NCBI GenBank assembly: GCA_964354545.1
Contig: CAYHAE010000005.1
Coordinates: 12,414 to 76,413, forward strand
Length of the DNA: 64,000 bases
Direction of reading: 5' to 3'
From: an uncultured Planctomycetia bacterium
Lineage (GTDB): Bacteria > Omnitrophota > Gorgyraeia > 2-01-FULL-45-10 > JAHFGN01
Shown: positions 1 through 64,000 of the stretch, piece by piece
Numbering within the stretch: position 1 is the stretch's first letter
Layout of the letters: every line of letters starts with the position of its first letter
Program-made: the position numbers and the translations under genes
Notes under the pieces: generated by a model
What the model was told of the DNA's origin: nothing
The model's database searches: none
Seen by the model: the letters and a program-made list of their open reading frames with translations, nothing else

Positions 1-1
1 T

Positions 2-301
2 CCATACGTCCTCGTCATACCATCGAAATACAATAACCTATTCGGCGCATATATGCTTTTCTACATGTACGCATTCATGGTCATCGGAGGCATCAGGCTG
101 TTCTTCGCGCGTTTGGCGAGGGGTTCCGCGTATCTCTTGATCTTCTTATTTGTCTATTACCTTGCATCGCACCCCTTATTCTTCAAGATCATCATAGCGC
201 GGCATAGGGCGCCGCTGCACCCGTTCTTCATCATCCTGTTCGCGTTGGGTTTCTTTTACATATGGGATTGGATCAAAAAGAATTCTTACCAGGCACTATG
301 A
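2..301 (+). CDS. Partial CDS (5' end outside window): C-terminal part of a hydrophobic integral membrane protein
   Basis: The reading frame is open from base 2 with no upstream stop and continues into the listed 53..301 ORF. The translation is very hydrophobic (FYMYAFMVIGGIRLFF, LLIFLFVYYLA, FFIILFALGFFYIW). Function is not assignable. Confidence 0.35.
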   Translation, partial: PYVLVIPSKYNNLFGAYMLFYMYAFMVIGGIRLFFARLARGSAYLLIFLFVYYLASHPLFFKIIIARHRAPLHPFFIILFALGFFYIWDWIKKNSYQAL

Positions 302-1761
302 ACGATAGTAGAAAAAAAGCAGTCCTCATATATCCTCCCACCGGCCTCTACGACAGAAGCGACCGTTGTCAGTCGTATCTCGAGAGCGAAACGGGTCAGC
401 TCATCTCTCCTCCCATGGATCTCGCGTACATGGCTGCCGTGCTCGAAAAGGCAGGATACCATTGTTTCGTGAGAGACTACCCGGTTGAAAAGAAAGGGTG
501 GCCGGACCTCGAACGCGACCTCGAGAGGGAGCGGCCCTCCCTGCTCGCGGTAAGCACGACCCTGTCGACCCTGAGCGATGACCTGAGGGCATGCGACATC
601 GCGAAGAGGATCGACAGCGGCTGTCTTACGGTAGGGAAGGGTGGATATGTGGGAGATGAGAGCGAATCGATACTGAGGATGAACCCCCGCCTCGACATCT
701 TCATAAATTACGAGCCGGAATTCGTCATGGATGATATCGCCCGCTCCCGTCCTCTCGATTCCATCAAGGGGATAAGCTTCAGGAGAGGCGAGGAGATCGT
801 CAACAATCCCCCGAGGCCGTTCGACGGCGACCTCGACACCCTTCCGATGCCTGCGCGGCACCTCATAAAAAACGAGTTCTACAAGATGCCGGATACGAGG
901 GAGACTTTTACCACGATCTTCACAGGCAGGGGATGCCCGTTCCGTTGTATCTTTTGTCTCGCGGGAAAAGTGGGCGGGAAGGCCTTGAGGCTTCGTTCGC
1001 CCTCACACGTGATAGCGGAACTCGAAGAGTGCATACGTTCGTTCCGCATAAGGAATTTCTGGATAAGGGCGGATACGTTCACATTCAACAAAAAGTGGGT
1101 CCTCGAGATATGCCGTCTCATGATAGAGAAGAAGTTTTCCATACGGTGGATGACGAATAGCCGCGTCGATATGGTCGACGACGAGATGCTGGGGCTCATG
1201 AAGCGCTCCGGCTGCACGGTGATCGGATTCGGAGTGGAGAGCGGCAGCCAGGACCTCCTTGACAAGATGAAAAAGGGCATTACGCTCTCGCAGACCAAGG
1301 ATGCGGTCGCGATGTGCCGGAGGCACGGAATCAAGACGTACCTGAACTTCGTCATCGGGCTGCCGTGGGAAAGCGAGGATACTTTTCACGAGACGATCCG
1401 GTTCGCAAAGTCCTTGCCTGCCGATATGTATAATTTCAGCCTCTCCTACCCATTCCCGGGGACGGAGCTCTATGAGTACGCGAAGCAGAACGGGCTTTTG
1501 AGGTCTGACGACGCCCTCGCGCGCGTGTACGGGTTTTTCGAGCCCGTCGCGGACACCCTCTATATGAAAAAGGACAGGCTCGCCCAATTGAAGGCGATCG
1601 CATTCAGAAGCGTCATGCTCGATCCGCGGTTCATACTGAGGACCATTTCCGCGACGCGGTCCCCGGCGCTTTTGGTGTCGTATCTGCAGGAGGCGATCAG
1701 GCTCTTCAGGGTGACGCACGGGGTGAGCAGGATGCAGGAGGCCTCACGGGGTCGACGATGA
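298..1761 (+). CDS. Cobalamin (B12)-binding radical SAM enzyme (class B radical SAM)
   Basis: The N-terminus has a B12-binding-like Rossmann segment (KAVLIYPPTGLYD...DLAYMAAVLEKAGYHC). The radical SAM cysteine motif is GRGCPFRCIFC (CxxxCxxC). The ATG at 298 overlaps the upstream stop as ATGA. It is paralogous to four other ORFs in the window. Confidence 0.85.
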   Translation: MNDSRKKAVLIYPPTGLYDRSDRCQSYLESETGQLISPPMDLAYMAAVLEKAGYHCFVRDYPVEKKGWPDLERDLERERPSLLAVSTTLSTLSDDLRACDIAKRIDSGCLTVGKGGYVGDESESILRMNPRLDIFINYEPEFVMDDIARSRPLDSIKGISFRRGEEIVNNPPRPFDGDLDTLPMPARHLIKNEFYKMPDTRETFTTIFTGRGCPFRCIFCLAGKVGGKALRLRSPSHVIAELEECIRSFRIRNFWIRADTFTFNKKWVLEICRLMIEKKFSIRWMTNSRVDMVDDEMLGLMKRSGCTVIGFGVESGSQDLLDKMKKGITLSQTKDAVAMCRRHGIKTYLNFVIGLPWESEDTFHETIRFAKSLPADMYNFSLSYPFPGTELYEYAKQNGLLRSDDALARVYGFFEPVADTLYMKKDRLAQLKAIAFRSVMLDPRFILRTISATRSPALLVSYLQEAIRLFRVTHGVSRMQEASRGRR

Positions 1762-2528
1762 GCGCGCATGCAGTATCAGAGGTATGGGTCGATAAATTGG
1801 AGAGCGAGCACGAGTACTTCCCGCCCTACGTGTGCAGGGAGTTCTTCACCCGGCTGGTCTCCACGCGATGGATATCATCTCTCATAAAGGACCCCTCCGC
1901 GGCAGCTTTTCTGGAGGCGGGATGCGGCATAGGACGGTTTGGCATCGCCATTGCGACCGCAGGGCGGAAGGTTACCCTCATGGACTGCTCCGAGAAGAGC
2001 CTCCAGGCAGCACGCCGCCTCAAGGAACTCGCTGAGGGCTATTTTGGCCCTCTTGATGTGGAGTGCCTCAAGGGCGAGCTTGAGCGCACGCGGTTCAAAG
2101 ACGGGATATTCGACGCGACTTTCAATGAAGGCGTGTTGGAGCACTGGAGCGATCGCTGCGAGCGGATAGGCATGCTGTCGGAGATGGCAAGGGTCACGAA
2201 GGCCGGCGGGCTCGTATCGGTGAGGGTCGTGAATACAAGAAATGCGTTGTATAATTTTCTTTTCCTGGCGTCGCTGAAGAAGACGATACCATTTTGCCAC
2301 AGGTACGACCTCAAGGGTCTCAGGCGCGAAATGGAAGACGCGGGCCTCGATGTCGTGTACTGTGACGGCGAAGTCATCAACGACCCCGGCGTGTGGACGA
2401 GGCGCGGGTGGCTCATCGGGCTATTGAAGGCGGCGGGCTTCGTGATAAACCGCCTGCCAAAGCGTTTCAGAGAGGTCTTGTGCCCGTCCATCTTCTGCAT
2501 CGGCGTAGTGAAGAGGTCGCAGCGATGA
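1758..2528 (+). CDS. Class I SAM-dependent methyltransferase
   Basis: Motif I LEAGCGIGRFG is followed by a typical acidic-residue strand (VTLMDCSE). There is a 4-bp ATGA overlap with the upstream gene. Confidence 0.75.
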   Translation: MSAHAVSEVWVDKLESEHEYFPPYVCREFFTRLVSTRWISSLIKDPSAAAFLEAGCGIGRFGIAIATAGRKVTLMDCSEKSLQAARRLKELAEGYFGPLDVECLKGELERTRFKDGIFDATFNEGVLEHWSDRCERIGMLSEMARVTKAGGLVSVRVVNTRNALYNFLFLASLKKTIPFCHRYDLKGLRREMEDAGLDVVYCDGEVINDPGVWTRRGWLIGLLKAAGFVINRLPKRFREVLCPSIFCIGVVKRSQR

Positions 2529-3940
2529 AGGTCCTACTGGTCAATCCGTCTCAGGAGAAGGTATACGGGGTAAAGATGTCTCCGATATATCCTCCGCTCG
2601 GCGTGCTCTATATAGGCGCGGCTCTCAAGAAACGCGGCCATGACGTGAGGCTGCTCGATGTCGACGTCGACGGGGTCACGCCGCAGACGTTCAGAGGGAC
2701 GCTTGAGTCGTTCAACCCAAGGGCCGTCGGCATCACGAGCGTCACGCCGACGGTCAAAGACGGGCTCAGGTGGGCATCCGAGACAAAAAAATTCGATCCG
2801 TCTATCCGCGTCATTTTCGGAGGGATACACGCGACCATAGCCCCTTTGGAACTGATCCGCGAGACGTGCGTGGATTTCGTGGCCTTTGGCGAAGGCGAGA
2901 AGACCGTCGTAGAGCTCGCGGAAAGGATCGAGGACGGCACGGGGTCCTATTCCGACATACGCGGCATCCTCTATAAAGTGGGAAGCGACGTTATCCGGAA
3001 CAGCCCCCGGGAGCTCATCGAGGACCTCGACGAAATAGAGTTCCCCGACACCGGCCTTCTCAGATCCCTCGCATGCTATGCCCCGCCCGATGCCGTCCGC
3101 ACCCCCGTCGCCACCATCATGACGTCCCGCGGATGCCCGGGGGATTGCACCTTCTGCTGCAGCAAATACATGTTCACGCGGCGCGTCAGGCTGCGGAGCG
3201 TTGACAATATTGTCCGTGAGATAGACCGCCTCGTCGATTCGTACCATGCGAAAGAGATCCACATCGCGGACGATACGTTCACGGTCAACAAGAAAAGGGT
3301 CGTCGATTTCTGCGAACGGGTCCGGGAAAGGGGATACGATCTGCAGTTTGAATTCATGAACGGCCTCAGGGCCGATTTTGTCGACGAAGATATCTTGAGG
3401 GCGCTCAGATCAATACGCGTGAGGAACCTCGGGTTCGGAGTAGAGTCGGGGAGCGATGAGGTGCTGAGGCTCGCGAAGAAGAACATCGATCTAAAGAAGG
3501 TGAAGAGCGCATTCTCCCTCGCCAAGAAGTTCGGCTTTGAGACCTGGGCGTTCTTCATCATAGGCCTCCCGGGAGAGACGGCCAGGTCCGTAGAGCAGTC
3601 GATACGGCTCGCCATCGAGCTTGATCCGGACTTCGCCAAATTCCTCATCCTGAAGCCTTATCCGGGAAGCGAGGTATTTGACTACCTCTCCGAGCGCAAC
3701 CTCATCGACAGCTACGATTACGACAACTACGGTGTCTACACACAACCGGTCCACCATCTGCCTGAGATGTCCAAGGAGGATATGGTGAGATGGCAGAAGA
3801 GGGCATTCGTACAATTCTATTTGCGCCCTCGAAAATTGTTAGGGCATGCGCTTCGGATAAGGTCATTTACCCAGCTGAAACTTGCTCTGAGAGGCCTGCA
3901 ATTTATAGCATTCAATATTTTTAGAGGGCGCGAGAGATGA
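2525..3940 (+). CDS. Cobalamin (B12)-binding radical SAM enzyme
   Basis: The ORF-track start at 2393 was trimmed to the ATG at 2525 (MKVLLVNPS), which overlaps the upstream stop. The B12-binding N-domain is VLYIGAALKKRGHDV. The radical SAM motif is SRGCPGDCTFCCS. Confidence 0.85.
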   Translation: MKVLLVNPSQEKVYGVKMSPIYPPLGVLYIGAALKKRGHDVRLLDVDVDGVTPQTFRGTLESFNPRAVGITSVTPTVKDGLRWASETKKFDPSIRVIFGGIHATIAPLELIRETCVDFVAFGEGEKTVVELAERIEDGTGSYSDIRGILYKVGSDVIRNSPRELIEDLDEIEFPDTGLLRSLACYAPPDAVRTPVATIMTSRGCPGDCTFCCSKYMFTRRVRLRSVDNIVREIDRLVDSYHAKEIHIADDTFTVNKKRVVDFCERVRERGYDLQFEFMNGLRADFVDEDILRALRSIRVRNLGFGVESGSDEVLRLAKKNIDLKKVKSAFSLAKKFGFETWAFFIIGLPGETARSVEQSIRLAIELDPDFAKFLILKPYPGSEVFDYLSERNLIDSYDYDNYGVYTQPVHHLPEMSKEDMVRWQKRAFVQFYLRPRKLLGHALRIRSFTQLKLALRGLQFIAFNIFRGRER

Positions 3941-4000
3941 CATTTTCATTTTTTCATCAGATAGCGTCAAAAACTGTGCTGACTTTAATCTCTATTTTAA

Positions 4001-4076
4001 CGCAGATATTCGCAAATCAAACGCGGATTTACGCAGATATCTGCGACGATCTGCGTTCGATCTGCGCAGATCTGCG
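4001..4076. promoter_or_regulatory. Array of overlapping palindromes built from a CGCAGAT half-site
   Basis: CGCAGATATCTGCG (4032-4045) and GATCTGCGCAGATCTGCG (4059-4076) are perfect palindromes. Extra half-sites lie at 4001-4013 and 4048-4055. The array sits 50-120 bp upstream of the -35 element of the regulator/transporter promoter. Confidence 0.4.
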
Positions 4077-4123
4077 TTAAGAATGTCAACAGGGTTTATT
4101 GCGGCATCTTTCATCATATATGC

Positions 4124-4152
4124 TTGACAACGCATTATGAATAATATATAAT
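4124..4152 (+). promoter_or_regulatory. Sigma70-like promoter (TTGACA, 17 bp spacer, TATAAT)
   Basis: TTGACA lies at 4124-4129. An exact 17-bp spacer follows, then TATAAT at 4147-4152. This is about 40 bp upstream of the ATG at 4193, in an AT-rich intergenic region. Confidence 0.55.
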
Positions 4153-4153
4153 C

Positions 4154-4171
4154 GTTTAGAATGTTCTAAAC
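4154..4171. promoter_or_regulatory. Perfect 18-bp palindrome (operator-like) immediately after the -10 element
   Basis: GTTTAGAATGTTCTAAAC reads as GTTTAGAA-TG-TTCTAAAC and overlaps the predicted transcription start. This position is typical of an autoregulatory repressor operator. The adjacent gene encodes a winged-helix repressor-like protein. Confidence 0.5.
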
Positions 4172-4192
4172 GTAATAAAAGAAGGGAAAGCC

Positions 4193-4687
4193 ATGAATAC
4201 CAAATTAGAGAACGCCCAGCACAGGTTTATGGAAGGAATAGGCACGCTGTGTGACAGCTTCGGCCTGAACAAATTCATCGCCCAACTCTACGCCCTCCTC
4301 TACTTAAGCGAGAGACCCCTCTCCCTCGATGACATGGCGAGCAAGCTCAAGGTGAGCAAGGGCAACATAAGCCTCAATATACGGGAGCTCGAGAAGTGGG
4401 GGGCCGTACGGAACATATGGGTGAAGGGCTCCAGAAAAGACTACTATGAAGCGAACCTGGATGTGAAGAAGGTGATGGCAGGCAAGCTGAAATCCGGCGT
4501 TCAGAGGAGGATGGCCGAAGTCTCTGACATGATCTCGGAGTTCAAGCGCATTATCCAGTCCGCATCGTCTGAACTCACGGACGAGGAGAAGGGTATCGTG
4601 AAGATATACGAGGAGAGGTTGAAGAAGATAGAAGAGCTCGAGGCGCTCGTATCGAATGCGATGAGCCTCGCGGATAAGCTATTATAA
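4193..4687 (+). CDS. GbsR/MarR-family winged-helix transcriptional regulator
   Basis: The segment FIAQLYALLYLSERPLSLDDMASKLKVSKGNISLNIRELEKWGAVR matches the GbsR/OpcR subfamily pattern (LS.EPLSLDE.A..L.VSK..VS.N.R.LE..G.V). The RBS is GAAGGGAAAG. A C-terminal coiled-coil-like tail is present. Confidence 0.6.
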   Translation: MNTKLENAQHRFMEGIGTLCDSFGLNKFIAQLYALLYLSERPLSLDDMASKLKVSKGNISLNIRELEKWGAVRNIWVKGSRKDYYEANLDVKKVMAGKLKSGVQRRMAEVSDMISEFKRIIQSASSELTDEEKGIVKIYEERLKKIEELEALVSNAMSLADKLL

Positions 4688-4696
4688 GGGGTCCTC

Positions 4697-5737
4697 ATGA
4701 AATATAGTCCGATCATGCTTCGGATCATTACAGGGGCGCACTTCTTATTCTTACCCTTGGTGCCGGGTCCCGCCCATGCGGAAGAGAAGGTGATCAGGGT
4801 CGGATATTTCCCGAACATAACCCATTCGCAGGCGGTCATCGGCATCGCGAACGGCGCATTTCAGAAAGAATTGGGTAACGACGTTAAGATAGACGTCAAG
4901 ATATTCAACGCAGGCCCCTCGGCGATAGAAGCGATGTTCGCGGGAGAGCTCGACCTTACGTATATAGGGCCAAATCCCGCCATCAACGGATACGTTAAGT
5001 CCAAAGGGAGCGCCCTGAAGATCGTCGCAGGAGCCACGAGCGGGGGAGCAGGCCTCGTGGTCCGTGAGGATTCCGGAATTCAGAAGATAGGGGATTTCCA
5101 CAACAGGAAGATCGCATCGCCCCAGCTGGGCAATACCCAGGATGTCGCTCTCAGAGGATGGCTTAAAACGAATGGATTCACCCTGCGAGAAAGGGGCGGG
5201 GATGTTCAGGTCATCCCTATCGCCAATCCGGATCAGCTTACTCTTTTTCTCAAAAAGGAGATAGACGGAGCCTGGACGGTGGAGCCGTGGGTGAGCCGCT
5301 TGATCAAGGAAGGTCACGGGAGACTGTACCTGAATGAGCGGTCGATCTGGCCGAACGGAGAATTCGTGACCGCTCATATAATCGTGAGCCAAAAATTCAT
5401 GCGCGAGCACCGGGATCTCGTCAAAAAGTGGGTCGCATGCCACGTCGATCTCACGGGATGGATCAATCAGAATTTGCCCGAGGCGAAAGGTATCTTGAAT
5501 GAAGAGCTGAAGAGGATCACGGGGAAGGCTTTGCCCGCGGATGTCCTCGACGAGGCGTTCGCCCGCCTGAAGGTGACGTATGACCCTATCCAGAATTCGC
5601 TCTTCACATCCGCCCGGTGGGCCTTCGAGCAGGGATTCCTCGGTAAAGAATTTCCGGATCTTTCCGGGATCTACGATCTCACTGTGTTGAACGAAGTTTT
5701 GCGCGAGAAGGGCTTGGAGAATATCGAGAATAAATAG
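4697..5737 (+). CDS. ABC transporter periplasmic substrate-binding protein, NMT1/SsuA/TauA-like (sulfonate/nitrate/bicarbonate class)
   Basis: There is an N-terminal signal peptide (MKYSPIMLRIITGAHFLFLPLVPGPAHA). The NMT1-like fold signature is VGYFPNITHSQAVIGIANG. The gene is followed by the cognate ATPase and permease. Confidence 0.7.
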   Translation: MKYSPIMLRIITGAHFLFLPLVPGPAHAEEKVIRVGYFPNITHSQAVIGIANGAFQKELGNDVKIDVKIFNAGPSAIEAMFAGELDLTYIGPNPAINGYVKSKGSALKIVAGATSGGAGLVVREDSGIQKIGDFHNRKIASPQLGNTQDVALRGWLKTNGFTLRERGGDVQVIPIANPDQLTLFLKKEIDGAWTVEPWVSRLIKEGHGRLYLNERSIWPNGEFVTAHIIVSQKFMREHRDLVKKWVACHVDLTGWINQNLPEAKGILNEELKRITGKALPADVLDEAFARLKVTYDPIQNSLFTSARWAFEQGFLGKEFPDLSGIYDLTVLNEVLREKGLENIENK

Positions 5738-5739
5738 GC

Positions 5740-6531
5740 ATGGCAAAGCTGAAACTACACGATGTCTCAAAACGTTTTAGGACCCGGCATGGATTCCTGA
5801 CGGTATTGAAGGATATCGATCTGGAGGTTGAGGACGGAGAATTTCTTTGCATTGTCGGGCCATCGGGGTGCGGGAAGACAACGCTTCTGAATATTATTGC
5901 CGGGTTAGAAAATCCGTCAAAAGGCCAGGCGCTGTACAAGGGCACACCGATCTCCGGGCCCAGCCCGAACAGGTTGATCATCTTCCAGGAATTGGGGTTG
6001 TTTCCATGGTTGACGGCGCAGAAGAATGTGGAGTTTGGGCTAAAGATGAAGAGGATCCCGCAGCGCAAAAGACAAGAAATAGCCCTCGAGTATCTCGATA
6101 TGATGAATCTCATCAAGTTTAAGGATTCGTATATCCATGAGTTGTCCGGAGGCATGAAGCAACGGGTTGCCCTCGCGAGGGCATGGGCCATGGATCCGGA
6201 GATCCTGCTCATGGACGAGCCCTTTGCTTCGCTGGATGCTCAGACGAGAGATATGCTTCATGATGAACTCCAGAGAATTTGGGAGAGGACGAAAAAGACC
6301 GTTATTTTCGTCACGCACAATGTAAGAGAGGCAGTATGTCTTGGGGACAGGGTGATCGTCCTTTCTGCGCTCCCCGCGGAGATCAAGGCGTGCTTCCAGA
6401 TCGATTTGAAGCGTCCACGGCACATCGAAGACCTCGGCCTGATGGAGATCGTGAGGTCGGTTTTGACGGAGTTGCGAAGCGAGATCGAGAAAACCTTCAG
6501 AGAGGAATTAAGTGCGGCAGAAAATACTTAA
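5740..6531 (+). CDS. ABC transporter ATP-binding protein (SsuB/TauB/NrtD-like)
   Basis: Walker A is GPSGCGKTT. The ABC signature is LSGGMKQRVALARA. Walker B is ILLMDEPFASLD. Confidence 0.85.
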   Translation: MAKLKLHDVSKRFRTRHGFLTVLKDIDLEVEDGEFLCIVGPSGCGKTTLLNIIAGLENPSKGQALYKGTPISGPSPNRLIIFQELGLFPWLTAQKNVEFGLKMKRIPQRKRQEIALEYLDMMNLIKFKDSYIHELSGGMKQRVALARAWAMDPEILLMDEPFASLDAQTRDMLHDELQRIWERTKKTVIFVTHNVREAVCLGDRVIVLSALPAEIKACFQIDLKRPRHIEDLGLMEIVRSVLTELRSEIEKTFREELSAAENT

Positions 6532-7267
6532 GCAGATATCGTTCTATGTGGCGCTTATTTTGTTATGGGAGTTTTTGGTGCGGTTGAAACTGTGGCCGGA
6601 TTATCTTTTCCCTTCGCCCTTGGCCGTCCTCGGCACCCTGATAGAGGGTTTTCGAAACTCGACATTTTTAATTGCCATTGGAATCAGCCTCCGGCGTATC
6701 GCGTTAGGATACGGCATCTCGATAGTGTTCGGGGGGTGTCTCGGGCTTCTGATAAGCAAATTTAGGATTTTGGACGAGACTATCGGGGAACTCATATTAG
6801 GTTTGCAAACTCTGCCGAGCATCTGCTGGTTGCCGCTTGCCCTTCTCTGGTTCGGACTGAATGAGCGGGCGATACTTTTTGTGGTCATCATGGGGGCCCT
6901 GTTTTCCATTACGATCGCAACCGAGTCCGGGATCAAGAATGTCCCGCCTCTTTATCTCCGCGCGGGGAGGAGCATGGGGGCCAGAAGCTGGCGGCTCTTC
7001 TGGGAGGTGATAGTGCCCGCTGCGACACCGTCTTTTATCTCCGGTTTAAAACAAGGATGGTCTTTTGCATGGAGGTCGCTCATGGCAGGGGAACTGCTCT
7101 TCGTGAGCTTGGGGCTGGGCCACCTCCTGATGATGGGAAGAGAGCTCAATGATATGAGCCAGGTGATCGCAGTGATGTTCGTGATCGCTTTCATCAGCAT
7201 ACTCGTCGGCAAATTTGTGTTCGGAAAGATCGAGTCGGATATGAGGAGGAAGTGGGGGGTCGGCTAG
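6512..7267 (+). CDS. ABC transporter permease (SsuC/TauC-like, BPD_transp_1)
   Basis: The protein is polytopic and hydrophobic. An EAA-like loop (MGARSWRLFWEVIVPAATPSFISGL) is present. The start is GTG at 6512, overlapping the ATPase gene; an alternative GTG is at 6548. Confidence 0.75.
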   Translation: MRQKILKQISFYVALILLWEFLVRLKLWPDYLFPSPLAVLGTLIEGFRNSTFLIAIGISLRRIALGYGISIVFGGCLGLLISKFRILDETIGELILGLQTLPSICWLPLALLWFGLNERAILFVVIMGALFSITIATESGIKNVPPLYLRAGRSMGARSWRLFWEVIVPAATPSFISGLKQGWSFAWRSLMAGELLFVSLGLGHLLMMGRELNDMSQVIAVMFVIAFISILVGKFVFGKIESDMRRKWGVG

Positions 7268-7291
7268 GGCGCCTGACTGAAGTGCGGGGCT

Positions 7292-7470
7292 AATCCCCTC
7301 CGCAAAATCCCCGGCTTTTGGTTCGACGAGCTCACCATCCCTCGAACCATCCCGAGCCGTTCGACAGGCTCACGATGCCTCGAATGGTGCCGAGCAGAGT
7401 CGAGGCACGAAGTCGAGGGGCAAGCCGGGGATGGGAAGTTGCGGAATAGGATTTTGCTTCGGGGAGGGAG
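7292..7470. repeat. MITE/REP-like intergenic element, copy A (long variant) with terminal inverted repeats
   Basis: The 5' end is AATCCCCTCCGCAAAATCCCCGG. The 3' end is GGATTTTGCTTCGGGGAGGGAG, an imperfect reverse complement of the 5' end. The interior holds nested inverted repeats (GGTTCGA...TCGAACC, CCTCGA...TCGAGG). The same termini occur at 27258-27346 and 61629-61706. Confidence 0.5.
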
Positions 7471-7533
7471 TCTCGGCCCTGCCAGCGGAGCTGGCGAGGC
7501 CGAGGGGCTCCACAAAAGAGAAGGAGACGATCG

Positions 7534-8148
7534 GTGCAAAAAAATGTGGTGTGGCATGCGCATAAGGTAACGAGACCGGAGAGGGGCGCCATCAAGGGCC
7601 ACCGCCCGTGTGTCCTCTGGTTCACGGGGTTGCCGTCATCGGGTAAATCCACGATCGCGAATGAGCTTGAGTCCGTCCTCAATCAACGAGGGGTGCATAC
7701 CTATGTCCTCGACGGGGATAACGTACGGCATGGGCTGAATAGGAACCTCGGCTTCACGAAAGAGGACCGCAAGGAGAACATACGCAGGATCGGTGAAGTC
7801 GCGAAACTCTTCGTCGACGCAGGTGTCGTGACGATCGCGGCGTTCATCTCTCCCTTCGCGGAGGACCGTCGATGCGCGCGGGATCTTATGAAAGAGGGGG
7901 AGTTCATAGAGATATATGCGAAATGCCCCCTCGAGACGTGCATGGAACGCGACCCGAAGGGGCTCTATAAGAAGGCGATCGCAGGCGAGATAAAGGATTT
8001 TACCGGTATAAACCAACCCTATGAGGAACCGCTTAAGCCTGAGATCGTGCTCGATACGGGCAAGCTGTCGGTAGAGGAGGGGGTCAACACGATCGTCGAA
8101 TATCTTGTCCGCAATGAGACCATCGGCGAGAAAGGAAAGGAGTTATGA
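7534..8148 (+). CDS. cysC: Adenylyl-sulfate (APS) kinase
   Basis: The P-loop [20 protein letters not shown] sits in the canonical APS kinase context. The size is about 200 aa. The start is GTG at 7534, 7 nt after the AAGGAG RBS. Confidence 0.9.
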
Positions 8149-9317
8149 ACTGCCCTTACGGAAGAAAGGAGCTCGTCAATGCCGTCGCCGCGGCCGGCGA
8201 AAGGGAGAGGCTCCTTAAGAAGGCAAAGACGCTTCATACGATAACGCTCGCGGACAGATTCCTTTCCGATTGCGAGATGCTCGCGATCGGCGCCTTCACG
8301 CCGCTCGATGGCTTTATGGGCCGCGACGAAGTCGATTCCGTCGTAAAACATTCCCGTCTTCCGAACGGGCTCATGTGGGGGATACCGATCGTCTTATTGG
8401 TCCGAGCGGACGAGGCCTCTTCCGTCAAAGTGAACGACGATGTGGCGCTCTGTGACCAGGGCGGGAGGACGATCGCCGTCATGCGTGTCGCCGAAAAGTT
8501 CACATATCCGAAAGAATCCTTCTGTAAAGAGGTCTTCAAGACCGTTGATCCGAACCACCCGGGCGTCAAGACGATACTCGAGAGCCCCGATGTCTTCCTC
8601 GGCGGGCCCGTGACGCTTATCGAACGCCCCTTGAGGAATGAAGTGGCGCCCTCATACTATCTCGATCCGGGCCAGACGCGCGCGGAGTTCAAAAAACGCG
8701 GATGGTCAACGATCGTCGCGTTCCAGACACGCAACCCTATCCATCGCGCTCACGAATATCTCATCAAGTGCGCCCTCGAATCGGTTGACGGCGCGCTCAT
8801 CCATCCTCTCGTAGGTGAGACGAAACCTGACGATATCCCCGCCGGGGTGCGGATGACGTGTTACAAGGCATTGATCGAGAACTACTTTAACCGCGAGAGG
8901 GTCGTCCTCTCGGTCCTGCCGACCTTCATGCGCTACGCCGGCCCCCGGGAAGCGCTCAACCACGCGATCATGCGGAAGAACTACGGATGCACCCACTTCA
9001 TCATCGGCCGCGACCACGCGGGCGTCGGGAATTACTACGGCCCGTTCGAGGCGCAGGAGCTTCTCCTTTCGTGCGCGGATAAGATCGGTATCACGCCGGT
9101 AAAATTCGATAATGCGTATTTTTGTAAAAAATGCGGGAACATGGCGTCGTCAAAGACATGCGGCCATGACCCGTCACATCATCTCCAGCTAAGCGGCACG
9201 AAGGTGCGCTCGATGCTTAAAGAAGGGGTGCGGCCGCCGGAGGAGTTCTCAAGGGCGGATGTGGTGGATATCCTTATCGCGTGGATGGCGGGGCAGGAGA
9301 AGGAACTGGTCAAATGA
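8145..9317 (+). CDS. sat: Sulfate adenylyltransferase (homo-oligomeric ATP sulfurylase)
   Basis: The diagnostic ATP sulfurylase motifs [13 protein letters not shown] and GRDHAGVG are present. A PUA-like N-domain is present. An AAGGAG RBS precedes the start. Confidence 0.9.
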
Positions 9318-10156
9318 GGGAACGTGACGGCGCGATGCTGTTTCGGATCGTGATGATCGCCGCAGAGGCCGGGGACGCTATAGCGGATGTGTACAATTCT
9401 GACTTTACGAGCGAGGAGAAGGCCGACGGATCGCCCATAACGCGTGCGGACAAGAGGGCATCCGAGATCATTTCGTCGGGATTGTCGGCCTGGTGTCCGG
9501 ATGTCCCGGTCCTATCCGAAGAAGGGGCAGATATTCCCTACGCCGTAAGGAAAACGTGGCGCCGTTTCTGGATGGTCGACCCTCTCGACGGGACCAAGGA
9601 GTTCGTGAAGCGCAACGGCCAGTTTACCGTGAACATAGCCCTCATCGACTGCGGAAAGCCCGTCCTCGGCGTTATCTACGCCCCCTCTCTCGATCTCTTC
9701 TACTTTGCGCAGGAAGGCGCAGGCTCATATAGGATGAAGGGACGGAAGGCCCTGGCGGGCTTGAAGAGCGTCGATGACCTGCGGTCGCGTGCGGAGAAGA
9801 TGCCCTTGCCGCGCGCCGACAGGCCTTTCACCGTAGTCGCGAGCCGTTCGCATCTTTCGAAAGAGACGCAGGATTGCATAGATGAGATCCGCCGCACGCA
9901 TGCCGACCTCGCCTTGGTGAACGTGGGGAGTTCGCTCAAATTCTGCATGGTCGCCGAAGGCGTCGCCGAGTTCTATCCGCGTTTCGGCCCTACAATGGAA
10001 TGGGATATCGCGGCGGGGCAGGTCATCGCCCAGGAAGCAGGAGCGACGGTGGCGGGGGGCGATGGCATGCCGTTACGGTACAACAAGGAAGACCTGCATA
10101 ATCCATGGTTCATCGTTAAAGCCGAATATGAGAGGGCGTATGAAGTTAAAAAATAA
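9314..10156 (+). CDS. cysQ: 3'(2'),5'-bisphosphate nucleotidase (PAP phosphatase, inositol monophosphatase family)
   Basis: The IMPase-family metal-binding motif WMVDPLDGTKEFV is present, with SEE upstream. The ATGA overlap with sat and the position beside cysC/sat support a CysQ role. Confidence 0.75.
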   Translation: MRERDGAMLFRIVMIAAEAGDAIADVYNSDFTSEEKADGSPITRADKRASEIISSGLSAWCPDVPVLSEEGADIPYAVRKTWRRFWMVDPLDGTKEFVKRNGQFTVNIALIDCGKPVLGVIYAPSLDLFYFAQEGAGSYRMKGRKALAGLKSVDDLRSRAEKMPLPRADRPFTVVASRSHLSKETQDCIDEIRRTHADLALVNVGSSLKFCMVAEGVAEFYPRFGPTMEWDIAAGQVIAQEAGATVAGGDGMPLRYNKEDLHNPWFIVKAEYERAYEVKK

Positions 10157-11138
10157 GAAGGTTCTCGTGACGGGCGCCTGCGGATTCATAGGGAGTCATC
10201 TCGTTGAGCGCCTGCTCGACGAAGGGTGTGCGGTGCGGGCGTTCGTATTCTATAATTCTTTCAATTCATGGGGTTGGCTTGATACGTTTCCGAAAGATAA
10301 ACTAAAAGAGATCGATGTCTTCCCGGGGGATGTAAGGGATCCCCATGGCGTCGCAGCGGCTGCGCGTGGAGCTGATATCGTCTTCCACCTTGCCGCATTG
10401 ATCGGCATACCATATTCATACCACTCCCCCGATTCCTGTATTGAAACGAATATCAAAGGAACGCTCAATATCCTCACTGCATGCAGGGATCTTGACGTAG
10501 AAAGGGTCGTCATCACTTCGACGTCCGAAGTTTATGGGACCGCTCGGTATACACCGATAGACGAGCGGCACCCTCTGCAGGGGCAATCTCCTTATTCAGC
10601 GACGAAGATAGGAGCCGATGCCATCGCAGAGTCATTCTATCGCAGTTTCGGCATGCCTGTCACGGTCGCACGGCCGTTCAACACATACGGTCCGAGGCAA
10701 TCCGCACGAGCGGTCATACCGACCGTCATTACTCAGCTTCTCTCGGGTGCCTCATCGATAAAACTCGGTTCTCTCCATCCCACGAGAGACTTTGTCTTCG
10801 TGGAAGATACCGTTGAGGGATTTGTGAAGATTGCGAAAGCGGACGCCGCCGTCGGTGAAGTGGTGAACATTGCCTCGCAGTCCGAAATATCGATAGGCGC
10901 GCTGGCGAAAAAGATCATATCAAAATTGAATCCGGACGCTAAAGTGATTGCTGACCCGGGAAGGGTGAGGCCCGAAAAGAGCGAGGTCGAGCGCCTGCTC
11001 GGGAGCAATAAGAAGATACGAAAGATCACAGGTTGGCGGCCCAGATATTCTATTGATGAAGGCCTTGACGAGACGATCGCGTGGTTTAAGGCCAGAGAAA
11101 ATTCAAAGTCATATAAGAGCGATATATACAATGTATAA
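10140..11138 (+). CDS. NAD-dependent sugar nucleotide 4,6-dehydratase/epimerase (SDR family; LegB/PseB-like candidate)
   Basis: The N-terminal Rossmann motif is VLVTGACGFIGSHLVERLL. The catalytic YxxxK is SPYSATKIGAD. The ORF-track start at 10062 was trimmed to the ATG at 10140. Confidence 0.8.
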   Translation: MKLKNKKVLVTGACGFIGSHLVERLLDEGCAVRAFVFYNSFNSWGWLDTFPKDKLKEIDVFPGDVRDPHGVAAAARGADIVFHLAALIGIPYSYHSPDSCIETNIKGTLNILTACRDLDVERVVITSTSEVYGTARYTPIDERHPLQGQSPYSATKIGADAIAESFYRSFGMPVTVARPFNTYGPRQSARAVIPTVITQLLSGASSIKLGSLHPTRDFVFVEDTVEGFVKIAKADAAVGEVVNIASQSEISIGALAKKIISKLNPDAKVIADPGRVRPEKSEVERLLGSNKKIRKITGWRPRYSIDEGLDETIAWFKARENSKSYKSDIYNV

Positions 11139-12237
11139 AGAGATATACCTAGACGCCCCGAGCGTCGGCGACCTGGAAAAACGGTACCTCAATAAGGCGA
11201 TAGACATGGGATACGTCTCGACCATAGGCCCGTTCGTCCGGGAATTTGAAGAGAAGTTTGCCAGATACCTGAACATAAACAGCGCCGTTTCGACGCAGAG
11301 CGGAACGGCGGCGCTCCATATGGCTTTATATGAGCTCGGTATAGGGCCGGGCGACGAAGTTATCGTGCCGGCGCTTACCTTCGTGGCGACGGTCAATCCC
11401 GTCATGTACGTCGGCGCGAAGCCGGTTTTCGCGGATGTCGATCTACGGACCTGGAACATCGCGCCGGAAGAGATAGAGAAGACCTTCACCAAAAGGACCA
11501 GAGCGATAATCCCGGTCCATTTTTACGGTAATCCGTGCGCCATGGATGTGATCAAAAAGATCGCGCGCAGGCACGGCCTCTATGTCATAGAAGACGCCAC
11601 CGAGAGCATCGGGGCGACGTACAAAGGCAGGCTCACAGGCACATTCGGGGATCTCGGGTGTTTCAGCTTTAACGGGAACAAGGTCATCACCGCGGGCGGC
11701 GGAGGCATGGTGGTCGGTAATGACAGGAAAAGGATTTGCCATATAAAATTCCTGGTCAATCAGGCCAGGGTCGAATCGAAGGGGTATTTCCACCCCGAGA
11801 TCGGCTTCAATTACAGGATGACGAACATAGAAGCGGCTCTCGCTCTCGCACAGATGAAACGACTGGAAGCGTTCTTATCGAGAAAGCGCAGGTTCAGGAA
11901 GATATATGAGGACGCGATCCGAGGTCTCGGATCCATCGAATTTCAGGAAGCGTATGAGGGTGGGGCAAGCTCTTTTTGGTTTACGTGCATTACGACCGGT
12001 GCGAAGTCCCATGTCGCCCTCCTTCAGAAGAGAATGAAGGAGAAGGGGATGCCGTCAAGAAGGGTCTTTATGCCCGTGACGGAATTTCCGCCGTACAGGA
12101 TATATAAAGATGATGACTACAAAAATTCGTATCATATTTACGAACACGGCCTCTGCCTGCCGGGTTCTACCCTGAACTCCGACGATGATATATACAGGGT
12201 ATGCGATGTGCTGAGGAAGGCGCTGAAGAAGATATGA
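11131..12237 (+). CDS. DegT/DnrJ/EryC1/StrS-family PLP-dependent sugar aminotransferase
   Basis: The protein has the family architecture (GPFVREFEEKFA...HMALYELGIGPGDEVIVPALTFVATVNPV). The PLP-lysine region is FSFNGNKVITAGGGG. The start was trimmed to the ATG at 11131. Confidence 0.85.
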   Translation: MYKEIYLDAPSVGDLEKRYLNKAIDMGYVSTIGPFVREFEEKFARYLNINSAVSTQSGTAALHMALYELGIGPGDEVIVPALTFVATVNPVMYVGAKPVFADVDLRTWNIAPEEIEKTFTKRTRAIIPVHFYGNPCAMDVIKKIARRHGLYVIEDATESIGATYKGRLTGTFGDLGCFSFNGNKVITAGGGGMVVGNDRKRICHIKFLVNQARVESKGYFHPEIGFNYRMTNIEAALALAQMKRLEAFLSRKRRFRKIYEDAIRGLGSIEFQEAYEGGASSFWFTCITTGAKSHVALLQKRMKEKGMPSRRVFMPVTEFPPYRIYKDDDYKNSYHIYEHGLCLPGSTLNSDDDIYRVCDVLRKALKKI

Positions 12238-12878
12238 AAAAAAAGATTATTCTGGCGGGTGGCGGCGGCCACGCAAAGGTCGTCATAGATGCCATCAATA
12301 AAATGGGAACGTATACGATATGTGGTATCGTCGATATCCGTATGAAAAAAGGGGAACGCGTTTCGGGTGTTCCGGTGGTTGGGGATGACGATGCCTTCAA
12401 GACAATTTTTAAAAAGAAGGTACGTCACGCCTTTATTGGTATCGGCTCGATCGGTAATTGCGACGCGAGGAAGAAGGTATACGGTAATTTGAGGAGTATA
12501 GGTTTTCAGTTGCCCATCATTGCCCATCCGAGCGCGGTGGTCGCTCATGATGTCGAGATAGGTGAAGGGACGTTCATCGCCGCGGGCGCAGTGATAAACC
12601 CGGGCGCAAAAATAGGAAAGAATGCGATAATCAATACCTCGGCATCGATAGATCACGACTGCGTGATCGGGAACTTCGTCCATGTGGCCCCGGGCGCGGT
12701 ATTGAGCGGGGGTGTCACGGTCGGTGATGAAACTCATATCGGAACCGGTGCGAGCGTGATCCAGGGGACCAGCATAGGGAAAAAGTGTTTTATCTCAGCC
12801 GGCATGACCGTATGCGAAGATATGTCGGACGGCGCCAAGCTGTCTCGTCGTTTTAGGCAACCAGATGACAAAGAATAA
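12234..12878 (+). CDS. NeuD/PglD-family sugar N-acetyltransferase (left-handed beta-helix)
   Basis: The N-terminal Rossmann-like segment MKKKIILAGGGGHAKVVID precedes hexapeptide repeats (IGKNAIINTSASIDHDCVIGNFVHVAPGAVLSGGVTVGD). There is an ATGA overlap with the upstream gene. Confidence 0.75.
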   Translation: MKKKIILAGGGGHAKVVIDAINKMGTYTICGIVDIRMKKGERVSGVPVVGDDDAFKTIFKKKVRHAFIGIGSIGNCDARKKVYGNLRSIGFQLPIIAHPSAVVAHDVEIGEGTFIAAGAVINPGAKIGKNAIINTSASIDHDCVIGNFVHVAPGAVLSGGVTVGDETHIGTGASVIQGTSIGKKCFISAGMTVCEDMSDGAKLSRRFRQPDDKE

Positions 12879-13887
12879 AAGAATATTTATCATAGCCGAG
12901 GCGGGTGTCAACCACAACGGAAGCGTCGGCGTCGCCAAAAAGATGATCGATGTCGCGGCGAAGGCAGGGGCCGACGCGGTGAAATTCCAGGCCTTTAAGG
13001 CGGAGAAGCTCGTGACGAGGGCAGCGCCGAAAGCGCGATATCAGATAGAGAATACGGGCAAGGGCGAGTCGCAGCTTGAGATGCTGAAGCGGCTTGAGCT
13101 GTCTGAGGCAGATCACAGAGAGTTGATGCGGCATTGCAGGAAGCGCGGCATCGCCTTCATGTCGACGCCGTTCGATGCGGAGAGCGTCGACTTCCTGGAC
13201 TCACTCGGCATGGGCATCTTCAAGATACCGTCCGGCGAGCTCACCAATAAAGGCCTCGTCGAGCGTGTCGCCTCAAAACGCACACCGATCATCCTCTCTA
13301 CGGGGATGTCGTACCTCGATGAGGTGGCGAAGGCGATCGACTGGATCTACGGGGTATGGGGCAGGGCGCGTACGAGGATCGGGCTTACGCTCCTCCACTG
13401 CGTTGCGAACTACCCCGCGCGCATAGAGGACACGAACTTGAAGGCAATGGCGACGCTCAAAGCCGCGTTCGGCCTTCCCGCGGGGCTCTCTGACCACACG
13501 GTGGGGATAGAGATACCGATCGCCGCAGCAGCGCTGGGGGCGACAGTGATCGAGAAACACTTCACGCTCGACAGGGCCATGGAAGGCCCGGACCATAAGG
13601 CCTCGCTCGAACCGCATGAGCTAACGGCGATGGTCCGAGCGGTCAGGAACATAGAAGCCGCCCTCGGGTCCGGGGTCAAGCGGCCATCGGCCTCCGAGCG
13701 CAAGAACATATGTGCGGTACGGAAGAGTATCGTCGCGGCGATGGCGATCAGGAGGGGACAGCGTTTCTCCGAAAGGAACATTACGACAAAGAGGCCGGGG
13801 AATGGCCTGAGCCCGATGCGATGGGATTCGGTCATCGGAGAGACGGCGAGGCGGGACTTTGCGAAGGATGAATTGATCGAGATATGA
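12865..13887 (+). CDS. neuB: NeuB-family nonulosonic acid synthase (N-acetylneuraminate/legionaminate/pseudaminate synthase-like)
   Basis: The NeuB TIM-barrel signature is IFIIAEAGVNHNGSVGVAKKMIDVAAKAGADAVKFQ. A C-terminal SAF/antifreeze-like domain is present. Sugar substrate specificity cannot be read from sequence. Confidence 0.9.
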   Translation: MTKNKRIFIIAEAGVNHNGSVGVAKKMIDVAAKAGADAVKFQAFKAEKLVTRAAPKARYQIENTGKGESQLEMLKRLELSEADHRELMRHCRKRGIAFMSTPFDAESVDFLDSLGMGIFKIPSGELTNKGLVERVASKRTPIILSTGMSYLDEVAKAIDWIYGVWGRARTRIGLTLLHCVANYPARIEDTNLKAMATLKAAFGLPAGLSDHTVGIEIPIAAAALGATVIEKHFTLDRAMEGPDHKASLEPHELTAMVRAVRNIEAALGSGVKRPSASERKNICAVRKSIVAAMAIRRGQRFSERNITTKRPGNGLSPMRWDSVIGETARRDFAKDELIEI

Positions 13888-15053
13888 AGAGAAAGATATG
13901 CGTCGTGACAGGCACGCGGGCCGAGTACGGGCTCCTCTACTGGATAATCAAGAGCATTCATGAGGACCCGAAGCTCGAACTGCAACTGGTCGTTACGGGA
14001 ATGCATCTCGTGCCCGAATTCGGTCTGACGGTCAGGGAGATCGAACGGGACGGTTTCCCGATCGCAGAACGCCTTGACCTTAGGCTCGTATCGGATACGC
14101 CTGCGGGGATCGCGACGTCGATGGGCGTCGGCGTGATGGGGTTCGCCAGAGCGTACAATCGCGTGAAGCCGGATATCCTGCTCGTGCTGGGGGATAGGTT
14201 CGAGATCCTGTCCGCCGCCGCAGCCGCCATACCGTTCAGGTTGCCGATCGCGCACATTCACGGCGGAGAAACGAGCGAAGGGGTAATTGACGAGGCGATC
14301 AGGCACGCGATTACTAAAATGAGCCACATCCATTTCACTTCTACCGAACTGTACAGGAAGCGGGTTGTGCAGATGGGCGAGGCGCCCGAGCGTGTTTTCT
14401 GCGTAGGCGCGCCCGGTCTTGATAATATTCATAAGTGCAGGATCCTGAGCAGAAAGAGATTATTTGAGGTGTTACATATTCCTCGATACACACGGATCGG
14501 CATCGCTACGTACCATCCGGTTACCCTTGATAGGAATAGTGCCGGGAGACATATTGGTATCGTGTTGGAGGCGATCAAGAGCACCTCGGGCCTATATTGG
14601 ATATTTTCCCTGCCGAACGCCGATACCGATAGAAAAGTTATCGCAGAAAAAATCAAAGATTTTTTTGCGCGATATCCGCAAAAAGGCAAGGTGGTCGCTT
14701 CGCTCGGACGAATTGCTTACCCGTCTATGCTGAGATATGCCGAGGTAATGATCGGCAATTCCTCTAGCGGCTTGATCGAGGCCCCGTCCTTCGGTCTTCC
14801 TGTCGTAAATATAGGAGATAGGCAAGCAGGCCGTCTACGCGCCGAAAACGTTATCGATGTCTCATCTTACAGTAGAGACCTGATCGCGCGTGCGTTACGA
14901 AAAGCGCTTTCCGGGAGATTCCGAAGTTCGTTACATGGAATGAAAAATCCATACGAAGGAAAGGATACGGATACGAGCAAAAGGATCGTCCACGTGTTGA
15001 AGACGATCCGCCTGGGGGAATCGTTAATCAAGAAAAGATTTTACGATCTTTAG
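13884..15053 (+). CDS. neuC: UDP-N-acetylglucosamine 2-epimerase, hydrolysing type (NeuC/LegG family)
   Basis: The N-terminus KICVVTGTRAEYGLLYWIIK and the motifs HIHGGETSEGVIDEAIRHAITKMSHIHF are typical of hydrolysing 2-epimerases. Confidence 0.85.
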   Translation: MKRKICVVTGTRAEYGLLYWIIKSIHEDPKLELQLVVTGMHLVPEFGLTVREIERDGFPIAERLDLRLVSDTPAGIATSMGVGVMGFARAYNRVKPDILLVLGDRFEILSAAAAAIPFRLPIAHIHGGETSEGVIDEAIRHAITKMSHIHFTSTELYRKRVVQMGEAPERVFCVGAPGLDNIHKCRILSRKRLFEVLHIPRYTRIGIATYHPVTLDRNSAGRHIGIVLEAIKSTSGLYWIFSLPNADTDRKVIAEKIKDFFARYPQKGKVVASLGRIAYPSMLRYAEVMIGNSSSGLIEAPSFGLPVVNIGDRQAGRLRAENVIDVSSYSRDLIARALRKALSGRFRSSLHGMKNPYEGKDTDTSKRIVHVLKTIRLGESLIKKRFYDL

Positions 15054-15060
15054 GCACAAT

Positions 15061-15150
15061 CGCTGTCTATAGGACAGAACAGCGTTTCGATAAAATCAGG
15101 CTCTTTTTCAAAGACGAAAACGAGCAGCTGCTTTTTCAAAGGCGAAAAAG
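15061..15150. promoter_or_regulatory. Intergenic hairpin plus duplicated internally palindromic motif TTTTTCAAAGRCGAAAA
   Basis: A hairpin CGCTGTC-TATAG-GACAG..ACAGCG lies at 15061-15084, right after the neuC stop. Two copies of CTTTTTCAAAG(A/G)CGAAAA lie at 15103-15120 and 15131-15150. This is the 200-bp gap before the amidotransferase gene. Confidence 0.3.
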
Positions 15151-15251
15151 CTGATCAATTCAAGGAAGAAGATCGTTGCCGGCAGCACGCTTCGACAGGA
15201 GAGGAAGATCTCGAATGACACGCAGGTGTACATCAACAAAGGAAGGCTAAG

Positions 15252-16388
15252 ATGAGATACTGCAAGAAATGTGTAATGCCCGATACACGGCCCGGCATCA
15301 AATTTGATGAGCAAGGGGTGTGTTATCCGTGTCGCGTAGCGGAACAAAAGAAGAAGGTCGATTGGGATAAGCGTTTTCACGAACTGGAAAAACTATGTGA
15401 TAAATACCGAGGGAAGAAAGGCGACTATTATGATTGCATAGTTACCGTGAGCGGCGGAAAGGATAGCCATTTCCAGGTACATGTGATGAAGGAGCTTATG
15501 AAAATGAACCCGCTCCTCATCAATGTTTCTAATTTCAGCTGGACCGACACGGGTCGCCATAATTTCAACAACTTAAGCGACGTATTTGGGTGCGACATAA
15601 TCTCGGTCAACCTGAACAGAAAGCTTGCAAGGAAGCTTCTGTGGAAGGCCCTCGTAAAGTTAGGATCTCCGACATGGTACTGGGACAAAGCAGTGTATGC
15701 CTTTCCGCTGAGGATGGGGATCGATCTCAAAATCCCGCTCATCGTCTACGGCGAGAATGTCTCATACGAGTACGGCGGTTACCAGATCGAAGAGACTTAC
15801 AGCGCGAAGGACCAGATACATAATGATGTGGTAAAGAAAGTCGACTGGGACTTCTGGCTCGATGAGGACATAACGATGAAGGGCCTCAATGCCGCGGTCT
15901 ATCCGGAAGCAGAAGAGATCGAGAGGGCAGGCCTCGATCCGATGTATCTGGGTTACTTTATGTCATGGGACGGCTACAAGAACATGCAGCTCGCCAAGAA
16001 ATACGGGTTCAAGTCCCTCAACGATACCGGTGAGTGGGATAGAGAAGGATATGTAGAGGACTATGACCAGATAGACTCGATGGGCTACCTTGTCCACCCA
16101 TGGCTGAAATATCCAAAATATGGCCATGCGCGCGCTACAGACGTTGCATGTTATTGGATCAGGACAGGCCGGCTTACGAGGGAAGAGGGTATCAGGCTCG
16201 TTAAAGCGCACGACCATAAGCTTGACAAAAAGGCACTGAAAGACTTCCTGGAGTTCGTTGGCCACAGCGAAAAAGAATTCTGGAAGGTCGTGGATAAGTG
16301 GTATAACAGGGATCTCTTTGAAAAGGTCGATGGTCAGTGGAAGCTGAAAGACCCTATCTATAAGGATCTCGAACAGATATGCGCGTAG
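15252..16388 (+). CDS. N-acetyl sugar amidotransferase (PtmG/WbpG/PseA-like; PP-loop ATPase with N-terminal zinc ribbon)
   Basis: A CxxC...CxxC zinc ribbon (CKKCVMPDTRPGIKFDEQGVCYPC) is present. The PP-loop is TVSGGKDS. The gene is adjacent to nonulosonic acid genes, as in acetamidino-sugar pathways. Confidence 0.8.
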   Translation: MRYCKKCVMPDTRPGIKFDEQGVCYPCRVAEQKKKVDWDKRFHELEKLCDKYRGKKGDYYDCIVTVSGGKDSHFQVHVMKELMKMNPLLINVSNFSWTDTGRHNFNNLSDVFGCDIISVNLNRKLARKLLWKALVKLGSPTWYWDKAVYAFPLRMGIDLKIPLIVYGENVSYEYGGYQIEETYSAKDQIHNDVVKKVDWDFWLDEDITMKGLNAAVYPEAEEIERAGLDPMYLGYFMSWDGYKNMQLAKKYGFKSLNDTGEWDREGYVEDYDQIDSMGYLVHPWLKYPKYGHARATDVACYWIRTGRLTREEGIRLVKAHDHKLDKKALKDFLEFVGHSEKEFWKVVDKWYNRDLFEKVDGQWKLKDPIYKDLEQICA

Positions 16389-16479
16389 AAGTTGTGTATC
16401 GCGGCAGTGCGCGGAGCCGCCAGGACCCGAGAACGAGTATGGTTTCGTATGTGTACTTTTCAGTTCCGGGCGACCCTGA

Positions 16480-17550
16480 ATGGAAAAGATGAAAAAATAT
16501 AGAGTCGGGATCATCGGATGCGGCAGGATGGGCTGGCTATTCAACGAAGATAATCTAGCCGCGCAGCCTATAAGTCATATAGCCGCGTACATGGCCAATG
16601 AGCGATTCGAGGTCGTATCGGTCTGCGATATCGATAGCGCGCGGCTGCGCAGGGTATCGATGAAATACGCCATAAGAAGGGCCTACGCCGATTATACGGA
16701 GATGCTCGCGCGCGAATCGCTTGATATCGTGAGCATTTGTACGCCCACGGCGACCCATTCAACGATCTGTGCGGATGCCGCACGCTCCGGGCTGCGGCTG
16801 ATATTCTGTGAAAAACCGATATCCTCCTCGTTAGAAGAAGCGGATAAGATGATCTCCGTGTGCAAAAGAAATAATGTGCGGCTTGTTATCAACCACACGA
16901 GAAGATGGGATACGAGTTTTTGCGCGGCCAAGAAGCTTCTTGAAAAGGGTGTGATCGGAGCGCCGTCTTTTGCCGCTTCATTTTCACAAGTGGGCCTGCT
17001 TAACGGGGGCACGCATCTTTTCGACTTGCTGAGGAGTTACTTCGGCGATGTCGAGTCGGTTTCCGGCACGATAATCCCTGACGAAAGCACCGATCCGGGC
17101 GGCAGGGGACTTCTTGATTTTGCAGAAGGCCCCGCCTGCTTTGTAGATGCATGTTGGCGCGAGTATGTACTTTTCGGAGTTGATATCTATGGCGACAAGG
17201 GGGTTATACGGGTGGGAGGTCGCGTGAGAAGCCGTGATGTGGTCGGATTGTTTATAGGTAAAAAGAGTAAAAACGAAAGCGGTATAAAAGAATTGGAAGC
17301 AGTGAGCTGTAAAATGCCAAAATGGAAAACGCCGATCCTGTGCGCCGTCGACAATATAGCGGGTAGCCTGCGCCGCAATGAAAAGATCGCGTGTACCGGC
17401 GAGGACGGCAGGGCTGCGCTGGAGATTGCGATGGCTTTTCATGAGTCCTCGCGGCGCAATGGGATCAAAGTTGCGCTACCGTTGAAGCGCAAAAACGTGA
17501 GTATTATACCACGCTACACTTCTTTTACTAGGGATGGCATGCTGAAATGA
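16480..17550 (+). CDS. Gfo/Idh/MocA-family NAD(P)-dependent oxidoreductase
   Basis: The Rossmann motif is YRVGIIGCGRMG. The family motif CEKPISSSLEEADKMISVCKRNNVRLVINHTRRW is present. The likely start is the ATG at 16480 or 16489. Confidence 0.75.
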   Translation: MEKMKKYRVGIIGCGRMGWLFNEDNLAAQPISHIAAYMANERFEVVSVCDIDSARLRRVSMKYAIRRAYADYTEMLARESLDIVSICTPTATHSTICADAARSGLRLIFCEKPISSSLEEADKMISVCKRNNVRLVINHTRRWDTSFCAAKKLLEKGVIGAPSFAASFSQVGLLNGGTHLFDLLRSYFGDVESVSGTIIPDESTDPGGRGLLDFAEGPACFVDACWREYVLFGVDIYGDKGVIRVGGRVRSRDVVGLFIGKKSKNESGIKELEAVSCKMPKWKTPILCAVDNIAGSLRRNEKIACTGEDGRAALEIAMAFHESSRRNGIKVALPLKRKNVSIIPRYTSFTRDGMLK

Positions 17551-18803
17551 GAGAAAAGCTCTTCATTCATGGCGGGCGGAAGGTCCGGTACGAAAATTTC
17601 GATTACCGTGCTCCGATCGGACAGGCCGAGATAAGTTCGGTTACAAGGCTCCTGAGGAAGAAAACGCTTTCGGGATTTTACAAGGATTTCTTAGGCGGTG
17701 AAAATGTGCAGAAGTTCGAGAGTCTTTTTGCAGAATATATCGGAGTAAAAAACGCGATCGCGGTCAATTCGGGGACCTCGGCGCTTCACGTTGCCCTTGC
17801 CGCGGCAGGAGTGGGCCCGGGCGACGAAGTAATAGTGCCGCCGTTTACATTTACTGCGACGGCGTCAGCTGTCTTGATGAATAACGCGATCCCTATTTTT
17901 GTCGACATCGATCCCGATACGTGGTGTATCGATCCCCGCAAGATTAAGCGTGCGCTCAGTAAGAGGACAAAGGCGATAATCCCCGTGCATATCTACGGGA
18001 AGGTCGCCGGGATCGAGGCGATAAAAAGTATCATTGCGGGGCGAGAGATCTCAGTAATAGAAGATGCATGTCAGGCGCCCGGGTGTACTTACCGCGGAAA
18101 GAAGGTCGGATCCATAGGTGACGTCGGGTGCTTCAGTTTTGTTGAAACAAAGAATATGGTGATCGGTGAAGGCGGAATGATCACCACCGATAATGATGAG
18201 ATCGCCTGCAGGTGCCGGCTGATCAGAAACCACGGCGAGGTTTGGACGAAGGACGCGCCGAGAGAATACCTCGCAAATATCCTGGGGTATAACTTCAGGA
18301 TGACTGAGATCGAGGCCGTGATCGGGATCGCGCAGTTGAAGAAACTCGATCGTTTGAATTCCATACGTAAAAGAAACGCCTCTTACCTCGAGGAGGGATT
18401 GAGCGCGTTCGAGGGGATCAGCGCCATGCATTTCGGGAAGAATGAGATCTGTCACCTGTTCCCGCTTTTGTACGACGAGGGGGCGGTCGGCATTTCGAAA
18501 GAAAGATTCATGGAGGTTATGCGGCTTGAGGGAGTTCCTCTTTCGGCAGGCTATCCGCACCCGCTGTACAAAAATCCGATATTTCAAGAGAAGATCGCAT
18601 ACGGTAAGCAAGGCTGCCCCTATACGTGCCATTTTTATGATACTGCTATTGATTATAAAAGAGTAAGGTGCGATGTCGCTGAGGAGGTGTGCCGAAAGCT
18701 CATATGTATAAGGCAGATCCATTATCCATACAGCGTGAAGGATATGGCCGATATCGTGGCGGGGTTCAAAAAAGTGTTCCATAATAGGGGGATGTTCCAA
18801 TGA
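17547..18803 (+). CDS. DegT/DnrJ/EryC1/StrS-family PLP-dependent sugar aminotransferase (second copy)
   Basis: The family signature NSGTSALHVALAAAGVGPGDEVIVPPFTFTATASAV is present. The lysine region is FSFVETKNMVIGEGG. There is an ATGA overlap with the upstream gene. Confidence 0.85.
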   Translation: MREKLFIHGGRKVRYENFDYRAPIGQAEISSVTRLLRKKTLSGFYKDFLGGENVQKFESLFAEYIGVKNAIAVNSGTSALHVALAAAGVGPGDEVIVPPFTFTATASAVLMNNAIPIFVDIDPDTWCIDPRKIKRALSKRTKAIIPVHIYGKVAGIEAIKSIIAGREISVIEDACQAPGCTYRGKKVGSIGDVGCFSFVETKNMVIGEGGMITTDNDEIACRCRLIRNHGEVWTKDAPREYLANILGYNFRMTEIEAVIGIAQLKKLDRLNSIRKRNASYLEEGLSAFEGISAMHFGKNEICHLFPLLYDEGAVGISKERFMEVMRLEGVPLSAGYPHPLYKNPIFQEKIAYGKQGCPYTCHFYDTAIDYKRVRCDVAEEVCRKLICIRQIHYPYSVKDMADIVAGFKKVFHNRGMFQ

Positions 18804-19567
18804 TCCGTTCATTGAATGTTGTTGCAGTGATCCCGGCACGCGGCGGGTCCAAAGGCCTGCCGGGAAAGAACGTGATCGATCTATGCGGTAAGCCCCTGAT
18901 CGCATATACGATAGAGGCGGCGCTCCAAAGCAAGTACATAGACAGGGTGGTCGTATCCACCGATGCGCCTCACATCGCGAAGATCGCCAGGAGATATGGC
19001 GCTGAGGTCCCGTTCTTGAGACCGCGCTCGCTCGCTCTCGATACCGCACATACGCCGCCTGTGATCATTCACGCGATCCGATTCCTTGAAAAACATTCTT
19101 ACGGCGTAGACATCGTCGTTACCTTACAGCCGACCTCTCCCTTAAGAGAATCGAGACAGATCGATCAGGCGATCGAAAGGTTAGTCACGTCAAGGTGCGG
19201 CTCTGTCGCAAGCGCAAAGCCTGCGGAATATCCTCCGTATTGGCTCGTGAAGATCAGGGGCCATAAGGCGATCCCGTTTGTAAACGACGGGGTTAATTAT
19301 TTCAATAAAGAACGTCAACAGTTGCCCAAGACCTATCAGCTTAATGGCGCAATCTATGTTACAAGAAAGAATCGCCTTCTCGAAAGCGGGAATATTATAA
19401 CCGAGCGTTGCGGGATCGTGCTCATGGATGACATAACATCATCGGATATCGACACCTATAGTGATCTTGAAAAGATAGCGGGTATCGTAAAGAAAAGGAG
19501 AAGCCGATATCGCGGGTGTCTGTCCAGAAGATCGGGAACCGGAGGGAAAAGCGCATGGGGAAAATAA
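18800..19567 (+). CDS. neuA: Acylneuraminate cytidylyltransferase-family CMP-nonulosonic acid synthetase (NeuA/LegF-like)
   Basis: The CTP_transf_3 signature VAVIPARGGSKGLPGKNV is present, along with QPTSPLR and YQLNGAIYV motifs. Confidence 0.8.
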   Translation: MIRSLNVVAVIPARGGSKGLPGKNVIDLCGKPLIAYTIEAALQSKYIDRVVVSTDAPHIAKIARRYGAEVPFLRPRSLALDTAHTPPVIIHAIRFLEKHSYGVDIVVTLQPTSPLRESRQIDQAIERLVTSRCGSVASAKPAEYPPYWLVKIRGHKAIPFVNDGVNYFNKERQQLPKTYQLNGAIYVTRKNRLLESGNIITERCGIVLMDDITSSDIDTYSDLEKIAGIVKKRRSRYRGCLSRRSGTGGKSAWGK

Positions 19568-20130
19568 GGAATCCAGGGTACTGCTATTTTTACACCGGAA
19601 AACGTGTCTGTCTGCGCGGCATTGAAAGAGAGGACTACACCGAACGTATGTACAGATGGGCGAACGATCCCGATTTTAATCGTTATCTGAGCTATGGCTC
19701 AAGGCCCCAGACCGCGAGAACGATGGAAAAGCTTTTTGACGACCTTGTGAACAAAGAAAATACGATCTTCGCGATCGACGATAAAAGAACAAGGAAGACA
19801 ATAGGGTTGGTGGGCCTTCATCAGATCAATTGGCCGGCCCGATCAGCAGAATATACGATCCATCTTGGAGAGAAGAGATTCTGGGGGAAAGGCGCGGCCG
19901 CAGAGGCAACCGACCGCATACTTTACTATGCCTTCCACACGCTTAATCTCCATAAGGTCTGGCTAGGTGTCAATGAGGCAAATCGAAGGGCGGTCGCGTT
20001 CTATAAGAAAAAAGGATTCGTGACCGAAGGAAAACTGCGGGATGAGATCTTTCGGGAAAATAGCTACTTTGACTCCATACGGATGAGCATGCTCAAAAAT
20101 GAATATGAGATGCGATACATGAGAAAGTAA
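19555..20130 (+). CDS. GNAT-family N-acetyltransferase (RimL/PseH-like)
   Basis: The GNAT core is LVGLHQINWPARSAEYTIHLGEKRFWGKGAAAEATDRILYYAFHTLNLHKVWLGVNEANRRAVAFYKKKGF. The start was trimmed to the ATG at 19555, after a GGAGGG RBS. Confidence 0.7.
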   Translation: MGKIRNPGYCYFYTGKRVCLRGIEREDYTERMYRWANDPDFNRYLSYGSRPQTARTMEKLFDDLVNKENTIFAIDDKRTRKTIGLVGLHQINWPARSAEYTIHLGEKRFWGKGAAAEATDRILYYAFHTLNLHKVWLGVNEANRRAVAFYKKKGFVTEGKLRDEIFRENSYFDSIRMSMLKNEYEMRYMRK

Positions 20131-20148
20131 CTGCCGGGGGTTTATCCG

Positions 20149-21252
20149 ATGCAAAAAGAGCTCTTGTCACAGATACAGATCCAGCCTACGTTCTCGATAA
20201 AAGAGGCGTTGAAAAGGATTGACGCAACGGGCTTGCGGATATTATTTGTATGCGATAAGGATGGATGCCTAATCGGTTCTCTGAGCGATGGAGATATACG
20301 CCGACGGGTCTTGAAAAAAGGCAGTATGCGTGAAAAAGTCATAAGCTGTTTCAACAGGGACCCTGTCTGCGTCGCGAAGGGCCCCCAGATCCGCGAGGCC
20401 GCTCGAAAAATAATGCTCGAAAAGACCATCGATGTGATCCCGGTCGTGGATACCGGTAAAAGGATCGCGGATGTCATATTATGGCAAGATGTGTTTCAGG
20501 AAGAATGCCGGCATACGAATGAACTCAATGTGCCCGTGGTCATTATGGCGGGCGGGAAGGGCGAGAGGCTCGATCCGTTCACAAGGATCCTGCCAAAACC
20601 CCTCATCCCGGTAGGCGAAAGGCCTATCATAGAAATAATAATCGATAAATTCAGGCAAAAAGGCGTAAACGTTTTCTATATCACGTTAAATTACAAAGGC
20701 AAGATGGTCAAGACGTATTTCGACAGTATAGGAAAGCCTTATATAGTGCGCTACCTCTGGGAAAAGGAGTTTTTGGGGACTGCGGGAAGCCTGAAGCTAT
20801 TGCCGTCGAGTATCGGAGACCCGTTCATCGTCTCCAACTGTGATATTATCGTGAGCGCGGATTATATGGATCTAGTGCGTTTTCATCAAAAACAGAATAA
20901 TATGCTGACCGTCGTAGGCTCTCTTCAGCACTACAAGATACCTTATGGCCTCGTTTATTTTGAAAGGAATGGAAGAATGAGAAGGATCAGAGAAAAACCG
21001 GAATTTGATTTTACGGTAAATACCGGCATGTACGTGGTTTCCAGCAAGGCCTTAGCGTATATCCCCAAGAACAGAAAGTTCGATATGACGGACTTTATAC
21101 AGGACCTCTTGCGCCATAAGCAGAACGTGGGGGTCTACCCCGTGAGCCAGAAATCGTACATCGATGTCGGGCAGTGGGAAGAGTACAGGAATAATACGGG
21201 AGATTGCTTAAAAAATTCCGGCAATGACAACTTCGTCTACAGAACGGGTTAA
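20149..21252 (+). CDS. CBS-domain pair fused to a sugar-phosphate nucleotidyltransferase (PtmE-like GlcN-1-P guanylyltransferase candidate)
   Basis: The N-terminal CBS pair is LFVCDKDGCLIGSLSDGDIRR...DVIPVVD. The NTP_transferase motif is VVIMAGGKGERLDPFTRILPKPLIPVGERPIIE. This architecture matches PtmE of the legionaminic acid pathway. Confidence 0.75.
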   Translation: MQKELLSQIQIQPTFSIKEALKRIDATGLRILFVCDKDGCLIGSLSDGDIRRRVLKKGSMREKVISCFNRDPVCVAKGPQIREAARKIMLEKTIDVIPVVDTGKRIADVILWQDVFQEECRHTNELNVPVVIMAGGKGERLDPFTRILPKPLIPVGERPIIEIIIDKFRQKGVNVFYITLNYKGKMVKTYFDSIGKPYIVRYLWEKEFLGTAGSLKLLPSSIGDPFIVSNCDIIVSADYMDLVRFHQKQNNMLTVVGSLQHYKIPYGLVYFERNGRMRRIREKPEFDFTVNTGMYVVSSKALAYIPKNRKFDMTDFIQDLLRHKQNVGVYPVSQKSYIDVGQWEEYRNNTGDCLKNSGNDNFVYRTG

Positions 21253-21262
21253 AGGGGAGGAT

Positions 21263-22219
21263 ATGGCTAAAACGTGGAATAAGCTGCACCAGATAGTCTG
21301 CTCACGCGATATCGCGGAGGATGCGCGCTATAAGGAATACAGGAAAGCGTGGAGCCACTACTCAGCTGCCCCGGAACTGAGCCCGCGTCCTCTCCACGTG
21401 GATATAGAAATTACCAATGCGTGCAATCTGCGCTGCATCATGTGCGAGAGAAACATCATGAAGCGCGAAGTGGGCTACATGGAGCGCGATCTGTTTTGTT
21501 CGATCATCGACCAATGTGCGCACTATGGTATCTATTCCGTTAAGCTTGGCCTCTGGGGAGAGTCGCTTCTCCACAAGGACTTTTTTGATATGATAAAGTA
21601 CGCAAAAAGCAGGAATATCCATACTCAATTCAATACAAACGCCACTCTCATTACACGTGAAGTCGTCGAGCGGCTCATTGAATCCGGTTTGGATAGAATA
21701 ACCGTTTCCATCGAAAGCGCCTTAAAGGATTCCTACGAAGGCATACGGTGCGGCGCTGAGTTTGATGCGGTCATGAACAATATCAGCGACTTCATTCGCA
21801 TGAAGCCCCTTGGCCGCAAGCCTCTTCTTACGGTCCAGTTCATCAAAATGAAGAAGAATATGGCGCGCATACCCGAATTCGTTGAGATGTTCAAAGACAA
21901 GGTGGATTTCGTATCGGTCACGAATGTAAGCTCTACGTGCGGCGATCCCAAAATATTGAAAGAGTCAACGATTGACTACTCGACTCTCGAAAAGATTCCG
22001 TGCAGCGAAATACGGCTTCGCCTATCCGTTCTGTGGAATGGCGATGTGACGGTCTGCTGCAATGATTTCGATGGTTTTTTGAAGATCGGGAACGTAAAGA
22101 CCGAATCGCTGATGGACTTATGGCATGGCGAAAAGGCGAATGCGATCAGAGAAAAACACACAAGGCGCGATTTCAGCGGGTTGATATGCGATGTCTGCTC
22201 AATAAACCGTAAATTTTAG
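21263..22219 (+). CDS. Radical SAM enzyme with C-terminal Cys-rich SPASM/twitch-like domain
   Basis: The CxxxCxxC motif is ITNACNLRCIMCERN. A C-terminal cysteine cluster (CSEIRL...VCCNDFDG...CDVCS) is present. The start was trimmed to the ATG at 21263, after a GGGGAGG RBS. Confidence 0.7.
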   Translation: MAKTWNKLHQIVCSRDIAEDARYKEYRKAWSHYSAAPELSPRPLHVDIEITNACNLRCIMCERNIMKREVGYMERDLFCSIIDQCAHYGIYSVKLGLWGESLLHKDFFDMIKYAKSRNIHTQFNTNATLITREVVERLIESGLDRITVSIESALKDSYEGIRCGAEFDAVMNNISDFIRMKPLGRKPLLTVQFIKMKKNMARIPEFVEMFKDKVDFVSVTNVSSTCGDPKILKESTIDYSTLEKIPCSEIRLRLSVLWNGDVTVCCNDFDGFLKIGNVKTESLMDLWHGEKANAIREKHTRRDFSGLICDVCSINRKF

Positions 22220-22239
22220 CAAAAGAAAGTCGAAAAAAG

Positions 22240-23298
22240 GTGCTACCTATCACTATGAGAGAATATAATTTCACGCGCGTCGATAATGCCTATAAAGAGT
22301 CGCGCAAGTACAACAAGCCCGGGGCCGTAGCGCCATTCCCGCCTTACTGTACCATACAATTACTGAATACGTGTAATTTCAACTGCGTTATGTGCCACGT
22401 TCCGTATTTCAGAAACGATAAGAAAGAACTGGATTTCGAGCTCTTCAAAAAATGCATCGATGAAATAGCGCGACATGGAAGCCTGGTGCGATTGATCGGA
22501 TACTGCGAACCCCTGCTTTACTCGAGAATAAAAGATGCGGTCCGATATATAAAAAGGAAAAACCTTTTATTGCAGGTCACTACTAACGGCGTTCTTTTAG
22601 ATAGTAAAATGGCGGAAGCGTTTGTCGAGGCGGAAGTCGACAGCGTCATTTTTTCGTTCCAGGGCTTATCGATGGAAGAATACTGTTTTATGAGAAAAGT
22701 TCCCGAGCGCGTCTATGCCAAAGTGCTCGGTAATATCCGGTCTTTGTATAAAAATCGGAAAAAACGCAAGCCTCATATTAAAATAACAACCACTATCACG
22801 AACAGGGACGAACCTTCAGATTCAAAAAAAGATGCGTTTTCAAAAGCGCATAAGGAACATGCGGATGAGATTCAGGTTACCGGCGTCACGAATTTTGCAT
22901 TTCTTGAACAATTGCCCGGCGGAAACAGGATAAGCCGCCGGCTGGGGATCTCGCAGCCAAGAAAGAGAGAAGGGGCGCGGTGCTTTCTTCCTAATTACGA
23001 AATGATCATTAGGCACGAGGGCGATGTATATAGTTGCTGCGGAGCCATTACACGCGACCTCTTATTAGGGAACGCGGCAGAAGAGACCCTGTTAAATCTA
23101 TGGAATAATGAAAAGGCGGCAAGGATAAGAAGAGCTGTTTCGGGCGGCGTACTCGACAACTTTGAAGACTGCAAGGTATGCGCCGTTCGGTATGAAGACG
23201 AGAACATCTCCAGCACGGCGGATATATCCAAATATGATAGGATCTTCTTAAGGGACAGGTCGCTATGCAGGGCATACTGCCAGACGACGAAGGTCTAA
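22240..23298 (+). CDS. Radical SAM enzyme with C-terminal Cys-rich SPASM/twitch-like domain (paralog of 21263..22219)
   Basis: The CxxxCxxC motif is LLNTCNFNCVMCHV. A C-terminal cysteine cluster (CFLPNYEM...YSCCGAITRD...CKVCA) is present. The start is GTG at 22240, or the ATG at 22255. Confidence 0.7.
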   Translation: MLPITMREYNFTRVDNAYKESRKYNKPGAVAPFPPYCTIQLLNTCNFNCVMCHVPYFRNDKKELDFELFKKCIDEIARHGSLVRLIGYCEPLLYSRIKDAVRYIKRKNLLLQVTTNGVLLDSKMAEAFVEAEVDSVIFSFQGLSMEEYCFMRKVPERVYAKVLGNIRSLYKNRKKRKPHIKITTTITNRDEPSDSKKDAFSKAHKEHADEIQVTGVTNFAFLEQLPGGNRISRRLGISQPRKREGARCFLPNYEMIIRHEGDVYSCCGAITRDLLLGNAAEETLLNLWNNEKAARIRRAVSGGVLDNFEDCKVCAVRYEDENISSTADISKYDRIFLRDRSLCRAYCQTTKV

Positions 23299-23308
23299 AG
23301 GGGGACCG

Positions 23309-23845
23309 ATGTTCATCAAGGTGATCCGACGGATTCGTTTCTGGGCCCTGGCCGACAGGATAGGACCCGATATCCCGTGGACCCACTGGAGGCTCCATTT
23401 TAAATCGACGATGCTCGATCTATGCGCATCGAAGTTCAAGCAATTCGATGCGACCGCTGAATTCAGACCGGGCGCCTACGCGATCTTCTGTTCTAAGATC
23501 AGTATCGGGAAGCGTGTGGTCATACGGCCGGGTACTATGCTTTTCGCGGATGATCACGGGGACATTACCGTAGAAGATGACGTCATGATCGGGAGCGCGG
23601 TGCATATGTACACGACGAATCACCGCTTTGACAACGTCAGCATCCCGATCATAGACCAGGGCCATTATGAAGCCGAACCGATAGTTCTCAAGAAAGGGTG
23701 CTGGGTGGGGGCGTGCTGTGTTATTCTGCCGGGCGTAACGGTGGGGGAGAATGCGGTGGTCGGTGCCGGAAGCGTTGTCACGAAAGATGTGCCGCCACGG
23801 GTCCTTGCGGCGGGAAACCCTGCGCGGGTGATACGGAATTTGTGA
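23309..23845 (+). CDS. Hexapeptide-repeat (LbH) acetyltransferase, WbbJ/MAT-like
   Basis: Hexapeptide repeats (ILPGVTVGENAVVGAGSVVTKDVPPRVLAAGNPARVI) and a catalytic His region (HMYTTNHRFD) are present. Confidence 0.75.
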   Translation: MFIKVIRRIRFWALADRIGPDIPWTHWRLHFKSTMLDLCASKFKQFDATAEFRPGAYAIFCSKISIGKRVVIRPGTMLFADDHGDITVEDDVMIGSAVHMYTTNHRFDNVSIPIIDQGHYEAEPIVLKKGCWVGACCVILPGVTVGENAVVGAGSVVTKDVPPRVLAAGNPARVIRNL

Positions 23846-23859
23846 TCTTTAGGAGGGAC

Positions 23860-25716
23860 ATGCTCAGTTTCGATCTGTCGGAAATGAGGCGAGCGGACGG
23901 CTCGGTCTTGTATTGGGAAGCCGAGGCCGAAGCATCCCGGCACGCCCTGAAGGTGGCGGATCGGGTTGCCGTGACGGCGCCGTTCAGGGAGCTGTTGAGG
24001 AGGCTCCCGAGCAAGCGCCTGCTCCTCTATTGTCAGTATGCGGTCAAAGAGGAGATCTACCCATTCGTGCGCCAGGCATGCGTCATCCGCTGGTACCGCG
24101 ATAACGGCAGGGCGATCCCTTCAGGCGATGATGTGGTCCCTGTCCCGCGAAAGGGCTTGTGCGCCGCTCTTGAGGACTGCTGGGAGTTCGATGGCATCCC
24201 GCTCAGGAAGATGAGCCCCTTCGAGTTCGTCTTTAGGCGGGAGGCGCGTTCGCCCGGGCAGGCGATACGTCAGGCCTTGAAACCTCCCGTCAAGGCGTTC
24301 CTGCGGTTTATCCAAGAACTGCGCAGAGACCAGGTTCCGGGGGAGGCGCAGGGGCACAGCGGAACGATCGCATGTCATTACGTCGAAGGTGTCGACCCCT
24401 CCCGTCGGAACGATCTCAGTTGGTTTGCGGGTAGCGGTCTCGAGCCCGAGCAGGTTCTCATCTATTTCGACAGCCGTGACAACAAGACCGGCCGCCCCAT
24501 ACCACGAAAAATCATTCGTGATATAGAGGAACGCGGGTTTCGCTGGGTCGCGCTGCTTCCAGGGGTTGTCGAGGAGCAAGGCATGCGATATTGGAACGCT
24601 CCCCGGGTGCCCGCACACGAGTTCCTCTCGAAACGACTCGCCGGGAGCGATGTGGAGCGGTGGGCCGTTGAGATGGGAAACCATGCGATCGAACAGGTAT
24701 TCTATTGGCGATCATTCCACAGGGCGTTTGGCGTGAAGGTGCACTATATCCCCGAAGAAGGGTTTGCGAAGAACATTGCCCAGGCCATCGCGTTCGATGC
24801 GGAGGGCACCCGCGCGGGGGTCCTTGTCGGAAGACAGAGGTCGGAGATCTCGGCTCCTCTTGGATGCTGCATCGGCTTCCAACCGAAGCATGTCTACTTC
24901 GTCTGGAGCAGGAGGTATGATCTCAAACTCCTACACGACGACCACGACCGGATCGAGGCGCTCGTCGTCTCAGGGTATCCGTATTGCACCTCGCTTTCAT
25001 ACGAGGACAGGGTCGGCGCATTGCGTCGCAAAGGGGTTACATTTGTGGTCGCGCTCTTCGATGAGGGGCATGGTCCGCACACCTTTTCATCCTCGAAGAA
25101 TATCGAGCGGCTCTACCGGGCGTTCCTTCAGTGGGTCGTTGATGATCCGGAGGTCGGGCTCATTATCAAATCTAAGAAACCTTCGGTGATCAAGGGGCTA
25201 CCCGCGCTACATCCGCTTCTCGATCGCGCGGTCGCGACCGGCCGCTGCGTGAGGCCTGCCAGAGAATGGGGGATGTTTCCCGCCGAGGCATCGAAAGGTG
25301 CCGACATGGCGGTCGGCGTCGATATTGCGACCGCAGTGGTAGAAGCGGTCCTCAATGGCTGCCGGGGGGTCTGCTTCGATGCGGCAGCCGCGCCCGATCA
25401 TCAGTTTTATCAGTGGGGCCGGGTCATATATGCCTCGCTTGAGGAGATGGTCGCGGCGATGAAACGTTTCAAGGCGGACACCTCGAGCGAGCCCTCGCTC
25501 GGTGATTGGTCGGCGCATCTCAATGAGCTCGACCCGTTCCGCGATGGACAGGGAGGGGCGCGGATGGGAAGCTACATGCGATGGCTGCTCGAGTCGTTCA
25601 ATGACGGGAAATCACGCGAAGAAGCTATCCGTTTCGCGAACGGATCGTACGCCGCGCAGTGGGGCGCGGATAAGGTGATCATGATGGATGATGAATGCGT
25701 GCGCAATGCGCTTTAG
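23860..25716 (+). CDS. Large hypothetical protein (618 aa), no confident family assignment
   Basis: The long ORF was trimmed from 23698 to the ATG at 23860, which is preceded by AGGAGG and separated from the upstream stop by 14 bp. There are no motifs I can assign. It may be distantly related to the other two large unknowns (35946, 46166). Confidence 0.5.
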   Translation: MLSFDLSEMRRADGSVLYWEAEAEASRHALKVADRVAVTAPFRELLRRLPSKRLLLYCQYAVKEEIYPFVRQACVIRWYRDNGRAIPSGDDVVPVPRKGLCAALEDCWEFDGIPLRKMSPFEFVFRREARSPGQAIRQALKPPVKAFLRFIQELRRDQVPGEAQGHSGTIACHYVEGVDPSRRNDLSWFAGSGLEPEQVLIYFDSRDNKTGRPIPRKIIRDIEERGFRWVALLPGVVEEQGMRYWNAPRVPAHEFLSKRLAGSDVERWAVEMGNHAIEQVFYWRSFHRAFGVKVHYIPEEGFAKNIAQAIAFDAEGTRAGVLVGRQRSEISAPLGCCIGFQPKHVYFVWSRRYDLKLLHDDHDRIEALVVSGYPYCTSLSYEDRVGALRRKGVTFVVALFDEGHGPHTFSSSKNIERLYRAFLQWVVDDPEVGLIIKSKKPSVIKGLPALHPLLDRAVATGRCVRPAREWGMFPAEASKGADMAVGVDIATAVVEAVLNGCRGVCFDAAAAPDHQFYQWGRVIYASLEEMVAAMKRFKADTSSEPSLGDWSAHLNELDPFRDGQGGARMGSYMRWLLESFNDGKSREEAIRFANGSYAAQWGADKVIMMDDECVRNAL

Positions 25717-25795
25717 AAGCGCACTTGTGCAGTGAGCATAGCGTTTAGGGGATGCCAGGCACCGGCGGACCCCGCGATATGAGGGATAGGACGAA

Positions 25796-27220
25796 ATGAA
25801 ACAGTATGACAGCAAGAAGTTTACGGTCTTTTGTCTGATGATATTCGGCCGGTCAGGCTCGAAGTTCTTTCAGGGGATCCTGGATTGGCATCCTCAGATA
25901 ATATCGTTTCCCAGGAACCTCCACTTCAATAGTTTCTGGCAGAAGGTGGAGAGGCGCAAAGACGATGTCGCCTACGTGGTCGACACCTTTATCGAAGATC
26001 ATCCGCGCGCATTTTCAGGCGCGCTCTGGTATCTCTTCAATAAATATGACAGGGCAGATGAGCTTGGCACCAAGAGAGACGAGACCTTTTCGGTCGACAT
26101 GAACGCGTTCCGGCGGAATGCGCTCGAACTCCTGCAGGGTAAAGAGATGAACAGGAGAGAGGCGTTCGTCGGGCTTCACCTTGCGTACCATGCGGCGAGC
26201 GGAAGGGAACTCGCCGATAACTCGATCATCTTCTGCCACATCCACGCGATCCGGCATATAGACGAATTGAGAGCGGTCGCAGAGGATTTTCCCGACACGA
26301 GGGTCTTGATACGGACGCGGCATCCGATCGAACGCCTAAAATCCTGCGCGGCGTGGATGAAGATGCAGAACGTCTATTCCTGCGGCCAGCCGTACGAAGA
26401 GGAGATCGAAGACCTCGAGGGGACCGAGCCGATCAGGGTCCTCTTTCCCGCGCTTGATATGCGCGTCCTCACCTTTGAGCAGCTCCACTGGCATCATCGG
26501 GAGGCGATGGAGGCGTTCGTGCGCTGGGTGGGTATAGAGTGGAACGAGAGCTTGATGGTGAGCACGATCCACGGAAAGCTCTGGTGGGGGGATAGCAAAG
26601 TGTTGCGCCACGGGTCCAATCCAAAGTGGAGGCTCTATAAGCCGAAAGGATTTCTGGAGAAGAAGGATTGGCGCGTCCTCCTTGCCCTTAACGGCGAGCG
26701 GCTGAAGCAGTATGGTTATGCGAGCGCGGAAGAGGTGCGCATGGCGAGGCTGGGGCGGCTCACGCTCCTCGGGGCCCTGCTTCTTCCCACGAAATATGAA
26801 TGGACGACGCTGAAGACGATGTTCAGTCTGAGCCATTGGTGGACGGCAGTCCGCACCATCATCGACGATACCACCTCCGAGAGGAGAAGAGGTTTTGACT
26901 TTTATACCAAGAAACGGGTGAAACATCGCGATGAGGTGCTTTTGGGTATACCGGTATCGGGGATCGCGGCCGGCTATCGCGTAGCGCGGCAATTAGTGCG
27001 GCACATCTGGCTGCTCAATCCTCTCAAATGGGTCTGGTTCTGTATGAAGCGCGTCGTCATGTATTGGCAGTACGCCGAAGGGCATAGGAAGAGAAGAGAG
27101 ATCTTGCTGCCTCTGCTTCTGGAGAAGACCGCTCCTCCGGCGGCGGGCAGCGCTCCCTGCGAGAACCGGACGGGAGATCTCACAAGAGATGTTCAGCGTC
27201 TCTTAAGCGGTCGAACGTGA
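25796..27220 (+). CDS. Candidate PAPS-dependent sulfotransferase (Sulfotransfer_3-like N-domain) with C-terminal extension
   Basis: A 5'-PSB-like P-loop (FTVFCLMIFGRSGSKFFQGILDWHPQIISFP) is present. A 3'-PB-like R-x(n)-S motif (LIRTRHPIERLKS) is present. The gene sits about 16 kb downstream of cysC-sat-cysQ in the same cluster. Confidence 0.6.
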   Translation: MKQYDSKKFTVFCLMIFGRSGSKFFQGILDWHPQIISFPRNLHFNSFWQKVERRKDDVAYVVDTFIEDHPRAFSGALWYLFNKYDRADELGTKRDETFSVDMNAFRRNALELLQGKEMNRREAFVGLHLAYHAASGRELADNSIIFCHIHAIRHIDELRAVAEDFPDTRVLIRTRHPIERLKSCAAWMKMQNVYSCGQPYEEEIEDLEGTEPIRVLFPALDMRVLTFEQLHWHHREAMEAFVRWVGIEWNESLMVSTIHGKLWWGDSKVLRHGSNPKWRLYKPKGFLEKKDWRVLLALNGERLKQYGYASAEEVRMARLGRLTLLGALLLPTKYEWTTLKTMFSLSHWWTAVRTIIDDTTSERRRGFDFYTKKRVKHRDEVLLGIPVSGIAAGYRVARQLVRHIWLLNPLKWVWFCMKRVVMYWQYAEGHRKRREILLPLLLEKTAPPAAGSAPCENRTGDLTRDVQRLLSGRT

Positions 27221-27257
27221 TACGTAAAATCAAGAAGGATATCGCCGGCCACGAGCT

Positions 27258-27346
27258 TAGTCCCCTCCGCAGAAACCATCGGGCTTTAGCCCGAGGATTG
27301 GATTCCGTTATAACGGAATCCATGCGTTTCTGCTTCGGGGAGGGAG
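27258..27346. repeat. MITE/REP-like intergenic element, copy B
   Basis: TAGTCCCCTCCGCAGAAA is followed by the hairpin ATCGGGCTTTAGCCCGAGGAT and an internal palindrome GGATTCCGTTATAACGGAATCC. The element ends in the inverted terminus TTTCTGCTTCGGGGAGGGAG. The termini are shared with copies at 7292 and 61629. Confidence 0.5.
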
Positions 27347-27524
27347 CCTTAATGAAAAGCTCGCATGCTGATGGGGATATTTCCCCAAAGAAAAAAGGTG
27401 CCCCGGCCTTTAGGCCGGGGGGCTCCACAGATAGTGATTATTATTCAAATGCTCCTTTTCTATCGGTATTCGAGTGAGGAGCATCGCGGGGTTAAGACCG
27501 TACGGTTATGAACGAGGTATACCA

Positions 27525-28739
27525 ATGGCACACAGGACCACACGACGTCGGAAGCAGGCGCCCTTAAACATCCTCGTCATCGGCATGGGGATGTACGTAT
27601 GCGGCAGAGGAACGGAAACCCATGGAACGATCATGCCGGCCATTTACGAGTGGAGGAAGAAGAATGAGTTGGGAGAAGTATATGTTGCCGGGACGGGCCC
27701 TGAGGGAATAAGTATTGCGAAAGCAAAAATAGACGAGATTGAGCGCAATACGGGAGTTCATGTTCCGCTCACGTTTTATCCCGAAGGGGAGCTCTACGAT
27801 CTTCAGTGTTATAGAAGGGCTATCCGCACGATACCGAAACCGGCGTGCGCGATCGTCGTGGTGCCCGATAATTACCACAGAGAGGTAGCAGGTGAAGCGA
27901 TTGAGGGCGGGCTCCACACGCTTGTGGTGAAGCCTCTTGCGCCGACCCTCAAAGAGGTGTACGAATTGATCGAGTTGCAGCGAAAGAAGCGCGTATACTG
28001 CGCGGTTGAATTTCACAAACGTTTCGACCACGCGAATCTGAAGCTCAAGGATTCTCTGCGTGAGGGGGTTATCGGAGATCCCCTCTACTTTCTCGTGGAG
28101 TTCAGTCAGCGGAAGAGTGTCCCCGCTGAACGTTTCAGAAAATGGGTCGAGGCAACAAATATCTTTCAGTATCTCGGAATTCACTATGTCGATATTATCT
28201 ATTTTGCAACAGGTGCGAGGCCGGTCCGCGCAATGGCATTGGGGCAACGGGGGTGGCTCTATTCAAGGGGCATCGATACCTATGATTCGATAGAGGCCAT
28301 CATTGAATGGGAGATGCCCGGCGGTCAAAGATTCACTTCTTCGATCCTTACTAACTGGATCGATCCGGAGTCAACTTCTGCGATGTCCGATCAGAAGATA
28401 AAGGTAATAGGGACGAAAGGGAGGTTTGAGTCCGACCAGAAGCGGCGCGGGGTCATGATCGTGAGCGACGAGAGGGGGATAAAAGAGCCAAATCCGTATT
28501 TTTCGGCTTCATACGGCACTCCCCCTATGGTTTCATATCATGGGTATGGGATCGAAAGCATACACCAGTTCCTGAAAGACGTTATCGATATCGAGTCGGG
28601 GATTGTGACGATAGATGCGCTCGAAGATAAAAGGCCTACGTTTGCGCAGTCGATCGTGCCCACCGCAGTTATCGAGAGCGTCAATAAGAGTCTCAAGGAC
28701 GGAGGGCAATGGATAGCCATTCAAGAAGTGGAAAAGTGA
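27525..28739 (+). CDS. Gfo/Idh/MocA-like oxidoreductase (predicted dehydrogenase)
   Basis: The N-terminal dinucleotide-binding-like segment is NILVIGMGMYVCGRG. The family motif EGGLHTLVVKPLAPTLKEVYELIELQRKKRVYCAVEFHKRFD is present. The start was trimmed to the ATG at 27525, after a GAGG RBS. Confidence 0.55.
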   Translation: MAHRTTRRRKQAPLNILVIGMGMYVCGRGTETHGTIMPAIYEWRKKNELGEVYVAGTGPEGISIAKAKIDEIERNTGVHVPLTFYPEGELYDLQCYRRAIRTIPKPACAIVVVPDNYHREVAGEAIEGGLHTLVVKPLAPTLKEVYELIELQRKKRVYCAVEFHKRFDHANLKLKDSLREGVIGDPLYFLVEFSQRKSVPAERFRKWVEATNIFQYLGIHYVDIIYFATGARPVRAMALGQRGWLYSRGIDTYDSIEAIIEWEMPGGQRFTSSILTNWIDPESTSAMSDQKIKVIGTKGRFESDQKRRGVMIVSDERGIKEPNPYFSASYGTPPMVSYHGYGIESIHQFLKDVIDIESGIVTIDALEDKRPTFAQSIVPTAVIESVNKSLKDGGQWIAIQEVEK

Positions 28740-29935
28740 CGGCGAAGGAGCTTCGCGTAGAGGCCGGGGTCCTCGAGCGCTTCATAACGCGCGTGCTGCG
28801 AAAAGAGGGCGTTCGTGCTGACGTCGCGAGATATGTCGAAGAAGGGCTCGTGCAGACTTCGTTGAGAGGCGTCGATTCGCACGGCGTGCGTCTTTTTCCC
28901 CATTATATTGCCGAACTCAAGGGCGGACGGGTCAACCCTGATCCGGAATATAGGTTCCGTAAAACATCATATTCAACCGGAATACTTGATGCTGATCATA
29001 CCTTTGGGCATGCGGCAGGCATGGAGGCCGCGAAGCGCGCGATCGGCCTCGCACGTAAGGCAGGGACAGGTCACGTTGCGGTATGCAACTCAAATCACTT
29101 TGGCGCAGCTGCCTGCTATGCGCTGGAGATCGCGCGGCATGACATGATCGGCATGAGTTTCACGAACACCGATGCCCTGGTAAAGACCTACGCGGGGAAA
29201 AGGCCGTTTATGGGGAATAACCCGATATGTTTCGCCGCACCCTGCAAAGGCGAGGAACCTTTTTGTCTCGATATGGCAACGAGCGTCACCACCTTCAACA
29301 GGATCAGGCAGCTGAGGGATGAGAGACGGCCTGCGCCGGAAGGGGTCGGGGCAAATCGGGAAGGCATTGAAACAACCAACCCGGATGATATCACCATGCT
29401 TTTGCCGATCGGAGGCTATAAGGGGTACGGCCTCAGCATGGCCGTTGAGGTCCTGTGCAGTCTTCTCACCGGGATGCCCTATGGACCGCATATCCCCAAG
29501 ATGTTCGAGGCGCCCATGAGCGCACATAGATTTCTCGGGCATTTCGTCATTGCGATGAGGATCGACCGGTTCCACGATAAAGAGGCGTTCAAGGAGCGGC
29601 TTTCGCAGATGGTGCATGAATTGAGGAGTGAGCCGCGCCTGGATAAGAGGACACCCGTACAGGTAGCGGGTGATCCTGAAAAGAGGAGCGCTGTCGAGAG
29701 GAAGAAAAAAGGGATCCCTTTTACCCTGCGGGAGTTCAAGGCATTCAAGGAGTTGAGCCGTGAATACGGAGTCGGATTTGACCTGCGCCCCGGACCCGCG
29801 TTGCGTTCCGCTTCACGGGATGGCGTGGGTTCCCTGCCTGGACGCCGGGGGAGGCGCTCTATGGAGCCCGAAGAGGGAAATCGCGGCCGTAAGATCACGG
29901 AGCTTCATCTTATGCGCGCGAGAGGTAATCGATGA
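28709..29935 (+). CDS. Ldh_2-family (malate/L-lactate/sulfolactate dehydrogenase family 2) NAD(P)H-dependent oxidoreductase
   Basis: The Ldh_2 signature is RGVDSHGVRLFPHYIAELKGGRVNP...HFGAAACYA. A GGAGGG RBS precedes the ATG at 28709; an alternative GTG is at 28736. The C-terminal 50 aa are an Arg/Gly-rich low-complexity tail. Confidence 0.65.
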   Translation: MDSHSRSGKVTAKELRVEAGVLERFITRVLRKEGVRADVARYVEEGLVQTSLRGVDSHGVRLFPHYIAELKGGRVNPDPEYRFRKTSYSTGILDADHTFGHAAGMEAAKRAIGLARKAGTGHVAVCNSNHFGAAACYALEIARHDMIGMSFTNTDALVKTYAGKRPFMGNNPICFAAPCKGEEPFCLDMATSVTTFNRIRQLRDERRPAPEGVGANREGIETTNPDDITMLLPIGGYKGYGLSMAVEVLCSLLTGMPYGPHIPKMFEAPMSAHRFLGHFVIAMRIDRFHDKEAFKERLSQMVHELRSEPRLDKRTPVQVAGDPEKRSAVERKKKGIPFTLREFKAFKELSREYGVGFDLRPGPALRSASRDGVGSLPGRRGRRSMEPEEGNRGRKITELHLMRARGNR

Positions 29936-31635
29936 AGGATGATGGGCGCACCGACATACTGATAATCATTCCGCCGGCAGGGACGACAAATACCGTCTTT
30001 CCTCCCTATGGCGCGATGTATGTAGCGAGCGCCCTGCGGGAAAAGGGTTATTGCCCGAAAATATTGAATGTCGATACCGGGCGGATCGCTGATCACGAGG
30101 TGATCGAGCGGATCAGGAGGGAAAATCCCCGCTACATCGGTTTCAGCGGTATAGTCGCCCCCTCCTATAGGTACATCAAAGAGCTGAGCCTGGAGCTGAA
30201 GGATGCCTTTCCCGATCGGATCCAGATCCTTGGCGGCGGTCTCTCAAGTGCTGCGGAAACGGTGCTTGCGAATACGGCTGTCGATATTGTCGTATACGGC
30301 GAAGGCGACCTGACCGCCGGAGAGCTCATGGATTGCCTGGAACGCAAGGGGGACTTGAGCAGCGTCCCCGGAATATATTACAGGTCCGGCACCGATATCT
30401 GTTACACCGGCGAGAGGGAATTAGTGCGGGACCTCGATGCCCTGCCGTATCCGGCGTTCGACCTTGTCGATATGGACCGGTATCTCCCCAACGGCGTGGA
30501 GTTGATCCACCGCCACACCAGGAACGTCAACGACAGGCGGATATACGATAGAAGACGGAAGCGAAAGATGATGACGCTCCTCGCGGGCAGGGGGTGTTTC
30601 GGAAGATGCAGTTTTTGCTTCAGGGCATATCCCGGGATACGCTTTCACTCGATGCGGTATGTCTTCGACCTCATCGAATACTGCGCGGATAGATTCGACG
30701 CCGGATTCTTCTCGTTCGGAGATGAGTGTTTCACGGCGAATAAGGCGCGCCATTGGGAGTTCATCAATGAGTACAGGCGCCGGAAGATGGACTTTGTCTT
30801 TCGGATCCAGGGCGCACGGGTCGACACGTTCGACAGGGATATTCTGCGCGCGTACAAGGAGATCGGGTGCTGGATGATAGAGTACGGGTTCGAATCGGGA
30901 AGCCAAAAGATGCTTAACATCATTGATAAGCGCGTTACGGTCGAACAAAATCGGCGCGTTGCCCTCTGGACACGCGAGGCGGGCATTCATACGTCGCCGA
31001 CGCTGGTGCTCGCGATGCCCGGCGAGGACGATAAGACGATACAGGAGTCGATAGAGTTCCTGAAGTCCCTCGATTTCTGTTTCAAGCAGTACCAGTGGAC
31101 GTTTGCGCTCCCCATAGCAGGATCGCCGCTCTACGAATACGCGCGCCTGGTCGGGGCGATCATCGATGAGGATGAATACCTTTCGTCGATCGCGGGCGAG
31201 GTCGGTGCCGCCGGCGTATTTCACGTGAACCTGACCTCGTGCTCGGATGAGGCGGTGGTTTCGTGGCCCGAGAGGATAACGCGCGAAGTCGACGCGCATT
31301 ATTTTCGCACACACTATCGTCACGCGTGGCATGCGCGATGCGCGAAGATCGCAGCGCTTATCGACATTCATATAAAGCGACGGGATCTCCTCACGGTCCT
31401 CGCGAAGAAGGCGGGTTCGCTCCTCGCTCGCGCAGGCGCATCGTCTCCAAAGACGCGTGTCGTCCGGTATAGGGCGCGGGACGAATATAGGACCGGGGAA
31501 CTCTTCAAGCCTCACTGCTCGGCATCGGTTGACCCTGCGGGGGCGCTTGCCCTCGTCAATAAGCGCCTCCGGGAAGGATCGCTCGTTCGCGTTTCCGGTC
31601 ATCCGTACGGCGGGCCCGCCGGAAAGGATATATGA
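29932..31635 (+). CDS. Cobalamin (B12)-binding radical SAM enzyme
   Basis: The B12-binding N-domain is ILIIIPPAGTTNTVFPPYGAMYVASALREKGY. The radical SAM motif is LLAGRGCFGRCSFCFR. There is an ATGA overlap with the upstream gene. Confidence 0.85.
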   Translation: MKDDGRTDILIIIPPAGTTNTVFPPYGAMYVASALREKGYCPKILNVDTGRIADHEVIERIRRENPRYIGFSGIVAPSYRYIKELSLELKDAFPDRIQILGGGLSSAAETVLANTAVDIVVYGEGDLTAGELMDCLERKGDLSSVPGIYYRSGTDICYTGERELVRDLDALPYPAFDLVDMDRYLPNGVELIHRHTRNVNDRRIYDRRRKRKMMTLLAGRGCFGRCSFCFRAYPGIRFHSMRYVFDLIEYCADRFDAGFFSFGDECFTANKARHWEFINEYRRRKMDFVFRIQGARVDTFDRDILRAYKEIGCWMIEYGFESGSQKMLNIIDKRVTVEQNRRVALWTREAGIHTSPTLVLAMPGEDDKTIQESIEFLKSLDFCFKQYQWTFALPIAGSPLYEYARLVGAIIDEDEYLSSIAGEVGAAGVFHVNLTSCSDEAVVSWPERITREVDAHYFRTHYRHAWHARCAKIAALIDIHIKRRDLLTVLAKKAGSLLARAGASSPKTRVVRYRARDEYRTGELFKPHCSASVDPAGALALVNKRLREGSLVRVSGHPYGGPAGKDI

Positions 31636-32771
31636 TAGCATGGATCGTGCTCATACTCATCGTGCTCTGCGCGGTCATTGAATCGCTCTCATATGCGATC
31701 TACCGTACGAACAGGAATGTGCGGGAGATCGCGAGGGATATGCTTGGCAAAAAGAGGCCCCCCAGCAGCGACATCGAGACCTTCATGCTCAGATACGCGG
31801 AACATCCTTTTCTCGGCTATGCGCTTAACCCCGAATTCAGGAATTCGTTCGGAGAGGCGATCCACAACACATGCGGGTTCCGGTTCGAAGGGGATCTCTA
31901 CAACCTTGACGGAACGGTGGTCTATTGCGCCGGAGACAGTTCGACCTATTGCAACGGGATCGAGAGAAATAAGGATACGTGGCCGGCACTTCTCCAGAAC
32001 GCCCTGCGTACCCACCCTTCTTACAAAGAAGCGGTGGTGGTAAACGGCGGATGCGGGGCATGGACGAGTTTTCAGAGCCTCATTCGTTTCTTGACATGGG
32101 TCGATGTCATCAGGCCCCAGCTCGTCATCGTGTATCATGGAAAGACCGATTTCATACCATTCATGGCGGGCGATGCATCTGTCCGGAAGATATTCCCCGA
32201 CTACAGCAATATCATGTGTTCGCTGAGGATGGGTGCCCTCGCGCGCGCGTGGGGGGCGCTGGCGAGGTTCTCATATGCCGGGAAGATCGCCTACGGTGCC
32301 TACGTGAACACTGCGTACGAGAACATCCATTGGAAAGTGCTTCGGCAGAAGAAGGCAAAGCTTCCCAATGAGATCCGCAAGGGGTTGCGGCGCGTGACGC
32401 CGGAAGCGTTTGATTTTATCTTCTCGAGGTACCGTTCGTTCGTGGATGCATGCGTTGCGCGGAAGATACCCATCCTGCTGGTCACTCAAAGAGTGGCGAG
32501 CGTCCTCTATCGGCCCTATATGAGCGAGCTCAATGACCGGATCAGGTCGCTTGCCTGTGCACCGGAAGGGGTCTACGTGTACGATTTCGACCGCGAGGCC
32601 TCGGGCGCAGATAGGTTCCTTTTCGACAGTGTCCACTTCACGCACGAAGGTGTGCGTTTCTTCAGCGAACGGCTGAGGGATTTCATATGTTCTCAGATCA
32701 TCCCTCCCTTACGCGGAAAGGCGCGAGAGACATCCGAGGTGCTCGCGCAGGGGAGAGGAGGGACGGTGTGA
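31632..32771 (+). CDS. Membrane-anchored SGNH/GDSL-family hydrolase (candidate glycan O-acyl esterase/transferase)
   Basis: An N-terminal transmembrane helix (MIAWIVLILIVLCAVIESL) is present. SGNH block I is VVYCAGDSSTY. Block V is the DxxH in FDSVHFTHEG. Confidence 0.5.
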   Translation: MIAWIVLILIVLCAVIESLSYAIYRTNRNVREIARDMLGKKRPPSSDIETFMLRYAEHPFLGYALNPEFRNSFGEAIHNTCGFRFEGDLYNLDGTVVYCAGDSSTYCNGIERNKDTWPALLQNALRTHPSYKEAVVVNGGCGAWTSFQSLIRFLTWVDVIRPQLVIVYHGKTDFIPFMAGDASVRKIFPDYSNIMCSLRMGALARAWGALARFSYAGKIAYGAYVNTAYENIHWKVLRQKKAKLPNEIRKGLRRVTPEAFDFIFSRYRSFVDACVARKIPILLVTQRVASVLYRPYMSELNDRIRSLACAPEGVYVYDFDREASGADRFLFDSVHFTHEGVRFFSERLRDFICSQIIPPLRGKARETSEVLAQGRGGTV

Positions 32772-33577
32772 TGAGCAGGCTGCGGCGCGCATGGCGCATG
32801 ATCGCAATGGTACCCGCGCGTATGGGGTCGACAAGGCTTACGATAAAGAACCTCGCCCTCCTCAACGGGAAGCCGCTCATCTATTACGCGATAAAGGCAT
32901 CGAAGGATTCGGGCGTATTCGAACGCATCGTGATCAATTCGGAGCATCCGCTCTTCGCAAAGATCGCGAGGCGTTACGGGGTCGAGTTCTACAGGAGGCC
33001 GGACGAGTGGGCGACGTCGGACGCGAAGTCGGATTCCGTCGTATACGATTTTCTCACGAAGAACCCTTGCGATATCGTCGCGTGGGTGAACCCGACCTCG
33101 CCCCTCCAGACAGGCGAAGAGGTGAGGCGCGTCGTGGAGTACTTCCGGGAGGAAAAACTCGATTCTCTCATCACGGTGAAGGACGAACAGGTCCACTGCA
33201 TGTATAGGGGGAGGCCCGTGAACTTCCGCATGGATGAGGAGTTCGCGAAGACCCAGGACCTGAGCCCCGTCCACCCGTTCGTCTACTCGGTGATGATGTG
33301 GCGGTCCCGGCCCTTCATGCGGGAATTCGAGAAGAAGGGCCGCGCGCTCTTCTGCGGGAAGTTCGGCGTATACTCTGTGAGCAGGCTCACGGGCATCATC
33401 ATCAAGCGCGAAGAGGACCTTATGCTGGCGGATTATATCATGCGGGCCGCGGCGCGGGGAAAGAGATATAAGGTGCGCTATGACAGGCTCGTGAAAGACT
33501 ATAGACCACAGACTATAGACCATAGACCGAAGACCATAGACCAGAGACAAACGGCTGGCGCGAAGGGACAGCGATGA
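32771..33577 (+). CDS. Acylneuraminate cytidylyltransferase-family protein (second CMP-sugar synthetase-like gene)
   Basis: The CTP_transf_3 signature MIAMVPARMGSTRLTIKNLALLNGKPLIYYAI is present. The ATG at 32771 overlaps the upstream TGA, after a GGAGG RBS. The C-terminus is encoded by a short tandem DNA repeat. Confidence 0.7.
   Translation: MSRLRRAWRMIAMVPARMGSTRLTIKNLALLNGKPLIYYAIKASKDSGVFERIVINSEHPLFAKIARRYGVEFYRRPDEWATSDAKSDSVVYDFLTKNPCDIVAWVNPTSPLQTGEEVRRVVEYFREEKLDSLITVKDEQVHCMYRGRPVNFRMDEEFAKTQDLSPVHPFVYSVMMWRSRPFMREFEKKGRALFCGKFGVYSVSRLTGIIIKREEDLMLADYIMRAAARGKRYKVRYDRLVKDYRPQTIDHRPKTIDQRQTAGAKGQR
33495..33550. repeat. Short tandem repeat (ATAGACC[A] x4-5) inside the 3' end of a CDS and upstream of the next start
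   Basis: The sequence GACTATAGACCACAGACTATAGACCATAGACCGAAGACCATAGACCAGAGAC encodes a DYRPQTIDHRPKTIDQRQT tail. It lies 25-80 bp upstream of the ATG at 33574. Confidence 0.5.
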
Positions 33578-34941
33578 AAGATCTTGTATCGATTATCATC
33601 CGCACCAAGAACGAAGAGCGATGGATCGCCCAGTGCCTCCAGAGCGTCCTCGGCCAGGAGTATAAGAAGTTCGAGGTGATCATCGTCGATAATCAATCGA
33701 CGGACAAGACCGTTGAGAAGGCGAAGACGTTCCCTATCTCGAAGGTCGTGACGTGCGGCGAGTACTTGCCCGGGAAGGCGCTCAATATGGGGATAAGGGA
33801 GTCGAGAGGGGACTACATCGCGATACTCTCGGGCCACTGTATCCCTGTCAATAAGCTGTGGCTCACCAATCTGCTCAGGAACTTCAATGGGGGCAGCGTT
33901 GCAGGGGTCTATGGCCGACAGGAGCCGATGGAATTCACCTCAGACGCAGACAAGCGGGACCTCGCGCTCGTCTTCAGCCTTGACAGGAAGGTCCAGCTGA
34001 AGGACAGTTTTTTTCACAATGCCAACAGCATGATCCGCAGGGACATTTGGCAGGAGACACCGTTCAATGAGACTGTCACGAACATCGAGGACAGGGTGTG
34101 GGCCAAAGAGGTGCTCGAGAAAGGGGCCCAGATCGTCTATGAACCCGAGGCGAGCGTTTACCACTACCACGGCATACACCAGAACGGCGATGAGGAGAGG
34201 TGCAGGAACGTGGTGAGGATCCTCGAGAGCCTCCACGCCGACTATCAATATAAGACCATCGACGCCGAAAAATTGAATACGGTCGCCTTCATTCCTGTAA
34301 AGGGGCCTATCAGGTACCTGAACGAGAAGCCGCTCGTCGCGTACACGATCGAGACCGCCCGCGAGTCGAAGTACATCAAGAAGATAATCGTCTCGACCGA
34401 CAACGCGGAACTCGCCGCGCTCGCGAGAGAGCTCGGGGCAGAGGCCCCGTTCATCCGGGAGCCCGCTCTTTCCAGTGAGAAGGTAAATCTCGCTCAGGTG
34501 CTCCAGTACTCGCTTCATAGGATCGAGGAGCTCAAGGTGTTCCCGGACCTCGTCGTATCGCTTGAGGTCACGTTCCCGTTCAGGCCGAAGGGGCTTTTGG
34601 ACAGGATGATCGCGCACCTCGCGGAAGGAGGCTTCGACAGCGTCGTCGCGGCGCGGTTGGAGAACAGGGCCATATGGAAAGAGAGGGAAGGGGCTATCGT
34701 CCAGATCGACGAAGGCCTCACGCCTCGCCAGTTCAAAGAGCCGACCTACATCGAGCTGAAAGGGGTCGGTTGCGTGACACATCCCGAATTCCTCCGGCAG
34801 GGGACGCTCCTCGGGGAGAAGATAGGGCTCTACGAGGTGGACGATCCCTATTCGCACCTCGAGGTGAGGAGCAAAGAGGATTTTTCGATGGCGTCGTTTT
34901 TGATGAAGGAGTGGGCACAAGAGCGATGGATGTCTTTATAG
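33574..34941 (+). CDS. Bifunctional fusion: GT2 glycosyltransferase N-domain plus acylneuraminate cytidylyltransferase-like C-domain
   Basis: The N-terminal GT2 signature is VSIIIRTKNEERWIAQCLQSVLGQEYKKFEVIIVDNQSTDKT. A DxD-like region is present. The C-terminal CTP_transf_3 region is VAFIPVKGPIRYLNEKPLVAYTIETARESKYIKKIIVSTDNAE. Confidence 0.7.
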   Translation: MKDLVSIIIRTKNEERWIAQCLQSVLGQEYKKFEVIIVDNQSTDKTVEKAKTFPISKVVTCGEYLPGKALNMGIRESRGDYIAILSGHCIPVNKLWLTNLLRNFNGGSVAGVYGRQEPMEFTSDADKRDLALVFSLDRKVQLKDSFFHNANSMIRRDIWQETPFNETVTNIEDRVWAKEVLEKGAQIVYEPEASVYHYHGIHQNGDEERCRNVVRILESLHADYQYKTIDAEKLNTVAFIPVKGPIRYLNEKPLVAYTIETARESKYIKKIIVSTDNAELAALARELGAEAPFIREPALSSEKVNLAQVLQYSLHRIEELKVFPDLVVSLEVTFPFRPKGLLDRMIAHLAEGGFDSVVAARLENRAIWKEREGAIVQIDEGLTPRQFKEPTYIELKGVGCVTHPEFLRQGTLLGEKIGLYEVDDPYSHLEVRSKEDFSMASFLMKEWAQERWMSL

Positions 34942-35927
34942 GCCGAGAGTTTTCACGCTATTACGAGAAAGCGCCTCTTACGCTCGTCGACATAGGGGCG
35001 CGAGGCGGCATAGAGAAGAATTGGAGGAGGGCGCGGCAGAACCTCTGCGTGATAGGTTTTGAGCCCGACACGCAGGAGTGTGAGAAGCTTGCTCTCGCAG
35101 CCGGCAGAGGCGCGAGGCGCTATCTGAACTCAGCGCTCTATAAAAGTAAGGGGACCGTCGAATTTCACCATACGAGAGCCGGCGGCGCCTCATCGATATT
35201 CAGGCCGAACAGGGATTTTGTCGATCGATTTCCCGAGTCGAGCCGCCTCGATATTGTCGGGACGGTCGCCGTCGAGGCCGATACGTTGGACAACCAGCTT
35301 CGCTCTCACGGCATCAGGGACGTCGATTTCGTCAAAGTAGATACCCAGGGCAGCGAGCTGTACGTACTGCAGGGCGGGCGCGATATCATATGCGGCTCCG
35401 TATTCGGAATGGAGATCGAGGTCGAATTTGCCCCTGTCTACGAAGGGCAGCCTTTATTCTCTGACGTCGATGCCCTCGTGAGGGGGTGCGGGTTTTCGCT
35501 CTTTGACCTCAAACCATATTATTGGAAGAGAGGCGCGGGGCAGTCGTACGGCAGGCCTAAAGGGCAGATCATCTTCGCGGACGCCCTCTATCTGAGGGAT
35601 ACGGACAGCCTGCACCGCATGCTCGGCCCTCTCCAGGGAGACAGTTCGAAAAAAGCGAAGATCGCAAGGGCGATCTCGATATGCGCTATCTATGGGTATC
35701 TGGATTATGCGCTCGAGATCTTTACGTCGGAGAAAGACCTTTTTACCCGCGAAGAGCAGAGTTCGTTCATGAAGGCGCTCGAGAAGGACGTTTCGCTCTC
35801 GCGGAAGATCCCGGATTTTCGCGGAAGAGGGCATATCGCGAACTGCATCCATTCATTGTACAGGCTCATACATCCCTCCGGGAGGAGCTGGCATTCGAGC
35901 GGAAGGGCTCTCGGTAATGTGGAATAG
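34926..35927 (+). CDS. FkbM-family SAM-dependent methyltransferase
   Basis: The FkbM motif LVDIGARGGIEKNW is present. The ORF-track start at 34674, in a frame overlapping the upstream gene, was trimmed to the ATG at 34926. Confidence 0.7.
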   Translation: MDVFIGREFSRYYEKAPLTLVDIGARGGIEKNWRRARQNLCVIGFEPDTQECEKLALAAGRGARRYLNSALYKSKGTVEFHHTRAGGASSIFRPNRDFVDRFPESSRLDIVGTVAVEADTLDNQLRSHGIRDVDFVKVDTQGSELYVLQGGRDIICGSVFGMEIEVEFAPVYEGQPLFSDVDALVRGCGFSLFDLKPYYWKRGAGQSYGRPKGQIIFADALYLRDTDSLHRMLGPLQGDSSKKAKIARAISICAIYGYLDYALEIFTSEKDLFTREEQSSFMKALEKDVSLSRKIPDFRGRGHIANCIHSLYRLIHPSGRSWHSSGRALGNVE

Positions 35928-35945
35928 GGCCCAAGGGATACCGGT

Positions 35946-37850
35946 ATGAAGGTAAATAAGATAGTCTTTTTCAACACGATACAGGATGCGGACGCATACC
36001 TCATGAAGGTAGGCTCTCGTGTTCCTGAGGACTGCCTCCTCGTTGCGTTGACGCCATCTGTACGGGCGCACCTGAAGAAGAAGGGAATCGCTGCGCAGGA
36101 CACCGCGTCTTATTTCACGAATGACTCGCACAAGGAGCTTTTGGAAAAGACGAAGAACGCGGTGGACTGGATGAGGACCAAGGCCGCGTTCGCCGACCTT
36201 GGCCTCGGTGTCCGGCGCGCGTATGGCGATGCGTTCGTCTATTGCACGCGGCGCGTCATTACCTATTGCCTGTGGGTGACGGAGGTCGTTTCACACGCGG
36301 TCGCGGCGCACCGCGCCGACGTGCTCGTCGCGGCCCGTTCCGGCGCGAGGCCCGTCGCGAGCCTCTACGTGGAGCCTGACGAGCGCTATGTGGGCGAGAT
36401 CGTGTACGAGATCGCGCTCGCAAAGGGTCTCGGATTTGAGGAGATCTCCGAAGGAGGCGGCCGACGCGCAATGCGGCCGTGGACAAGGGCTCTCGGCCGG
36501 CTCCGGTTCCGTTCGTGCGCGTCATTCATTGTACGGTATGTGAGATTCCGGCTGTGGGCGCTTGGGATACAGGCGCAGAGCGCATTCACGCGAAAGAGGC
36601 CCGCGTTCTATACCACACGTCTCTACCAGATGGACAGGCTCGCAGGAAGGATCCAGGGTGAATATGAGGGGGGACGGCTGCGCCTTTTGAGAAGTTCCGC
36701 CATACCCTCTTTTCCGATCCCCCACGGCCTGTTGCGGGCCCTGTTTCCAAAGTTTGCGGAGGCGATCATCTCGCAGAAAAAAGTCCTCGAACTCATCGAA
36801 CGTGAGATGTGCGGGAATGCGGAGCTCTTCTCCCACAAGGGCATTTCTTACGGGCGCCTCGTCTCACAGAAGATACGCAATAACCTTGCGGACCACGTGA
36901 TCGGGATGAATGTGTGGACGATCGCACTCGGCCGTTTCATCGATGCGATACGTCCGCGCTCTATCCTCTCGAACGGGACGAGGGACGACGACGTCATCAT
37001 CGCCGAGCTCTGCCGCGAGAAGAAGATCCCCGCCGTCCTCATCAGCCACGGGTCTCATATCCGGCCGAAGAACGAATATGAGACGATAGAGTGGGGTGAG
37101 CACGGGAGGCTGCTCCTGAGAGGCCCCTTTTCGCACTTTGTATTGCAGACCCCCGTTTCAGAAGGGTATCTCGAGACATTTCCCACGTCCGGTTCAATTG
37201 TAAAGACCGGCCCTCTCATTTGGGGTAAACCCATCAACCGGGAAAGGAGCAAGGCGCTCTTTACGACGATGTTCGGCACTTACAAAGAAGTGAAGATCAT
37301 CGTTCACGCAGGCACGCCGAAACCGAATAACGCTCTCCGTTTCTATGTCTACGAGACGTCGGACGAGTATATCCGCGCGGTGTGTGACCTCGCCGATGTC
37401 GCTGCGAAGGTCCCTAACACCATTCTTATAGTCAAATTCAGGCCAACGGCCGACATCTCCGTAGAGGGAATGCAGGCGCTCGTTCCTTTTCGAGACAACG
37501 TGAGGCTGAGCGTGGGAGAGCCGTTCCTCGACGTCCTTGGGATGGCAGACCTGCTCGTGAGCTTCTCATCAACGACGATCGAGGAGGCGCTCCAAAACCG
37601 GATCCCCGTATTGCTCTATGGCGGAGACGGGAGGTATCAACACATATCTGCTCAGGTGATCGAACCTGGAAGCGATGTGCGGCCGTCTGCGGTGTACCAG
37701 AGCAGAAAGAAAGAAGATCTCGAGTATGCGCTGCGCAGTATCGTGCAGTTGAATATCGACGGCAGGAACAGGGATAGACACCTCTTCGAGCCGTATATCT
37801 ACCCCGAGAGCGCGCGCAGGCCGTTGGCAGACGCTTTGACCCGCGCGTGA
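35946..37850 (+). CDS. Large hypothetical protein (634 aa); C-terminal motif reminiscent of TagB/TagF-type (CDP-alcohol) glycero/glycosylphosphotransferases
   Basis: The C-terminal segment is VLGMADLLVSFSSTTIEEALQNRIPVLLYG (compare LITDYSS in TagF-like enzymes). No other family is assignable. The start has an AAGGGA RBS. Confidence 0.45.
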   Translation: MKVNKIVFFNTIQDADAYLMKVGSRVPEDCLLVALTPSVRAHLKKKGIAAQDTASYFTNDSHKELLEKTKNAVDWMRTKAAFADLGLGVRRAYGDAFVYCTRRVITYCLWVTEVVSHAVAAHRADVLVAARSGARPVASLYVEPDERYVGEIVYEIALAKGLGFEEISEGGGRRAMRPWTRALGRLRFRSCASFIVRYVRFRLWALGIQAQSAFTRKRPAFYTTRLYQMDRLAGRIQGEYEGGRLRLLRSSAIPSFPIPHGLLRALFPKFAEAIISQKKVLELIEREMCGNAELFSHKGISYGRLVSQKIRNNLADHVIGMNVWTIALGRFIDAIRPRSILSNGTRDDDVIIAELCREKKIPAVLISHGSHIRPKNEYETIEWGEHGRLLLRGPFSHFVLQTPVSEGYLETFPTSGSIVKTGPLIWGKPINRERSKALFTTMFGTYKEVKIIVHAGTPKPNNALRFYVYETSDEYIRAVCDLADVAAKVPNTILIVKFRPTADISVEGMQALVPFRDNVRLSVGEPFLDVLGMADLLVSFSSTTIEEALQNRIPVLLYGGDGRYQHISAQVIEPGSDVRPSAVYQSRKKEDLEYALRSIVQLNIDGRNRDRHLFEPYIYPESARRPLADALTRA

Positions 37851-37869
37851 ACAGGAAAGAGCGGATACT

Positions 37870-39687
37870 ATGAAAAAAAATACGACATTTCCCACAGTGT
37901 GGTTCTTCCTGAAACAGTACCGGGCCATGTACGCCATCATCCTCTTCGTACTGCTCGCAGACGCGCTCTTTGAGAACATGACCATCGCGGTGCTCCTGCC
38001 GCTCCTGCAGTCGTTCCTCGGCCAGACGAGCGGTCTCACGCGGGGAGGCCTCTTCGCGTTTATCGCGAACCTCATCGGGCGCCTCCCCTTCGGCGACCCC
38101 GTCATCAGCACATGTATCCTCGCCCTCGTGCTCGTGGCCGCGAAGGAGGCGCTCGCGTTCATCCGCGAGGTCCTCGTGTCCGGGTACAGCGTGGCGAAGG
38201 TGATGAGCGATGCGAAATTGAAGGTCTTCGAGAAGTATGCCCGTTCCGATTACCAGTTCTTCCTCGACAGTAAACAGGGCGCGCTTGTCTACAATGCGCT
38301 CGTCGCGACCGCGCGGCTCGGGAACTGCCTGCTCTACATACCGCAGCTGGCGACCGCGCTATTGCTGATACTGTCGATCGGCATCGTGCTCATGGCCATA
38401 TCGGTGCGTCTCACGCTCATGCTGCTTGTCGTGGGACTTGTCTATAGCGTGGCCACCCACGTGCTTGCGAAGAAGGTGTCATACGGCATGGGCAAAGAGA
38501 AGACAGAGGCGAGCACTGACTCGCAGGTGATCACCAACGAGTTTATCGACGGGATCAAGCAGATCAGGACCTCCGGGACATCGAATTTCTGGCTTGCCCG
38601 TTTCAGAGGGCCTGTCAAGAGGTTAGAGAGGGTCTTTATCAGGAATGCGGCCTTGGTGGCCGCTCCCGGAAGGGTGATGGAGCTCATGCCGGTCGTATTC
38701 CTGGTGGGCATCACGCTCGTCCTGAGATACTGGAGCAAGGTATCCTCCGAAGGGATCCTGTCCAATCTCGCGGTCATCGGCGTGTACGCATTCGCCCTCT
38801 ACAGGCTCGTGCCGCACCTTACCTCCCTCGGACGGTTGAGGATGCAGATTATGGAGACCTTGCCTGACGTCGAGCTCCTCCATGTCCTTCTTCAGAAGAA
38901 GACCGCCAGTATCGCATACGGCGAAAGAGAGCTGCGTAACCTTGAAAGGGAGATACGATTCGAAGGCGTGACCTTCGGTTATAAGGGGAAGAAGGATGTC
39001 TTAAAAGACGTGAGTTTCGCGATCGAAAAAGGTGCCACCGCAGCGCTCGTGGGAGAGTCCGGGGTCGGGAAATCCACGATCGTGAACCTCCTTATGAGAT
39101 TGTTTGACCCTGACAGCGGGAGGATCACCATCGACGGCACAGACTTAAAGGACCTCACGTACGACACGCTCACGAGGATGATCGCGGTCGTGAGCCAGGA
39201 GACGTTCATATTCAACGGTACCGTCAGGGAGAACATCGCCTTCGGGGCGCACGACGTGCCGCCAGGCGACGTCGTTGCCGCGGCCACGCTCGCGTACGCG
39301 GATGAGTTCATAAGGCTCCTTCCTCAAGGGTACGAAACGATCGTTGGCGACAAGGGGTTGAAGCTTTCCGGAGGCCAGAGGCAGCGCATCGCGATCGCCC
39401 GTGCAATACTTCGCGATCCGCAGGTGCTCATCCTCGACGAGGCGACGAGCTCCCTGGACCACAACTCGGAACTCATCGTCCAGAGCGCGATCAACAATAT
39501 ATCGAGAGACAGGACGACGCTCGTGATCGCCCACAGGCTTTCGACAGTGATGAGCGCCGACAAGATCGTCGTGCTCCACGGCGGCCGGATCGTCGAAGAA
39601 GGGACGCACGGTGAACTGATGGGAAAGAGCAGTGTCTATAAGGGCCTCTACGAAGATCAGACGGTCGGGGCGGGGAGAGAGGGTTAA
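37870..39687 (+). CDS. ABC exporter, fused transmembrane and ATP-binding domains (MsbA-like lipid/glycan exporter type)
   Basis: A six-helix N-terminal transmembrane domain is present. Walker A is GESGVGKST. The signature is LSGGQRQRIAIARAIL. Walker B is ILILDEATSSLD. Confidence 0.85.
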   Translation: MKKNTTFPTVWFFLKQYRAMYAIILFVLLADALFENMTIAVLLPLLQSFLGQTSGLTRGGLFAFIANLIGRLPFGDPVISTCILALVLVAAKEALAFIREVLVSGYSVAKVMSDAKLKVFEKYARSDYQFFLDSKQGALVYNALVATARLGNCLLYIPQLATALLLILSIGIVLMAISVRLTLMLLVVGLVYSVATHVLAKKVSYGMGKEKTEASTDSQVITNEFIDGIKQIRTSGTSNFWLARFRGPVKRLERVFIRNAALVAAPGRVMELMPVVFLVGITLVLRYWSKVSSEGILSNLAVIGVYAFALYRLVPHLTSLGRLRMQIMETLPDVELLHVLLQKKTASIAYGERELRNLEREIRFEGVTFGYKGKKDVLKDVSFAIEKGATAALVGESGVGKSTIVNLLMRLFDPDSGRITIDGTDLKDLTYDTLTRMIAVVSQETFIFNGTVRENIAFGAHDVPPGDVVAAATLAYADEFIRLLPQGYETIVGDKGLKLSGGQRQRIAIARAILRDPQVLILDEATSSLDHNSELIVQSAINNISRDRTTLVIAHRLSTVMSADKIVVLHGGRIVEEGTHGELMGKSSVYKGLYEDQTVGAGREG

Positions 39688-39786
39688 GGTAGGGTTATGG
39701 AAGGTTATGGGAGGTTACGAGTCCGGCATGCGCACTGCAACCTTACGTAACCTTAAGTAACATTCCGTAACCTTATGTAACCTCAG
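39682..39786. repeat. Palindromic array of tandem 10-bp repeats (4x RRGGTTAYGR, spacer, 5x GTAACCTTAN)
   Basis: The left arm at 39682-39720 is GGGTTAAGGT AGGGTTATGG AAGGTTATGG GAGGTTACGA. The right arm at 39738-39786 is CAACCTTAC GTAACCTTAA GTAACATTCC GTAACCTTAT GTAACCTCAG. The arms are reverse complements, have a 10-bp period, and lie immediately upstream of the RBS of the 39806 gene. Confidence 0.55.
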
Positions 39787-39805
39787 ATAGAGGAGACTGG
39801 ACAAG

Positions 39806-40573
39806 ATGGATCTAAAGACAAGGCTCAAGGCAGGCGGGGTGACGATAGGTTCCTGGGTCACGCTTTACCATACATCCATCGCGGAGATAATGGCAAAGGC
39901 AGGATTTGATTGGCTCACGGTGGATATGGAGCACTCCTCGATAACGCTCGATCAGGCCCAGCATCTCATACAGGTGATAGAGCTTTCAGGCATCGCGCCC
40001 CTGGTGCGCGTTGGCGAGAATGACGCCGCGCTCATAAAGAGGGTGATGGACTCGGGCGCACACGGCGTCATCGTCCCTATGGTGAATACGAAGGACGATG
40101 CCCTGAGGGCCGTCTCTTCGGTGAGGTACCCTCCGCGGGGCACGCGGGGGGTAGGGCTTGCGAGGGCCCAGGGCTATGGGTTCGAGTTCCAGAAGTACAA
40201 GACATGGGCGAATAAGGGAACCATCCTCATCGTCCAAATAGAACACATCAACGCGGTGGAGAACCTCGATGAAATACTGGCGGTTGACGGCGTCGATGGC
40301 TTTATCGTGGGACCCTACGACCTCTCGGGTTCCATGGGAGTCCCGGGAGAGCTGGGGCACCCAAAAGTAAGGAGCGCTCTCAAAAGGATAATGACGGTCG
40401 CGAGACGCCATAAGGCGGTGCCGGGATTTCACATCGTCCCTCCCGATCCCGCACTCGCGGCGGAGAAGATAAGGGAAGGTTACCGTTTCCTCGGGCTTAG
40501 CTTCGACGCGTACTTTTTGGGAACGATGTGCAGGGAAGGGCTCTCCATGATAAGGAAGAAGGTGAGGAGATGA
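39806..40573 (+). CDS. HpcH/HpaI-family class II pyruvate aldolase
   Basis: The family N-terminus LKAGGVTIGSWVTLYHTSIAEIMAKAGFDWLTVDMEHS is present, with the catalytic Arg context RYPPRGTRGVG. An AGGAGA RBS precedes the start. Confidence 0.8.
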   Translation: MDLKTRLKAGGVTIGSWVTLYHTSIAEIMAKAGFDWLTVDMEHSSITLDQAQHLIQVIELSGIAPLVRVGENDAALIKRVMDSGAHGVIVPMVNTKDDALRAVSSVRYPPRGTRGVGLARAQGYGFEFQKYKTWANKGTILIVQIEHINAVENLDEILAVDGVDGFIVGPYDLSGSMGVPGELGHPKVRSALKRIMTVARRHKAVPGFHIVPPDPALAAEKIREGYRFLGLSFDAYFLGTMCREGLSMIRKKVRR

Positions 40574-41355
40574 GGACCGTAGGGATCATACCGGCGCGCA
40601 TGGCATCGACTCGCTTTCCCGGAAAGCCGCTCGCGAGGATATGCGGCATCCCCATGATAGGCCATGTCTACGCGAGGAGCGCGATGTCACGGAACCTCGA
40701 CGCGGCCTACATTGCGACGTGCGACAAGGAGATCGCGGACTACGCCTCTTCAATAGGCTGCACGCCGATCATGACAGCCGTGACGCACGAACGGGCATCC
40801 GACAGGGCAGCGGAGGCCATGCTCGCCATAGAGCGCATGACGGGGACGAGGGTGGACATCGCGGTGATGGTCCAGGGCGATGAACCCCTGCTCTATCCCG
40901 AGATGATCGACGAAGCGATAAGGCCGATGCGGGAGGATCGTTCGGTCCGGGTGGTGAACCTGATGTCTGCGCTGCGGTCGAAAGAGGAGCAAGGCGACCC
41001 CAACATCGTGAAGGTAGTCGCCGACCTCAAGGGCGATGCGCTCTATTTTTCGAGAGAGCCCATCCCTTCTGGAAAGAAGGTGAAGGGCGAGGCCGGGTGC
41101 GCATATAAACAAGTGGCCATCATACCGTTCAGGCGCGATTCTCTTTTAAGTTTCTATGAGCTGGAGCCCACGCCGCTCGAGGCCGTCGAATCCGTCGATA
41201 TGCTGCGGTTCTTAGAGCACGGACATAGGGTAAGGATGGTGGTGACGAAATTCGAGACCTGCGGCGTCGATACGCCGGAGGACCTGAAGAAGGTAGAGAA
41301 GTTGATGGAGCGCGATCCGCTCTTTTTGAAGTACAGGGAGACCGTGTTGAAATGA
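40570..41355 (+). CDS. KdsB-family cytidylyltransferase (CMP-3-deoxy-ulosonate synthetase-like)
   Basis: The CTP_transf_3/KdsB signature is [33 protein letters not shown], with ...VQGDEPL. The start was trimmed to the ATG at 40570, which overlaps the upstream TGA. Confidence 0.8.
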
Positions 41356-41963
41356 GAAGCCGAATCCGCACGATCATAAAGATCCTCATAGGGGAGATCG
41401 AAGAATGGTGGGTGCACCTCTTTATTCAGAATATACCGGGGAGAGCGGGCCTTGTGATAAGGAGGTTCTGGTGGCGCGGCAGACTACGCGAATCTTCCGT
41501 ATTCTCCCTGTATCCGGAGTGCGTGATCACGGGCGCCGAGAGGATCTCCATGGGGAAGGACGTGATCGTATCCCGCCGCACGTGTCTCTATGCGCACGAT
41601 GACGGCGTGATCGCGATCGGGAACAGGGCCAGTTTCAATAGCGGCGTTATCGTGAGCGCGGCAGACGGCGGCCGGGTCACCATCGGCAGCAACGTCCTTG
41701 TCGGGCCCAATGTCGTGATGCGTTCGCGCAATCACGTCCACTCGAGAAAGGACATCCCCATTCGCGACCAGGGGCACATGGGAGGCCCGATCGTAATAGG
41801 CGACGATGTGTGGATCGGCGCGAACGCCGTCATACTGCCTGACGTGACTATAGGCAGCGGCGCCGTGATAGGAGCAGGGGCGGTGGTGACGAAAGACGTG
41901 CCGGGGTATGCGCTCGCGGGCGGAGTGCCCGCGAAGGTCATACGTGAGGATTGTAGAAAGTAA
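41352..41963 (+). CDS. Hexapeptide-repeat (LbH) acetyltransferase
   Basis: Hexapeptide repeats ([43 protein letters not shown]) are present. There is an ATGA overlap with the upstream gene. Confidence 0.75.
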
Positions 41964-41979
41964 ACGATCGAGGTCATGT

Positions 41980-43047
41980 ATGAAGAAAGAGATCTATAAT
42001 GTGGGGATTGCCGGGTACGGTGTTGTGGGGAAGAGGCGGAGGGAGTTCATAGACAGGCATCCGAACCTGAAGACGACAGCCGTCTGTGACCAGTATTTCA
42101 AGACGTCCGGTGTCCTGCCCGACGGCGTGCGCTTTCATCCGCACTATAGCTCGCTCCTCAAAGAAGACATCGACGTATTGTTCGTGAGCCTCCCGAACTA
42201 TCTTGCCAGCGAGGTGACGATCGCCGGCCTCGAACGAGGAATACACGTATTCTGTGAAAAGCCGCCGGGACGAGATCTCCGGGATATCGAGCAGGTCATC
42301 GAGGCGGAGAAGCGCCATCCGGGTATCCTTCTCAAGTATGGATTCAATCACCGATATCACGATTCCGTGCGCGAGGCGCTTCGTATCGTGAGGTCCGGCG
42401 AACTCGGCGAGATCGTGAATTTGCGTGGCGTGTACGGCAAGAGCAAGATCATCCCGTTCTCGGGAGGCTGGCGCGCGGAGAGGAAGTACTCAGGAGGCGG
42501 GATCCTCCTCGACCAGGGTATCCACATGGTGGACCTCATGCGCCTCTTCTGCGGGGATTTTGTGGAGGTGAAGAGCTATGTCTCCAACAACTATTGGAAG
42601 CACGATGTCGAAGACAACGCCTATGCGCTCATGAAAGACGCGAAGGGCAGGATCGCATTCCTCCATTCAAGCGCCACGCAGTGGCAGCACCGTTTTGCCC
42701 TGGAGATCGCGTTCACCGAAGGTTATGTGGAATTACAGGGCATCCTGTCGGGCTCCAAGAGTTATGGCGAGGAGAAGCTGGTCAAGGGGAGACGGGATGA
42801 GTCAGAAACGGGCACTGCCAAGGAAGAGGCGATTACGTACCTCGAGGACAACTCATGGCGCGACGAGATAAACGAATTTGCCGACGCGATCGTGAGCGGC
42901 ACCCCGATCGAGTTCGGCACGAGCCGGGAGGCGCTCGACACGATGAGGCTCGTCTACACGATCTACTGGTCAGATCCTGAATGGCGCAAGAAGTTCGCCA
43001 TCGAAAACCCCGGCCGCGCCATGGTCGGGGACACAGCGAGGGTATAG
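41980..43047 (+). CDS. Gfo/Idh/MocA-family oxidoreductase
   Basis: The Rossmann motif is YNVGIAGYGVVGKRRREF. The family motif CEKPPGRDLRDIEQVIEAEKRHPGILLKYGFNHRYH is present. The start was trimmed to the ATG at 41980, after a GAGG RBS. Confidence 0.75.
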   Translation: MKKEIYNVGIAGYGVVGKRRREFIDRHPNLKTTAVCDQYFKTSGVLPDGVRFHPHYSSLLKEDIDVLFVSLPNYLASEVTIAGLERGIHVFCEKPPGRDLRDIEQVIEAEKRHPGILLKYGFNHRYHDSVREALRIVRSGELGEIVNLRGVYGKSKIIPFSGGWRAERKYSGGGILLDQGIHMVDLMRLFCGDFVEVKSYVSNNYWKHDVEDNAYALMKDAKGRIAFLHSSATQWQHRFALEIAFTEGYVELQGILSGSKSYGEEKLVKGRRDESETGTAKEEAITYLEDNSWRDEINEFADAIVSGTPIEFGTSREALDTMRLVYTIYWSDPEWRKKFAIENPGRAMVGDTARV

Positions 43048-43048
43048 A

Positions 43049-43717
43049 ATGGAGAAGAGACTGCTTTCGAATAAACTCACGGCCCTTTTTAACGAGAACA
43101 AGGACCGGAACGGGTACCTCAAGGGCTACTGCCGCTATCTTTCGGATTTGCTGGAAAAGATCGATTACGCATCGATCGAAGCGGTGATGGACTGCCTTGA
43201 AGATGCGCGCACGCGCTCCTCGATCATATTCTTCGCGGGCAACGGCGGCAGCGCTGCGACCGCGTCGCACTTTGCGCAGGACCTGGCGGAAGTAGGGAGG
43301 AAGACCGGGAAGGCCTGTTTCAAGACGATGAGCCTGGCCGACGGCGTCCCTGCCATGACCGCGATTGCGAACGATTACGGATACGACGCCGTCTTCACGG
43401 GGCAGATGTCGGGGCTCTTCAAGGAGCGCGATGTCCTCGTTGCGATCTCGGCGAGCGGGAACAGTCCCAACGTGGTCAAGGCGGTAGAGTATGCGAAGAC
43501 CCTGGGAGGGATCACGATAGGTATGGTGGGGTTCGACGGCGGAAAGCTCGCGCGGATGTGCGACCACGTGATCCACGTCAAGACCCAGTGGGGCGAATAC
43601 GGTCCCGTCGAGGACATCCACCTCGTCTTGGATCATATGATCACGTCCTATTTCGTATTGCAGGGATCCCGCCGGGGCAAGGAGAAGAAGCCGGCCGGCA
43701 CTACGGGGGTCAGATGA
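43049..43717 (+). CDS. SIS-domain sugar-phosphate isomerase, GmhA-like (sedoheptulose-7-phosphate isomerase family)
   Basis: The GmhA-type motif FFAGNGGSAATASHFAQDL is present. It is a single SIS domain of about 220 aa, with SASGNSPNV. Confidence 0.75.
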   Translation: MEKRLLSNKLTALFNENKDRNGYLKGYCRYLSDLLEKIDYASIEAVMDCLEDARTRSSIIFFAGNGGSAATASHFAQDLAEVGRKTGKACFKTMSLADGVPAMTAIANDYGYDAVFTGQMSGLFKERDVLVAISASGNSPNVVKAVEYAKTLGGITIGMVGFDGGKLARMCDHVIHVKTQWGEYGPVEDIHLVLDHMITSYFVLQGSRRGKEKKPAGTTGVR

Positions 43718-44478
43718 ACCAAAATGAGCGGCGCTACTTCAGCGAGAAAGAACTCGAGCTCTATGATGCCACGTCGCTGCCGCTTTCGTATCTTGTGAAG
43801 TCACTGTGGGTCAAGATGCGCAGGCAGACATGGGGCCGGTTCACCGATCGGGGCGCGAGGTTCGTGTGGACTGCAAGCGCGGTGAGCGATGCGACAGGGC
43901 CGGCCGATAATGTCAGGAATTACGTCGAGCGGGAGAATGTCCGCTCGATGCTAAAAAAGGTTGTCCGGAACTATCCCGTTAATTCCGCATGCGAAGTGGG
44001 ATGCGGATACGGCCGGCTCACCATGGTCTTGAAAGAGTTTACGCAAAAGGTTGCAGGTTTTGAGCGAGAAAAGATCTTGGTTGATATTGCCAAACCCCTC
44101 TTGCCCGCGATAGAGTTTTACCACGTCGAGTCTCTCGACAAGATCTCCGAGCTTGGTATGCAGCCCTTTGATTTTGTGATGATGTGCACGGTCCTGCAGC
44201 ACCTTACTGACGATTTTTGTCAGAAGGTCATCGAGGATATTAAACGGCTTGCCCCCATGGGGCACGTCTTATTAATTGAAAAGACCGAGCCGATCGCAAT
44301 TACAGCAAATACAAAGGACGACACGTCGTTCATCAGCCGGGACCGTTCCGTCGAGACATATACCATGTTGATGAACCCGTTTAAATTAGCCGCGACGGCA
44401 AAACGCATGGCGGAACCAACGTATTTCAATCCCCATCCCGGAACATGTATGTTGTTTAAGAGCCCTTTATTAAAATGA
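43714..44478 (+). CDS. Class I SAM-dependent methyltransferase
   Basis: Motif I is EVGCGYGRLTMVLKEF. The start was trimmed to the ATG at 43714 (ATGA overlap). Confidence 0.65.
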   Translation: MNQNERRYFSEKELELYDATSLPLSYLVKSLWVKMRRQTWGRFTDRGARFVWTASAVSDATGPADNVRNYVERENVRSMLKKVVRNYPVNSACEVGCGYGRLTMVLKEFTQKVAGFEREKILVDIAKPLLPAIEFYHVESLDKISELGMQPFDFVMMCTVLQHLTDDFCQKVIEDIKRLAPMGHVLLIEKTEPIAITANTKDDTSFISRDRSVETYTMLMNPFKLAATAKRMAEPTYFNPHPGTCMLFKSPLLK

Positions 44479-45398
44479 AGATCATGGACGGGAAAAAGAT
44501 AGTGATAGGGCCGTCTACCTTCGGCGAGACGGACCGTAGGCCTCTCGAGAGATTATGCGATGCGGGTTATGATGTCGTCGAAAATCCGTTTAAACGGAAG
44601 TTGACAAAAGAAGAATTGATCGGCCTGCTCAGCGATAAAGTGGTCGGGCTGATAGCCGGGCTGGAGACCGTTGACCGGGAGGTGATGGAAAAATCAAAAT
44701 TGAAGGTTGTCTCCCGCTGCGGTTCAGGCATGTCCAATGTTGATGCACAGGCGGCGAGGGAGCTGGGCATCAGAGTTTATTCCACGCCCGATTCCCCCAC
44801 CGCGGCCGTCGCAGAGCTCACGATGTGCGCGCTCCTCTCGCTCGTGCGTTCATTCCCTCACATGAACTACTCAATGCATCAACGTAAGTGGGGGAAACGT
44901 ATAGGTGTTCAGCTAAGCGGCAAAAACATCGCGATCATAGGATTCGGCAGAATAGGCCGAAAGGTGGCCCAGCTCGTGAGGGCATTCGGTGCGCATGTAG
45001 TCGCTGTTGACCCCGCGCTTTCAGGCACAATAGACGGTGTAACGGTTGTCGATTGTGACACTGCCCTGAAGAAAGCCGATATCGTTGCCCTCCACGCAAG
45101 CGGAGACCGGCCCCTGCTCGGTGAACGCGAATTTAAACTATTGAAAAAGGGAGCGTATGTGCTCAATGCGGCACGAGGCGGGTTGATCGACGAGAAGGAG
45201 CTCGCGAAGGCTATTGACAGGGGACAGGTGGCCGGTGCATGGCTGGATACGTTTGCCGAAGAACCCTATACGGGGCCTCTGTGCGACTACGAGAACGTTA
45301 TTCTGACCCCACATGTCGGTTCTTATACTCTGGAGTGCAGGCGGCAGATGGAATTGGAATCGGTGAAAAATCTCCTCGCGGGGCTTCACAATGAATAA
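44475..45398 (+). CDS. D-isomer-specific 2-hydroxyacid dehydrogenase (PGDH-like)
   Basis: The NAD-binding motif is IAIIGFGRIGRKVAQLVRAFGAHVVAVDP. The catalytic RGGLIDE...H region is present. Confidence 0.8.
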   Translation: MKIMDGKKIVIGPSTFGETDRRPLERLCDAGYDVVENPFKRKLTKEELIGLLSDKVVGLIAGLETVDREVMEKSKLKVVSRCGSGMSNVDAQAARELGIRVYSTPDSPTAAVAELTMCALLSLVRSFPHMNYSMHQRKWGKRIGVQLSGKNIAIIGFGRIGRKVAQLVRAFGAHVVAVDPALSGTIDGVTVVDCDTALKKADIVALHASGDRPLLGEREFKLLKKGAYVLNAARGGLIDEKELAKAIDRGQVAGAWLDTFAEEPYTGPLCDYENVILTPHVGSYTLECRRQMELESVKNLLAGLHNE

Positions 45399-46176
45399 AA
45401 GACAGATATCTCCACGAGGGCTTGAGGATCTTCTGGGCCTGGCACAAAAGACGGCAAAGGAGGCGTTTAGAGCGATCGCGGGCGATCTCGCTATGACGAG
45501 GGCGATCGAGAGCGAAGCGAGGCGCGATATTAAAGTCGTGGCGGATAAGAAGCTCGAGGGGCTTATTATTCAAAGACTGAGAAAGGCGTCCGGCTTTTCT
45601 ATTTTTTCAGAGGAAAGCGGTGCGTTTTCCGGCGCGTCAGGCTGCGGGGATTTCAGGTGGATCATCGACCCTCTGGACGGGAGTTTCAATTTTTCCCGAG
45701 GCATCCCCATGTGCTGTATTTCCATCGCCCTCTGGCGCGGCATGCACCCATTTCTCGGCGTGGTCTATGATTTCAATCGAGATGAAACCTTCGCCGGTAT
45801 AGACGGTAAAGGCGCGTGGCTCAACGGCAGGCCGATCAGGGTAAGCGACGTCGCCAAGACATCGAAGGCTGTCGTATGCACAGGCTTTCCGATAAGTACG
45901 GATTTCTCCAAAGAAGGCCTCGAGCATTTTGTCCGGACTGTAAAAAGATTCAAGAAAATCCGTATGCTCGGCTCCGCGGCCCTTTCACTGGCATACGTCT
46001 CCTGCGGCAAGGCGGATTGTTACCAGGAAGATGATATAAGGATATGGGACGTTGCCGCCGGCATAGTTTTGGTAAAGGCGGCAGGCGGTACGATTAAGAT
46101 GAGGCCTTCCGGCAAGGAAAACGCATTTCATGTAAGGGCGGCGGGCAACCGCTCCCTCTTTACTGATGGTGAATAA
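45391..46176 (+). CDS. Inositol monophosphatase-family phosphatase (second IMPase/CysQ-like gene)
   Basis: The metal-binding motif IIDPLDGSFNFSRGIPMCCISIAL is present, with SEE upstream. Confidence 0.75.
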   Translation: MNKRQISPRGLEDLLGLAQKTAKEAFRAIAGDLAMTRAIESEARRDIKVVADKKLEGLIIQRLRKASGFSIFSEESGAFSGASGCGDFRWIIDPLDGSFNFSRGIPMCCISIALWRGMHPFLGVVYDFNRDETFAGIDGKGAWLNGRPIRVSDVAKTSKAVVCTGFPISTDFSKEGLEHFVRTVKRFKKIRMLGSAALSLAYVSCGKADCYQEDDIRIWDVAAGIVLVKAAGGTIKMRPSGKENAFHVRAAGNRSLFTDGE

Positions 46177-48163
46177 TATGAAATCGAACTCACATACAGA
46201 AAGGCCTCGCGCAGATAACGCCCTATGGGTGTGCTGGGAAGAACCGACACCGTTGCCGGATGAGAACGCGACCATAGTAAGCTTTTTGCGGCCGGGCAGG
46301 GAAGACGCGTTGAGGAAGAATTTCAAGGGAACTTTGATCTCGGCACGCGAGAATGCGCCTCGCGTGAAAGAAAAGGCTCGCGCGATCTACATAAACCTCA
46401 TCGCCAGGATCGGCGCGACTGCCCTTGGAGACGGGGGTACATTACGAAAGGTGCTTGAAAACGATGACGGTGTCAGCCTCTGGTGGTTTCACAAGGTCTC
46501 CGAGAGGGATTGCGAGAGCGACGCGACCTTCAGGCTGATCACGGAGATATTGATCATACGCTCTGTGGCTGATTCGATGAAGTGCAAAGACATGTTTTTG
46601 TGCGGCGGCTGCAAAGAGGTAGCGCAGGTCCTAGGCGATCTCTATCTCATAAAGGAGATCCACTGTAAGCGGATGTATCCATCCGGCTGCTATATCGCGA
46701 AAGGAGCGCTGTCGAGAATAAAGTATTTTTGGCAGTTCCTATCAAAGTGGATGGCCGTGAAGCGCGCGGTCAAAAGCCTGCCCAGGAACCATTTCGACGC
46801 GGTATTTTCCGGATTCTGGGATTGGAGCGTGAGGGAGGAAAAAGAGACGGGCAGGCTGAATGACCGCTTTTTTAAATCGTTGCCGCAGAAACTGGCCGAA
46901 AAGGGTCTTGTGACAGGGTGGTTTCTATGGTTTGACCCTCACCGCGAGCCCGGCTCCGCGACCCGGAGCATGCGCGATGTTTTGATGCCGGTCGGCCGCC
47001 ACGACACTATGGTCATACTGCAGCGATTTATCACGTTCACCGATGTGGTGCAGGCGCTCATTAACCTTAAGGGCCTGTGCGTATTTTTACGTTTTTTGAG
47101 AGATAAGAATTTCCGCGGCGCTTTTCGTGAGGAGGGAATAAATTTTTTGCCCATCTTAAAAGTTCCTCTCGTGCACGGCTTTCTCAATTCAAGCATACCG
47201 CACCAGGAGCTGGTTTACCGCGCGTCTAAAAGGGCTTTTATGGCGTACAGGCCGGAGGTATCGATAAGCTTTTTGGAGCTGTTTTTACATTCGAGGGCGT
47301 TCTATTGCGGAGGGAGGAAGGGGTCTGCCGGCACGGTGCATTGCGCCGTTCAACATGCGAGCTACAGCCGCGAGAAGACATTTGCGGTGCTTCATCCCGA
47401 TAGCGAATACAGGGGGGAGCCGGATAGCTGCCCGGTGCCCGCCCCGGATTATGTATTTGCGATGGGGGACCTGGGCAGGGAGATCTTTATCGAAAGCGGT
47501 TTTCCGAAAGAGAAGGTTTTTCTCACGGGCTCACCGCGGTACGAGCACATTACGCAGGCCGGGAGATACCACCGCGACAAATGGGGAGATGTAAAAAACA
47601 TCCTCATGGTGACCACCCTCAATGTCGATCTAGAGATGGAGATGGTCGATGCCGTGTACGCTGCGACGGAGGGACTTTCCGGTGTAAAGCTATTTCTCAG
47701 GAGCCACCCCTTTGCGAGGATGGATGAGCATCCGGGCTTCCGCATCTATAAGGACAGGGTCCGCCACACTCAGGGGACGCTCGATGAAAACCTGAAAGAC
47801 GCCGACCTCATCATATTTTCTTACTCAACGGTTGCCGAGGAGGCCATAATAGCGGGCCTCCCTGCGTGGCAATGGTGTTCGACCTCCTACAACGGTTCCG
47901 TCTTCCGCGATATCAAGGTCGTCCCCTCGTTCTGCTCGGTTCGCGATCTGAGGGAATCGCTGAAGAAGTTCATCGAAGAACCGCGTTCGTTTATGCCCGA
48001 TATGGAAACAGGACAGGGTGTGGCGCGAAAATGTTTTTACGCAGCCGACGGAAAGGCGAGCGATAGGATCGCGGATATTGTGCACGGTTCAATGGGGCTA
48101 TTTTTCAATTCTCACACGGCCTCCGTCCGGGCTGGCAGCAAAGAAGAGGTGTATAGCCCGTGA
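46166..48163 (+). CDS. Large hypothetical protein (665 aa) with TagB/TagF-like C-terminal motif
   Basis: The C-terminal segment is LKDADLIIFSYSTVAEEAIIAGLPAWQW, similar to the 35946 protein. The start is the ATG at 46166, or at 46178. Confidence 0.45.
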   Translation: MVNNMKSNSHTERPRADNALWVCWEEPTPLPDENATIVSFLRPGREDALRKNFKGTLISARENAPRVKEKARAIYINLIARIGATALGDGGTLRKVLENDDGVSLWWFHKVSERDCESDATFRLITEILIIRSVADSMKCKDMFLCGGCKEVAQVLGDLYLIKEIHCKRMYPSGCYIAKGALSRIKYFWQFLSKWMAVKRAVKSLPRNHFDAVFSGFWDWSVREEKETGRLNDRFFKSLPQKLAEKGLVTGWFLWFDPHREPGSATRSMRDVLMPVGRHDTMVILQRFITFTDVVQALINLKGLCVFLRFLRDKNFRGAFREEGINFLPILKVPLVHGFLNSSIPHQELVYRASKRAFMAYRPEVSISFLELFLHSRAFYCGGRKGSAGTVHCAVQHASYSREKTFAVLHPDSEYRGEPDSCPVPAPDYVFAMGDLGREIFIESGFPKEKVFLTGSPRYEHITQAGRYHRDKWGDVKNILMVTTLNVDLEMEMVDAVYAATEGLSGVKLFLRSHPFARMDEHPGFRIYKDRVRHTQGTLDENLKDADLIIFSYSTVAEEAIIAGLPAWQWCSTSYNGSVFRDIKVVPSFCSVRDLRESLKKFIEEPRSFMPDMETGQGVARKCFYAADGKASDRIADIVHGSMGLFFNSHTASVRAGSKEEVYSP

Positions 48164-48197
48164 ACTTTTCCGATCGAACGGCCTTAAGGACACACGA

Positions 48198-49706
48198 ATG
48201 AGAGTGCTTTTCATAAATTTCAACCTTGGCTCTACCGCGGGGATAAACAATGGTATCGCGATCCTATCCGCGGTGTTAAAAGCAAAAGGACATCGGGTAG
48301 GGCTTCTTTTTCTGTGCGAAGAGCTCGGGTACAACTTTGATCTCTCCCGTATGCAGGGGGACGTAGAGGATTTCAAGCCGGATATCATAGGGATTTCTCT
48401 CATGGAGCCTCAGAGCAAATATATGGAGGAGTTCTGCAAGGATGCACGGCGTTATTATAAGGGATTCATAGTATGCGGCGGCCCGTATCCCACAATGGCG
48501 CCGGACGATGTCCTTTCTGTCAAAGACGTTGACGCCGTATGTGTCGGTGAAGGGGAGGGGGCTCTCGTCGATCTCGCCGAGGCGCTGGAGAGAGGCGAGG
48601 ACTATCGCCATATCAGGAATATATGGTCGAGGTCTGCCGAGGGCACGATCGTCAAGAACAGGCTCCGTCCCTTTGTCGATCTCGCGACATTGCCGCCTGA
48701 GGATAAAGAGCTCTTCGATATCGAAACGATCGTACGTGTGAAGAATTACCAGCTTGAGATGATGCTCGGCAGGGGTTGTATTTATCAATGCGCATACTGC
48801 ATCAACAAATCATATATCACGCGGTATCAAGACCTATGCGAAAGGCCCGTGGGACTCCGCGATTACGTGCGGGTAAAGGACGTTGATACGGTGATACAGG
48901 AGATCAAGGGAACAACGCGGCGCCATCCGACGATCAGGAAACTCGCTTTTATCGACGATAACTTCCTGATGTACGAGGGATTTCTCGAGGATTTCTGTCT
49001 TCACTACAAGGAAGAGGTGCGAGTGCCTTTCATGTGCAATGTGAATCCCATGTCGTTCACACAAAAGAAGGGTGCGCTTCTCAAGGAGGCGGGATGCGAT
49101 GACATACGTTTTGGGGTCGAAAGCGGGAGCGCGAGGATCAAGCGGGATATCATGAAACGGCACATTACAAACAGGAGCGTGGTGGAGGCGTTCAAGGCAG
49201 CCCGGGACCTCGGCCTCATGACGAGCTCTTTTAACATGATCGGCCTCCCCGGGGAGACGAAGGACGAGGTCTTCGAAACCATCCGGCTGAATGCAGCGAT
49301 CTTGCCTGACACGGTGAAGGTGATGACCTTCTATCCGTTCAAGAACACCCCCCTCTACGACAGGTGCGAGGAGCTCGGGCTGATAGATTACGAAAAGAAA
49401 CACGGGCTCGATAACTATGACACGGTAACGTGTTTGAAATTTCCTCCCGCACACCGGCTTTTTTTGAAGAAGATCCAGATCGTATTTAACGTATACCTTA
49501 ATCTGTTTCTCGGCGGCGAAACGGCGTCAGAATACGCGCCGCATGCACGAGAGATCGAGGAGATGGACGAGGAAAGGTGGGGTTCGTACGATTTCGATTC
49601 AGTCGACCGGGCACTCTCCGAAAAACTACGCAGGCGCGGGGTGGTGCATTATTCAAAATTCATGAACAGGAGCCTCGCGGTAAAATTTCCAAGCAAGCAC
49701 GTGTAG
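48198..49706 (+). CDS. Cobalamin (B12)-binding radical SAM enzyme
   Basis: The start was trimmed to the ATG at 48198 (MRVLFINFNLGSTAGINNGIAILSAVLKAKGH). The radical SAM motif is MLGRGCIYQCAYCIN. Confidence 0.85.
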   Translation: MRVLFINFNLGSTAGINNGIAILSAVLKAKGHRVGLLFLCEELGYNFDLSRMQGDVEDFKPDIIGISLMEPQSKYMEEFCKDARRYYKGFIVCGGPYPTMAPDDVLSVKDVDAVCVGEGEGALVDLAEALERGEDYRHIRNIWSRSAEGTIVKNRLRPFVDLATLPPEDKELFDIETIVRVKNYQLEMMLGRGCIYQCAYCINKSYITRYQDLCERPVGLRDYVRVKDVDTVIQEIKGTTRRHPTIRKLAFIDDNFLMYEGFLEDFCLHYKEEVRVPFMCNVNPMSFTQKKGALLKEAGCDDIRFGVESGSARIKRDIMKRHITNRSVVEAFKAARDLGLMTSSFNMIGLPGETKDEVFETIRLNAAILPDTVKVMTFYPFKNTPLYDRCEELGLIDYEKKHGLDNYDTVTCLKFPPAHRLFLKKIQIVFNVYLNLFLGGETASEYAPHAREIEEMDEERWGSYDFDSVDRALSEKLRRRGVVHYSKFMNRSLAVKFPSKHV

Positions 49707-49722
49707 GCGCCCGAGGTGAAAT

Positions 49723-50673
49723 ATGCCGAATAAGGGTCCGAATATTTCTGTGGTCTTTCCCGTGTACAATGAAGAAGGAAACCTGCACGTTCTCTACCAG
49801 AGGGTAAAGGAGGCGTGCGCCAAGTCAGGCGTGGATTATGAGATGGTATTTGTTGATAATGGAAGTACCGATCGTTCTTTGGACGTGATCAAGGGATTAA
49901 GGAATCACGATAGCAAGGTGCGGTTCATGTCCCTCTCCCGCAATTTCGGCCACCAGAATGCCCTTTTTGCGGGCATGTCGCACGCTACCGGCGACGCGGT
50001 CATCACCATGGACGCCGACCTGCAGCATCCGCCGTCCCTGATACCTGCGATGGTCGATGCGTGGAAGAAGGGCGCCGAGGTCGTATATACGATAAAAGAG
50101 GATTACCGCCTCGCGCTCAAGAAGCACTTCCTGATCAAGTCTTTCTACTGGCTCATGTCGAGGATATCGGGCGTACAGTTGTCGTTCGGTCAGTCCGACT
50201 TCAGGCTTCTCGATAGACGAGCGCTTGAGGCCGTTATCAGGATACCGGAATATCATAAGTTCCTGCGGGGGCAGGTGAGCTGGATCGGTTTTCGGCAGCA
50301 GGGTATATCGTATAACGTAGAGAAGCGCTTGAGCGGAGAATCGAAATTTTCGTACAGGAACCTCTTTTCATTTGCCCTGGACGGGATATTCGCATTCTCC
50401 AGATATCCGCTTCACCTGATAATGCTCGCGGGGCTCGTCATATCCTCGGTTTCCGCTCTTTATATAATGTGTGTACTGCTTGTATGGGCCCTCAAGGCCC
50501 TCGGTATCGAAATGAGCGTGCCGCTGCCGCCGGGGTGGGTCGCGCTCGTGGTCTCGATTTATTTCCTCGGAAGCATTCAGCTTATCGCGATCGGCATTTT
50601 AGGCGAATATATCGGGCGCATCTACGACCAGACCAAGGGGCGCCCGGTCTTCATCGTGAGGGAGATGTCGTAG
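49723..50673 (+). CDS. GT2 polyprenol-phosphate glycosyltransferase (ArnC/GtrB/DPM1-like)
   Basis: The GT2 signature is ISVVFPVYNEEGNL...VDNGSTDRS...TMDADLQHPP. Two C-terminal transmembrane helices are present, typical of undecaprenyl-phosphate sugar synthases. Confidence 0.8.
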   Translation: MPNKGPNISVVFPVYNEEGNLHVLYQRVKEACAKSGVDYEMVFVDNGSTDRSLDVIKGLRNHDSKVRFMSLSRNFGHQNALFAGMSHATGDAVITMDADLQHPPSLIPAMVDAWKKGAEVVYTIKEDYRLALKKHFLIKSFYWLMSRISGVQLSFGQSDFRLLDRRALEAVIRIPEYHKFLRGQVSWIGFRQQGISYNVEKRLSGESKFSYRNLFSFALDGIFAFSRYPLHLIMLAGLVISSVSALYIMCVLLVWALKALGIEMSVPLPPGWVALVVSIYFLGSIQLIAIGILGEYIGRIYDQTKGRPVFIVREMS

Positions 50674-50687
50674 AAAGAGGAGTGCGC

Positions 50688-51395
50688 ATGGTAAAAGTCG
50701 TTATCCTGTGCGGAGGCCGCGGCCATCGGCTCAAGCCGCTGACGTCAAAGGTGCCGAAACCGCTCGTGACATTGAACGGCAAACCTGTCATCCGGCATAT
50801 CATAGAGTTTTATATACGCAAGGGCTTTCGCCATTTCGTCCTCTGCGTGGGATACCGCGCCGATGCCATCAGGCGGTTCGTCGCCGCCCATTCGTTCGAT
50901 GCCGAGATCGAGATCTCCGACGCAGGTCCGGATGCGGGCATACTCAAGCGCCTGTACCTCGCGCGCCATCTTATCGCCGGGAAGGCCATCGTAACATACG
51001 GAGATACCTTCATCGATATCGCCCCGCATCGCATGCTACGAGAGCATGAGAAGGCAGGGTCCCTCGCGACCATCACCATTGCGGACATACGAAGCCCGTT
51101 CGGGCTCGTGCAGTGCAGAGGCAAGAGCGGCGTGACCTCATTTGAAGAGAAACCCCTGCTCCAATACTATATAGGCCATATGATACTGGAGGCCGCGGCG
51201 CTCGATAGCCTCGACCGTGACCTCATATCGATGCCGGACGGCGAAGGGCTCGTGCAGCTCTTCAAGCGATTGATCAAGAAGAAGAGGCTGAATGCGTATA
51301 AGCACTCGGGGCTCAGGATCACGTTCAACACGCCGCTTGAACATCAGAAGGCGGAGGAAGAGTTCGTACAATTCTTTACAGAACAGGAAGGGTGA
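50688..51395 (+). CDS. Sugar-1-phosphate nucleotidyltransferase (RfbF/RmlA-like)
   Basis: The NTP_transferase motif is KVVILCGGRGHRLKPLTSKVPKPLVTLNGKPVI. The start was trimmed to the ATG at 50688, after an AAGAGGAG RBS. Confidence 0.7.
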   Translation: MVKVVILCGGRGHRLKPLTSKVPKPLVTLNGKPVIRHIIEFYIRKGFRHFVLCVGYRADAIRRFVAAHSFDAEIEISDAGPDAGILKRLYLARHLIAGKAIVTYGDTFIDIAPHRMLREHEKAGSLATITIADIRSPFGLVQCRGKSGVTSFEEKPLLQYYIGHMILEAAALDSLDRDLISMPDGEGLVQLFKRLIKKKRLNAYKHSGLRITFNTPLEHQKAEEEFVQFFTEQEG

Positions 51396-51397
51396 CG

Positions 51398-52384
51398 ATG
51401 GAGAATCTTAAAGGAAAGAAGGTCCTTGTGACAGGCGGGAGCGGTTTCATCGCCTCACACCTCTCGAGACGGCTGGTGCAGGAGGGCGCGCACGTGTTTG
51501 TCCTCACCCGCTATAACAGTATCATAGACAATGTGCGCCTCACCGACATATGGGATGAGATAGTCCCGGTCGAGGCAGACCTGCGCAACCTCGACGCACT
51601 CGAGAAGATACGGTCCTTCGCGCCGGAGATCGTCTACCATTTTGCGGCCTATAACCATGTAGGAGACAGCTTTTCGAATGTCTCTGAGGCGATCGACGTA
51701 AATTGCAAAGGCACCGTGAATCTCCTGGATGCCTATGAAGATTATAAAAAGTTCGTATACATCTCTTCTTCGGAGATCTACGGATTCCAGAATGCTGTCC
51801 CGTTTGCCGAGGATGCAGCCCCATTTCCGATCTCGCCTTATGCGGTCGGGAAGTATGCCGGCGAGCTCTATGCGCGGATGAAGTGGAAGGTCTTCAACAA
51901 ACCCATCGCGGTCCTGAGGCCGTTCAACGCCTTCGGGCCTTTCCAGAGCCCCCGCGCCGTTATCGCGGAGCTCATCATCAAATGTCTCAACGGTGAGGAC
52001 GTGGTCACGACCAAGGGCGTACAGACGAGGGATTTTAATTATATCGAAAACCTGGTCGACGGTTTTATCCGGGCCGGCACGAATGACGATGCCGTAGGCG
52101 AGATCATCAATATAGGGTCAGGCGTGGAGATATCCATCGCAGATCTTGTAAAGAAGATCCATCTGCTCACGGATTCGAAGTCGAGGTTGCGGATAGGAGA
52201 ATTGCAGTATCGGCCTACTGAGATCTGGCGCATGGCAGCCGACAACAGGAAGGCGTCGAAGATCTTCGGGTGGTCGCCGCGAATCGACCTGGAGAAGGGA
52301 TTGATAAAGACGATCGAGTGGTACCGGAAATTTAACGCTCTCTTCGCCGATGCCGCCTCGACGCTCTACGAGTTGTGCGAATGA
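51398..52384 (+). CDS. NAD-dependent sugar nucleotide epimerase/dehydratase (SDR)
   Basis: The Rossmann motif is KVLVTGGSGFIASHLSRRL. The YxxxK is SPYAVGKYAGE. The start is the ATG at 51398. Confidence 0.8.
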   Translation: MENLKGKKVLVTGGSGFIASHLSRRLVQEGAHVFVLTRYNSIIDNVRLTDIWDEIVPVEADLRNLDALEKIRSFAPEIVYHFAAYNHVGDSFSNVSEAIDVNCKGTVNLLDAYEDYKKFVYISSSEIYGFQNAVPFAEDAAPFPISPYAVGKYAGELYARMKWKVFNKPIAVLRPFNAFGPFQSPRAVIAELIIKCLNGEDVVTTKGVQTRDFNYIENLVDGFIRAGTNDDAVGEIINIGSGVEISIADLVKKIHLLTDSKSRLRIGELQYRPTEIWRMAADNRKASKIFGWSPRIDLEKGLIKTIEWYRKFNALFADAASTLYELCE

Positions 52385-53253
52385 GGAAGGCAGCGGCGCT
52401 TTGCAATAAAACCGTCTTGGTAACCGGAGGTAAGGGCTTTCTCGGCACACATCTGGCGAGCGCTCTCGTGCCGCTCTGCAGGAAGCTCGATTGTTACGGC
52501 GGCGACGTGAGGGATATCTGGCGTTTCGCCAGGCCCTACGATATCGTGTGCCACCTCGCCGCGCTCAATAAGGCGGGCCCCGGTGGCAGTACCGATGCGC
52601 TCTTCGACGTGAATGTGAACGGCACCCTGGCTGTGATGCGCTATTGCGCCACGTCAGGCGCCCGGTGTGTATTCGCGTCTTCATCCGCAGTATACGCCCC
52701 GAGCCCCGTTCGCAGGCCCCTTGGCGAGGGCGCGCGCATTGCGCCCGCATCACCTTACGGGATGAGCAAGATGCTCGCGGAAGATGTGTGCCGGCATTAT
52801 GCTCACGATCATGGCGTTCGGGTAGCGGTGCTCCGTATTTTCAATATCTACGGTAACGGCCAAGAGGAGCCGTTCCTTGTTCCGTATGCGATGCGGCAGT
52901 TATCGCAGGGCAAACCGGTCGTCCTGAAGACACCGGAGGCAGTGAGGGACTTTATACACGTCAGGGACGTGGCGAGGGCATACATTGCCGCATGCCGGCA
53001 TGAGCATAAAGGGTTCAGGGTGTTCAATGTGGGGACCGGCCGCGGCATGCGTGTGGCGGATATGGTCGAACAGATCGCCCTCGCGCTGAGCGCGAACCCC
53101 CGGAAGGCAATAAGGCGCGAGCGGCACGATAAAAAGGAGGATTTTGTGATCGCAGAGCCGCGTCTCATCCGGAAGGTCCTGCGCTGGCACCCCACGCTGT
53201 CAATAGACGATGGCGTTGCGCTTGTGTGCGGCGGAGGGGAAGGGCTCGGATGA
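52381..53253 (+). CDS. NAD-dependent epimerase/reductase (SDR; GDP-fucose synthase/4-reductase-like)
   Basis: The Rossmann motif is KTVLVTGGKGFLGTHLASAL. The YxxxK is SPYGMSKMLAE. There is an ATGA overlap with the upstream gene. Confidence 0.7.
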   Translation: MRKAAALCNKTVLVTGGKGFLGTHLASALVPLCRKLDCYGGDVRDIWRFARPYDIVCHLAALNKAGPGGSTDALFDVNVNGTLAVMRYCATSGARCVFASSSAVYAPSPVRRPLGEGARIAPASPYGMSKMLAEDVCRHYAHDHGVRVAVLRIFNIYGNGQEEPFLVPYAMRQLSQGKPVVLKTPEAVRDFIHVRDVARAYIAACRHEHKGFRVFNVGTGRGMRVADMVEQIALALSANPRKAIRRERHDKKEDFVIAEPRLIRKVLRWHPTLSIDDGVALVCGGGEGLG

Positions 53254-53283
53254 GGATGAGCGCTCACGCATCTTAAGAGCGAA

Positions 53284-53550
53284 TTGAAGAAACAGATAGA
53301 AGATGCCGTTGGACGGTATAATTCGCTCACCCGCAGCCCCTCGTTCCAATACTGCCTCAGGCGCCGAAAGGACTGCCTCGAGGGGTTATCTCGGGGTATC
53401 GGCGAGGAGAAGACCATGCTGGATCTCGCTGCAGGCACGGGTAGCTATTCCGCAATCCTCGCGAAGCATGGCGACGTGGTAAACATGGATCCATCGTTCA
53501 ATGCCGTAAACCTATGCATGCCGATCCGAATTCTTCAAAAATCACAGTAA
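53284..53550 (+). pseudogene. Truncated methyltransferase fragment at a GC-content junction
   Basis: The 88-aa ORF carries only a motif-I-like segment (MLDLAAGTGSYSAILAKHG). It ends where composition drops to low GC, and it overlaps the next gene start. Confidence 0.3.
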
Positions 53551-54584
53551 TTGTTCCTGTCCATAACGCCGCGGGCACATTGCGACAATGTGTGCACGCA
53601 TTGAAGGAGCAAACGGATTCAAACTATGAAGTGATAGTTGTGGATGATCATAGTAATGATGATTCTCCCCACATCTGTAAGGAATCGGGTTTTAAAGTAT
53701 TAAGGCTTGCCGTGAATAAGGGACAGGCGGTGGCCAGGAACGCAGGAGTCAAGGAGGCAACCGGACAGATCATTGCATTTGTTGATTCCGATGTAGTGGT
53801 CCCTCCCGATTGGCTTGCACGGTACAGGCAGCTGCTTAATAAATATCAAGATGCGGATATGATCTGCAGCGGTTATAGCGAAAATGTCGGTAATGATAAA
53901 CCGGCGATGTTCGCGTTTTATGAATCCGTATACCGACGGATGAAAATTCCTATGTATATATCTTCAAGCACCTCTTCAAATTGTATCATCTATAAGGAGG
54001 CATTTGACGAGGTTGGCGGTTATCCGGAATATTATATCAAGCCTAAGAAAAATGTGGCTGAACAAAAAGCGGTAGCTACCACAGAAGATTCAGAATTAGG
54101 ATTTTTACTTAGCGTCAAAGGAAAGAAAATAGTATGGAGTCACGACAATCCTGTGCGGCATTATTTTCGAAAAACATGGGGAGGATATATAAAGCAACAA
54201 GCAGGGTTTTCGAGATATGCAGTATTAAGTCTTTTTAAATTTCCCAAGAAAATTTACAGCATACCCATTTATGGCGGGGAAAAGATAACTCCTAATTTGG
54301 CCATTGCATCTGTGATGGTATCGGCATTATTTATCCCATTTTTTGGCGTATCAGCTATATCGGTAGCGTGTTCTGTTATTATAGAGATAGTGTGCATTCT
54401 CTCGGTCTATATTCTGAATAGGGGATTTATCGGTTATCTCAAGGTGAATATGAAAGATTGCTCGTATCCCCAACTGCTTTTTTGGATAGCAGTTTCTCGT
54501 ATAGCCTGGCTCTACGGCGTGATATTAGGCGTAAAGGACGGTTGTGTGATGTGGTGGTATAACCGCACCAAGGGAATAGCGTGA
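53514..54584 (+). CDS. GT2 glycosyltransferase with C-terminal transmembrane region
   Basis: The GT2 signature is ITVIVPVHNAAGTLRQCVHALKEQTDSNYEVIVVDDHSNDDS...DSDVVV. A hydrophobic C-terminus is present. GC content is markedly lower than in flanking genes. Confidence 0.7.
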   Translation: MHADPNSSKITVIVPVHNAAGTLRQCVHALKEQTDSNYEVIVVDDHSNDDSPHICKESGFKVLRLAVNKGQAVARNAGVKEATGQIIAFVDSDVVVPPDWLARYRQLLNKYQDADMICSGYSENVGNDKPAMFAFYESVYRRMKIPMYISSSTSSNCIIYKEAFDEVGGYPEYYIKPKKNVAEQKAVATTEDSELGFLLSVKGKKIVWSHDNPVRHYFRKTWGGYIKQQAGFSRYAVLSLFKFPKKIYSIPIYGGEKITPNLAIASVMVSALFIPFFGVSAISVACSVIIEIVCILSVYILNRGFIGYLKVNMKDCSYPQLLFWIAVSRIAWLYGVILGVKDGCVMWWYNRTKGIA

Positions 54585-54592
54585 GATAAAAG

Positions 54593-56011
54593 ATGAAGAT
54601 TTTATTGACAACCCCGCCCCAACCGGCATATTCTATTTTACCACATAGATATATGGAGCTGCACAAGTTTCTAAAATGGCTGGGCGGGAATAGGCCAATT
54701 TTAGGCATTCAACCGCCCTATGGCCTTATGTATCTATCGGCATATTTAAAGCGGAGTGGTCACCAGGTATTTGTTGTAGACGGCTTATTGTCTTCGCAGC
54801 AATATATTCTGGAGATGATCAAGAAGGAAAAGATCGATATGGTAGGCATTTCCAGCGTCTCATGGAATTGGAGCGAATCAAAAAAACTGGCGCATGTGCT
54901 GCGCAAGGAATACCCCTATCTGAAATTGGCAGTCGGCGGCGCGCACGTTAACAGCGAGCAAGGAAAGGTCTTGGAAGAATGCCGTTATTTCGACTACGCA
55001 TTTTATGGAGACGGGGAAGAGGTCTTAAGCAGGGTTGTATCGGCGCTATCATCGGGCAAGAAACCAGAGCTTAGCGATGGATTTGCGTTGAGAGAGGGAG
55101 ACAGGGTCATAGTTTCGGAGAAGAAAGCCTTTATCGAAGACATAAGCGGGATGTTACTGCCGGATAGAGAATCGCTGGGTTTTGATAATTATCGGCCTTC
55201 GCCTCTTTCTTATAGGCGAATTCCAGCGACAGCGATGTTTGGTTCGCGAGGCTGCCCCTATACATGCACTTTTTGTCATACCGAAAAGCGTGTGCGTATG
55301 AGAAAGGCCGAGAACCTTATCGAAGAGATCGAGCTGCTTCAAAAGAAATATGGGATTAAAGAGATACTATTTTTTGATGACACATTTACCCTTGACAAGA
55401 AACGCATTTTCGAATTCTGCGAGCTGATAGTCAAGAAGGGGATCGATCTGAGCTGGTGTGCCAGTGTTCGTTCCGATACCGTTGACCCAGAGATGCTCAA
55501 GGCGATGAAAAGGGCGGGGTGCTGGCGACTGCTTATGGGTATTGAAAGTGGCTCGCAGCGCATATTGGATCTGATGAAAAAAAGGACAACGTTGCAGCAG
55601 ATAGAGTGCGCCGTTGATATGATCAATGCCGCAGGAATTCAAGTTTATGGTATGTTTATATTCGGCTTTCCTACGGAAACCTTCGAAGAAGGGCTGGAGA
55701 CCATCAGGTTTATGAAGAAGCTTAAACTTGACTACGCCAGCGTATGCGGGTTGACGCCTTTTCCCGGGACGGAAATATACACGCAAGTAGCTCACGAGCC
55801 CGGCTTCAAGGGTTTTGATTATATGAACATGTTTGATATATCTTATGTGCCTACGACAATGAGAGAGGAGCAGGTGAGGGATCTATTAAAGCGAAGTCTT
55901 CGCGAGTTCTATCTTCGTCCTTCTTATATAGCGCGGCAGATACGCACTATACGTTCCATGGAGGACCTCATGAGGTATGTAAGGGGTTTTATATTGATTT
56001 TTCTTAGGTAA
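54593..56011 (+). CDS. Cobalamin (B12)-binding radical SAM enzyme (low-GC copy)
   Basis: The B12-domain is LGIQPPYGLMYLSAYLKRSGHQV. The radical SAM motif is MFGSRGCPYTCTFCHT. Confidence 0.85.
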   Translation: MKILLTTPPQPAYSILPHRYMELHKFLKWLGGNRPILGIQPPYGLMYLSAYLKRSGHQVFVVDGLLSSQQYILEMIKKEKIDMVGISSVSWNWSESKKLAHVLRKEYPYLKLAVGGAHVNSEQGKVLEECRYFDYAFYGDGEEVLSRVVSALSSGKKPELSDGFALREGDRVIVSEKKAFIEDISGMLLPDRESLGFDNYRPSPLSYRRIPATAMFGSRGCPYTCTFCHTEKRVRMRKAENLIEEIELLQKKYGIKEILFFDDTFTLDKKRIFEFCELIVKKGIDLSWCASVRSDTVDPEMLKAMKRAGCWRLLMGIESGSQRILDLMKKRTTLQQIECAVDMINAAGIQVYGMFIFGFPTETFEEGLETIRFMKKLKLDYASVCGLTPFPGTEIYTQVAHEPGFKGFDYMNMFDISYVPTTMREEQVRDLLKRSLREFYLRPSYIARQIRTIRSMEDLMRYVRGFILIFLR

Positions 56012-56066
56012 ATCTTTGCGAGGTATGTGCTCGTGCTCGAGAAATAGCGCAACCGCAGGCATTGTT

Positions 56067-57938
56067 ATGGAACAGAGTATTCACGTCAAACCGATATCGC
56101 TCCTCGTGCTCCTCGGCATGTGTATCGTAAGCGTCTCGTGGCTGCTGCCGACGATAGGCAACAACACGGACGATCCGAACATGATCATCTATTTTAACGG
56201 GGATGAGGGCGGACAGATGGACCTCCTCTGGCATTATTTCAGCGGCGAGAAGAGGGCCAGCTTCCAATGGGATTTCGATTACGGGCTCGAATTGCGCTAT
56301 GCGGCGGATATCATCCGGATCGTGTGCGCGCCCTTTTTCCATTTCACTCCGGGAACGCTCGTCCTCGTGATGAGGTGGTTCCACCTGATCGCCTGGGTCG
56401 GCGCTTTGATCGCGGTGTGGTGTTTTATGGCGTATCACTTCAGGGATCTCTGGCTTGCCGCACTCGCGGTCCTCCTGGTGGGCACGAGGCCCGCATTTTC
56501 CTATTTTGCGGTCAATCTGAAGCCGGAGCCGCTTGTGTTATTGTGTATGATCGCGGGGTTGCATTGTACGTTGCTGATCCTGGAGAAGCCTTCTGTCTTA
56601 AGGGTAGCCGGCGCAGTTGCCATGGCGAGCCTCGCGTTTATCGTGAAATTTGCCGGCGTATTCCTCCTGCCGGCCATTGTCGCCGCCATGTACTTTGCTC
56701 TGCATCCTGTCGCGCATCGCGGAGGCAGGAGCGCTCAGGAAAACTTCCCGCGCGTTAAGAGCGCGTGGGCCCTCCCGTCCGCATGCGGCTCACTACTTAT
56801 CGGGCTTCTCTGCGTGGTCATCATCTTCTATGTGCGCAAATCGACCGGCCATACATGGTATGAGCAGTATGGGTTCTGGGGAAGCCTTGCCAAAAGCGCG
56901 TCTATGCGCTCCTTGTTCCTGGCCGGCCTCGCGCTCGTATGCCTGTCAGGCGCGCTATGGGCCCTGAATAGGCGGGCGAGGGGATCTTTAAGGACGATCG
57001 CGGATTTTGTGGACGCCGTTAATTCATATGCATGCATCGTGTGCGCATTATTTGCGCTCTCGACATTGGCCTTCGGCTTTAGGTGGCTGATCTCTCCGAA
57101 GGATTTCATACTCACGTATTCCCAGATCGCGCCCAATGCTTCAGGGACGCAGGCGTTACAATTGGCGAAGGCCGGCAGCGTCGCGAGCGCGGTCTTACAT
57201 TATATCGTCTCACGCGTTATGGCATGTGACCCGCTCATCCTCGGCCTCTTTTTCTTTTATGCGGTTGTTGAACTGCGCGCATTTGATAAGAATAGGGACA
57301 AGGATCCGGTGCCTCTATTCAAAAGGCTGACGCTCCTCGTTTTTCTTCTACCGTACGCGCTGTTTATGTTTTCCGGATTGCGGCTGGAGCAGCACCATAT
57401 GCTTCCGTTCTTCGTTGCGATGTCCGCGCTCGGCCTGGGAGGCATCAGGATGTGGTTGGACGAATTTCGCGGCCAGGCGGGAATGAGGCGTATCACGGTC
57501 GCATGTGCGGCGCTGGTCCTCAGCCTTGATATAGTCGGCAATGGGACTAGATTGGTACAGGCGAGGGCGCATCAGTTCGAACAGCGGGAGGATGTTGCAT
57601 TTGAGTTTTCGAGATGGTGGCACAAAAATATCCCGCGCGATGCCGTAGTCGTCGCCGATCATTATACCAGGGTCTACATCCCGCCGGAATACAGGAACGT
57701 GACGGCATTTAAGGGGTATCAGGCTGACAGGGCAGAACAGCTGCGCGCGCTTGTCCGCACGCTCAAACCCCGGTTTATCTATTATAACGCGGGCCCTGCG
57801 GGTTCGGAGCCCATGCCTCACGTCGACTGGATGTTGCCGGGGGTGCGGCTGGAACTGGTCAAGGTTTTCCCGAGCGAAGGCCGCCGTTACCAGAGGATAA
57901 CAGGTGACAGGCTTGTCATCTATAAGGTGCTGTATTAA
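56067..57938 (+). CDS. Polytopic integral membrane protein, GT-C/ArnT/PMT-like glycosyltransferase candidate
   Basis: At least ten predicted transmembrane helices occupy the N-terminal two-thirds. A soluble C-terminal domain follows. The gene is near a polyprenol-phosphate GT2. The start was trimmed to the ATG at 56067. Confidence 0.5.
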   Translation: MEQSIHVKPISLLVLLGMCIVSVSWLLPTIGNNTDDPNMIIYFNGDEGGQMDLLWHYFSGEKRASFQWDFDYGLELRYAADIIRIVCAPFFHFTPGTLVLVMRWFHLIAWVGALIAVWCFMAYHFRDLWLAALAVLLVGTRPAFSYFAVNLKPEPLVLLCMIAGLHCTLLILEKPSVLRVAGAVAMASLAFIVKFAGVFLLPAIVAAMYFALHPVAHRGGRSAQENFPRVKSAWALPSACGSLLIGLLCVVIIFYVRKSTGHTWYEQYGFWGSLAKSASMRSLFLAGLALVCLSGALWALNRRARGSLRTIADFVDAVNSYACIVCALFALSTLAFGFRWLISPKDFILTYSQIAPNASGTQALQLAKAGSVASAVLHYIVSRVMACDPLILGLFFFYAVVELRAFDKNRDKDPVPLFKRLTLLVFLLPYALFMFSGLRLEQHHMLPFFVAMSALGLGGIRMWLDEFRGQAGMRRITVACAALVLSLDIVGNGTRLVQARAHQFEQREDVAFEFSRWWHKNIPRDAVVVADHYTRVYIPPEYRNVTAFKGYQADRAEQLRALVRTLKPRFIYYNAGPAGSEPMPHVDWMLPGVRLELVKVFPSEGRRYQRITGDRLVIYKVLY

Positions 57939-57956
57939 AAAAGAGGGTATCCGACA

Positions 57957-58772
57957 ATGAAACATGCACATGAAAAGAAAGTCAGTATAATGGATGTGGT
58001 GATCCTGTGCGGGGGGATGGGGACACGCCTCAGGGAAGAGACTGAGATAAAACCGAAACCGATGGTCGAGATCGGGGGGAAGCCCATCCTGTGGCACATC
58101 ATGAAATTCTACTCGCACTACGGCTTTAACAAGTTTATCCTTGCCCTCGGATACAAGGGCGAATATATAAAGAAGTATTTTTACGATTACGGGTACCTCT
58201 CGAGCGACCTCACGATCATCCTAGATCCGAAGATACCCCCGAAGGTCCACTCGCTCTCTCGCGAGAACCATTGGGAGATCACCTGTGTTGACACGGGGCT
58301 CGCCACGTTAAAGGGAGGGAGGATCAAGCGGCTCGAGGGATACATAAAGAGCGACACTTTCCACCTCACGTACGGCGATGGCTTGAGCGACGTGGACCTG
58401 ACGAGGCTCATCGCCTTCCACCGGAAGTCGAAGGGGATAGGAACGGTGACCGCGGTCCGGCCGCCTTCACGTTTCGGGGAGATCCTCATCAAGGGCGATC
58501 TCGTGAAGGAGTTCGAGGAGAAACCCCAGCTCACGACCGGGTACATCAACGGAGGTTTCTTTGTGTTCACGAGGAAGCTCCTCGATTACCTTACGCCCGA
58601 CGAGAATTGCGACCTTGAATTCGGCGCACTCCAGCGGCTGTCTCGCGAAGGGCAGCTCTCGGCGTACAGGCATGAGGGCTACTGGCAGTGCATGGATACG
58701 GTGAGGGACACGCAGTACCTCAACAAGCTCTGGGAATCGGGAAATCCGCCCTGGAAGGTGTGGGAGAAATGA
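57957..58772 (+). CDS. rfbF: Glucose-1-phosphate cytidylyltransferase
   Basis: The canonical RfbF N-terminus MDVVILCGGMGTRLREETEIKPKPMVEIGGKPILWHIMKFYSHYGFNKFILALGYKG is present. An AAGAGGG RBS precedes the start. Confidence 0.8.
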   Translation: MKHAHEKKVSIMDVVILCGGMGTRLREETEIKPKPMVEIGGKPILWHIMKFYSHYGFNKFILALGYKGEYIKKYFYDYGYLSSDLTIILDPKIPPKVHSLSRENHWEITCVDTGLATLKGGRIKRLEGYIKSDTFHLTYGDGLSDVDLTRLIAFHRKSKGIGTVTAVRPPSRFGEILIKGDLVKEFEEKPQLTTGYINGGFFVFTRKLLDYLTPDENCDLEFGALQRLSREGQLSAYRHEGYWQCMDTVRDTQYLNKLWESGNPPWKVWEK

Positions 58773-59899
58773 AAGGACACAGGACAAAGGACACAAAGTC
58801 ACTAGGTCACCAAGTCACCACGTCACCAGGAGACAGGACACGACGAACATCCACCGTCCTCCTCACCGGCAACACGGGCTATATAGGGACCGTGATGACG
58901 GGGTGCTTACGGGAAGCGGGGTATAAGGTCGTGGGCCTCGACAGCGACTGGTTCAAAAGGAATACCCTTTTTCCGGTCCCTGAGGACTCGCGGCCAGATA
59001 CACAGATCGTATGCGATATCCGCGACGTGCGTGCCGAAGACCTCGATGGGATCGATTCCGTGATCCATCTCGCAGGGCTCTCCAATGACCCCCTCGGCGA
59101 GATCAACCCGCGGCTCACCGATGATATCAACCACAAGGCGACCATGAGGCTCGCGGAACTGTGCAGGGCACAAGGCATCGGGCGATTTTTGTTTGCGTCG
59201 TCATGCAGCATCTACGGAATAGCGCCTAAGGACGCACCGATAGACGAGAGCGGTGCGGTTAACCCTCTCACGGCATATGCGAAGGCGAAGGTCGACGCGG
59301 AGCGTGGTCTCGCACAGATGGCAGATGACGGTTTTCATCCCGTATTCATGCGTAACGCCACCGTCTATGGGCTCTCTCCGAGGCTCAGGCTCGACCTCGT
59401 CGTCAACAACCTCCTCGCGTGGGCGTACCTCATGGGCGAGATCGCGATCATGAGCGACGGCACGCCCTGGCGTCCGATCATCCACATTCAGGACTTCTGC
59501 GCGGCATTTATCGCGGCACTCGGGGCGCCGGTGGAGAAGGTCCAGGGCCAGGCATTCAACGTAGGCGTTGACGGCGAGAACTATCGGGTGAGGGAGATTG
59601 CCGAAGAGGTGAACAGGGCCCTGCCTCAGTCGACGATAAAGATATTGAATAAGACAGGGCCGGACGAAAGGACGTACAGGGTCGATTTCTCAAAGATCAA
59701 GACCGCGTTGCCCGGGTTCACACCACAGTGGGATCTCAAGAAGGGTATTGCTGAGCTCCTCGAGGCGTATCGACGGTATGGACTCACGCGCGAAGACTTC
59801 GAATCGGACAAGTACTTCCGCATCAAGGCGGTGAAGGCGCTGCGTGCGTCAGGAGAGCTGGATGAGGAGCTGGCGTGGACACACAAGGACACAAGGTAG
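58769..59899 (+). CDS. NAD-dependent sugar nucleotide epimerase/dehydratase with repeat-encoded low-complexity N-terminus
   Basis: The Rossmann motif is VLLTGNTGYIGTVMTGCL. The YxxxK is TAYAKAKVDAE. The first 30 codons are built from GGACACA/GTCACCA heptad-like DNA repeats. There is an ATGA overlap with rfbF. Confidence 0.75.
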   Translation: MKGHRTKDTKSLGHQVTTSPGDRTRRTSTVLLTGNTGYIGTVMTGCLREAGYKVVGLDSDWFKRNTLFPVPEDSRPDTQIVCDIRDVRAEDLDGIDSVIHLAGLSNDPLGEINPRLTDDINHKATMRLAELCRAQGIGRFLFASSCSIYGIAPKDAPIDESGAVNPLTAYAKAKVDAERGLAQMADDGFHPVFMRNATVYGLSPRLRLDLVVNNLLAWAYLMGEIAIMSDGTPWRPIIHIQDFCAAFIAALGAPVEKVQGQAFNVGVDGENYRVREIAEEVNRALPQSTIKILNKTGPDERTYRVDFSKIKTALPGFTPQWDLKKGIAELLEAYRRYGLTREDFESDKYFRIKAVKALRASGELDEELAWTHKDTR

Positions 59900-59989
59900 A
59901 TCCTTCGCCCGCTAAAATGCTTCCATAAGGTCGCATTTTTTAACGCGGGCGCAGGATCACATTTGCTTCGCAAATGTGAGGAGGTTCAC

Positions 59990-60439
59990 ATGATAGACGG
60001 CGTAAAGGTGATACCGCTCAAAAAGATCTGCGACGAACGGGGGATGATCATGCATATGCTCAAGAGCTCCGACCCCCACTTCGAACAGTTCGGGGAGGTC
60101 TATTTTGCTACCGCCTATCCAGGCGTCGTGAAGGCGTGGCATGAGCACACGAAACAGGTCCAATTCTACGCGTGCATCGACGGCATGATCAAACTGGTCC
60201 TTTACGATGCCCGTGGCCACTCGCCGACAAAGGGTGAGCTTATGGAGCTCTTCATCGGCGATGACAATTACCAACTCGTCCGGATACCCACGGGGGTCAT
60301 CAATGGGTGGAAGAATATAGGGACGGAGACCGCGATCCTCGCGAACTGTACGACGCAACCTCATGATCCCGACGAGATGCAAAGATGTGACCCTCACAGC
60401 GATAAGGTGCCCTACGACTGGGCGAGGGTGGATAGATAA
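59990..60439 (+). CDS. RmlC-like cupin sugar-nucleotide 3,5-epimerase/ketoisomerase
   Basis: The cupin signature is FGEVYFATAYPGVVKAWHEHTKQVQFYACIDGMIKLVLYDAR...LVRIPTGVINGW. The start was trimmed to the ATG at 59990, 6 nt after a GAGGAGG RBS. Confidence 0.6.
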   Translation: MIDGVKVIPLKKICDERGMIMHMLKSSDPHFEQFGEVYFATAYPGVVKAWHEHTKQVQFYACIDGMIKLVLYDARGHSPTKGELMELFIGDDNYQLVRIPTGVINGWKNIGTETAILANCTTQPHDPDEMQRCDPHSDKVPYDWARVDR

Positions 60440-60469
60440 TAAAATTCGTCCGCGAAGCGGATCCGCCTT

Positions 60470-60600
60470 CGACGGAAAATCCGAATATCGAAATCCGAAT
60501 ATTGAAACCTCAGAAATCGTTGCTACAAAAGCGCGGTTTCGAATTTAGGATTTCGAATTTAGGATTTGTTTAGGATTTCGGATTTCGAGTTTAGAATTTA
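60470..60600. repeat. Palindromic tandem-repeat array (AATCCGAATATYGAAA x2 ... TTCGAATTTAGGATT x2, GGATTTCGGATTTCGAG)
   Basis: The forward half-array lies at 60477-60507 and the reverse-complement-type half-array at 60536-60598. The array ends 10 bp before the RBS of the 60618 gene. Confidence 0.5.
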
Positions 60601-60617
60601 TATTTAAAGGAGGCTCT

Positions 60618-61529
60618 GTGGCTCAAAATTCTACGAACGATGTGCTGGTGATTGGCGCGCAGGGCCTTATAGGCCGGCAGGTCGCGAATATCCTCACCGA
60701 ACACGGCGTGAGCTGGAAGGGCACGTTCTTCACGAGGCCCGCGGAAGGGCTCCTGAAATTGGATATCACCGATCCTGCCTCCGTGACGAAGGTCTTTACG
60801 GAAGTCCGGCCGAGGGCGGTGTTCCACTGCGCAAACCTTGCAGGTGGCGTCGATTTCTGCGAGACGAACCCGAAGAGGGCCACCGCATTCCACCTGAGCG
60901 CGACGAAGGAGATAGGGGCATGGTGCGTAAAGATTGGAGCGCCGCTCGTGTTCCTGTCGACCGATTACATATTTGACGGCATGCGGGGTCCCTATAAGGA
61001 AGACGACGCGACGAATCCCCTCAATTCGTACGGGGTCCTGAAATTCGAGGCCGAGAGGTTGATCCAGGCCAGCCTTACGTCGTTCATCATTGTGCGGACC
61101 ACGAACGTGTACGGATGGGACCCCGATACGAAGACGCCGAACTACATCATGGCGCTCTACAGGGCCCTCAAAGAAGGTAAACCCTTCAACGCCCCCTCGT
61201 ACCTGTGGGGGAATCCTACATACGTCGACGACCTCGCTCGCGCCGTTGTCGAGCTGTGGGAAGGCGGAGCGAACGGGATCTTTCATGTCGTGGGAGGCAG
61301 CTTCGTGAACAGGCACGAATGGGTGCTCGAGGCGTGCAGGGTTCTGGGGTTAGACGCCTCCCTCGCGAAAGAGATAAAATTCCCCTCGCCTAATATGGTC
61401 CAGCGGCCGATGAGGTCCTGGCTCAACCCCGAAAAATTCACATCGTCGTACAGGACCGTGCTGCATTCCATGGCCGAGGGCCTGGAACTCATGAAGGCGG
61501 ACATGCAAAACTCACAATATCCGGTTTGA
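60618..61529 (+). CDS. rfbD: dTDP-4-dehydrorhamnose reductase-like (RmlD family)
   Basis: The N-terminal motif is VLVIGAQGLIGRQVANIL. The RmlD motifs LSTDYIFDG and NSYGVLKFEAE are present. The start is GTG at 60618, after an AAAGGAGG RBS. Confidence 0.7.
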   Translation: MAQNSTNDVLVIGAQGLIGRQVANILTEHGVSWKGTFFTRPAEGLLKLDITDPASVTKVFTEVRPRAVFHCANLAGGVDFCETNPKRATAFHLSATKEIGAWCVKIGAPLVFLSTDYIFDGMRGPYKEDDATNPLNSYGVLKFEAERLIQASLTSFIIVRTTNVYGWDPDTKTPNYIMALYRALKEGKPFNAPSYLWGNPTYVDDLARAVVELWEGGANGIFHVVGGSFVNRHEWVLEACRVLGLDASLAKEIKFPSPNMVQRPMRSWLNPEKFTSSYRTVLHSMAEGLELMKADMQNSQYPV

Positions 61530-61536
61530 TTATATG

Positions 61537-61625
61537 TTAAATCCGAAATCCGAATATCGAATTTGTATCGAGTTTCGGATTTAGAATTTCGGATTTGTTT
61601 CGTATTTCGGATTTCGTGTTTCGAA
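61537..61625. repeat. Second copy of the AATCCGAA/TTCGGATT palindromic tandem-repeat array
   Basis: TAAATCCGAAATCCGAATATCGAA is followed by TCGAGTTTCGGATTTAGAATTTCGGATTTGTTTCGTATTTCGGATTTCGTGTTTCGAATTT. The array has the same unit family and architecture as 60470-60600. It abuts MITE-like copy C. Confidence 0.5.
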
Positions 61626-61628
61626 TTT

Positions 61629-61706
61629 AATCCCCTCCGCAGAAATCCCCGGGCTTTAAACCGGGGATGAATGCGAGCGATAATATTTCTTCTTCGGGGA
61701 GGGAGC
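61629..61706. repeat. MITE/REP-like intergenic element, copy C
   Basis: AATCCCCTCCGCAGAAA is followed by the perfect hairpin ATCCCCGGGCTTTAAACCGGGGAT. The element ends in the inverted terminus TTTCTTCTTCGGGGAGGGAG. The termini are shared with copies A and B. Confidence 0.5.
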
Positions 61707-61738
61707 TCTCGGGCCTAAAGGTCGGAGGGGCTCCACAT

Positions 61739-62641
61739 ATGAATATGCCGCTATTTACCGTTATAATCTCGACCTATAACCGCCGGGACCTCCTCCCCCG
61801 CGCGATACGGAGCGTGCTCGGCCAGACGCTCGGGGACTTTGAGCTCCTCGTGATCGACAATGGGTCGACGGACGATACGCGCTCGGTCGTAGAGGATATC
61901 AAAGACCCGCGGATAAAGTACGTCCTCAGCCCGCACCCCACAGAATCGTGCGATGGGCCCAGGAACCTCGGCATCCAGACGGCGAGAGGGGCCTTCGTCG
62001 CGTTTCTCGATGACGATGATATCTGGTATCCGGAGAGGCTCGCGAAGGTCAAGAAGGCGTTCGACGAACATCCTGATGCGTCGTGCGTGTGCCACAACGA
62101 GATGAAGAACGTGAACGGCCGCATAGACGGCGTATTCCGGTACGGCCCCTGGACGGACGATCTCTACGACCGGCTGCTCTACGAGGGGAACTGCCTCTCT
62201 TCGTGCGGAACGACTATCAAGACCGACGTAGTGAGGCGGTTTGGCGGATTCGATACGAGGCGCGACTATACTGAGGTGGCAGATTTTGACCTCTGGATAC
62301 GTATGGCGGAGAAGGGCGTGAAGACCTTTTTTCTCGATGAGCCGCTTGGTGAATTTTTCCTCACAGAGAGGAATTGGAGCGTCGTGAGCCCCCGTTTCTG
62401 GGCAAAGCAGGCTCTCATGGTCCGGACGCACATCCTTCGCAGCGAGAAGAAGCCTTTTTTCATGGTCTCGAAGAAGGGCATGAGGAAGCTGTTCCAGCTC
62501 TATTTTATCACCGCGAGAGCATACATGCGCTCGAAACAGTATCTGGATGCCTTCCTGTGGTTTCTCAAGGCATCTCTCTTTCTCGTGAGGCGGCCGAGCC
62601 TCATCTTTAGTCCGCGTCCGAGGCCACGATATCATGCATAA
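61739..62641 (+). CDS. GT2 glycosyltransferase
   Basis: The GT2 signature is FTVIISTYNRRDLLPRAIRSVLGQTLGDFELLVIDNGSTDDT...LDDDD. The start was trimmed to the ATG at 61739, 8 nt after a GGAGGGG RBS. Confidence 0.8.
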   Translation: MNMPLFTVIISTYNRRDLLPRAIRSVLGQTLGDFELLVIDNGSTDDTRSVVEDIKDPRIKYVLSPHPTESCDGPRNLGIQTARGAFVAFLDDDDIWYPERLAKVKKAFDEHPDASCVCHNEMKNVNGRIDGVFRYGPWTDDLYDRLLYEGNCLSSCGTTIKTDVVRRFGGFDTRRDYTEVADFDLWIRMAEKGVKTFFLDEPLGEFFLTERNWSVVSPRFWAKQALMVRTHILRSEKKPFFMVSKKGMRKLFQLYFITARAYMRSKQYLDAFLWFLKASLFLVRRPSLIFSPRPRPRYHA

Positions 62642-63797
62642 GAACTACCTCCCTATATACGATGACGGGCGATGTGTCCTCTTTGCCCTCGGCAGGAACG
62701 CGATGTATGCCGCCTGCCTCATGATGAAGCTCGGACAGGGCGACGAGGTCCTCACGCCCGCCTTCGATTGCGACGGCGCGTTACAGCCTTTCAGGGTCCT
62801 CGGCTGCGAGCTCCGCTTTTACCGCTCAGATCCGCATACCTTTTCTGTCGATATCGGGGATATCAAGAGGCGGATCACGCCGAGGACGAAACTGCTCCAC
62901 ATCGTCAACCACTTCGGGATGCCCCAGCCGTGGAATGACCTCGCGTGCCTGCGGAGGGAGACCGGCATCCCGATCCTGGAGGACAACGCATACTCTCTCT
63001 TTTCAAGGTTCCAAGACAAGGCGTTCGGGACGTTCGGGGACATGTCGATATTCTCGATTCGGAAGAATCTCCCCGTCATAGACGGCGGGCTCTTGCGCAT
63101 CAATAATCCCCGCTACGCGAACGAGGTACCGCGGAAGGACCCGAAGTGGATCTATCCGACGGAATGGGGTGCCGCCTTGAGAAGCGTGAAGTCGGTGTTC
63201 GGGGAGGGCTCCTTCGCGGCGCTGCTCAAGCGCGCAGCGCGGAGGTGTGACCCCGCGAGCGCGCCCCCGCCGCCGCTCTATTCTGACTCAAAGGACGGAT
63301 ATCCTGTCTGGCCTGCGCGCGACCGTGTCGGCAGGGACTTCTCGTGCGATTACGTGAGGCCCATGTCGAGATGGGCGAGGATGCAGCTGGAAAAGTTCTC
63401 GGAGAGCGATTACAGCGAAATAGCGGAGAAGAAGAGATGCTACTACGCGTTCTTCTCGAACCGGCTTAAAGATATAAAAGGGATACGTATCCTGTGGCCT
63501 GAACTCCCGGACGGCATCGTACCTTTTTGCCTGTCATGCATGGTCTCCCGCAAGAGGGACGTCCTGCTCGAGCAGCTCCGCCTGAGGTATGATGTCATGG
63601 CCTGGCCCACGCTCTCGAAACTTGTGCTCGACAGGCGTGAGGAGTTCCCCGAGGTAGGGCTTCTGGGGCGCACGCTCCTGCAGATCAATCTGCCCGTTGA
63701 CAGGGTCCGGTCGCCTGAGTTTGCGCGCCATGCGGGGCGCCTCGTCAGCGATATATATGCGTTCTCGGAGAAGCACCTTTCCCACTCATCCTCATGA
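62634..63797 (+). CDS. DegT/DnrJ/EryC1-like PLP-dependent enzyme (aminotransferase/dehydratase family, divergent)
   Basis: The family-like core is LFALGRNAMYAACLMMKLGQGDEVLTPAFDC...ILEDNAYSL...SIFSIRKNLPVIDGGLL, with a Lys in the expected region. The ATG at 62634 overlaps the upstream stop. Confidence 0.6.
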   Translation: MHKNYLPIYDDGRCVLFALGRNAMYAACLMMKLGQGDEVLTPAFDCDGALQPFRVLGCELRFYRSDPHTFSVDIGDIKRRITPRTKLLHIVNHFGMPQPWNDLACLRRETGIPILEDNAYSLFSRFQDKAFGTFGDMSIFSIRKNLPVIDGGLLRINNPRYANEVPRKDPKWIYPTEWGAALRSVKSVFGEGSFAALLKRAARRCDPASAPPPPLYSDSKDGYPVWPARDRVGRDFSCDYVRPMSRWARMQLEKFSESDYSEIAEKKRCYYAFFSNRLKDIKGIRILWPELPDGIVPFCLSCMVSRKRDVLLEQLRLRYDVMAWPTLSKLVLDRREEFPEVGLLGRTLLQINLPVDRVRSPEFARHAGRLVSDIYAFSEKHLSHSSS

Positions 63798-63810
63798 GGG
63801 GCATACGCTC

Positions 63811-63999
63811 ATGGAATCACGTTGGATAGAAGAGATCCGGTCCTTTAAGGATATCGCGCGCGAATGGGACGAGGCGGTCTTCCGCGCATGGGACGAAAAC
63901 CCTTTTTTGCTCTCGGATTTTATCATTACGTGGTGGGGCCGTTTTTACGAGAAGGCCGAACTGCGGATACTGGTCGTCTATGATGAAGGGAAGATCGCG
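63811..63999 (+). CDS. Partial CDS (3' end outside window): FemAB/CelD-like GNAT acetyltransferase N-terminus
   Basis: The N-terminal pattern MESRWIEEIRSFKDIAREWDEAVFRAWDENPFLLSDFIITWWGRF resembles the Acetyltransf_6 (BioF2/CelD-like) N-terminus (WDALV...SPF.S..W...WW.HF). Confidence 0.4.
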   Translation, partial: MESRWIEEIRSFKDIAREWDEAVFRAWDENPFLLSDFIITWWGRFYEKAELRILVVYDEGKIA

Positions 64000-64000
64000 G

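Follow-up and report, generated by a model that had tools for sequence, protein, structure and literature searches.

The gene at positions 25796-27220 (+) of the window, that is, of the whole 64,000-nucleotide stretch analyzed here, very probably encodes a genuine sulfotransferase whose target is a sugar of the bacterial surface, as judged from its sequence and its modeled structure. The protein is an uncharacterized member of a known enzyme superfamily and belongs to an uncharacterized Sulfotransfer_3 subfamily. Our preferred reading, to which we give a probability of roughly 70%, is that of a soluble, cytoplasmic, PAPS-dependent O-sulfotransferase that acts on the glycan of the surrounding gene cluster and uses its C-terminal subdomain as a probable cap over the acceptor. 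The reading frame begins with ATG, is preceded at a distance of 8 nt by the Shine-Dalgarno-like sequence GAGGGA, and runs full-length over 474 aa with all family-invariant residues intact. A preliminary description of this DNA had quoted this frame and several motifs, and each of them was found exactly at 25796-27220.

The protein matched PF13469 (Sulfotransfer_3) with 33.7 bits against a gathering cutoff of 27 (E=5.9e-8), the match covering residues 18-251 and HMM positions 8-216 of 216. A precomputed match to the same model is present in most homologues, while none of the curated NCBIfam models hit the protein at E <= 1. A single-sequence phmmer search of the PDB returned noise only, and the relationship to proteins of known structure emerged with a family profile. 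This profile retrieved nothing but sulfotransferases from the PDB, with TPST1 (E=1.2e-14) and the CurM ST domain (E=1.5e-12) among them. The AF2 model (pLDDT 93.1, pTM 0.91) has the P-loop-type alpha/beta sulfotransferase fold, with a central parallel sheet and a motif after each of four parallel strands. When this model was compared with the PDB by Foldseek, the hits were nearly all sulfotransferase structures; the best 38 matches were without exception PAPS/PAP-binding proteins of the sulfotransferase fold, led by TPST1/2, CurM ST, Stf9, and NST. The preliminary description had called the protein a candidate sulfotransferase and had named an HMM search and a structure prediction as the means to check this. 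Both bear the call out, the former by a score above the cutoff and the latter by the predicted fold.

Conservation of individual residues was counted over 65 aligned family members. The segment MIFGRSGSKFF (residues 15-25; 25838..25870, +) follows strand 10-16 and is predicted to form the 5'-phosphosulfate-binding loop. Within it, R19-S20-G21-S22-K23 fits the pattern of a strand followed by a [K/R]-x-G-[S/T]-[S/T] loop; R19 is kept in 63, G21 in all 65, and S22 in 60 members, and the family-profile alignment places R-S-G-S-K opposite 'PRSGTT' of TPST1. The predicted 3'-phosphate-binding motif is RTRHPIERLKS (residues 173-183; 26312..26344, +), with R175, P177, and S183 as its key positions. 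It lies after strand 169-174 and has the expected Arg at the strand end (60/65, otherwise Lys) and a Ser eight residues on (56/65), aligned with 'RDGRASVHS' of TPST1. Together with H150, the residues R19, G21, S22, R175, P177, and S183 are kept in 56-65 of the 65 members. Because of this conservation and the alignment with the PAPS-binding loops of TPST1, the motifs are not a chance resemblance, and the two PAPS motifs put forward in the preliminary description, the MIFGRSGSKFF loop and an R-x3-P-x2-R-x2-S segment, hold.

Two further sites may contribute to the active center. H148-I149-H150 (26237..26245, +) stands at the end of strand 144-151, and H150 is present in 64/65 members. By analogy with the canonical sulfotransferase topology, H150 would be the catalytic base, as it sits 25 residues before R175 and matches the position of the canonical His; the invariant E335 is an alternative candidate for this role. 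Past the Pfam match, a conserved loop, G260-K-L-W-W-G265 (26573..26590, +; G260 60/65, W263 61/65, W264 58/65), is a putative nucleotide-binding loop.

Close homologues number 10-11, at 33-49% identity, whereas the broader family comprises 2422 representatives at E <= 1e-3 (representatives at 50% identity). The whole 430-position profile is matched by about 20 representatives, and the gene thereby defines a tight subfamily inside an uncharacterized family of about 2,400. The signature of this subfamily, which we define here, reads R-x-GSK ... YHIH ... RHP-x5-S ... GKLWWG ... LLP-x3-E ... KR, and the window protein matches it full-length, with both C-terminal motifs (LLP-x3-E and K-R) present. 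Most family members have 360-450 aa, and some carry fused GT2 or GT4 glycosyltransferase domains. Omnitrophota and Margulisbacteria are among the uncultured lineages in which the family occurs.

The window also encodes the supply of the sulfate donor. An APS kinase, CysC, which makes PAPS (7534..8148, +; PF01583 235 bits; NF003013 300.9 vs 163; TIGR00455 268.7 vs 138.7), is followed by the ATP sulfurylase Sat, which makes APS (8145..9317, +; PUA_2 and ATP-sulfurylase domains; NF003166 523.7 vs 387), and by CysQ, a 3'(2'),5'-bisphosphate nucleotidase that removes the by-product PAP (9281..10156, +; TIGR01331 288.3 vs 228.8). All three score above curated cutoffs and lie on the strand and in the cluster of the sulfotransferase gene, and none of the other long ORFs of the window contains a second sulfotransferase domain. 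This coupling recurs, as homologues adjoin genes for APS kinase, ATP sulfurylase, or a PK-APS-kinase fusion in 10 of 21 distinct contexts. In the fusions of relatives, a truncated pyruvate-kinase domain (PK) is joined to APS kinase or to ATP sulfurylase.

The gene itself lies in a conserved module inside a sugar cluster. This cluster contains a legionaminic-acid-type nonulosonic acid pathway (10062..21252, +) with LegB (profile score 494.8 vs 475), a LegC-like and a PglD-like protein, NeuB (487.5 vs 399.65), NeuC (451.6 vs 235.9), WbuX, GFO, DegT, a CMP-synthetase, a GNAT protein, and a CBS-NTP transferase. An ABC exporter, GT2 enzymes, and an ArnT-like PMT_2 protein are encoded in the cluster as well, and two rSAM-SPASM genes lie upstream of the sulfotransferase gene. 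Its conserved upstream neighbor (23860..25716, +) encodes a PFTS-like protein of 618 aa, for which an identical database entry and 44 homologues were found in Brocadiaceae, Planctomycetes, Omnitrophota, and Dehalococcoidales. PF27878 was detected on its orthologue in homologue context L006. The AF2 model of this neighbor (pLDDT 87.9) has a GT-B-like fold and matched SPY/OGT, UDP-GlcNAc 2-epimerases, polysialyltransferase, and MurG in Foldseek; a literature search for the 'PFTS motif' family found nothing.

Downstream follow a GFO/IDH/MocA oxidoreductase, an Ldh_2 dehydrogenase, and a B12-binding radical SAM enzyme (27474..31635, +), which are found in the same order in context L001 (70%, 73%, and 59% identity) and again as a set in L007, L010, L011, and L022. 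The remaining genes of the conserved module (32687..37850, +) encode a CTP_transf_3 protein, a GT2-CTP_transf_3 fusion, an FkbM methyltransferase, and a 634-aa protein of unknown function, with 67%, 70%, and 46% identity to counterparts in L001. The module, with the PFTS protein, the sulfotransferase, GFO, Ldh_2, B12-radical SAM, and cytidylyltransferase genes among its members, is syntenic in L001, L007, and L010. All homologue contexts are sugar-nucleotide or glycan clusters with NeuB, cytidylyltransferases, GTs, and epimerases.

The preliminary description had singled out an unusual, Trp-rich C-terminal extension, about 150 aa beyond typical sulfotransferases, that might be membrane-associated. 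As modeled, residues 311-443 (26726..27124, +) form a helical subdomain with helices at 311-316, 321-329, 333-342, 345-360, 388-406, and 409-430, mostly with pLDDT >90. Family alignments show E335 of the LLP-x3-E motif to be invariant and P331 and R419 (of K418-R419) to be nearly so. This region has neither a Pfam domain nor a sequence match in the PDB, and the C-terminal 169 aa searched alone gave no PDB sequence match either. The part that can be called an unusual extension is the tail of about 31 aa (residues 444-474 plus stop; 27125..27220, +), which reaches past the usual C-terminus of the family (LPxLL), is peculiar to the window protein, and has an alignment occupancy <= 0.24 and a pLDDT of 53-61; the preceding 130 aa or so are shared by the family. 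The surplus length is real in comparison with solved sulfotransferase domains, which have about 250-300 aa, but not in comparison with the protein's own family. Length alone is not exceptional, since the Stf enzymes, at 365-414 aa, are long too. Tryptophan accounts for 18 residues of the protein (3.8%), and its frequency in residues 311-474 (7 W, 4.3%) is indeed high but not specific to the C-terminus (11 W, 3.5%, in residues 1-310).

Judged by sequence and model, this region of about 130 aa is a conserved helical part of the family and not a membrane anchor. A scan of the window protein with 19-residue Kyte-Doolittle windows found none of transmembrane grade, the maximum being 1.14 at the P-loop strand and 1.0 in the C-terminal region; by this measure the protein has neither a transmembrane helix nor a signal anchor, and the hydropathy of this protein and of the family led us to reject a transmembrane anchor. 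Association with the membrane could also come about in another way. The aromatic and basic amphipathic helices 388-406 and 409-430 might hold the enzyme at the inner membrane face, where its acceptor would be a lipid-linked oligosaccharide or a growing polymer. Helix 388-406 has a hydrophobic moment of 0.64, and of the two segments quoted in the preliminary description, WTTLKTMFSLSHWWTAV (residues 336-352) and WLLNPLKWVWFCMKRVVMYWQY (residues 405-426), the latter is rich in W/F/Y and K/R. A segment with a Kyte-Doolittle value >= 1.6 lies beside LLP-x3-E in 20/65 aligned relatives, or strictly at the motif in 10/95, and the ABC exporter, GT2, and ArnT-like PMT_2 proteins of the cluster work with lipid-linked substrates. 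However, the family median at the motif is 0.53, the C-terminal region is part of one compact, confidently predicted fold, and the invariant polar residues E335 and R419 fit a functional pocket better than an anchor. We therefore consider this arrangement unlikely. Membrane association, and therefore a lipid-linked acceptor, is possible but unsupported by these data.

Among known systems, TPST1 and TPST2 (PDB 5wrj, 3ap1-3) gave the best profile and Foldseek matches. They share with the window protein the 5'-PSB loop (P-R-S-G-T-T vs G-R-S-G-S-K) with LD-x-HP after it, the R...S pair of the 3'-PB motif, and a Y/L-E-x-L strand. This likeness, together with the two rSAM-SPASM genes, might suggest a TPST/RaxST-like tyrosine sulfotransferase that modifies a protein or peptide, e.g., flagellin or a RiPP on which the neighboring rSAM-SPASM enzymes also act. 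We regard this as very improbable. TPST identity is 13-15%, and the scores of CurM ST, Stf9, and carbohydrate sulfotransferases are close to those of the TPSTs. Moreover, the family profile has a gap where the TPSTs have the segment 'CGEETR', which we take to hold the catalytic Glu. The TPSTs reside in the Golgi as type II membrane proteins and use peptides as substrates; the window protein, by contrast, is predicted to be cytoplasmic, lies in a glycan cluster, and has a helical C-terminal subdomain of 130 aa with no sequence match in the PDB. The glycan setting of all contexts and the GT2 and GT4 fusions likewise speak against a peptide acceptor, and no precursor peptide was seen.

Even less probable is that the enzyme uses a PAPS-like 3'-phospho-nucleotide to donate a group other than sulfate, by analogy with the MeOPN pathway of Campylobacter, where 3'-phospho-CDP-amidate is the product of a CysC-like kinase. 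A pathway of this type is confirmed as described in the literature. The unusual PK-APS-kinase fusions beside several relatives, on which a literature search found nothing, could be taken in this sense, but they clear the apsK equivalog-domain cutoff. Real ATP sulfurylases are encoded in the window and in contexts L002, L008, L021, and L022, CysQ is present in the window, and no glutamine-kinase/amidohydrolase set was seen adjoining the gene. It is also hardly credible that the ORF is a degenerate, non-functional relic, even though it carries the extra tail and is followed by a hairpin-rich gap of 250-300 bp, compared with 12-36 bp in relatives. An intact frame, a confident model, and PAPS genes kept in cis argue against decay. 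No Rfam family was found in 25000-28000, and a search for repeat copies of the palindrome 3' of the gene found none.

The soluble, PAPS-dependent O-sulfotransferase that we prefer could work as follows. Sat and CysC, encoded at the head of the cluster, would make PAPS, and CysQ would clear PAP. The donor would be held by the R19-S-G-S-K loop at its 5'-phosphosulfate and by R175/S183 at its 3'-phosphate, and His150 would probably activate the acceptor hydroxyl. The acceptor would be a sugar or a sugar-linked group from the surrounding legionaminic-acid-type glycan cluster, most likely the product of the conserved module. The helical subdomain appears to pack on the catalytic core and probably serves as an acceptor-binding cap with Glu335 and Arg419. 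Of this scheme, family membership, fold, motifs, and the genomic linkage to the PAPS genes are shown by the present analysis; the catalytic residues, the class of acceptor, and what the C-terminal subdomain does are inferred.

A nonulosonic-acid glycan is our leading guess for the acceptor. We tentatively propose that the family O-sulfates Leg/Pse-type nonulosonic sugars or a group that these carry, either on the CMP-sugar or just after transfer by the PFTS GT-B protein, and that the undescribed helical C-terminal subdomain, with its invariant Glu and conserved Arg, provides the pocket. Literature searches found no link between Pse/Leg and a bacterial sulfotransferase and no report of sulfated bacterial sialic-acid-like glycans. 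In vertebrates, Wscd1/Wscd2 are sialate O-sulfotransferases (PMC9304399). If the acceptor is a nonulosonic sugar, these eukaryotic Golgi enzymes would be functional analogues, as they O-sulfate a nine-carbon ulosonic acid with PAPS; they are likened by function, and no homology is claimed.

The ST domains of CurM and olefin synthase (PDB 4gbm, 4gox), which are bacterial PAPS-dependent enzymes, as the window protein is predicted to be, had the top target-normalized TM-scores (0.57 and 0.51) with profile E-values of 1.5e-12 and 7.8e-11. However, they reside within PKS modules, where they activate a beta-hydroxyl for decarboxylative elimination, whereas the window gene has no PKS context, and they lack the C-terminal subdomain. 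Stf9 (2z6v), Stf1 (2zq5), NST (1nst), and 3-OST (3uan) have the fold in common with the window protein. The Stf enzymes are bacterial, of the Sulfotransfer_3 type, and act on glycolipids or sugars, but the Stf and carbohydrate sulfotransferases are weak matches (TMt 0.30-0.57, E 3e-3 to 0.24) and do not share the C-terminal motif of the window family.

Bacterial carbohydrate sulfotransferases have so far been poorly catalogued. In uncultured lineages, the genes of the present family are repeatedly accompanied by a PAPS supply of their own and by Leg/Pse-type sugar pathways, and the window gene is a concrete, testable candidate for the sulfation of bacterial sialic-acid-like glycans. If the acceptor is an ordinary sugar, it would be just another glycan-decorating sulfotransferase. 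Polymers that carry sulfate along with abundant nonulosonic acids occur in environmental biofilms and granular sludges, among them extracellular polymers of anaerobic sludge, and known reference sequences failed to find sulfotransferases there (PMC10483923). Should the acceptor be a nonulosonic acid, sulfated bacterial sialic-acid-like glycans would exist, and the family would offer candidate genes for these polymers.

The candidate sulfotransferase gene lies at 25796..27220 on the plus strand, as the preliminary description had proposed; it starts with ATG, encodes 474 amino acids and carries a Shine-Dalgarno-like GAGGGA 8 nt 5' of the start codon. The peptides quoted there were recovered in the protein: MIFGRSGSKFF as residues 15-25, R-x3-P-x2-R-x2-S as RTRHPIERLKS (residues 173-183), WTTLKTMFSLSHWWTAV as residues 336-352 and WLLNPLKWVWFCMKRVVMYWQY as residues 405-426.

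The sulfotransferase assignment was borne out by four independent lines of evidence: Pfam, a PDB profile search, AlphaFold2/Foldseek and residue conservation. Sulfotransfer_3 (PF13469) matched residues 18-251 with almost its complete model (33.7 bits, gathering cutoff 27). When PDB sequences were compared with a profile of 65 aligned family members, only sulfotransferases matched significantly, namely TPST1 (1.2e-14) and the CurM sulfotransferase (1.5e-12), followed by TPST2 and cytosolic SULTs; a PDB search with the single sequence found nothing. The PRSGTT 5'-phosphosulfate loop of TPST aligned with the R-x-GS loop of the family, and the TPST 3'-phosphate motif with R-x-P-x5-S. The same 65 sequences served as input for AlphaFold2, and the resulting model (mean pLDDT 93.1, pTM 0.91) has the expected strand-then-motif layout: strand 10-16 precedes R19-SGSK, strand 144-151 terminates in H148-I-H150, strand 169-174 precedes R175-H-P177 with S183 in the next helix, and strand 221-226 precedes E228. 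The best 38 Foldseek matches in the PDB were all sulfotransferase-fold proteins (including TPST1/2, CurM ST, OLS ST, Stf9, Stf1, NST and SULTs), with modest TM-scores of 0.37-0.57 (normalised to the target), indicating the same fold in a divergent form. Among the 65 relatives, G21 is conserved in 65, H150 in 64, R19 in 63, P177 in 62, S22 and R175 in 60 each (lysine replaces R175 in the remaining five) and S183 in 56.

The protein thus has all testable defining features of the PAPS-dependent sulfotransferase superfamily, and its membership, PAPS-binding motifs and fold are established here. The kind of enzyme is known, but neither this member nor its branch of the superfamily is characterised. 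Narrower classes did not fit. Although TPST is the nearest solved relative, its catalytic-Glu segment corresponds to a gap in the family profile, so the chemistry is not TPST-like. A membrane-anchored class fails for lack of a transmembrane helix, and none of the NCBIfam models, which define the named sulfotransferase families, matched. H150, at the end of strand 144-151 and 25 residues ahead of R175, would be the catalytic base; His108 and Arg130 of SULT1E1 have the same strand-helix-strand spacing. The GKLWWG loop (260-265) may add to nucleotide binding, and the C-terminal subdomain would shape specificity for an acceptor that would be a sugar derived from the cluster.

The C-terminal region had been described as an unusual, Trp-rich and possibly membrane-associated extension. 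The extra length is real, but it is common to the family. An exhaustive profile search (E cutoff 1e-3 or below) yielded 2422 representatives; about 20 of them cover all 430 positions of the profile, while the rest mostly align to positions 4-335 and measure 360-410 aa. As solved sulfotransferase domains measure about 250-300 aa, the additional length is a family trait. The window protein is the longest in the 65-sequence alignment: 140 residues follow E335, where the family median is 61. This is due to a variable insert (~361-400), which no more than about a quarter of the sequences share, and a 31-residue tail (444-474; pLDDT 53-61) beyond the usual family C-terminus LPxLL. Tryptophan is indeed present in the region but is not distinctive of it, since the 18 residues (3.8%) are spread along the whole chain, 11 in residues 1-310 and 7 in 311-474.

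The model folds residues 285-430 into seven helices with pLDDT mostly >90, the only weak C-terminal stretches being 361-387 and 446-474, and the high pTM indicates that the predicted placement of the helices relative to the core is confident. Pfam and PDB sequence searches of this region gave no match. P331 and R419 are each conserved in 60 of 65 relatives, and E335 in all; together with G21 it is the only invariant position. Membrane association found little support: neither a signal peptide nor a transmembrane helix was found, and the maximal 19-residue Kyte-Doolittle value, 1.14, falls on the P-loop strand. In relatives, the hydrophobic stretch ahead of P-x3-E usually spans only 8-12 residues (median 19-residue value 0.53), reaching 1.6 or more in only 10 of 95. 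As helices 388-406 and 405-430 are amphipathic, with aromatic and basic character, they may make peripheral contact with a membrane, but the compact fold and the conservation of polar residues point rather to a predicted role of the subdomain as an acceptor-binding cap. The supposed extension is better described as a soluble, conserved helical subdomain followed by a short disordered tail.

All long ORFs of the 64-kb window are on the plus strand and form one very large glycan-biosynthesis cluster. Near its head lie genes for APS kinase (7534-8148; score 300.9, cutoff 163), ATP sulfurylase (8145-9317; 523.7, cutoff 387) and the PAP phosphatase CysQ (9281-10156; 288.3, cutoff 228.8), so that dedicated genes for supplying PAPS and removing PAP are present in cis. 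No second sulfotransferase-domain protein was found among the long ORFs, which makes the candidate, judged by gene content, the obvious putative consumer of this PAPS. Directly 5' of cysC-sat-cysQ is an SsuA-family (aliphatic sulfonate/taurine-type) ABC importer (4697-7267; whole block 4697-10156, plus strand), an unexpected partner for a sulfate-activation operon, which one would expect to find with a sulfate-binding protein.

The coupling to PAPS genes is seen again around homologues at other loci. A fusion of a pyruvate-kinase-like (PK) domain with APS kinase, passing the apsK domain cutoff, lies immediately upstream of the homologue in loci L001 and L006/L007. Near the homologue in an Omnitrophota-type locus (L002; compare L005) are APS kinase, a fusion of PK with ATP sulfurylase, and a Sulfotransfer_1 gene, and in a Margulisbacteria MAG (L008) the order is homologue, APS kinase, ATP sulfurylase, PK. 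With 15 more metagenome loci, 21 distinct contexts were compared over their sequenced flanks; 10 contain APS kinase, ATP sulfurylase or a PK-like domain, and 7 of the 11 others are on contigs of ~5 kb or less. Such enrichment greatly exceeds what chance would give for genes with roughly one copy per genome. A truncated PK barrel, fused to or adjoining APS kinase or ATP sulfurylase, recurs beside the homologues (L001 8488-9999, L006 8485-9996, L007 2524-4035, L002 14192-16372, L008 4169-5131; also L010, L012, L021 and L022). The fusions measure 503 aa (PK+APS kinase) and 726 aa (PK+PUA_2+ATP-sulfurylase), and a literature search found no paper describing them. The truncated PK may provide dedicated PEP-driven ATP regeneration for PAPS synthesis; CysC and Sat of the window are plain, without a PK domain.

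A legionaminic-acid-type pathway lies 5' of the sulfotransferase module: LegB (494.8, cutoff 475), NeuB (487.5, cutoff 399.65), NeuC (451.6, cutoff 235.9), a LegC-like aminotransferase, a PglD-like acetyltransferase, a WbuX amidotransferase, a CMP-synthetase and a CBS-NTP transferase. In L006 its place is taken by pseudaminic-type genes (PseG-, PseH- and PseI-like). Around more distant homologues lie NeuB, FkbM and SAM methyltransferases, B12-rSAM and rSAM-SPASM enzymes and sugar epimerases; members of the broader family have GT2, GT4, TPR or HAD domains fused to the sulfotransferase domain. Given these contexts and glycosyltransferase fusions, the acceptor is, almost certainly, either a sugar or a group linked to one, with a nonulosonic-acid-containing product as the leading candidate. 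That the enzyme is a sulfotransferase for bacterial sialic-acid-like sugars is a tentative reading (probability roughly 0.3). If so, the vertebrate sialate O-sulfotransferases Wscd1/2 (PMC9304399) would be functional analogues. A literature search for bacterial pseudaminic or legionaminic acid with sulfotransferases found no linking paper beyond one survey of EPS, in which the sulfotransferases involved are described as unknown (PMC10483923). The new content is limited to the family-specific helical subdomain with its invariant Glu and the consistent embedding in legionaminic/pseudaminic-type clusters with a private PAPS supply.

The block 23860-37850 is syntenic with L001 in the same gene order: PFTS-like protein (28% identity), sulfotransferase (49%), GFO/IDH/MocA oxidoreductase (70%), Ldh_2 dehydrogenase (73%), B12-radical SAM (59%), CTP_transf_3 (67%), GT2-CTP_transf_3 fusion (70%) and a ~640-aa protein of unknown function (46%). 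The gene set recurs in L007 and L010, and in part in L011 and L022. The PFTS-like protein directly upstream of the sulfotransferase (23860-25716, plus strand, 618 aa) starts at 23860 as in its database entry, the ORF call at 23698 being over-extended. The local Pfam-A copy gave no match for it; PF27878 (PFTS_polysacc) was found on its L006 orthologue. As a member of the uncharacterised PFTS_polysacc-like family it has 44 homologues, from Brocadiaceae, Planctomycetes, Omnitrophota and Dehalococcoidales MAGs, each labelled hypothetical. The AlphaFold2 model (pLDDT 87.9) predicts a fold like that of GT-B glycosyltransferases, in which the N-terminal domain is helical and resembles SPY/OGT; the best Foldseek matches were SPY/OGT, UDP-GlcNAc 2-epimerases, a polysialyltransferase and MurG. 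Two plus-strand proteins without a Pfam domain are probably further uncharacterised transferases: a 634-aa protein (35946-37850), which is conserved in L001 (46% identity), and a 665-aa protein (46166-48163) with a weak match to TIGR04326 ('surface carbohydrate biosynthesis protein' family).

Five B12-binding radical SAM and two rSAM-SPASM enzymes are an unusually heavy radical load for one sugar cluster (262-1761, 2393-3940, 29932-31635, 48018-49706, 54593-56011; 21224-23298); they presumably perform C-methylations and other modifications of glycan building blocks. Apart from the legionaminic-type pathway, a second ulosonic-acid-like module (39806-46176, plus strand) encodes an HpcH/HpaI aldolase, a KdsB-like cytidylyltransferase, a hexapeptide acyltransferase, a GFO oxidoreductase, a SIS isomerase, a methyltransferase, a D-2-hydroxyacid dehydrogenase and an inositol-monophosphatase-family phosphatase whose score falls short of the CysQ cutoff. 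Further genes encode a GT2 enzyme and a PMT_2 (ArnT-like) membrane glycosyltransferase of 640 aa (53514-57938, plus strand) and an ABC exporter (37870-39687); they suggest that assembly or transfer of part of the glycan takes place outside the cytoplasm, on a polyprenyl-phosphate carrier.

The gap after the sulfotransferase gene (27221-27525) is unusually long, ~250-300 bp versus 12-36 bp in relatives, and had no Rfam match. It contains three hairpins, at 27280-27293, at 27300-27321 (a perfect palindrome of 22 nt, GGATTCCGTTATAACGGAATCC, that occurs nowhere else in the window) and at 27401-27420, the last with a GC-rich stem followed by a T-run on the minus strand only.

Follow-up and report, generated by a model that had tools for sequence, protein, structure and literature searches.

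A GT2 glycosyltransferase domain joined to a NeuA-like domain without canonical catalytic residues, and the conserved gene module that surrounds it

For sialic-acid-like and Kdo-like sugars, transfer is the pathway step that is understood least, and many gene clusters lack the transferase. CMP-sugar synthetases are known in which the CTP_transf_3 domain is joined to a second domain, E. coli K1 NeuA being a synthetase plus an esterase and the animal CMP-sialic acid synthetase (CMAS) a synthetase plus an inactive phosphatase-like domain. Chains with two GT-A-like domains are also known, i.e. K4CP (2Z86) and PmHS2 (8VH7), which are bifunctional polymerases, and COLGALT1 (9EVJ), in which one GT-A domain is non-catalytic. 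In the B. subtilis sps locus, a GT2 protein with a metal-binding motif (SpsA) and a CTP_transf_3-type protein (SpsF, which is taken to be an active synthetase) are encoded separately beside NulO biosynthesis genes (PMC7439481). For this legionaminic acid cluster, the study ruled out SpsA as the legionaminic acid transferase; its authors considered it more likely that the protein adds a monosaccharide to the growing glycan (PMC7439481). The sole related fusion mentioned in PMC7371886 is that of an SpsF-like domain with an aldo-keto reductase, and the combination reported here did not turn up in our literature searches, which covered the domain pairing, NulO fusions, the Ldh_2 context and cytidylyltransferase-like domains.

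The window, i.e. the whole 64000-nucleotide stretch of DNA analysed, also carries a GT2 and a CTP_transf_3-type domain beside NulO biosynthesis genes, but in contrast with the sps locus the two are parts of a single polypeptide. The features referred to below are as follows.

18800-19567, + strand: canonical CMP-nonulosonate synthetase of the Leg-type NulO set (Pfam, NCBIfam, motifs, BLASTP)
27474-28739, + strand: GFO/IDH/MocA-type oxidoreductase, core module (Pfam; 36 of 46 related loci, median 53% identity)
28709-29935, + strand: Ldh_2 family 2-hydroxy/2-oxo-acid dehydrogenase, core module (Pfam E=1.1e-103; 34 of 46 loci, median 56% identity)
29932-31635, + strand: B12-binding radical SAM enzyme, frequent accessory (Pfam; 24 of 46 loci)
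32771-33577, + strand: atypical stand-alone CTP_transf_3 cytidylyltransferase, presumed module activator (Pfam, conserved motifs, neighbourhood)
33574-34941, + strand: GT2/NeuA-like fusion gene (ORF, Pfam domains, full-length homologues, AF2 model)
33574-34218, + strand: N-domain of the fusion, residues 1-215, GT-A fold GT2, presumed catalytic (invariant columns, GalT1 alignment, Foldseek)
34279-34938, + strand: C-domain of the fusion, residues 236-455, CMP-nonulosonate-synthetase fold, degenerate as a cytidylyltransferase (MAFFT alignment, residue census, Foldseek)
34926-35927, + strand: FkbM-family methyltransferase, between the fusion and the GT-B gene (locus-specific, 2 of 46 related loci)
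35946-37850, + strand: 634-aa protein of predicted GT-B fold, candidate second glycosyltransferase (AF2, Foldseek)
37870-39687, + strand: fused TMD-NBD ABC exporter, HepA/MsbA/PglK-like, frequent accessory (18 of 46 loci)
39806-41355, + strand: HpcH/HpaI-type pyruvate aldolase (39806-40573) and KdsB-subfamily cytidylyltransferase (40570-41355) (Pfam, NCBIfam, synteny)

The fusion gene starts with ATG and encodes 455 amino acids plus stop. Both of the domains that the preliminary description of this DNA had read in the protein were borne out by Pfam matches above the curated cut-offs, Glycos_transf_2 (PF00535) covering residues 6-159 (E=1.2e-28, 100.5 bits against 23.3) and CTP_transf_3 (PF02348) residues 245-358 (E=8.4e-12, 45.8 bits against 22.6), the latter a partial match to profile positions 17-123 of 217 only. 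A single confident AF2 model spans the two domains (pLDDT 95.6, pTM 0.80). The ATG overlaps the stop of the gene at 32771-33577 by 4 nt (ATGA), and the FkbM methyltransferase gene at 34926 begins within the fusion gene, sharing its last 16 nt, so that the genes are packed as in an operon. No Rfam match was found within the window.

Homologues align along the full length of the fusion at 66-88% identity, and the best 120 are all of 445-471 aa with both domains present. At E<=1e-30 the family comprises 490 representatives of 50%-identity clusters, nearly all of them full length, and relatives occur in 460 species-level genomes from more than 15 phyla, among them SAR11 (which carries the module described below), Prochlorococcus, anammox bacteria, Omnitrophota and CPR bacteria. 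The closest genome relatives, 72% identical, belong to the Omnitrophota. A plasmid search gave N-domain-only relatives alone, at 32-38% identity. The fusion is therefore conserved in related genomes, as the preliminary description had proposed to check, and cannot be called unusual in the sense of rare. The two domains have diverged at different rates: in distant members the N-domain retains 44-62% identity and the C-domain only 16-25%, a divergence two to three times faster than that of the GT2 domain. All 22 invariant columns in an alignment of 62 family sequences lie inside the N-domain and none in the C-domain, which in some members is beyond Pfam recognition. Among members sharing at least 50% identity, however, the C-domains are 38-67% identical, comparable with the bona fide enzymes of the module, and judged by these alignments the C-domain is still under constraint (purifying selection).

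Foldseek matched the N-domain with GT2/GT-A structures (6yv7, 5hea, 9om*, 9jn3 and 5tzi). In common with inverting GT-A enzymes of CAZy family GT2 (SpsA, GalT1/CgT 5HEA, PcManGT 6YV7 and WrtF 9OMH), it has the GT-A fold, an Asp in VDNxSxD and the acceptor-side motifs NANSxxRR...EDRxW. Across 62 diverse members the nucleotide-binding Asp after strand 2 (D39) is invariant, as is E172 of the ‘ED’ catalytic-base motif E172-D173, and D173 is at least 90% conserved. Unlike these enzymes, the fusion has no membrane segment, carries the NeuA-like domain at its C-terminus, and is without the DxD metal motif, in place of which it has S86-G87-H88 (nt 33829-33837); the GalT1 alignment sets FVDSDD opposite ILSGHC of the fusion, and the family consensus at this position is S-[GA]-H-C. 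An invariant His-rich segment, YHYHGIHQ, which includes Y196-H197-Y198-H199-G200, further distinguishes it. H88 is invariant, and H197 and H199 are likewise invariant or nearly so. The S-A-H motif is found also in a stand-alone GT2 protein of Gloeothece, encoded in an EPS cluster without CMP-sugar genes. We presume from these residues that the GT2 domain is a competent transferase of a subtype with S-G/A-H for DxD.

The C-domain shares the fold of the NeuA, PseF and LegF synthetases (PF02348; 1EYR, 6IFD, 9FTB/9FTC and 1QWJ) at about 20% identity, and Foldseek aligned its predicted model with 6ifd, 1eyr and 1qwj with TM values of 0.80-0.87 over 217-231 aligned columns (about 225 residues), indicating that the whole synthetase fold is kept, dimerization subdomain included. 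By sequence it matches A. caviae PseF best (E=6e-11); it scores 66.6 bits with the PseF equivalog model TIGR03584 (cut-off 205.7) and 19-22 bits with KdsB models. In contrast with those synthetases, it sits behind a GT2 domain, evolves fast and has lost residues that MAFFT alignment against 1EYR, 9FTB, 6IFD and 1QWJ allowed us to place. At P241-V-K-G-P-I (about nt 34294-34311) eight residues are deleted, so that the GSKGxPxK CTP-binding loop is gone, and with it the counterparts of S15, K16 and K21 of N. meningitidis NeuA (NmNeuA), of which K21 is the catalytic Lys that we take, from published mutagenesis, to be essential. Our residue census of 239 members shows gaps at the loop columns in 202-232 of them, and a search for the canonical loop P-A-R-x-x-S-x-x-x-x-x-K (R12, S15 and K21 of NmNeuA) found a true example in none of 319 members, the pattern matching in two, both at unrelated positions. 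The single basic residue remaining in the loop is the K or R of P-V-K/R-G. In addition, Q104 of NmNeuA is replaced by E331, and the Mg-binding D209-x-D211 by E430-V-R432 (nt 34861-34869), E-[VI]-R standing at this position in 13 of 16 representative loci. Two MAFFT runs disagreed on this last register; the automatic one was shifted, and we used the gapless L-INS-i alignment, which matches the predicted strand-loop-helix boundaries.

Other parts of the synthetase site have been retained. Of 239 members, 199 keep the counterpart of R71 (R295), 204 that of R110 (R337), 144 that of T106 and 175 that of P108; the STD motif survives and LExTFPFR resembles LQPTSPLR. Among close homologues about 50 C-domain columns are invariant, many of them charged (D276, R295, E331, R337, D355, R385, K388, R408, E430 and R432), a set that looks more like an active site than a mere binding surface. 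With neither the loop that binds CTP nor the Asp pair that binds Mg, the C-domain very probably makes no CMP-sugar, and a role as CMP-sugar maker appears, on these alignments, very unlikely. The preliminary description had held that an absence of catalytic residues from the C-domain would count against its ‘activation-transfer fusion’, and that absence is what we find; with a separate cytidylyltransferase gene in 41 of 43 loci as well, the idea is left unsupported. Its fallback, that some CTP_transf_3 domains have been recruited for acceptor or donor binding, best fits the combination of catalytic losses and a kept fold. The resemblance to E. coli K1 NeuA and animal CMAS, where a CTP_transf_3 domain is likewise joined to a second domain, is one of reversed roles: in CMAS the partner is the pseudoenzyme and in both proteins the synthetase is active, whereas in the fusion the synthetase domain is degenerate and the partner is a glycosyltransferase.

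The locus does hold four CTP_transf_3 domains, as had been counted before, those outside the fusion being encoded at 18800, 32771 and 40570. The 18800-19567 protein gives a full-length CTP_transf_3 match, scores 176.7 bits as PseF-like (below the equivalog cut-off of 205.7), has the motifs PARGGSKGLPGKN, LQPTSPLR and SDIDT, and is encoded within a Leg-type NulO set at 10.1-21 kb. It is also the closest paralogue of the fusion C-domain (BLASTP 33% identity, 91 bits), so that we rejected the neighbouring 32771 gene, at 22% identity, as the sister of that domain. The 32771-33577 protein matches CTP_transf_3 profile positions 1-124 only and keeps IPARMGSTRLTIKN and NPTSP, but has I-I-K in the place of DxD; these motifs are conserved in 47 homologues, which NCBI names ‘hypothetical protein’, and 35 of the 46 related loci carry a gene of this type in the orientation of the fusion (median 58% identity). 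We presume from its motifs and setting that this protein, although itself without DxD, is the activating enzyme of the module. The third gene (40528/40570-41355) belongs to KdsB subfamily NF009905 (291.8 bits against a cut-off of 255) and forms with the HpcH aldolase gene a separate conserved pair, adjacent in eight or nine other loci. As synthase sets and cytidylyltransferases are paired off separately three times here (the Leg-type NeuB/NeuC set with 18800, GFO plus Ldh_2 with 32771, and the HpcH aldolase with the KdsB-like gene), the locus very probably yields several CMP-activated acidic sugars, and the earlier suggestion to this effect is very probably right.

We define the core module here as a GFO-type oxidoreductase, an Ldh_2 dehydrogenase, a 32771-type cytidylyltransferase and the fusion, which the window contains on one strand within about 6 kb (27474, 28709, 32771 and 33574). 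The module genes move together, and 34-36 of the 46 related loci have them in the same orientation within 1-6 kb. The PDB sequence matches of the GFO and Ldh_2 proteins are generic, those of the latter being malate, sulfolactate and ureidoglycolate dehydrogenases, and no NCBIfam equivalog was found for the GFO, Ldh_2, B12-binding radical SAM, fusion or 32771 proteins. Loci without GFO, Ldh_2 and 32771-type genes have DAHP_synth_1 or NeuB and a canonical NeuA-like gene instead; NeuB is not an obligatory neighbour, being present in 13-14 of 43-46 loci. A stand-alone CTP_transf_3 gene lies no more than 10 kb from the fusion in 41 of 43 related loci, and the conserved core holds no other glycosyltransferase, the fusion being the sole one in both types of module. 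The 634-aa protein, directly downstream of the fusion as a family in about half of the related loci, has no Pfam match and no PDB sequence match, and all its homologues are named ‘hypothetical’; its AF2 model (pLDDT 92.9) matches NeuC/WecB, VldE and Cps3D in Foldseek. As a universal partner of the fusion it was rejected (one HMM iteration still gave only 27 of 43 loci), as was a paralogous relationship with a large protein of 672 aa, with which it has no BLASTP similarity.

On the basis of the observed architecture, conservation, residue losses, fold and neighbourhood, we tentatively favour a model, quite possible but short of probable, in which the fusion is a catalytic GT2 enzyme whose dead NeuA-like domain recognizes an ulosonic acid, perhaps CMP-linked, as the acceptor for the GT2 domain, and probably dimerizes the enzyme as well. 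The single polypeptide would comprise two GT-A-like domains, the N-terminal GT2 acting as glycosyltransferase and the C-terminal one descending from a CMP-nonulosonate synthetase of the NeuA/PseF type, with the fold, the dimerization subdomain and the cytosine-contacting Arg kept. Activation would be performed in trans by the translationally coupled 32771-33577 cytidylyltransferase, whose substrate would be an acidic 2-ulosonic sugar. The co-conserved dehydrogenases of GFO and Ldh_2 type would make this sugar, putatively by the route aldose to aldonate to 2-keto-aldonate. The dead synthetase domain would then bind the ulosonic acid (free, CMP-linked or on a glycan) and offer it as acceptor to the GT2 domain, which would add an ordinary NDP-sugar. 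What we infer in this model is that a ligand is bound, which sugar it is, and which substrate serves as donor and which as acceptor; a constant N-domain beside a variable C-domain fits constant donor chemistry with a variable recognized ligand.

That same pattern tells against the strongest alternative, in which the fusion is itself the ulosonic-acid transferase, its GT2 domain using a CMP-ulosonate donor and its NeuA-like domain capturing the labile CMP-ulosonate and channelling it, possibly via a heterodimer with the 32771 protein: the N-domain stays constant, and the C-domain varies, between modules whose ulosonic acids must differ. We regard this as unlikely, although several observations are in its favour. 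The fusion is the only glycosyltransferase in the core of either module type and is translationally coupled to the 32771 gene; the cytosine-contacting Arg and the dimerization subdomain are retained; the GT2 domain could dispense with DxD if its donor is a CMP-sugar, which offers no diphosphate for chelation, so that the missing motif would suit a monophosphate donor; and H88, H197 and H199 are invariant or nearly so. However, the S-A-H of the Gloeothece protein occurs with no cytidylyltransferase nearby, a GT-B protein, of the fold class to which most known Kdo and sialyl transferases belong, is encoded next door in 27 of 43 loci, and we know of no GT2 member in CAZy that uses a CMP-sugar. 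Taken more broadly, the proposal that the fusion represents a new class of ulosonic-acid transferase, either a CMP-ulosonate-using GT2 with built-in channelling or a two-headed polymerase, seems to us somewhat unlikely. In the polymerase version the synthetase fold may serve as a second transferase head, as in K4CP and PmHS2, making for the adjacent ABC exporter a polymer in which ulosonate and hexose alternate. K4CP, PmHS2 and COLGALT1 are the top whole-chain Foldseek matches, with two GT-A-like domains per chain; the rmsd is about 21 Å, the domains are arranged differently, and their second domain is a glycosyltransferase whereas that of the fusion derives from a nucleotidyltransferase.

COLGALT1, with its non-catalytic GT-A domain, and the inactive phosphatase-like domain of animal CMAS are precedents for another reading, in which the C-domain is a pure pseudoenzyme scaffold that binds no ligand and only dimerizes or stabilizes the GT2 domain. 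The lack of any family-wide invariant C-domain column, the escape of distant members from Pfam and the retained dimerization subdomain are consistent with this. We consider it improbable, as the pocket residues equivalent to R71, R110, T106 and P108 are kept in 60-85% of the 239 members, about 50 columns, many charged, are invariant among close homologues, and a generic scaffold would need no ulosonate and cytidylyltransferase genes, with which the fusion is almost always encoded. A true bifunctional activation-transfer enzyme, whose C-domain makes CMP-sugar at a non-canonical metal site and with its loop shortened, for transfer by the GT2 domain, is more doubtful still and in our view very improbable: the loop with its essential Lys is deleted in every member examined, Arg replaces one Mg-binding Asp, the PseF model score is far under its cut-off, and 41 of 43 loci encode an intact stand-alone cytidylyltransferase as well. 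This outweighs the complete fold, the surviving STD and LExTFPFR motifs, the one basic loop residue and the purifying selection on the C-domain. Finally, that a frameshift in sequencing or assembly joined two genes, as the preliminary description had allowed, can for practical purposes be set aside because independent full-length homologues number thousands, coming from many assemblies and phyla with a kept linker and similar lengths, the one AF2 model covers both domains with confidence, and we found no point in its support.

For annotation, these results mean that the names ‘CMP-N-acetylneuraminic acid synthetase’ and ‘bifunctional enzyme’ should be avoided for the fusion proteins. The fusion marks a four-gene cassette, probably for a CMP-activated sugar acid, and belongs to an abundant, strongly conserved family whose members span very distant phyla and include those of SAR11 and Prochlorococcus, dominant marine bacteria. 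If either transferase version were true, GFO and Ldh_2 would provide a way to make a CMP-activated 2-keto sugar acid that does not depend on PEP, and in the CMP-ulosonate version the fusion would be the first CMP-sugar-dependent GT2, with channelling from a coupled synthetase. If, as in the model that we favour, the dead synthetase domain recognizes or hands over the sugar, an activating enzyme would have been recycled as a specificity domain.

The preliminary description had claimed a 455-aa protein in which a GT2 glycosyltransferase domain (here the N-domain, residues 1-215) is joined to a CTP_transf_3 domain (here the C-domain, residues 236-455), together with other CTP_transf_3 genes at 18800, 32771 and 40570 (genes are named here by their start coordinates in the window). 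Profile searches placed all of these where described, and the fusion is encoded by a single ATG-initiated open reading frame with both Pfam domains above the curated cut-offs:

33574-34941 (+), fusion; Glycos_transf_2 at residues 6-159 (Pfam E=1.2e-28) and CTP_transf_3 at residues 245-358 (Pfam E=8.4e-12), the latter covering profile positions 17-123 of 217 only
18800-19567, PseF-like CTP_transf_3 gene; full-length profile match
32771-33577, stand-alone CTP_transf_3 gene; profile matched in the N-terminal half only
40528/40570-41355, KdsB-like gene; scores 291.8 bits with the KdsB subfamily model NF009905, above its cut-off of 255

The stop codon of 32771 overlaps the fusion start codon by 4 nt (ATGA), and the 3' end of the fusion overlaps the next gene by 16 nt. 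When the four CTP_transf_3 domains of the window are compared by BLASTP, the C-domain is most similar to 18800, which is of canonical type (91 bits; 33% identity across 208 residues), and less so to its neighbour 32771 (22% identity) and to the KdsB-like gene. Members of the 32771 family, typically 245 aa long and named 'hypothetical protein' by NCBI, keep the CTP loop (IPARxGSTRLxxKN) and NPTSP and have a conserved I-I-I-K-R at the expected DxD site, making 32771 an atypical putative cytidylyltransferase. The 32771 protein itself also has a C-terminal tail of ~25 residues (33490-33574) with a short peptide repeat, RPQTIDHRPKTIDQRQ; its homologues, of about 245 aa, lack the tail. Directly upstream of and abutting 32771 lies a GDSL/SGNH hydrolase gene (31632-32771), found in only three of 46 related loci; this adjacency recalls the synthetase-esterase pairing of E. 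coli K1 NeuA.

A word-indexed search returned 3755 matches to the fusion at E<=1e-5, the best 120 of which, the query's own sequence aside, are all 445-471 aa long, 66-88% identical and carry both Pfam domains. An exhaustive HMMER search yielded 490 representatives of 50%-identity clusters at E<=1e-30; the best 150 of these are nearly all full-length two-domain proteins, with identity down to 32%. The preliminary description had also proposed checking conservation in related genomes, and when one genome per species was scanned, 460 encoded a relative. Carriers include Omnitrophota, Planctomycetota (Brocadiaceae, Scalindua), Thermodesulfovibrionales, many Desulfobacterota and SAR324; CPR bacteria (Uhr-, Vogel- and Saccharibacteria) and Margulis- and Saganbacteria; Cyanobacteria including Prochlorococcus, Pelagibacteraceae, Legionellaceae and Bacteriovoracaceae; and Acidobacteriota, Gemmatimonadales and Elusimicrobia. 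Contrary to what had been thought, the protein is no oddity but belongs to a broad and strongly conserved family with thousands of database copies under generic names ('glycosyltransferase', 'rhamnosyltransferase', 'CMP-N-acetylneuraminic acid synthetase'). That two genes had been joined by a frameshift artefact is ruled out by the abundance of full-length two-domain homologues across these sets and the 460 genomes.

The fusion was modelled with AlphaFold2 from a 62-sequence alignment (pLDDT 95.6, pTM 0.80), and the model was compared with the PDB by Foldseek. The predicted C-domain has the complete CMP-nonulosonate-synthetase fold, with TM scores of 0.80-0.87 to the V. cholerae (6IFD), N. meningitidis (1EYR) and mouse (1QWJ) enzymes over ~225 residues at ~20% identity. 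We then aligned it with four solved synthetases and the canonical paralogue of the window, using the numbering of the N. meningitidis CMP-sialic acid synthetase (NmNeuA). An 8-residue deletion removes GSKGxPxK from the P-A-R-G-G-S-K-G-x-P-x-K-N loop (S15, K16 and K21 of NmNeuA), Glu331 replaces Gln104 (LEVTFPFR versus LQPTSPLR), and E430-V-R432 stands in place of the Mg-binding D209-x-D211. The ExR register had been shifted by an automatic MAFFT run; the gapless register used here agrees with the strand-loop-helix boundaries of the model. Across the family the loop columns are gapped in 202-232 of 239 full-length members, a canonical-loop pattern matched only twice among 319 members, both times spuriously at unrelated positions, and E-[VI]-R is found in 13 of 16 representative loci covering both module types described below. 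Arginine is retained at the R71 equivalent in 199 and at the R110 equivalent in 204 of the 239 full-length members. Published mutagenesis and structures of NmNeuA indicate that K21 and the Asp pair are required for catalysis. The preliminary description had proposed an activation-transfer fusion, a proposal that a C-domain lacking catalytic residues would speak against; this is what we find, since the loop with K21 is deleted and the Asp pair replaced. It is very unlikely that the NeuA-derived domain works as a canonical cytidylyltransferase.

For the N-domain, Foldseek returned GT-A GT2 enzymes (PcManGT, CgT, WrtF, AvpGT and TarS). The whole chain matched tandem GT-A proteins only (K4CP, PmHS2 and COLGALT1, rmsd about 21 Å), so that the domain arrangement is without a solved counterpart. 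The N-domain keeps the nucleotide-binding Asp D39 (VDNxSxD) and, on the acceptor side, the FHNANSxxRR...IEDRxWA motifs. At the DxD position it has S86-G87-H88-C89 (D-S-D-D in the aligned GalT1), and its last strand is followed by a His-rich stretch, Y-H-Y-H-G-I-H-Q. The S-A-H (at the DxD site), YGKQ, NANS, EDRxW and YH.H motifs are shared with a stand-alone 292-aa GT2 protein of Gloeothece verrucosa (WP_013334580.1, plasmid NC_014533.1, 8968-9846 in locus L087). The EPS cluster that contains its gene also encodes GT1, GT4 and pyruvyl-transferase enzymes as well as ABC transporters, and no cytidylyltransferase gene occurs among the annotated neighbours, which argues that S-x-H marks a wider GT2 subtype and is not a CMP-sugar signature. 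Each domain of the fusion is, by sequence, a member of a well-known superfamily, yet fails one or two motifs that define its family; neither 'CMP-NulO synthetase' nor 'bifunctional enzyme' is therefore a suitable label for the protein.

The two domains have evolved unequally. Compared with the window protein, the N-domains of distant members are 44-62% identical, while their C-domains reach only 16-25%, and all 22 invariant columns of a diverse family alignment fall in the N-domain, none in the C-domain. In the most distant members CTP_transf_3 is no longer detected by Pfam, while the region is still aligned by hhalign. Among members of at least 50% identity, however, the C-domains are 38-67% identical, similar to neighbouring bona fide enzymes, and close homologues have about 50 invariant C-domain columns, many of them charged. 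This contrast between close and distant members indicates a functional C-domain whose constraint shifts between lineages, as would be expected if it served specificity or recognition. The GT2 domain is the constrained, predicted catalytic part of the fusion.

To define the neighbourhood, all window proteins were compared with 86 related loci by tblastn, and counts were taken from the 46 loci flanked by 8 kb or more on either side. Three genes recur near the fusion (within about 1-6 kb, same strand):

27474, GFO-type oxidoreductase; 36 of 46 loci, median identity 53%
28709, Ldh_2 dehydrogenase; 34 of 46 loci, median identity 56%
32771, cytidylyltransferase of the type described; 35 of 46 loci, median identity 58%

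Rarer neighbours are a B12-binding radical SAM gene (24 loci; 22-24 for such genes as a group), a 634-aa protein (22), an ABC exporter (18), NeuB (14) and the HpcH/KdsB-like pair (8-9, adjacent every time). When all ORFs were clustered independently, the result agreed, and in 41 of 43 loci one or more stand-alone CTP_transf_3 genes lay within 10 kb of the fusion.

Both GFO and Ldh_2 are absent from ten loci, six of which have DAHP_synth_1 (KdsA/DAHPS-type) and two NeuB. Here the cytidylyltransferase, where identified, is a canonical NeuA-like gene, accompanied by another GFO gene and sometimes by KduI/IolB, xylose-isomerase-like TIM barrel or shikimate-dehydrogenase-like genes. The DAHP_synth_1 module type (L079, 9938-14940; L070, 7440-12056; L047, L074, L078 and L081) occurs in Prochlorococcus, where the operon order is CTP3-fusion-GFO-DAHPS, SAR324, Elusimicrobia and Acidobacteriota, and hints at a heptulosonic- or octulosonic-acid-type sugar. 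The fusion is thus linked to the synthesis and activation of 2-ulosonic acids generally, not specifically of the NeuB-type nonulosonic acids. The GFO and Ldh_2 pair seems to take the place of PEP-condensing synthases: by the chemistry of their families, the former would oxidize an aldose to an aldonate and the latter the aldonate to a 2-keto-aldonate.

The genes of the 64-kb window, nearly all of them on the + strand, make up a single large surface-glycan island. It also contains further GT2 genes, a PMT_2 protein, nucleotide-sugar epimerases and the following:

7534-10156 and 25796-27220, PAPS supply (APS kinase, ATP sulfurylase, CysQ-like phosphatase) with a Sulfotransfer_3 protein
10140 (4,6-dehydratase) and 18800 (canonical synthetase), Leg-type nonulosonic set, with DegT, PglD-like, NeuB, NeuC, WbuX amidotransferase and PtmE-like CBS-nucleotidyltransferase genes
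262-1761, 2393-3940, 29932-31635 and 54593-56011, four B12-binding radical SAM genes
21224-22219 and 22240-23298, two radical SAM/SPASM genes
39806-41355, HpcH/HpaI-type pyruvate aldolase and KdsB-subfamily cytidylyltransferase, overlapping by 4 nt
23698-25716 (672 aa) and 46166-48163 (665 aa), two proteins with no Pfam or NCBIfam match
35946-37850, the 634-aa protein

PAPS supply alongside a sulfotransferase suggests that the glycan is sulfated, the radical SAM enzymes may C-methylate sugars, and the HpcH/KdsB-like pair seems to lead, through an aldolase reaction, to another CMP-activated 2-keto-3-deoxy acid. In 13-14 related loci a member of the 672-aa family is encoded upstream of the module. 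G+C falls to 0.44 at 54000-56000, across the radical SAM gene 54593-56011, against 0.50-0.59 elsewhere, and this segment may have been recently acquired. The 634-aa protein, whose homologues are all named 'hypothetical', gave no Pfam or PDB sequence match. Its AlphaFold2 model (pLDDT 92.9, pTM 0.93) shows a GT-B fold interrupted by long helical insertions and resembles, by Foldseek, NeuC/WecB epimerases, VldE and the Cps3D capsule polymerase. GT-B is the fold class of most known Kdo and sialyl transferases. The protein is a plausible candidate for a second glycosyltransferase and its family appears, from the model, to be an unnamed glycosyltransferase-like one; being carried by only 27 of 43 loci, its gene is accessory and not core.

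The evidence settles that the fusion is a single conserved polypeptide, that it is part of an ulosonic-acid module, and that a putative cytidylyltransferase is supplied in trans by an intact gene, in the window one translationally coupled to the fusion. The C-domain would still bind a cytidine nucleotide and/or an ulosonic acid, since pocket residues are kept, and probably dimerizes the enzyme, since its dimerization subdomain is kept. We favour, at a little short of an even chance, a GT2 domain that uses an ordinary NDP-sugar and a C-domain that presents an ulosonate-bearing acceptor, because the N-domain is constant across modules for different acids while the C-domain tracks them, and because the S-x-H GT2 subtype also occurs where CMP-sugars play no part. 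Its chief competitor, in which the fusion acts as the CMP-ulosonate transferase and receives its donor from the coupled synthetase, draws on the missing DxD of the GT2 domain and on the fusion being the sole glycosyltransferase in both core module types; we regard it as unlikely, if a serious contender. A C-domain that is purely a scaffold, its pocket residues notwithstanding, seems improbable, and a true bifunctional activation-transfer enzyme, with neither CTP loop nor Asp pair, highly improbable. A sequencing or assembly artefact can be dismissed given the full-length homologues.

Tandem GT-A proteins such as K4CP, PmHS2 and COLGALT1 provide a precedent for two GT-A domains in one chain, and animal CMAS and COLGALT1 for pseudoenzyme domains. 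In B. subtilis, GT2 and cytidylyltransferase genes (spsA and spsF) lie side by side but unfused, and SpsA was shown not to be the legionaminic acid transferase (PMC7439481). Our literature searches turned up no account of a GT2 domain joined to a degenerate NeuA-like domain, and none of a module made up of GFO, Ldh_2, cytidylyltransferase and fusion genes. The breadth of the family, its strong conservation and its tie to a putative CMP-activated sugar-acid pathway make it a good target for experiment.

Follow-up and report, generated by a model that had tools for sequence, protein, structure and literature searches.

The 118-nt gap (39688 to 39805) between the stop codon of an ABC-transporter gene and the start of an HpcH/HpaI aldolase gene is filled by a palindrome built from 10-nt tandem repeats. 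In the stretch of DNA analyzed here, 64 kb in length and referred to below as the window, this element is one of several repeat-built hairpin spacers in a gene cluster; simple-sequence-repeat hairpins of this sort are known, and a specific regulator site is not supported. We tentatively read it as a repeat hairpin of the long simple sequence repeat (LSSR) and cyanobacterial short tandemly repeated repetitive (STRR) type that grew by slippage and that would be transcribed as an intercistronic stem-loop within a read-through operon. Its action, if it has any, is probably post-transcriptional, on mRNA stability, processing, or translational coupling.

Anatomy of the palindrome

The palindrome (39680 to 39786) consists of four 10-nt units with the core AGGTTAYG, which face five inverted units (RTAACCT) across a 17-nt spacer. 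Its parts, together with the signals of the flanking genes, are as follows.

39680 to 39719, + strand: left arm, four tandem units of about 10 nt, AGGGTTAAGG / TAGGGTTATG / GAAGGTTATG / GGAGGTTACG (sequence; TRF period 10)
39681 to 39783, + strand: predicted sense RNA hairpin of 34 bp, 6 of them G.U (RNA fold, DNA fold, and register test)
39685 to 39687, + strand: TAA stop of the ABC-transporter open reading frame (37870 to 39687), inside the first repeat unit and at the base of the stem
39720 to 39736, no strand assigned: central spacer AGTCCGGCATGCGCACT, 17 nt, with GCATGC inside (sequence)
39737 to 39786, + strand: right arm, five tandem 10-nt units, GCAACCTTAC / GTAACCTTAA / GTAACATTCC / GTAACCTTAT / GTAACCTCAG (sequence; TRF)
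39791 to 39808, + strand: RBS GAGGAG (39791 to 39796) and ATG (39806) of the HpcH/HpaI aldolase gene

The repeat pattern across this interval is above chance. In the left arm, GGTTA starts at 39682, 39693, 39703, and 39713, giving spacings of 11, 10, and 10 nt. The right-arm units are the inverse of those on the left, are spaced by 10, 10, 10, and 10 nt, and carry TAA stops in all three frames. TRF reported a period of 10 in both arms, with 2.5 and 4.5 copies where 4 and 5 units are counted by eye, and a repeat search returned 30-nt arms that are 77% complementary and placed the right arm in repeat family D1. Within the decamer, a core of 7 to 8 nt is kept and the flanking positions vary. AGGTTAY lies on the + strand at 39702 and 39712 in the left arm, and AGGTTAC on the − strand at 39747, 39767, and 39777 in the right arm. 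Across the 64 kb, AGGTTAY has 13 matches, with about 7 expected per window on both strands, and 5 of the 13 fall within 82 nt; the AGGTTAYG-type decamer forms an array at this single locus of the window. The first-pass annotation, which had described a palindrome of tandem 10-mers between the ABC-transporter stop and the aldolase RBS, is borne out by the sequence, by TRF, and by the complementary arms. The 10-bp period that it gave also holds in TRF, but its arms are reverse complements only approximately: the copies are imperfect, and the first left-arm unit is degenerate and 1 nt out of phase with the others.

Flanking genes and the junction

The upstream open reading frame has ABC_membrane and ABC_tran domains and a C terminus of normal length; "MsbA-like," the name first given to it, is acceptable only as a loose label. 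On the other side, the aldolase RBS follows the 3' base of the stem at a distance of 8 nt, and 20 nt separate the end of the element from the ATG. All neighboring genes are on the + strand, in a long co-directional sugar-biosynthesis cluster. Within blocks of the window, genes overlap or lie less than 20 nt apart, and gaps of at least 40 nt fall between blocks. One relative (L120) has three extra sulfation genes exactly at the junction of the ABC-transporter and aldolase genes. With such gaps separating blocks and an insert of this kind at the junction, the earlier description of the element as marking a module boundary is right in a descriptive sense. A 10-amino-acid mini-ORF runs through the element from an ATG at 39728 to a TAA at 39760; its SD-like GGAGG is buried in the stem, and we judged it coincidental.

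Predicted fold of the element

It had also been suggested that the element could form an RNA hairpin with a 40-bp stem, to be checked by folding. Folding of the sense RNA indeed gave a hairpin at −46.6 kcal/mol (z −5.8; none of 200 shuffles folded equally well), with a stem of 34 bp that is interrupted by small internal loops and is thus shorter than proposed. Its helices pair 39681-86 with 39778-83, 39689-702 with 39763-76, 39704-08 with 39757-61, and 39711-19 with 39746-54. In this minimum free energy fold, the loop region extends to 39745, beyond the 17-nt spacer, and the stem is rich in AU and G.U pairs, not in GC. The antisense RNA folds at −34.7 kcal/mol, so that the sense strand is better by 12 kcal/mol, and the DNA fold of the element has a z of −4.6. 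The stem has 6 non-Watson-Crick pairs, every one a G.U in the sense RNA that would become A.C in the antisense. This sense G.U bias is partly common to the units by descent, and a C-to-T bias on the non-template strand is another possible source of it.

The register test compared the ways in which the two arms can pair in phase. The registers were near-equivalent, with Watson-Crick values of 0.55 to 0.68, and no register-specific covariation between the arms was found in this test. Near-equal pairing in all registers fits arms that were expanded by slippage, not a structure conserved site by site.

Repeat-built spacers across the window

Three further palindromes of short tandem repeats, whose units differ from this one and whose periods range from 7 to 11 nt, were found in the window.

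3997 to 4080, no strand assigned: ACGCAGAT / ATCTGCG units, period about 10 to 11 nt (TRF, fold)
60477 to 60600, + strand: palindromic array of 7/14-nt units of the AAATCCG(AATATCG) / TTTCGGATTT type, directly 5' of the RBS of an rmlD-like gene
61539 to 61628, + strand: element of the same AAATCCG family as at 60477 to 60600, directly 3' of the rmlD-like gene

The first of these has the end of a B12-rSAM gene on one side and a perfect sigma70 promoter (4124 to 4152) on the other, and it folds at −48.4 / −49.1 kcal/mol (z −9.4 / −7.9). As the periods among these palindromes are 7, 8, and 10 to 11 nt, helical phasing at 10 bp is not a general property of them. Short-period arrays are abundant in the window: TRF detected nine, where 30 block shuffles gave a mean of 1.2 and a maximum of 4, an excess of about sevenfold, and eight of the nine are in intergenic gaps, which make up some 3% of the window. 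Strong structure on the sense strand (z ≤ −3.3) was seen in 7 of the 11 intergenic gaps of at least 40 nt. These structured gaps, and the sister palindromes with their other units, suggest that what the repeat-built spacers have in common is structure and not the GGTTAC sequence.

Promoter, terminator, and regulator signals

No sigma70-like promoter was found in the element or in the rest of the gap, and the only sigma70 promoter in the intergenic gaps of the window is the one at 4124. The phased repeats therefore do not lie at or upstream of a promoter, as those of an operator array do. A sigma54-like match in the loop (CGGCATGCGCACTGCA, 39724 to 39739, 3 mismatches) was rejected as chance, since 62 such matches were found in the window versus 75 expected. 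A scan of 39000 to 40500 returned 0 sites resembling an intrinsic terminator, and neither strand has a T run after the stem. The only DNA-binding gene detected by Pfam in the 64 kb is MarR-like and lies 35 kb from the element. With Rfam 15, the whole window gave 0 matches at gathering thresholds, and the interval 39600 to 39880 gave 0 matches at E ≤ 1.

Several known kinds of repeat were considered and set aside. An integron attC site has the order R''-L''...L'-R', with RYYYAAC first and GTTRRRY last; the arms here run GGTTA...TAACC, in the opposite order, GTTRRRY is unmatched, and Pfam showed no integrase gene. REP/BIME elements were dismissed on the grounds that the units here are 10-nt direct repeats within each arm, and the anatomy likewise rules out CRISPR and iteron readings. 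Taking the G-rich left arm as telomere-like or as a G-quadruplex would involve non-canonical loop lengths, and mimicry of SD or anti-SD sequences by the arms was dropped for their orientation, which is inconsistent among the sister elements and the arrays of the MAG CAZOYW described below.

Relatives and other genomes

No close relative was found: the best identity to the aldolase was 70% in the protein collection and at most 66% in metagenome loci, and the best relatives at the protein level belong to Omnitrophota and other uncultivated lineages. In the relatives, the hairpin is missing at the same junction, and in the closest one other genes meet there in a tight junction. Among homologous aldolase loci with an upstream gap of at least 50 nt, 1 of 33 was structured.

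A scan of genome contigs for decamer arrays yielded at least 119 loci, with none from the source genome among the matches listed. GGTTAC decamer arrays occur in at least seven Omnitrophota MAGs, and the same palindromic architecture, GGTTAC decamers included, was seen in Omnitrophota, Dialister, CAZOYW, and other MAGs. That GGTTAY recurs from genome to genome follows from the search pattern. Unit types and periods are numerous, both in the genome of the window and in others. In CAZOYW the same decamer consensus (CGTAACCTTA) is highly multi-copy. Its arrays stand in either orientation to the downstream gene, and the palindromic copies have a common conserved loop. In that MAG, many GGTTACGTAA arrays are accompanied by a TAACTGA x11.7 array (L091, 7847 to 7928), and a tblastn search found no proteins common to it and the window. 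Dialister has an element of about 170 bp with outer inverted repeats plus 3+3 GGTTAT units, and another locus (L123) has a small four-helix-bundle ORF between inverted heptamer arrays. In viral contigs, GGTTAY arrays numbered 32 versus 20, 20, and 62 for permuted cores.

For the co-directional palindromic arrays of other genomes, the sense strand folded better in 16 of 23 cases, for which a sign test gives only about p = 0.05. Palindromic arrays also lie between divergent (6) and convergent (5) genes, and arrays with a single arm occur as well; together, these cases indicate that an intercistronic RNA device does not describe the whole class. The pairing of arrays into palindromes is far above the expectation for independent arrays. 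Among the papers of the searched library, a string search found none with GGTTAC repeat strings, and a literature search on intergenic tandem repeats of Omnitrophota found no papers.

Comparison with known systems

Extragenic palindromes in operon spacers are familiar from the REP/BIME and malE-malF-type stem-loops of Enterobacteria, which are transcribed and can shield upstream mRNA from 3' exonucleases. REPs are imperfect palindromic units of 20 to 40 nt with a conserved sequence and a link to RAYT transposases, and, unlike the present element, they do not consist of 10-nt units in direct array. Operators with phased direct repeats, of the OmpR/PhoB and ribbon-helix-helix types (tor, pho, and met boxes, omega heptads), resemble the present element in having short units at 7- to 11-bp spacing in direct or inverted arrays. 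Such operators usually have 2 to 4 units, up to about 10 for omega, and are found at promoters with a cognate regulator, whereas the element here is without promoter or regulator and spans the spacer from stop to RBS.

Closer counterparts exist among short tandem repeats. In filamentous cyanobacteria, STRR hairpins lie between co-transcribed genes such as hupS and hupL, and a role in transcript stability or translational coupling has been proposed (PMC2670836). STRRs, too, have short tandem units that face their inverse, in an intergenic region between co-transcribed genes that can fold into a long hairpin, and multiple repeat families per genome; for both, functions are proposals only (PMC2670836). 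The present element likewise has an array facing its inverse, a foldable spacer, and co-directional flanking genes. The unit of an STRR is dispersed over many loci of its genome; the 64 kb contain one locus of the present unit, and dispersal is seen in another MAG, CAZOYW. STRRs usually have heptanucleotide units and belong to heterocystous cyanobacteria, while the present unit measures 10 nt, in a host that is an uncultivated MAG, probably Omnitrophota-like. Given the differences in unit length and host, the element would be STRR-like in its action and is not an STRR in the strict sense.

According to Mrazek et al. 2007, as relayed in PMC4679880, arrays of 5- to 11-nt units (LSSRs) are a recognized, phylogenetically scattered class with a strong intergenic bias and a presumed origin by slippage. 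The element belongs here by its tandem 10-nt unit, which is beyond chance, and by its intergenic site with a unit length that is not a multiple of 3. LSSRs are defined as direct arrays, and the pairing of an array with its inverse does not belong to the definition. The same paper describes intergenic direct repeats of the heptamer TAACTGA in marine Beggiatoaceae, Cyanobacteria, and Bacteroidetes (MacGregor 2015, PMC4679880). These, too, are arrays of a short unit in multiple copies, which border on start or stop codons and have stops in all frames, and one unit recurs in unrelated phyla. They differ in that the TAACTGA repeats of BOGUAY are direct in 169 cases and inverted in 1, stand in forward orientation just 5' of start codons, take the place of the SD, and are predicted to lack structure (PMC4679880). 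The window element is a palindrome with strong structure, and a canonical SD comes after it.

Alternative explanations

The element might be a functionless by-product, that is, a selfish or neutral DNA palindrome in a repeat-prone genome, grown by slippage together with template switching or hairpin-templated repair and tolerated only in a noncoding spacer. This is possible, though we consider it rather unlikely. It would account for the orthologous junctions without the element, for the equivalence of all pairing registers, for the diverse unit types and periods in this genome and others, and for arrays in every gene context and both orientations. It also agrees with the viral contigs, where the GGTTAY core is not over-represented relative to the permuted cores, and with stops in all frames of the units, which would confine arrays to spacers (an argument after PMC4679880). 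It does not predict the sense-strand G.U bias, the better sense folds in 16 of 23 co-directional cases, or the frequency with which arrays pair into palindromes. Nor does it predict 7 of 11 structured gaps in the cluster versus 1 of 33 in relatives, a difference that suggests a genome-wide pressure for, or use of, folded spacers. The palindrome could instead be an array of sequence-specific protein sites, on double-stranded DNA (for example, for a winged-helix response regulator or a ribbon-helix-helix protein, both of which bind direct repeats in phase) or on RNA (for a post-transcriptional factor), with the binder oligomerizing along the decamers. OmpR/PhoB-type regulators use 10- to 11-bp direct repeats, and OmpR half-sites resemble GTTACA. 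Exact 10-bp spacing, a conserved core with variable flanks, the many copies in CAZOYW, and the arrays in Omnitrophota MAGs would suit such a binder, and RNA-binding proteins have been proposed for analogous heptamer arrays (MacGregor 2015, PMC4679880). Yet the element has no promoter to control, overlapping as it does the upstream stop and ending just before the ATG; Pfam gave no regulator gene within about 35 kb; and the array is the only one of its kind in 64 kb. Sisters of equal architecture have unrelated units and other periods, permuted cores are as frequent in viral contigs, the CAZOYW arrays point either way, and the recurrence of GGTTAY between genomes is a product of the search pattern. 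We therefore regard a protein-site array as improbable, and the same-face sites for an oligomerizing regulator that the first-pass annotation had put forward are not upheld.

A very stable hairpin that starts right after a stop codon could act as a factor-independent or partial terminator, or as an attenuator without a U-tract, so that the aldolase module is transcribed less than the genes upstream of it; the sister at 3997 to 4080 stands where a terminator would be expected, just 5' of a perfect promoter. With no T/U run past the stem on either strand, an empty terminator scan, a stem rich in AU and G.U, and no detectable downstream promoter that would restart about 24 kb of co-directional genes, this role is very doubtful. 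Least probable of all is a relic or target of DNA rearrangement, either a MITE-like "solo" pair of array ends or a recombination hotspot joining gene modules. The junction does differ between relatives, with the sulfation genes inserted in L120, the rmlD-like gene lies between two arrays of one family, the L123 ORF is flanked by inverted heptamer arrays, and the conserved loop in CAZOYW and the outer inverted repeats in Dialister also fit. Against it, the flanks show no convincing target-site duplication or outer inverted repeat, Pfam found no transposase or recombinase gene in the window, a second copy is absent from the 64 kb, and the C terminus of the ABC transporter is of normal length. 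More broadly, direct or convergent arrays of (A)GGTTAC(G)-type decamers in Omnitrophota, Planctomycetota, the CAZOYW lineage, and others could be a cross-phylum cis-element of which the window element is one node. They would form a factor-recognized network, post-transcriptional or nucleoid-organizing in the manner of MacGregor's proposal for TAACTGA, or alternatively be the product of templated repeat addition or snap-back repair, laid down at intergenic breaks. We think this very unlikely.

Proposed origin and role of the hairpin spacer

For the reading that we tentatively favor, a slippage-grown intercistronic hairpin, the starting point would be a short ancestral inverted repeat, AAGGTTAC...GTAACCTT, whose 10-nt unit was multiplied by replication slippage, with 4 copies arising in one arm and, independently, 5 in the other. 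Read-through transcription is most likely, because the cluster is co-directional and no promoter or terminator signal adjoins the element. The read-through mRNA would carry it folded as the 34-bp imperfect stem-loop, spanning nearly the whole spacer with the ABC-transporter stop at its 5' base. Any role would most likely be post-transcriptional and independent of the repeat sequence, the element serving as a structured intercistronic spacer with one or more effects. It may keep untranslated RNA folded, block 3'-to-5' exonucleolytic decay of the upstream segment, provide a duplex that an enzyme of the RNase III type could process, or bring the terminating ribosome beside the downstream RBS and so promote translational coupling. 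Lack of conservation in relatives, lack of register-specific covariation, and the other gene orientations seen elsewhere are observations that run against a hairpin spacer.

For this locus, the label of operator array is unsupported and is better replaced by that of an intercistronic repeat hairpin, with an exporter gene on one side and a sugar-modification module on the other. Palindromes of 7- to 11-nt tandem repeats fill a large share of the operon spacers of this genome and recur in other MAGs, and this class of repeat-built palindrome has so far been described mainly as cyanobacterial STRRs. Should the hairpins be of purely mutational origin, they are markers of lineages in which slippage or the tolerance of palindromes is unusual. 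If they set segmental mRNA stability or translational coupling, they would matter for predicting expression in very long glycan operons.

Anatomy and predicted fold of the decamer palindrome

Two inverted decamer arrays lie between an ABC-transporter ORF (37870-39687) and the gene for an HpcH/HpaI aldolase.

39680-39719: left array, four tandem units, AGGGTTAAGG, TAGGGTTATG, GAAGGTTATG, and GGAGGTTACG
39685-39687: TAA stop of the upstream ORF (domains ABC_membrane and ABC_tran), within the first unit
39720-39736: spacer between the arrays, 17 nt
39737-39786: right array, five units, GCAACCTTAC, GTAACCTTAA, GTAACATTCC, GTAACCTTAT, and GTAACCTCAG
39806: start of the aldolase gene, with GAGGAG at 39791-39796

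The inverted arrays of four and five units noticed in the first-pass annotation were confirmed from the sequence and by Tandem Repeats Finder, which assigned a period of 10 to both. The palindromic decamers stood, and the geometry claimed for them was revised in small ways: the stem has 34 bp instead of 40, complementarity between the arms is incomplete (77% for 30-nt arms in a repeat search), and a one-base shift displaces the first left unit (GGTTA starts at 39682, 39693, 39703, and 39713). The arms are two subfamilies of one unit, left GGRAGGTTAY and right TAAGGTTAC (as its reverse complement), and not mirror copies.

The sense RNA is predicted to form four stacked helices (39681-86/39778-83, 39689-702/39763-76, 39704-08/39757-61, and 39711-19/39746-54) with a folding energy of -46.6 kcal/mol, versus -34.7 kcal/mol for the antisense RNA. 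The z score was -5.8, and 0 of 200 shuffles folded equally well; as single-stranded DNA, the element gave -21.2 kcal/mol (z of -4.6). G·U pairs make up 6 of the 34 stem pairs on the sense strand and none on the antisense strand. This fold supports the proposal that the palindrome could be an RNA hairpin. A chance origin of the repeat pattern is excluded by the RNA fold z score, by the clustering of 5 of the window's 13 AGGTTAY matches within 82 nt, and by the excess of short-period arrays in the window (9, against a shuffle mean of 1.2).

Repeat palindromes in other spacers of the gene cluster

The window is a glycan cluster of about 60 kb, with nearly all genes on the + strand, encoding NeuB, UDP-GlcNAc 2-epimerase, DegT aminotransferases, cytidylyltransferases, glycosyltransferases, sulfate activation and sulfotransferase enzymes, and many B12-radical-SAM enzymes. 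Within blocks, genes overlap or lie <20 nt apart, and just 11 gaps reach ≥40 nt, so that describing the element as marking a module boundary was correct in a descriptive sense. Four of these 11 gaps hold short-tandem-repeat palindromes.

3997-4080: unit ACGCAGAT / ATCTGCG, period of about 10 to 11 nt
39680-39786: unit AGGTTAYG / RTAACCT, period of 10 nt
60477-60600: AAATCCG family, period of 7/14 nt
61539-61628: AAATCCG family, period of 7/14 nt

Sense-strand structure reached a z of ≤-3.3 in 7 of the 11 gaps; among these seven, the sense fold was better by ≥6.5 kcal/mol in four and the antisense fold clearly better in none.

The ATCTGCG-type palindrome at 3997-4080 (-48 kcal/mol; z of about -9) is followed by the only sigma70-type promoter found in any window gap, a perfect TTGACA-17-TATAAT at 4124-4152, and then by a MarR-like gene (4193-4687) and an NMT1/ABC importer; the 3997-4152 region resembles either the end of an operon followed by a promoter or an operator. 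The two AAATCCG-family arrays bracket an rmlD-like gene (60618-61529) in a cassette-like arrangement. Single-arm arrays also occur, with AGACCAT ×7.6 at 33496-33548, at or over the 3' end of ORF 32687-33577, and AGGACAC ×3 plus AGTCACC ×4-5 (58774-58828) directly after a stop at 58772. Since the Epimerase domain of ORF 58688-59899 begins at residue 57, that gene probably starts after the latter array. A nonrepeat hairpin of about 20 bp, GATCCTTCGCCCGC...GCGGGCGCAGGATC (59905-59960; z of -5.6), separates the epimerase and dTDP-sugar isomerase genes.

A composite element is present in three copies, each just 5' of a gene start.

7290-7514, + strand: copy before APS kinase
27258-27429, + strand: copy before a GFO-type oxidoreductase
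61628-61737, + strand: copy before a GT2 glycosyltransferase

It consists of a 5' AATCCCCTCCGCAGAAA, a variable interior, TTTCTGCTTCGGGGAGGGAG (stem 1), and a second stem closing on GGGGCTCCACA, with two compensatory pairs among the three copies. It had no Rfam match, was missing from all 334 comparison loci, and might represent either a REP/MITE-like element or a cis-RNA not yet described. The third copy implies a GT2 ORF start at about 61739-61745, not 61667.

Conservation at the aldolase junction

Searches yielded no close relative of the source genome. The nearest contig with the aldolase, L120 (ENA contig k141_952271), encodes an aldolase with 70% and an ABC transporter with 40% amino acid identity. 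Genes for ATP sulfurylase/PK, APS kinase, and a sulfotransferase sit between the two, every junction is tight, and no array occurs in the transporter-to-aldolase stretch. Among 67 homologous loci, the gap upstream of the aldolase ranges from -31 to 241 nt; where it is ≥50 nt, it is structured in only 1 of 33 loci, the metagenome locus L123, which carries a palindromic array of a different unit (GGCAATA / TATTGCC) at the equivalent position. Given this rarity and the absence from L120, the hairpin does not belong to the aldolase module as a conserved feature but reflects a habit of certain genomes, here at a junction of variable gene content.

L123 also has, at 110-680, a small four-helix-bundle (23S rRNA IVS-type) ORF between inverted AATAGGC heptamer arrays, directly 5' of the aldolase. 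In the metagenome relatives L121, L122, L173, L200, L125, and L126, AGGATTGA / AGGATTA arrays stand just after the aldolase stop, before another such small ORF.

Related arrays in other genomes

A scan for three phased AGGTTAY units, with one genome per species, returned at least 119 loci; among the matches listed, decamer arrays occur in at least seven Omnitrophota MAGs and one Brocadiaceae MAG, and an inverse array follows the decamer array in L046, L048, L088, and L098. The MAG CAZOYW ("uncultured bacterium SRP192927_co7_26") has a dense multicopy family, GGTTACGTRA / CGTAACCTTA, the latter consensus being identical to the right arm of the window element. Its arrays (L012, L015, L018, L033, L036, L040, L053, L073, L091, and L111) number roughly one per 4 to 8 kb of retrieved loci and comprise palindromes that share a conserved loop, CGCCAGCGTGTT, and single arms, which abut start codons without an SD. 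They often adjoin stop or start codons, in both orientations, and all are intergenic apart from one in L012, which overlaps a doubtful ORF call. The same loci hold 9-nt (GGATGGACG and TCCTATAGG), 8-nt, and TAACTGA ×11.7 arrays. Across the retrieved loci, 50 pairs of a tandem array and its own inverse were found. Their units are diverse and repeat every 7, 8, 9, or 10 nt; the gene context is co-directional in 23 cases, divergent in 6, and convergent in 5.

Several loci differ in kind. Dialister MAGs (L002, L011, L042, L043, L055, L065, L085, and L093) and L077 share a repeated, MITE-like element of about 170 bp, with outer inverted repeats AAAGGTTATTATTCTGCTG ... CAGCAGAATAATAACCTTT around 3+3 convergent GGTTAT decamers, and hold many further palindromic arrays, with units of 7 and 9 nt (GGTGACT / AGTCACC and CTCAGGTTG / GAGTAACCT). 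In the Omnitrophota locus L112, GGTTACGGAA ×5 (3261-3309) is tolerated within coding sequence, an intact nadC ORF (2749-3597), and read through as ...KVTEGYGRLRKVTEGY... Contigs 2 and 5 of the Rhodobacterales MAG CBDCKB (L019, L062, L063, L066, L068, L069, L071, L090, L096, and L107) contain tens of kilobases of a higher-order satellite of about 41 bp built from CTGTAACC-type decamers; such repeats are unusual for a bacterial assembly and may represent either genuine satellite DNA or a contig assigned to the wrong bin.

Interpretation

We tentatively favor, as the best fit, a palindromic long simple-sequence repeat transcribed as an intercistronic stem-loop. The spacer would be transcribed, and once folded it may shield the upstream segment from 3' exonucleases, hide untranslated RNA, or serve as a substrate for a double-strand-specific RNase; the basal ~15 bp beside the RBS would be opened by a ribosome that terminates at 39685-87. 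Of the 23 co-directional array pairs, 16 have the better fold on the sense strand (one-sided binomial, about 0.05). A functionless by-product of slippage or palindrome formation is a possible, if somewhat unlikely, origin. In the register test, in-phase registers were near equivalent (Watson-Crick, 0.55 to 0.68; with G·U, 0.72 to 0.84), which makes the hairpin "slippery," and two subfamilies of one unit are what independent slippage in each arm is expected to yield, so the six G·U pairs are not six independent events.

An array of sequence-specific binding sites, which the first-pass annotation had offered as same-face sites for a regulator, we consider improbable. It went unsupported, the element's gap having no sigma70-type promoter and a sigma54-like match in the loop occurring at chance frequency. 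In viral contigs, permuted cores (20, 20, and 62 stretches) were on a par with GGTTAY (32 stretches), so recurrence of GGTTAY mostly reflects the search pattern rather than a special motif. A terminator lacking a U-tract is still harder to credit; a scan around the element found no terminator-like sites. The window's sulfate-activation genes (7534-9317) lie 30 kb upstream of the transporter-aldolase region (37870-40573), a placement different from that in L120 that indicates module shuffling within the glycan cluster; that the palindrome is itself a relic of rearrangement seems the faintest prospect of all.

Rfam had no match for the element, which belongs to a known class of 5- to 11-nt-unit arrays and repeat-built hairpins. 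Such arrays are described as occurring sporadically, yet in abundance where certain prokaryotes carry them (Mrazek et al. 2007, as summarized in PMC4679880), and intergenic TAACTGA arrays are a further multiphylum example (PMC4679880); one of these stands beside the decamer arrays in CAZOYW. In cyanobacteria, repeat-built hairpins lie between cotranscribed genes, such as hupS-hupL, with an unproven function for which transcript stability or translational coupling has been proposed (PMC2670836). What is under-described is the wider pattern, in which the operon spacers of uncultivated genomes, Omnitrophota-like ones among them, are filled by palindromic 7- to 11-nt repeat arrays.
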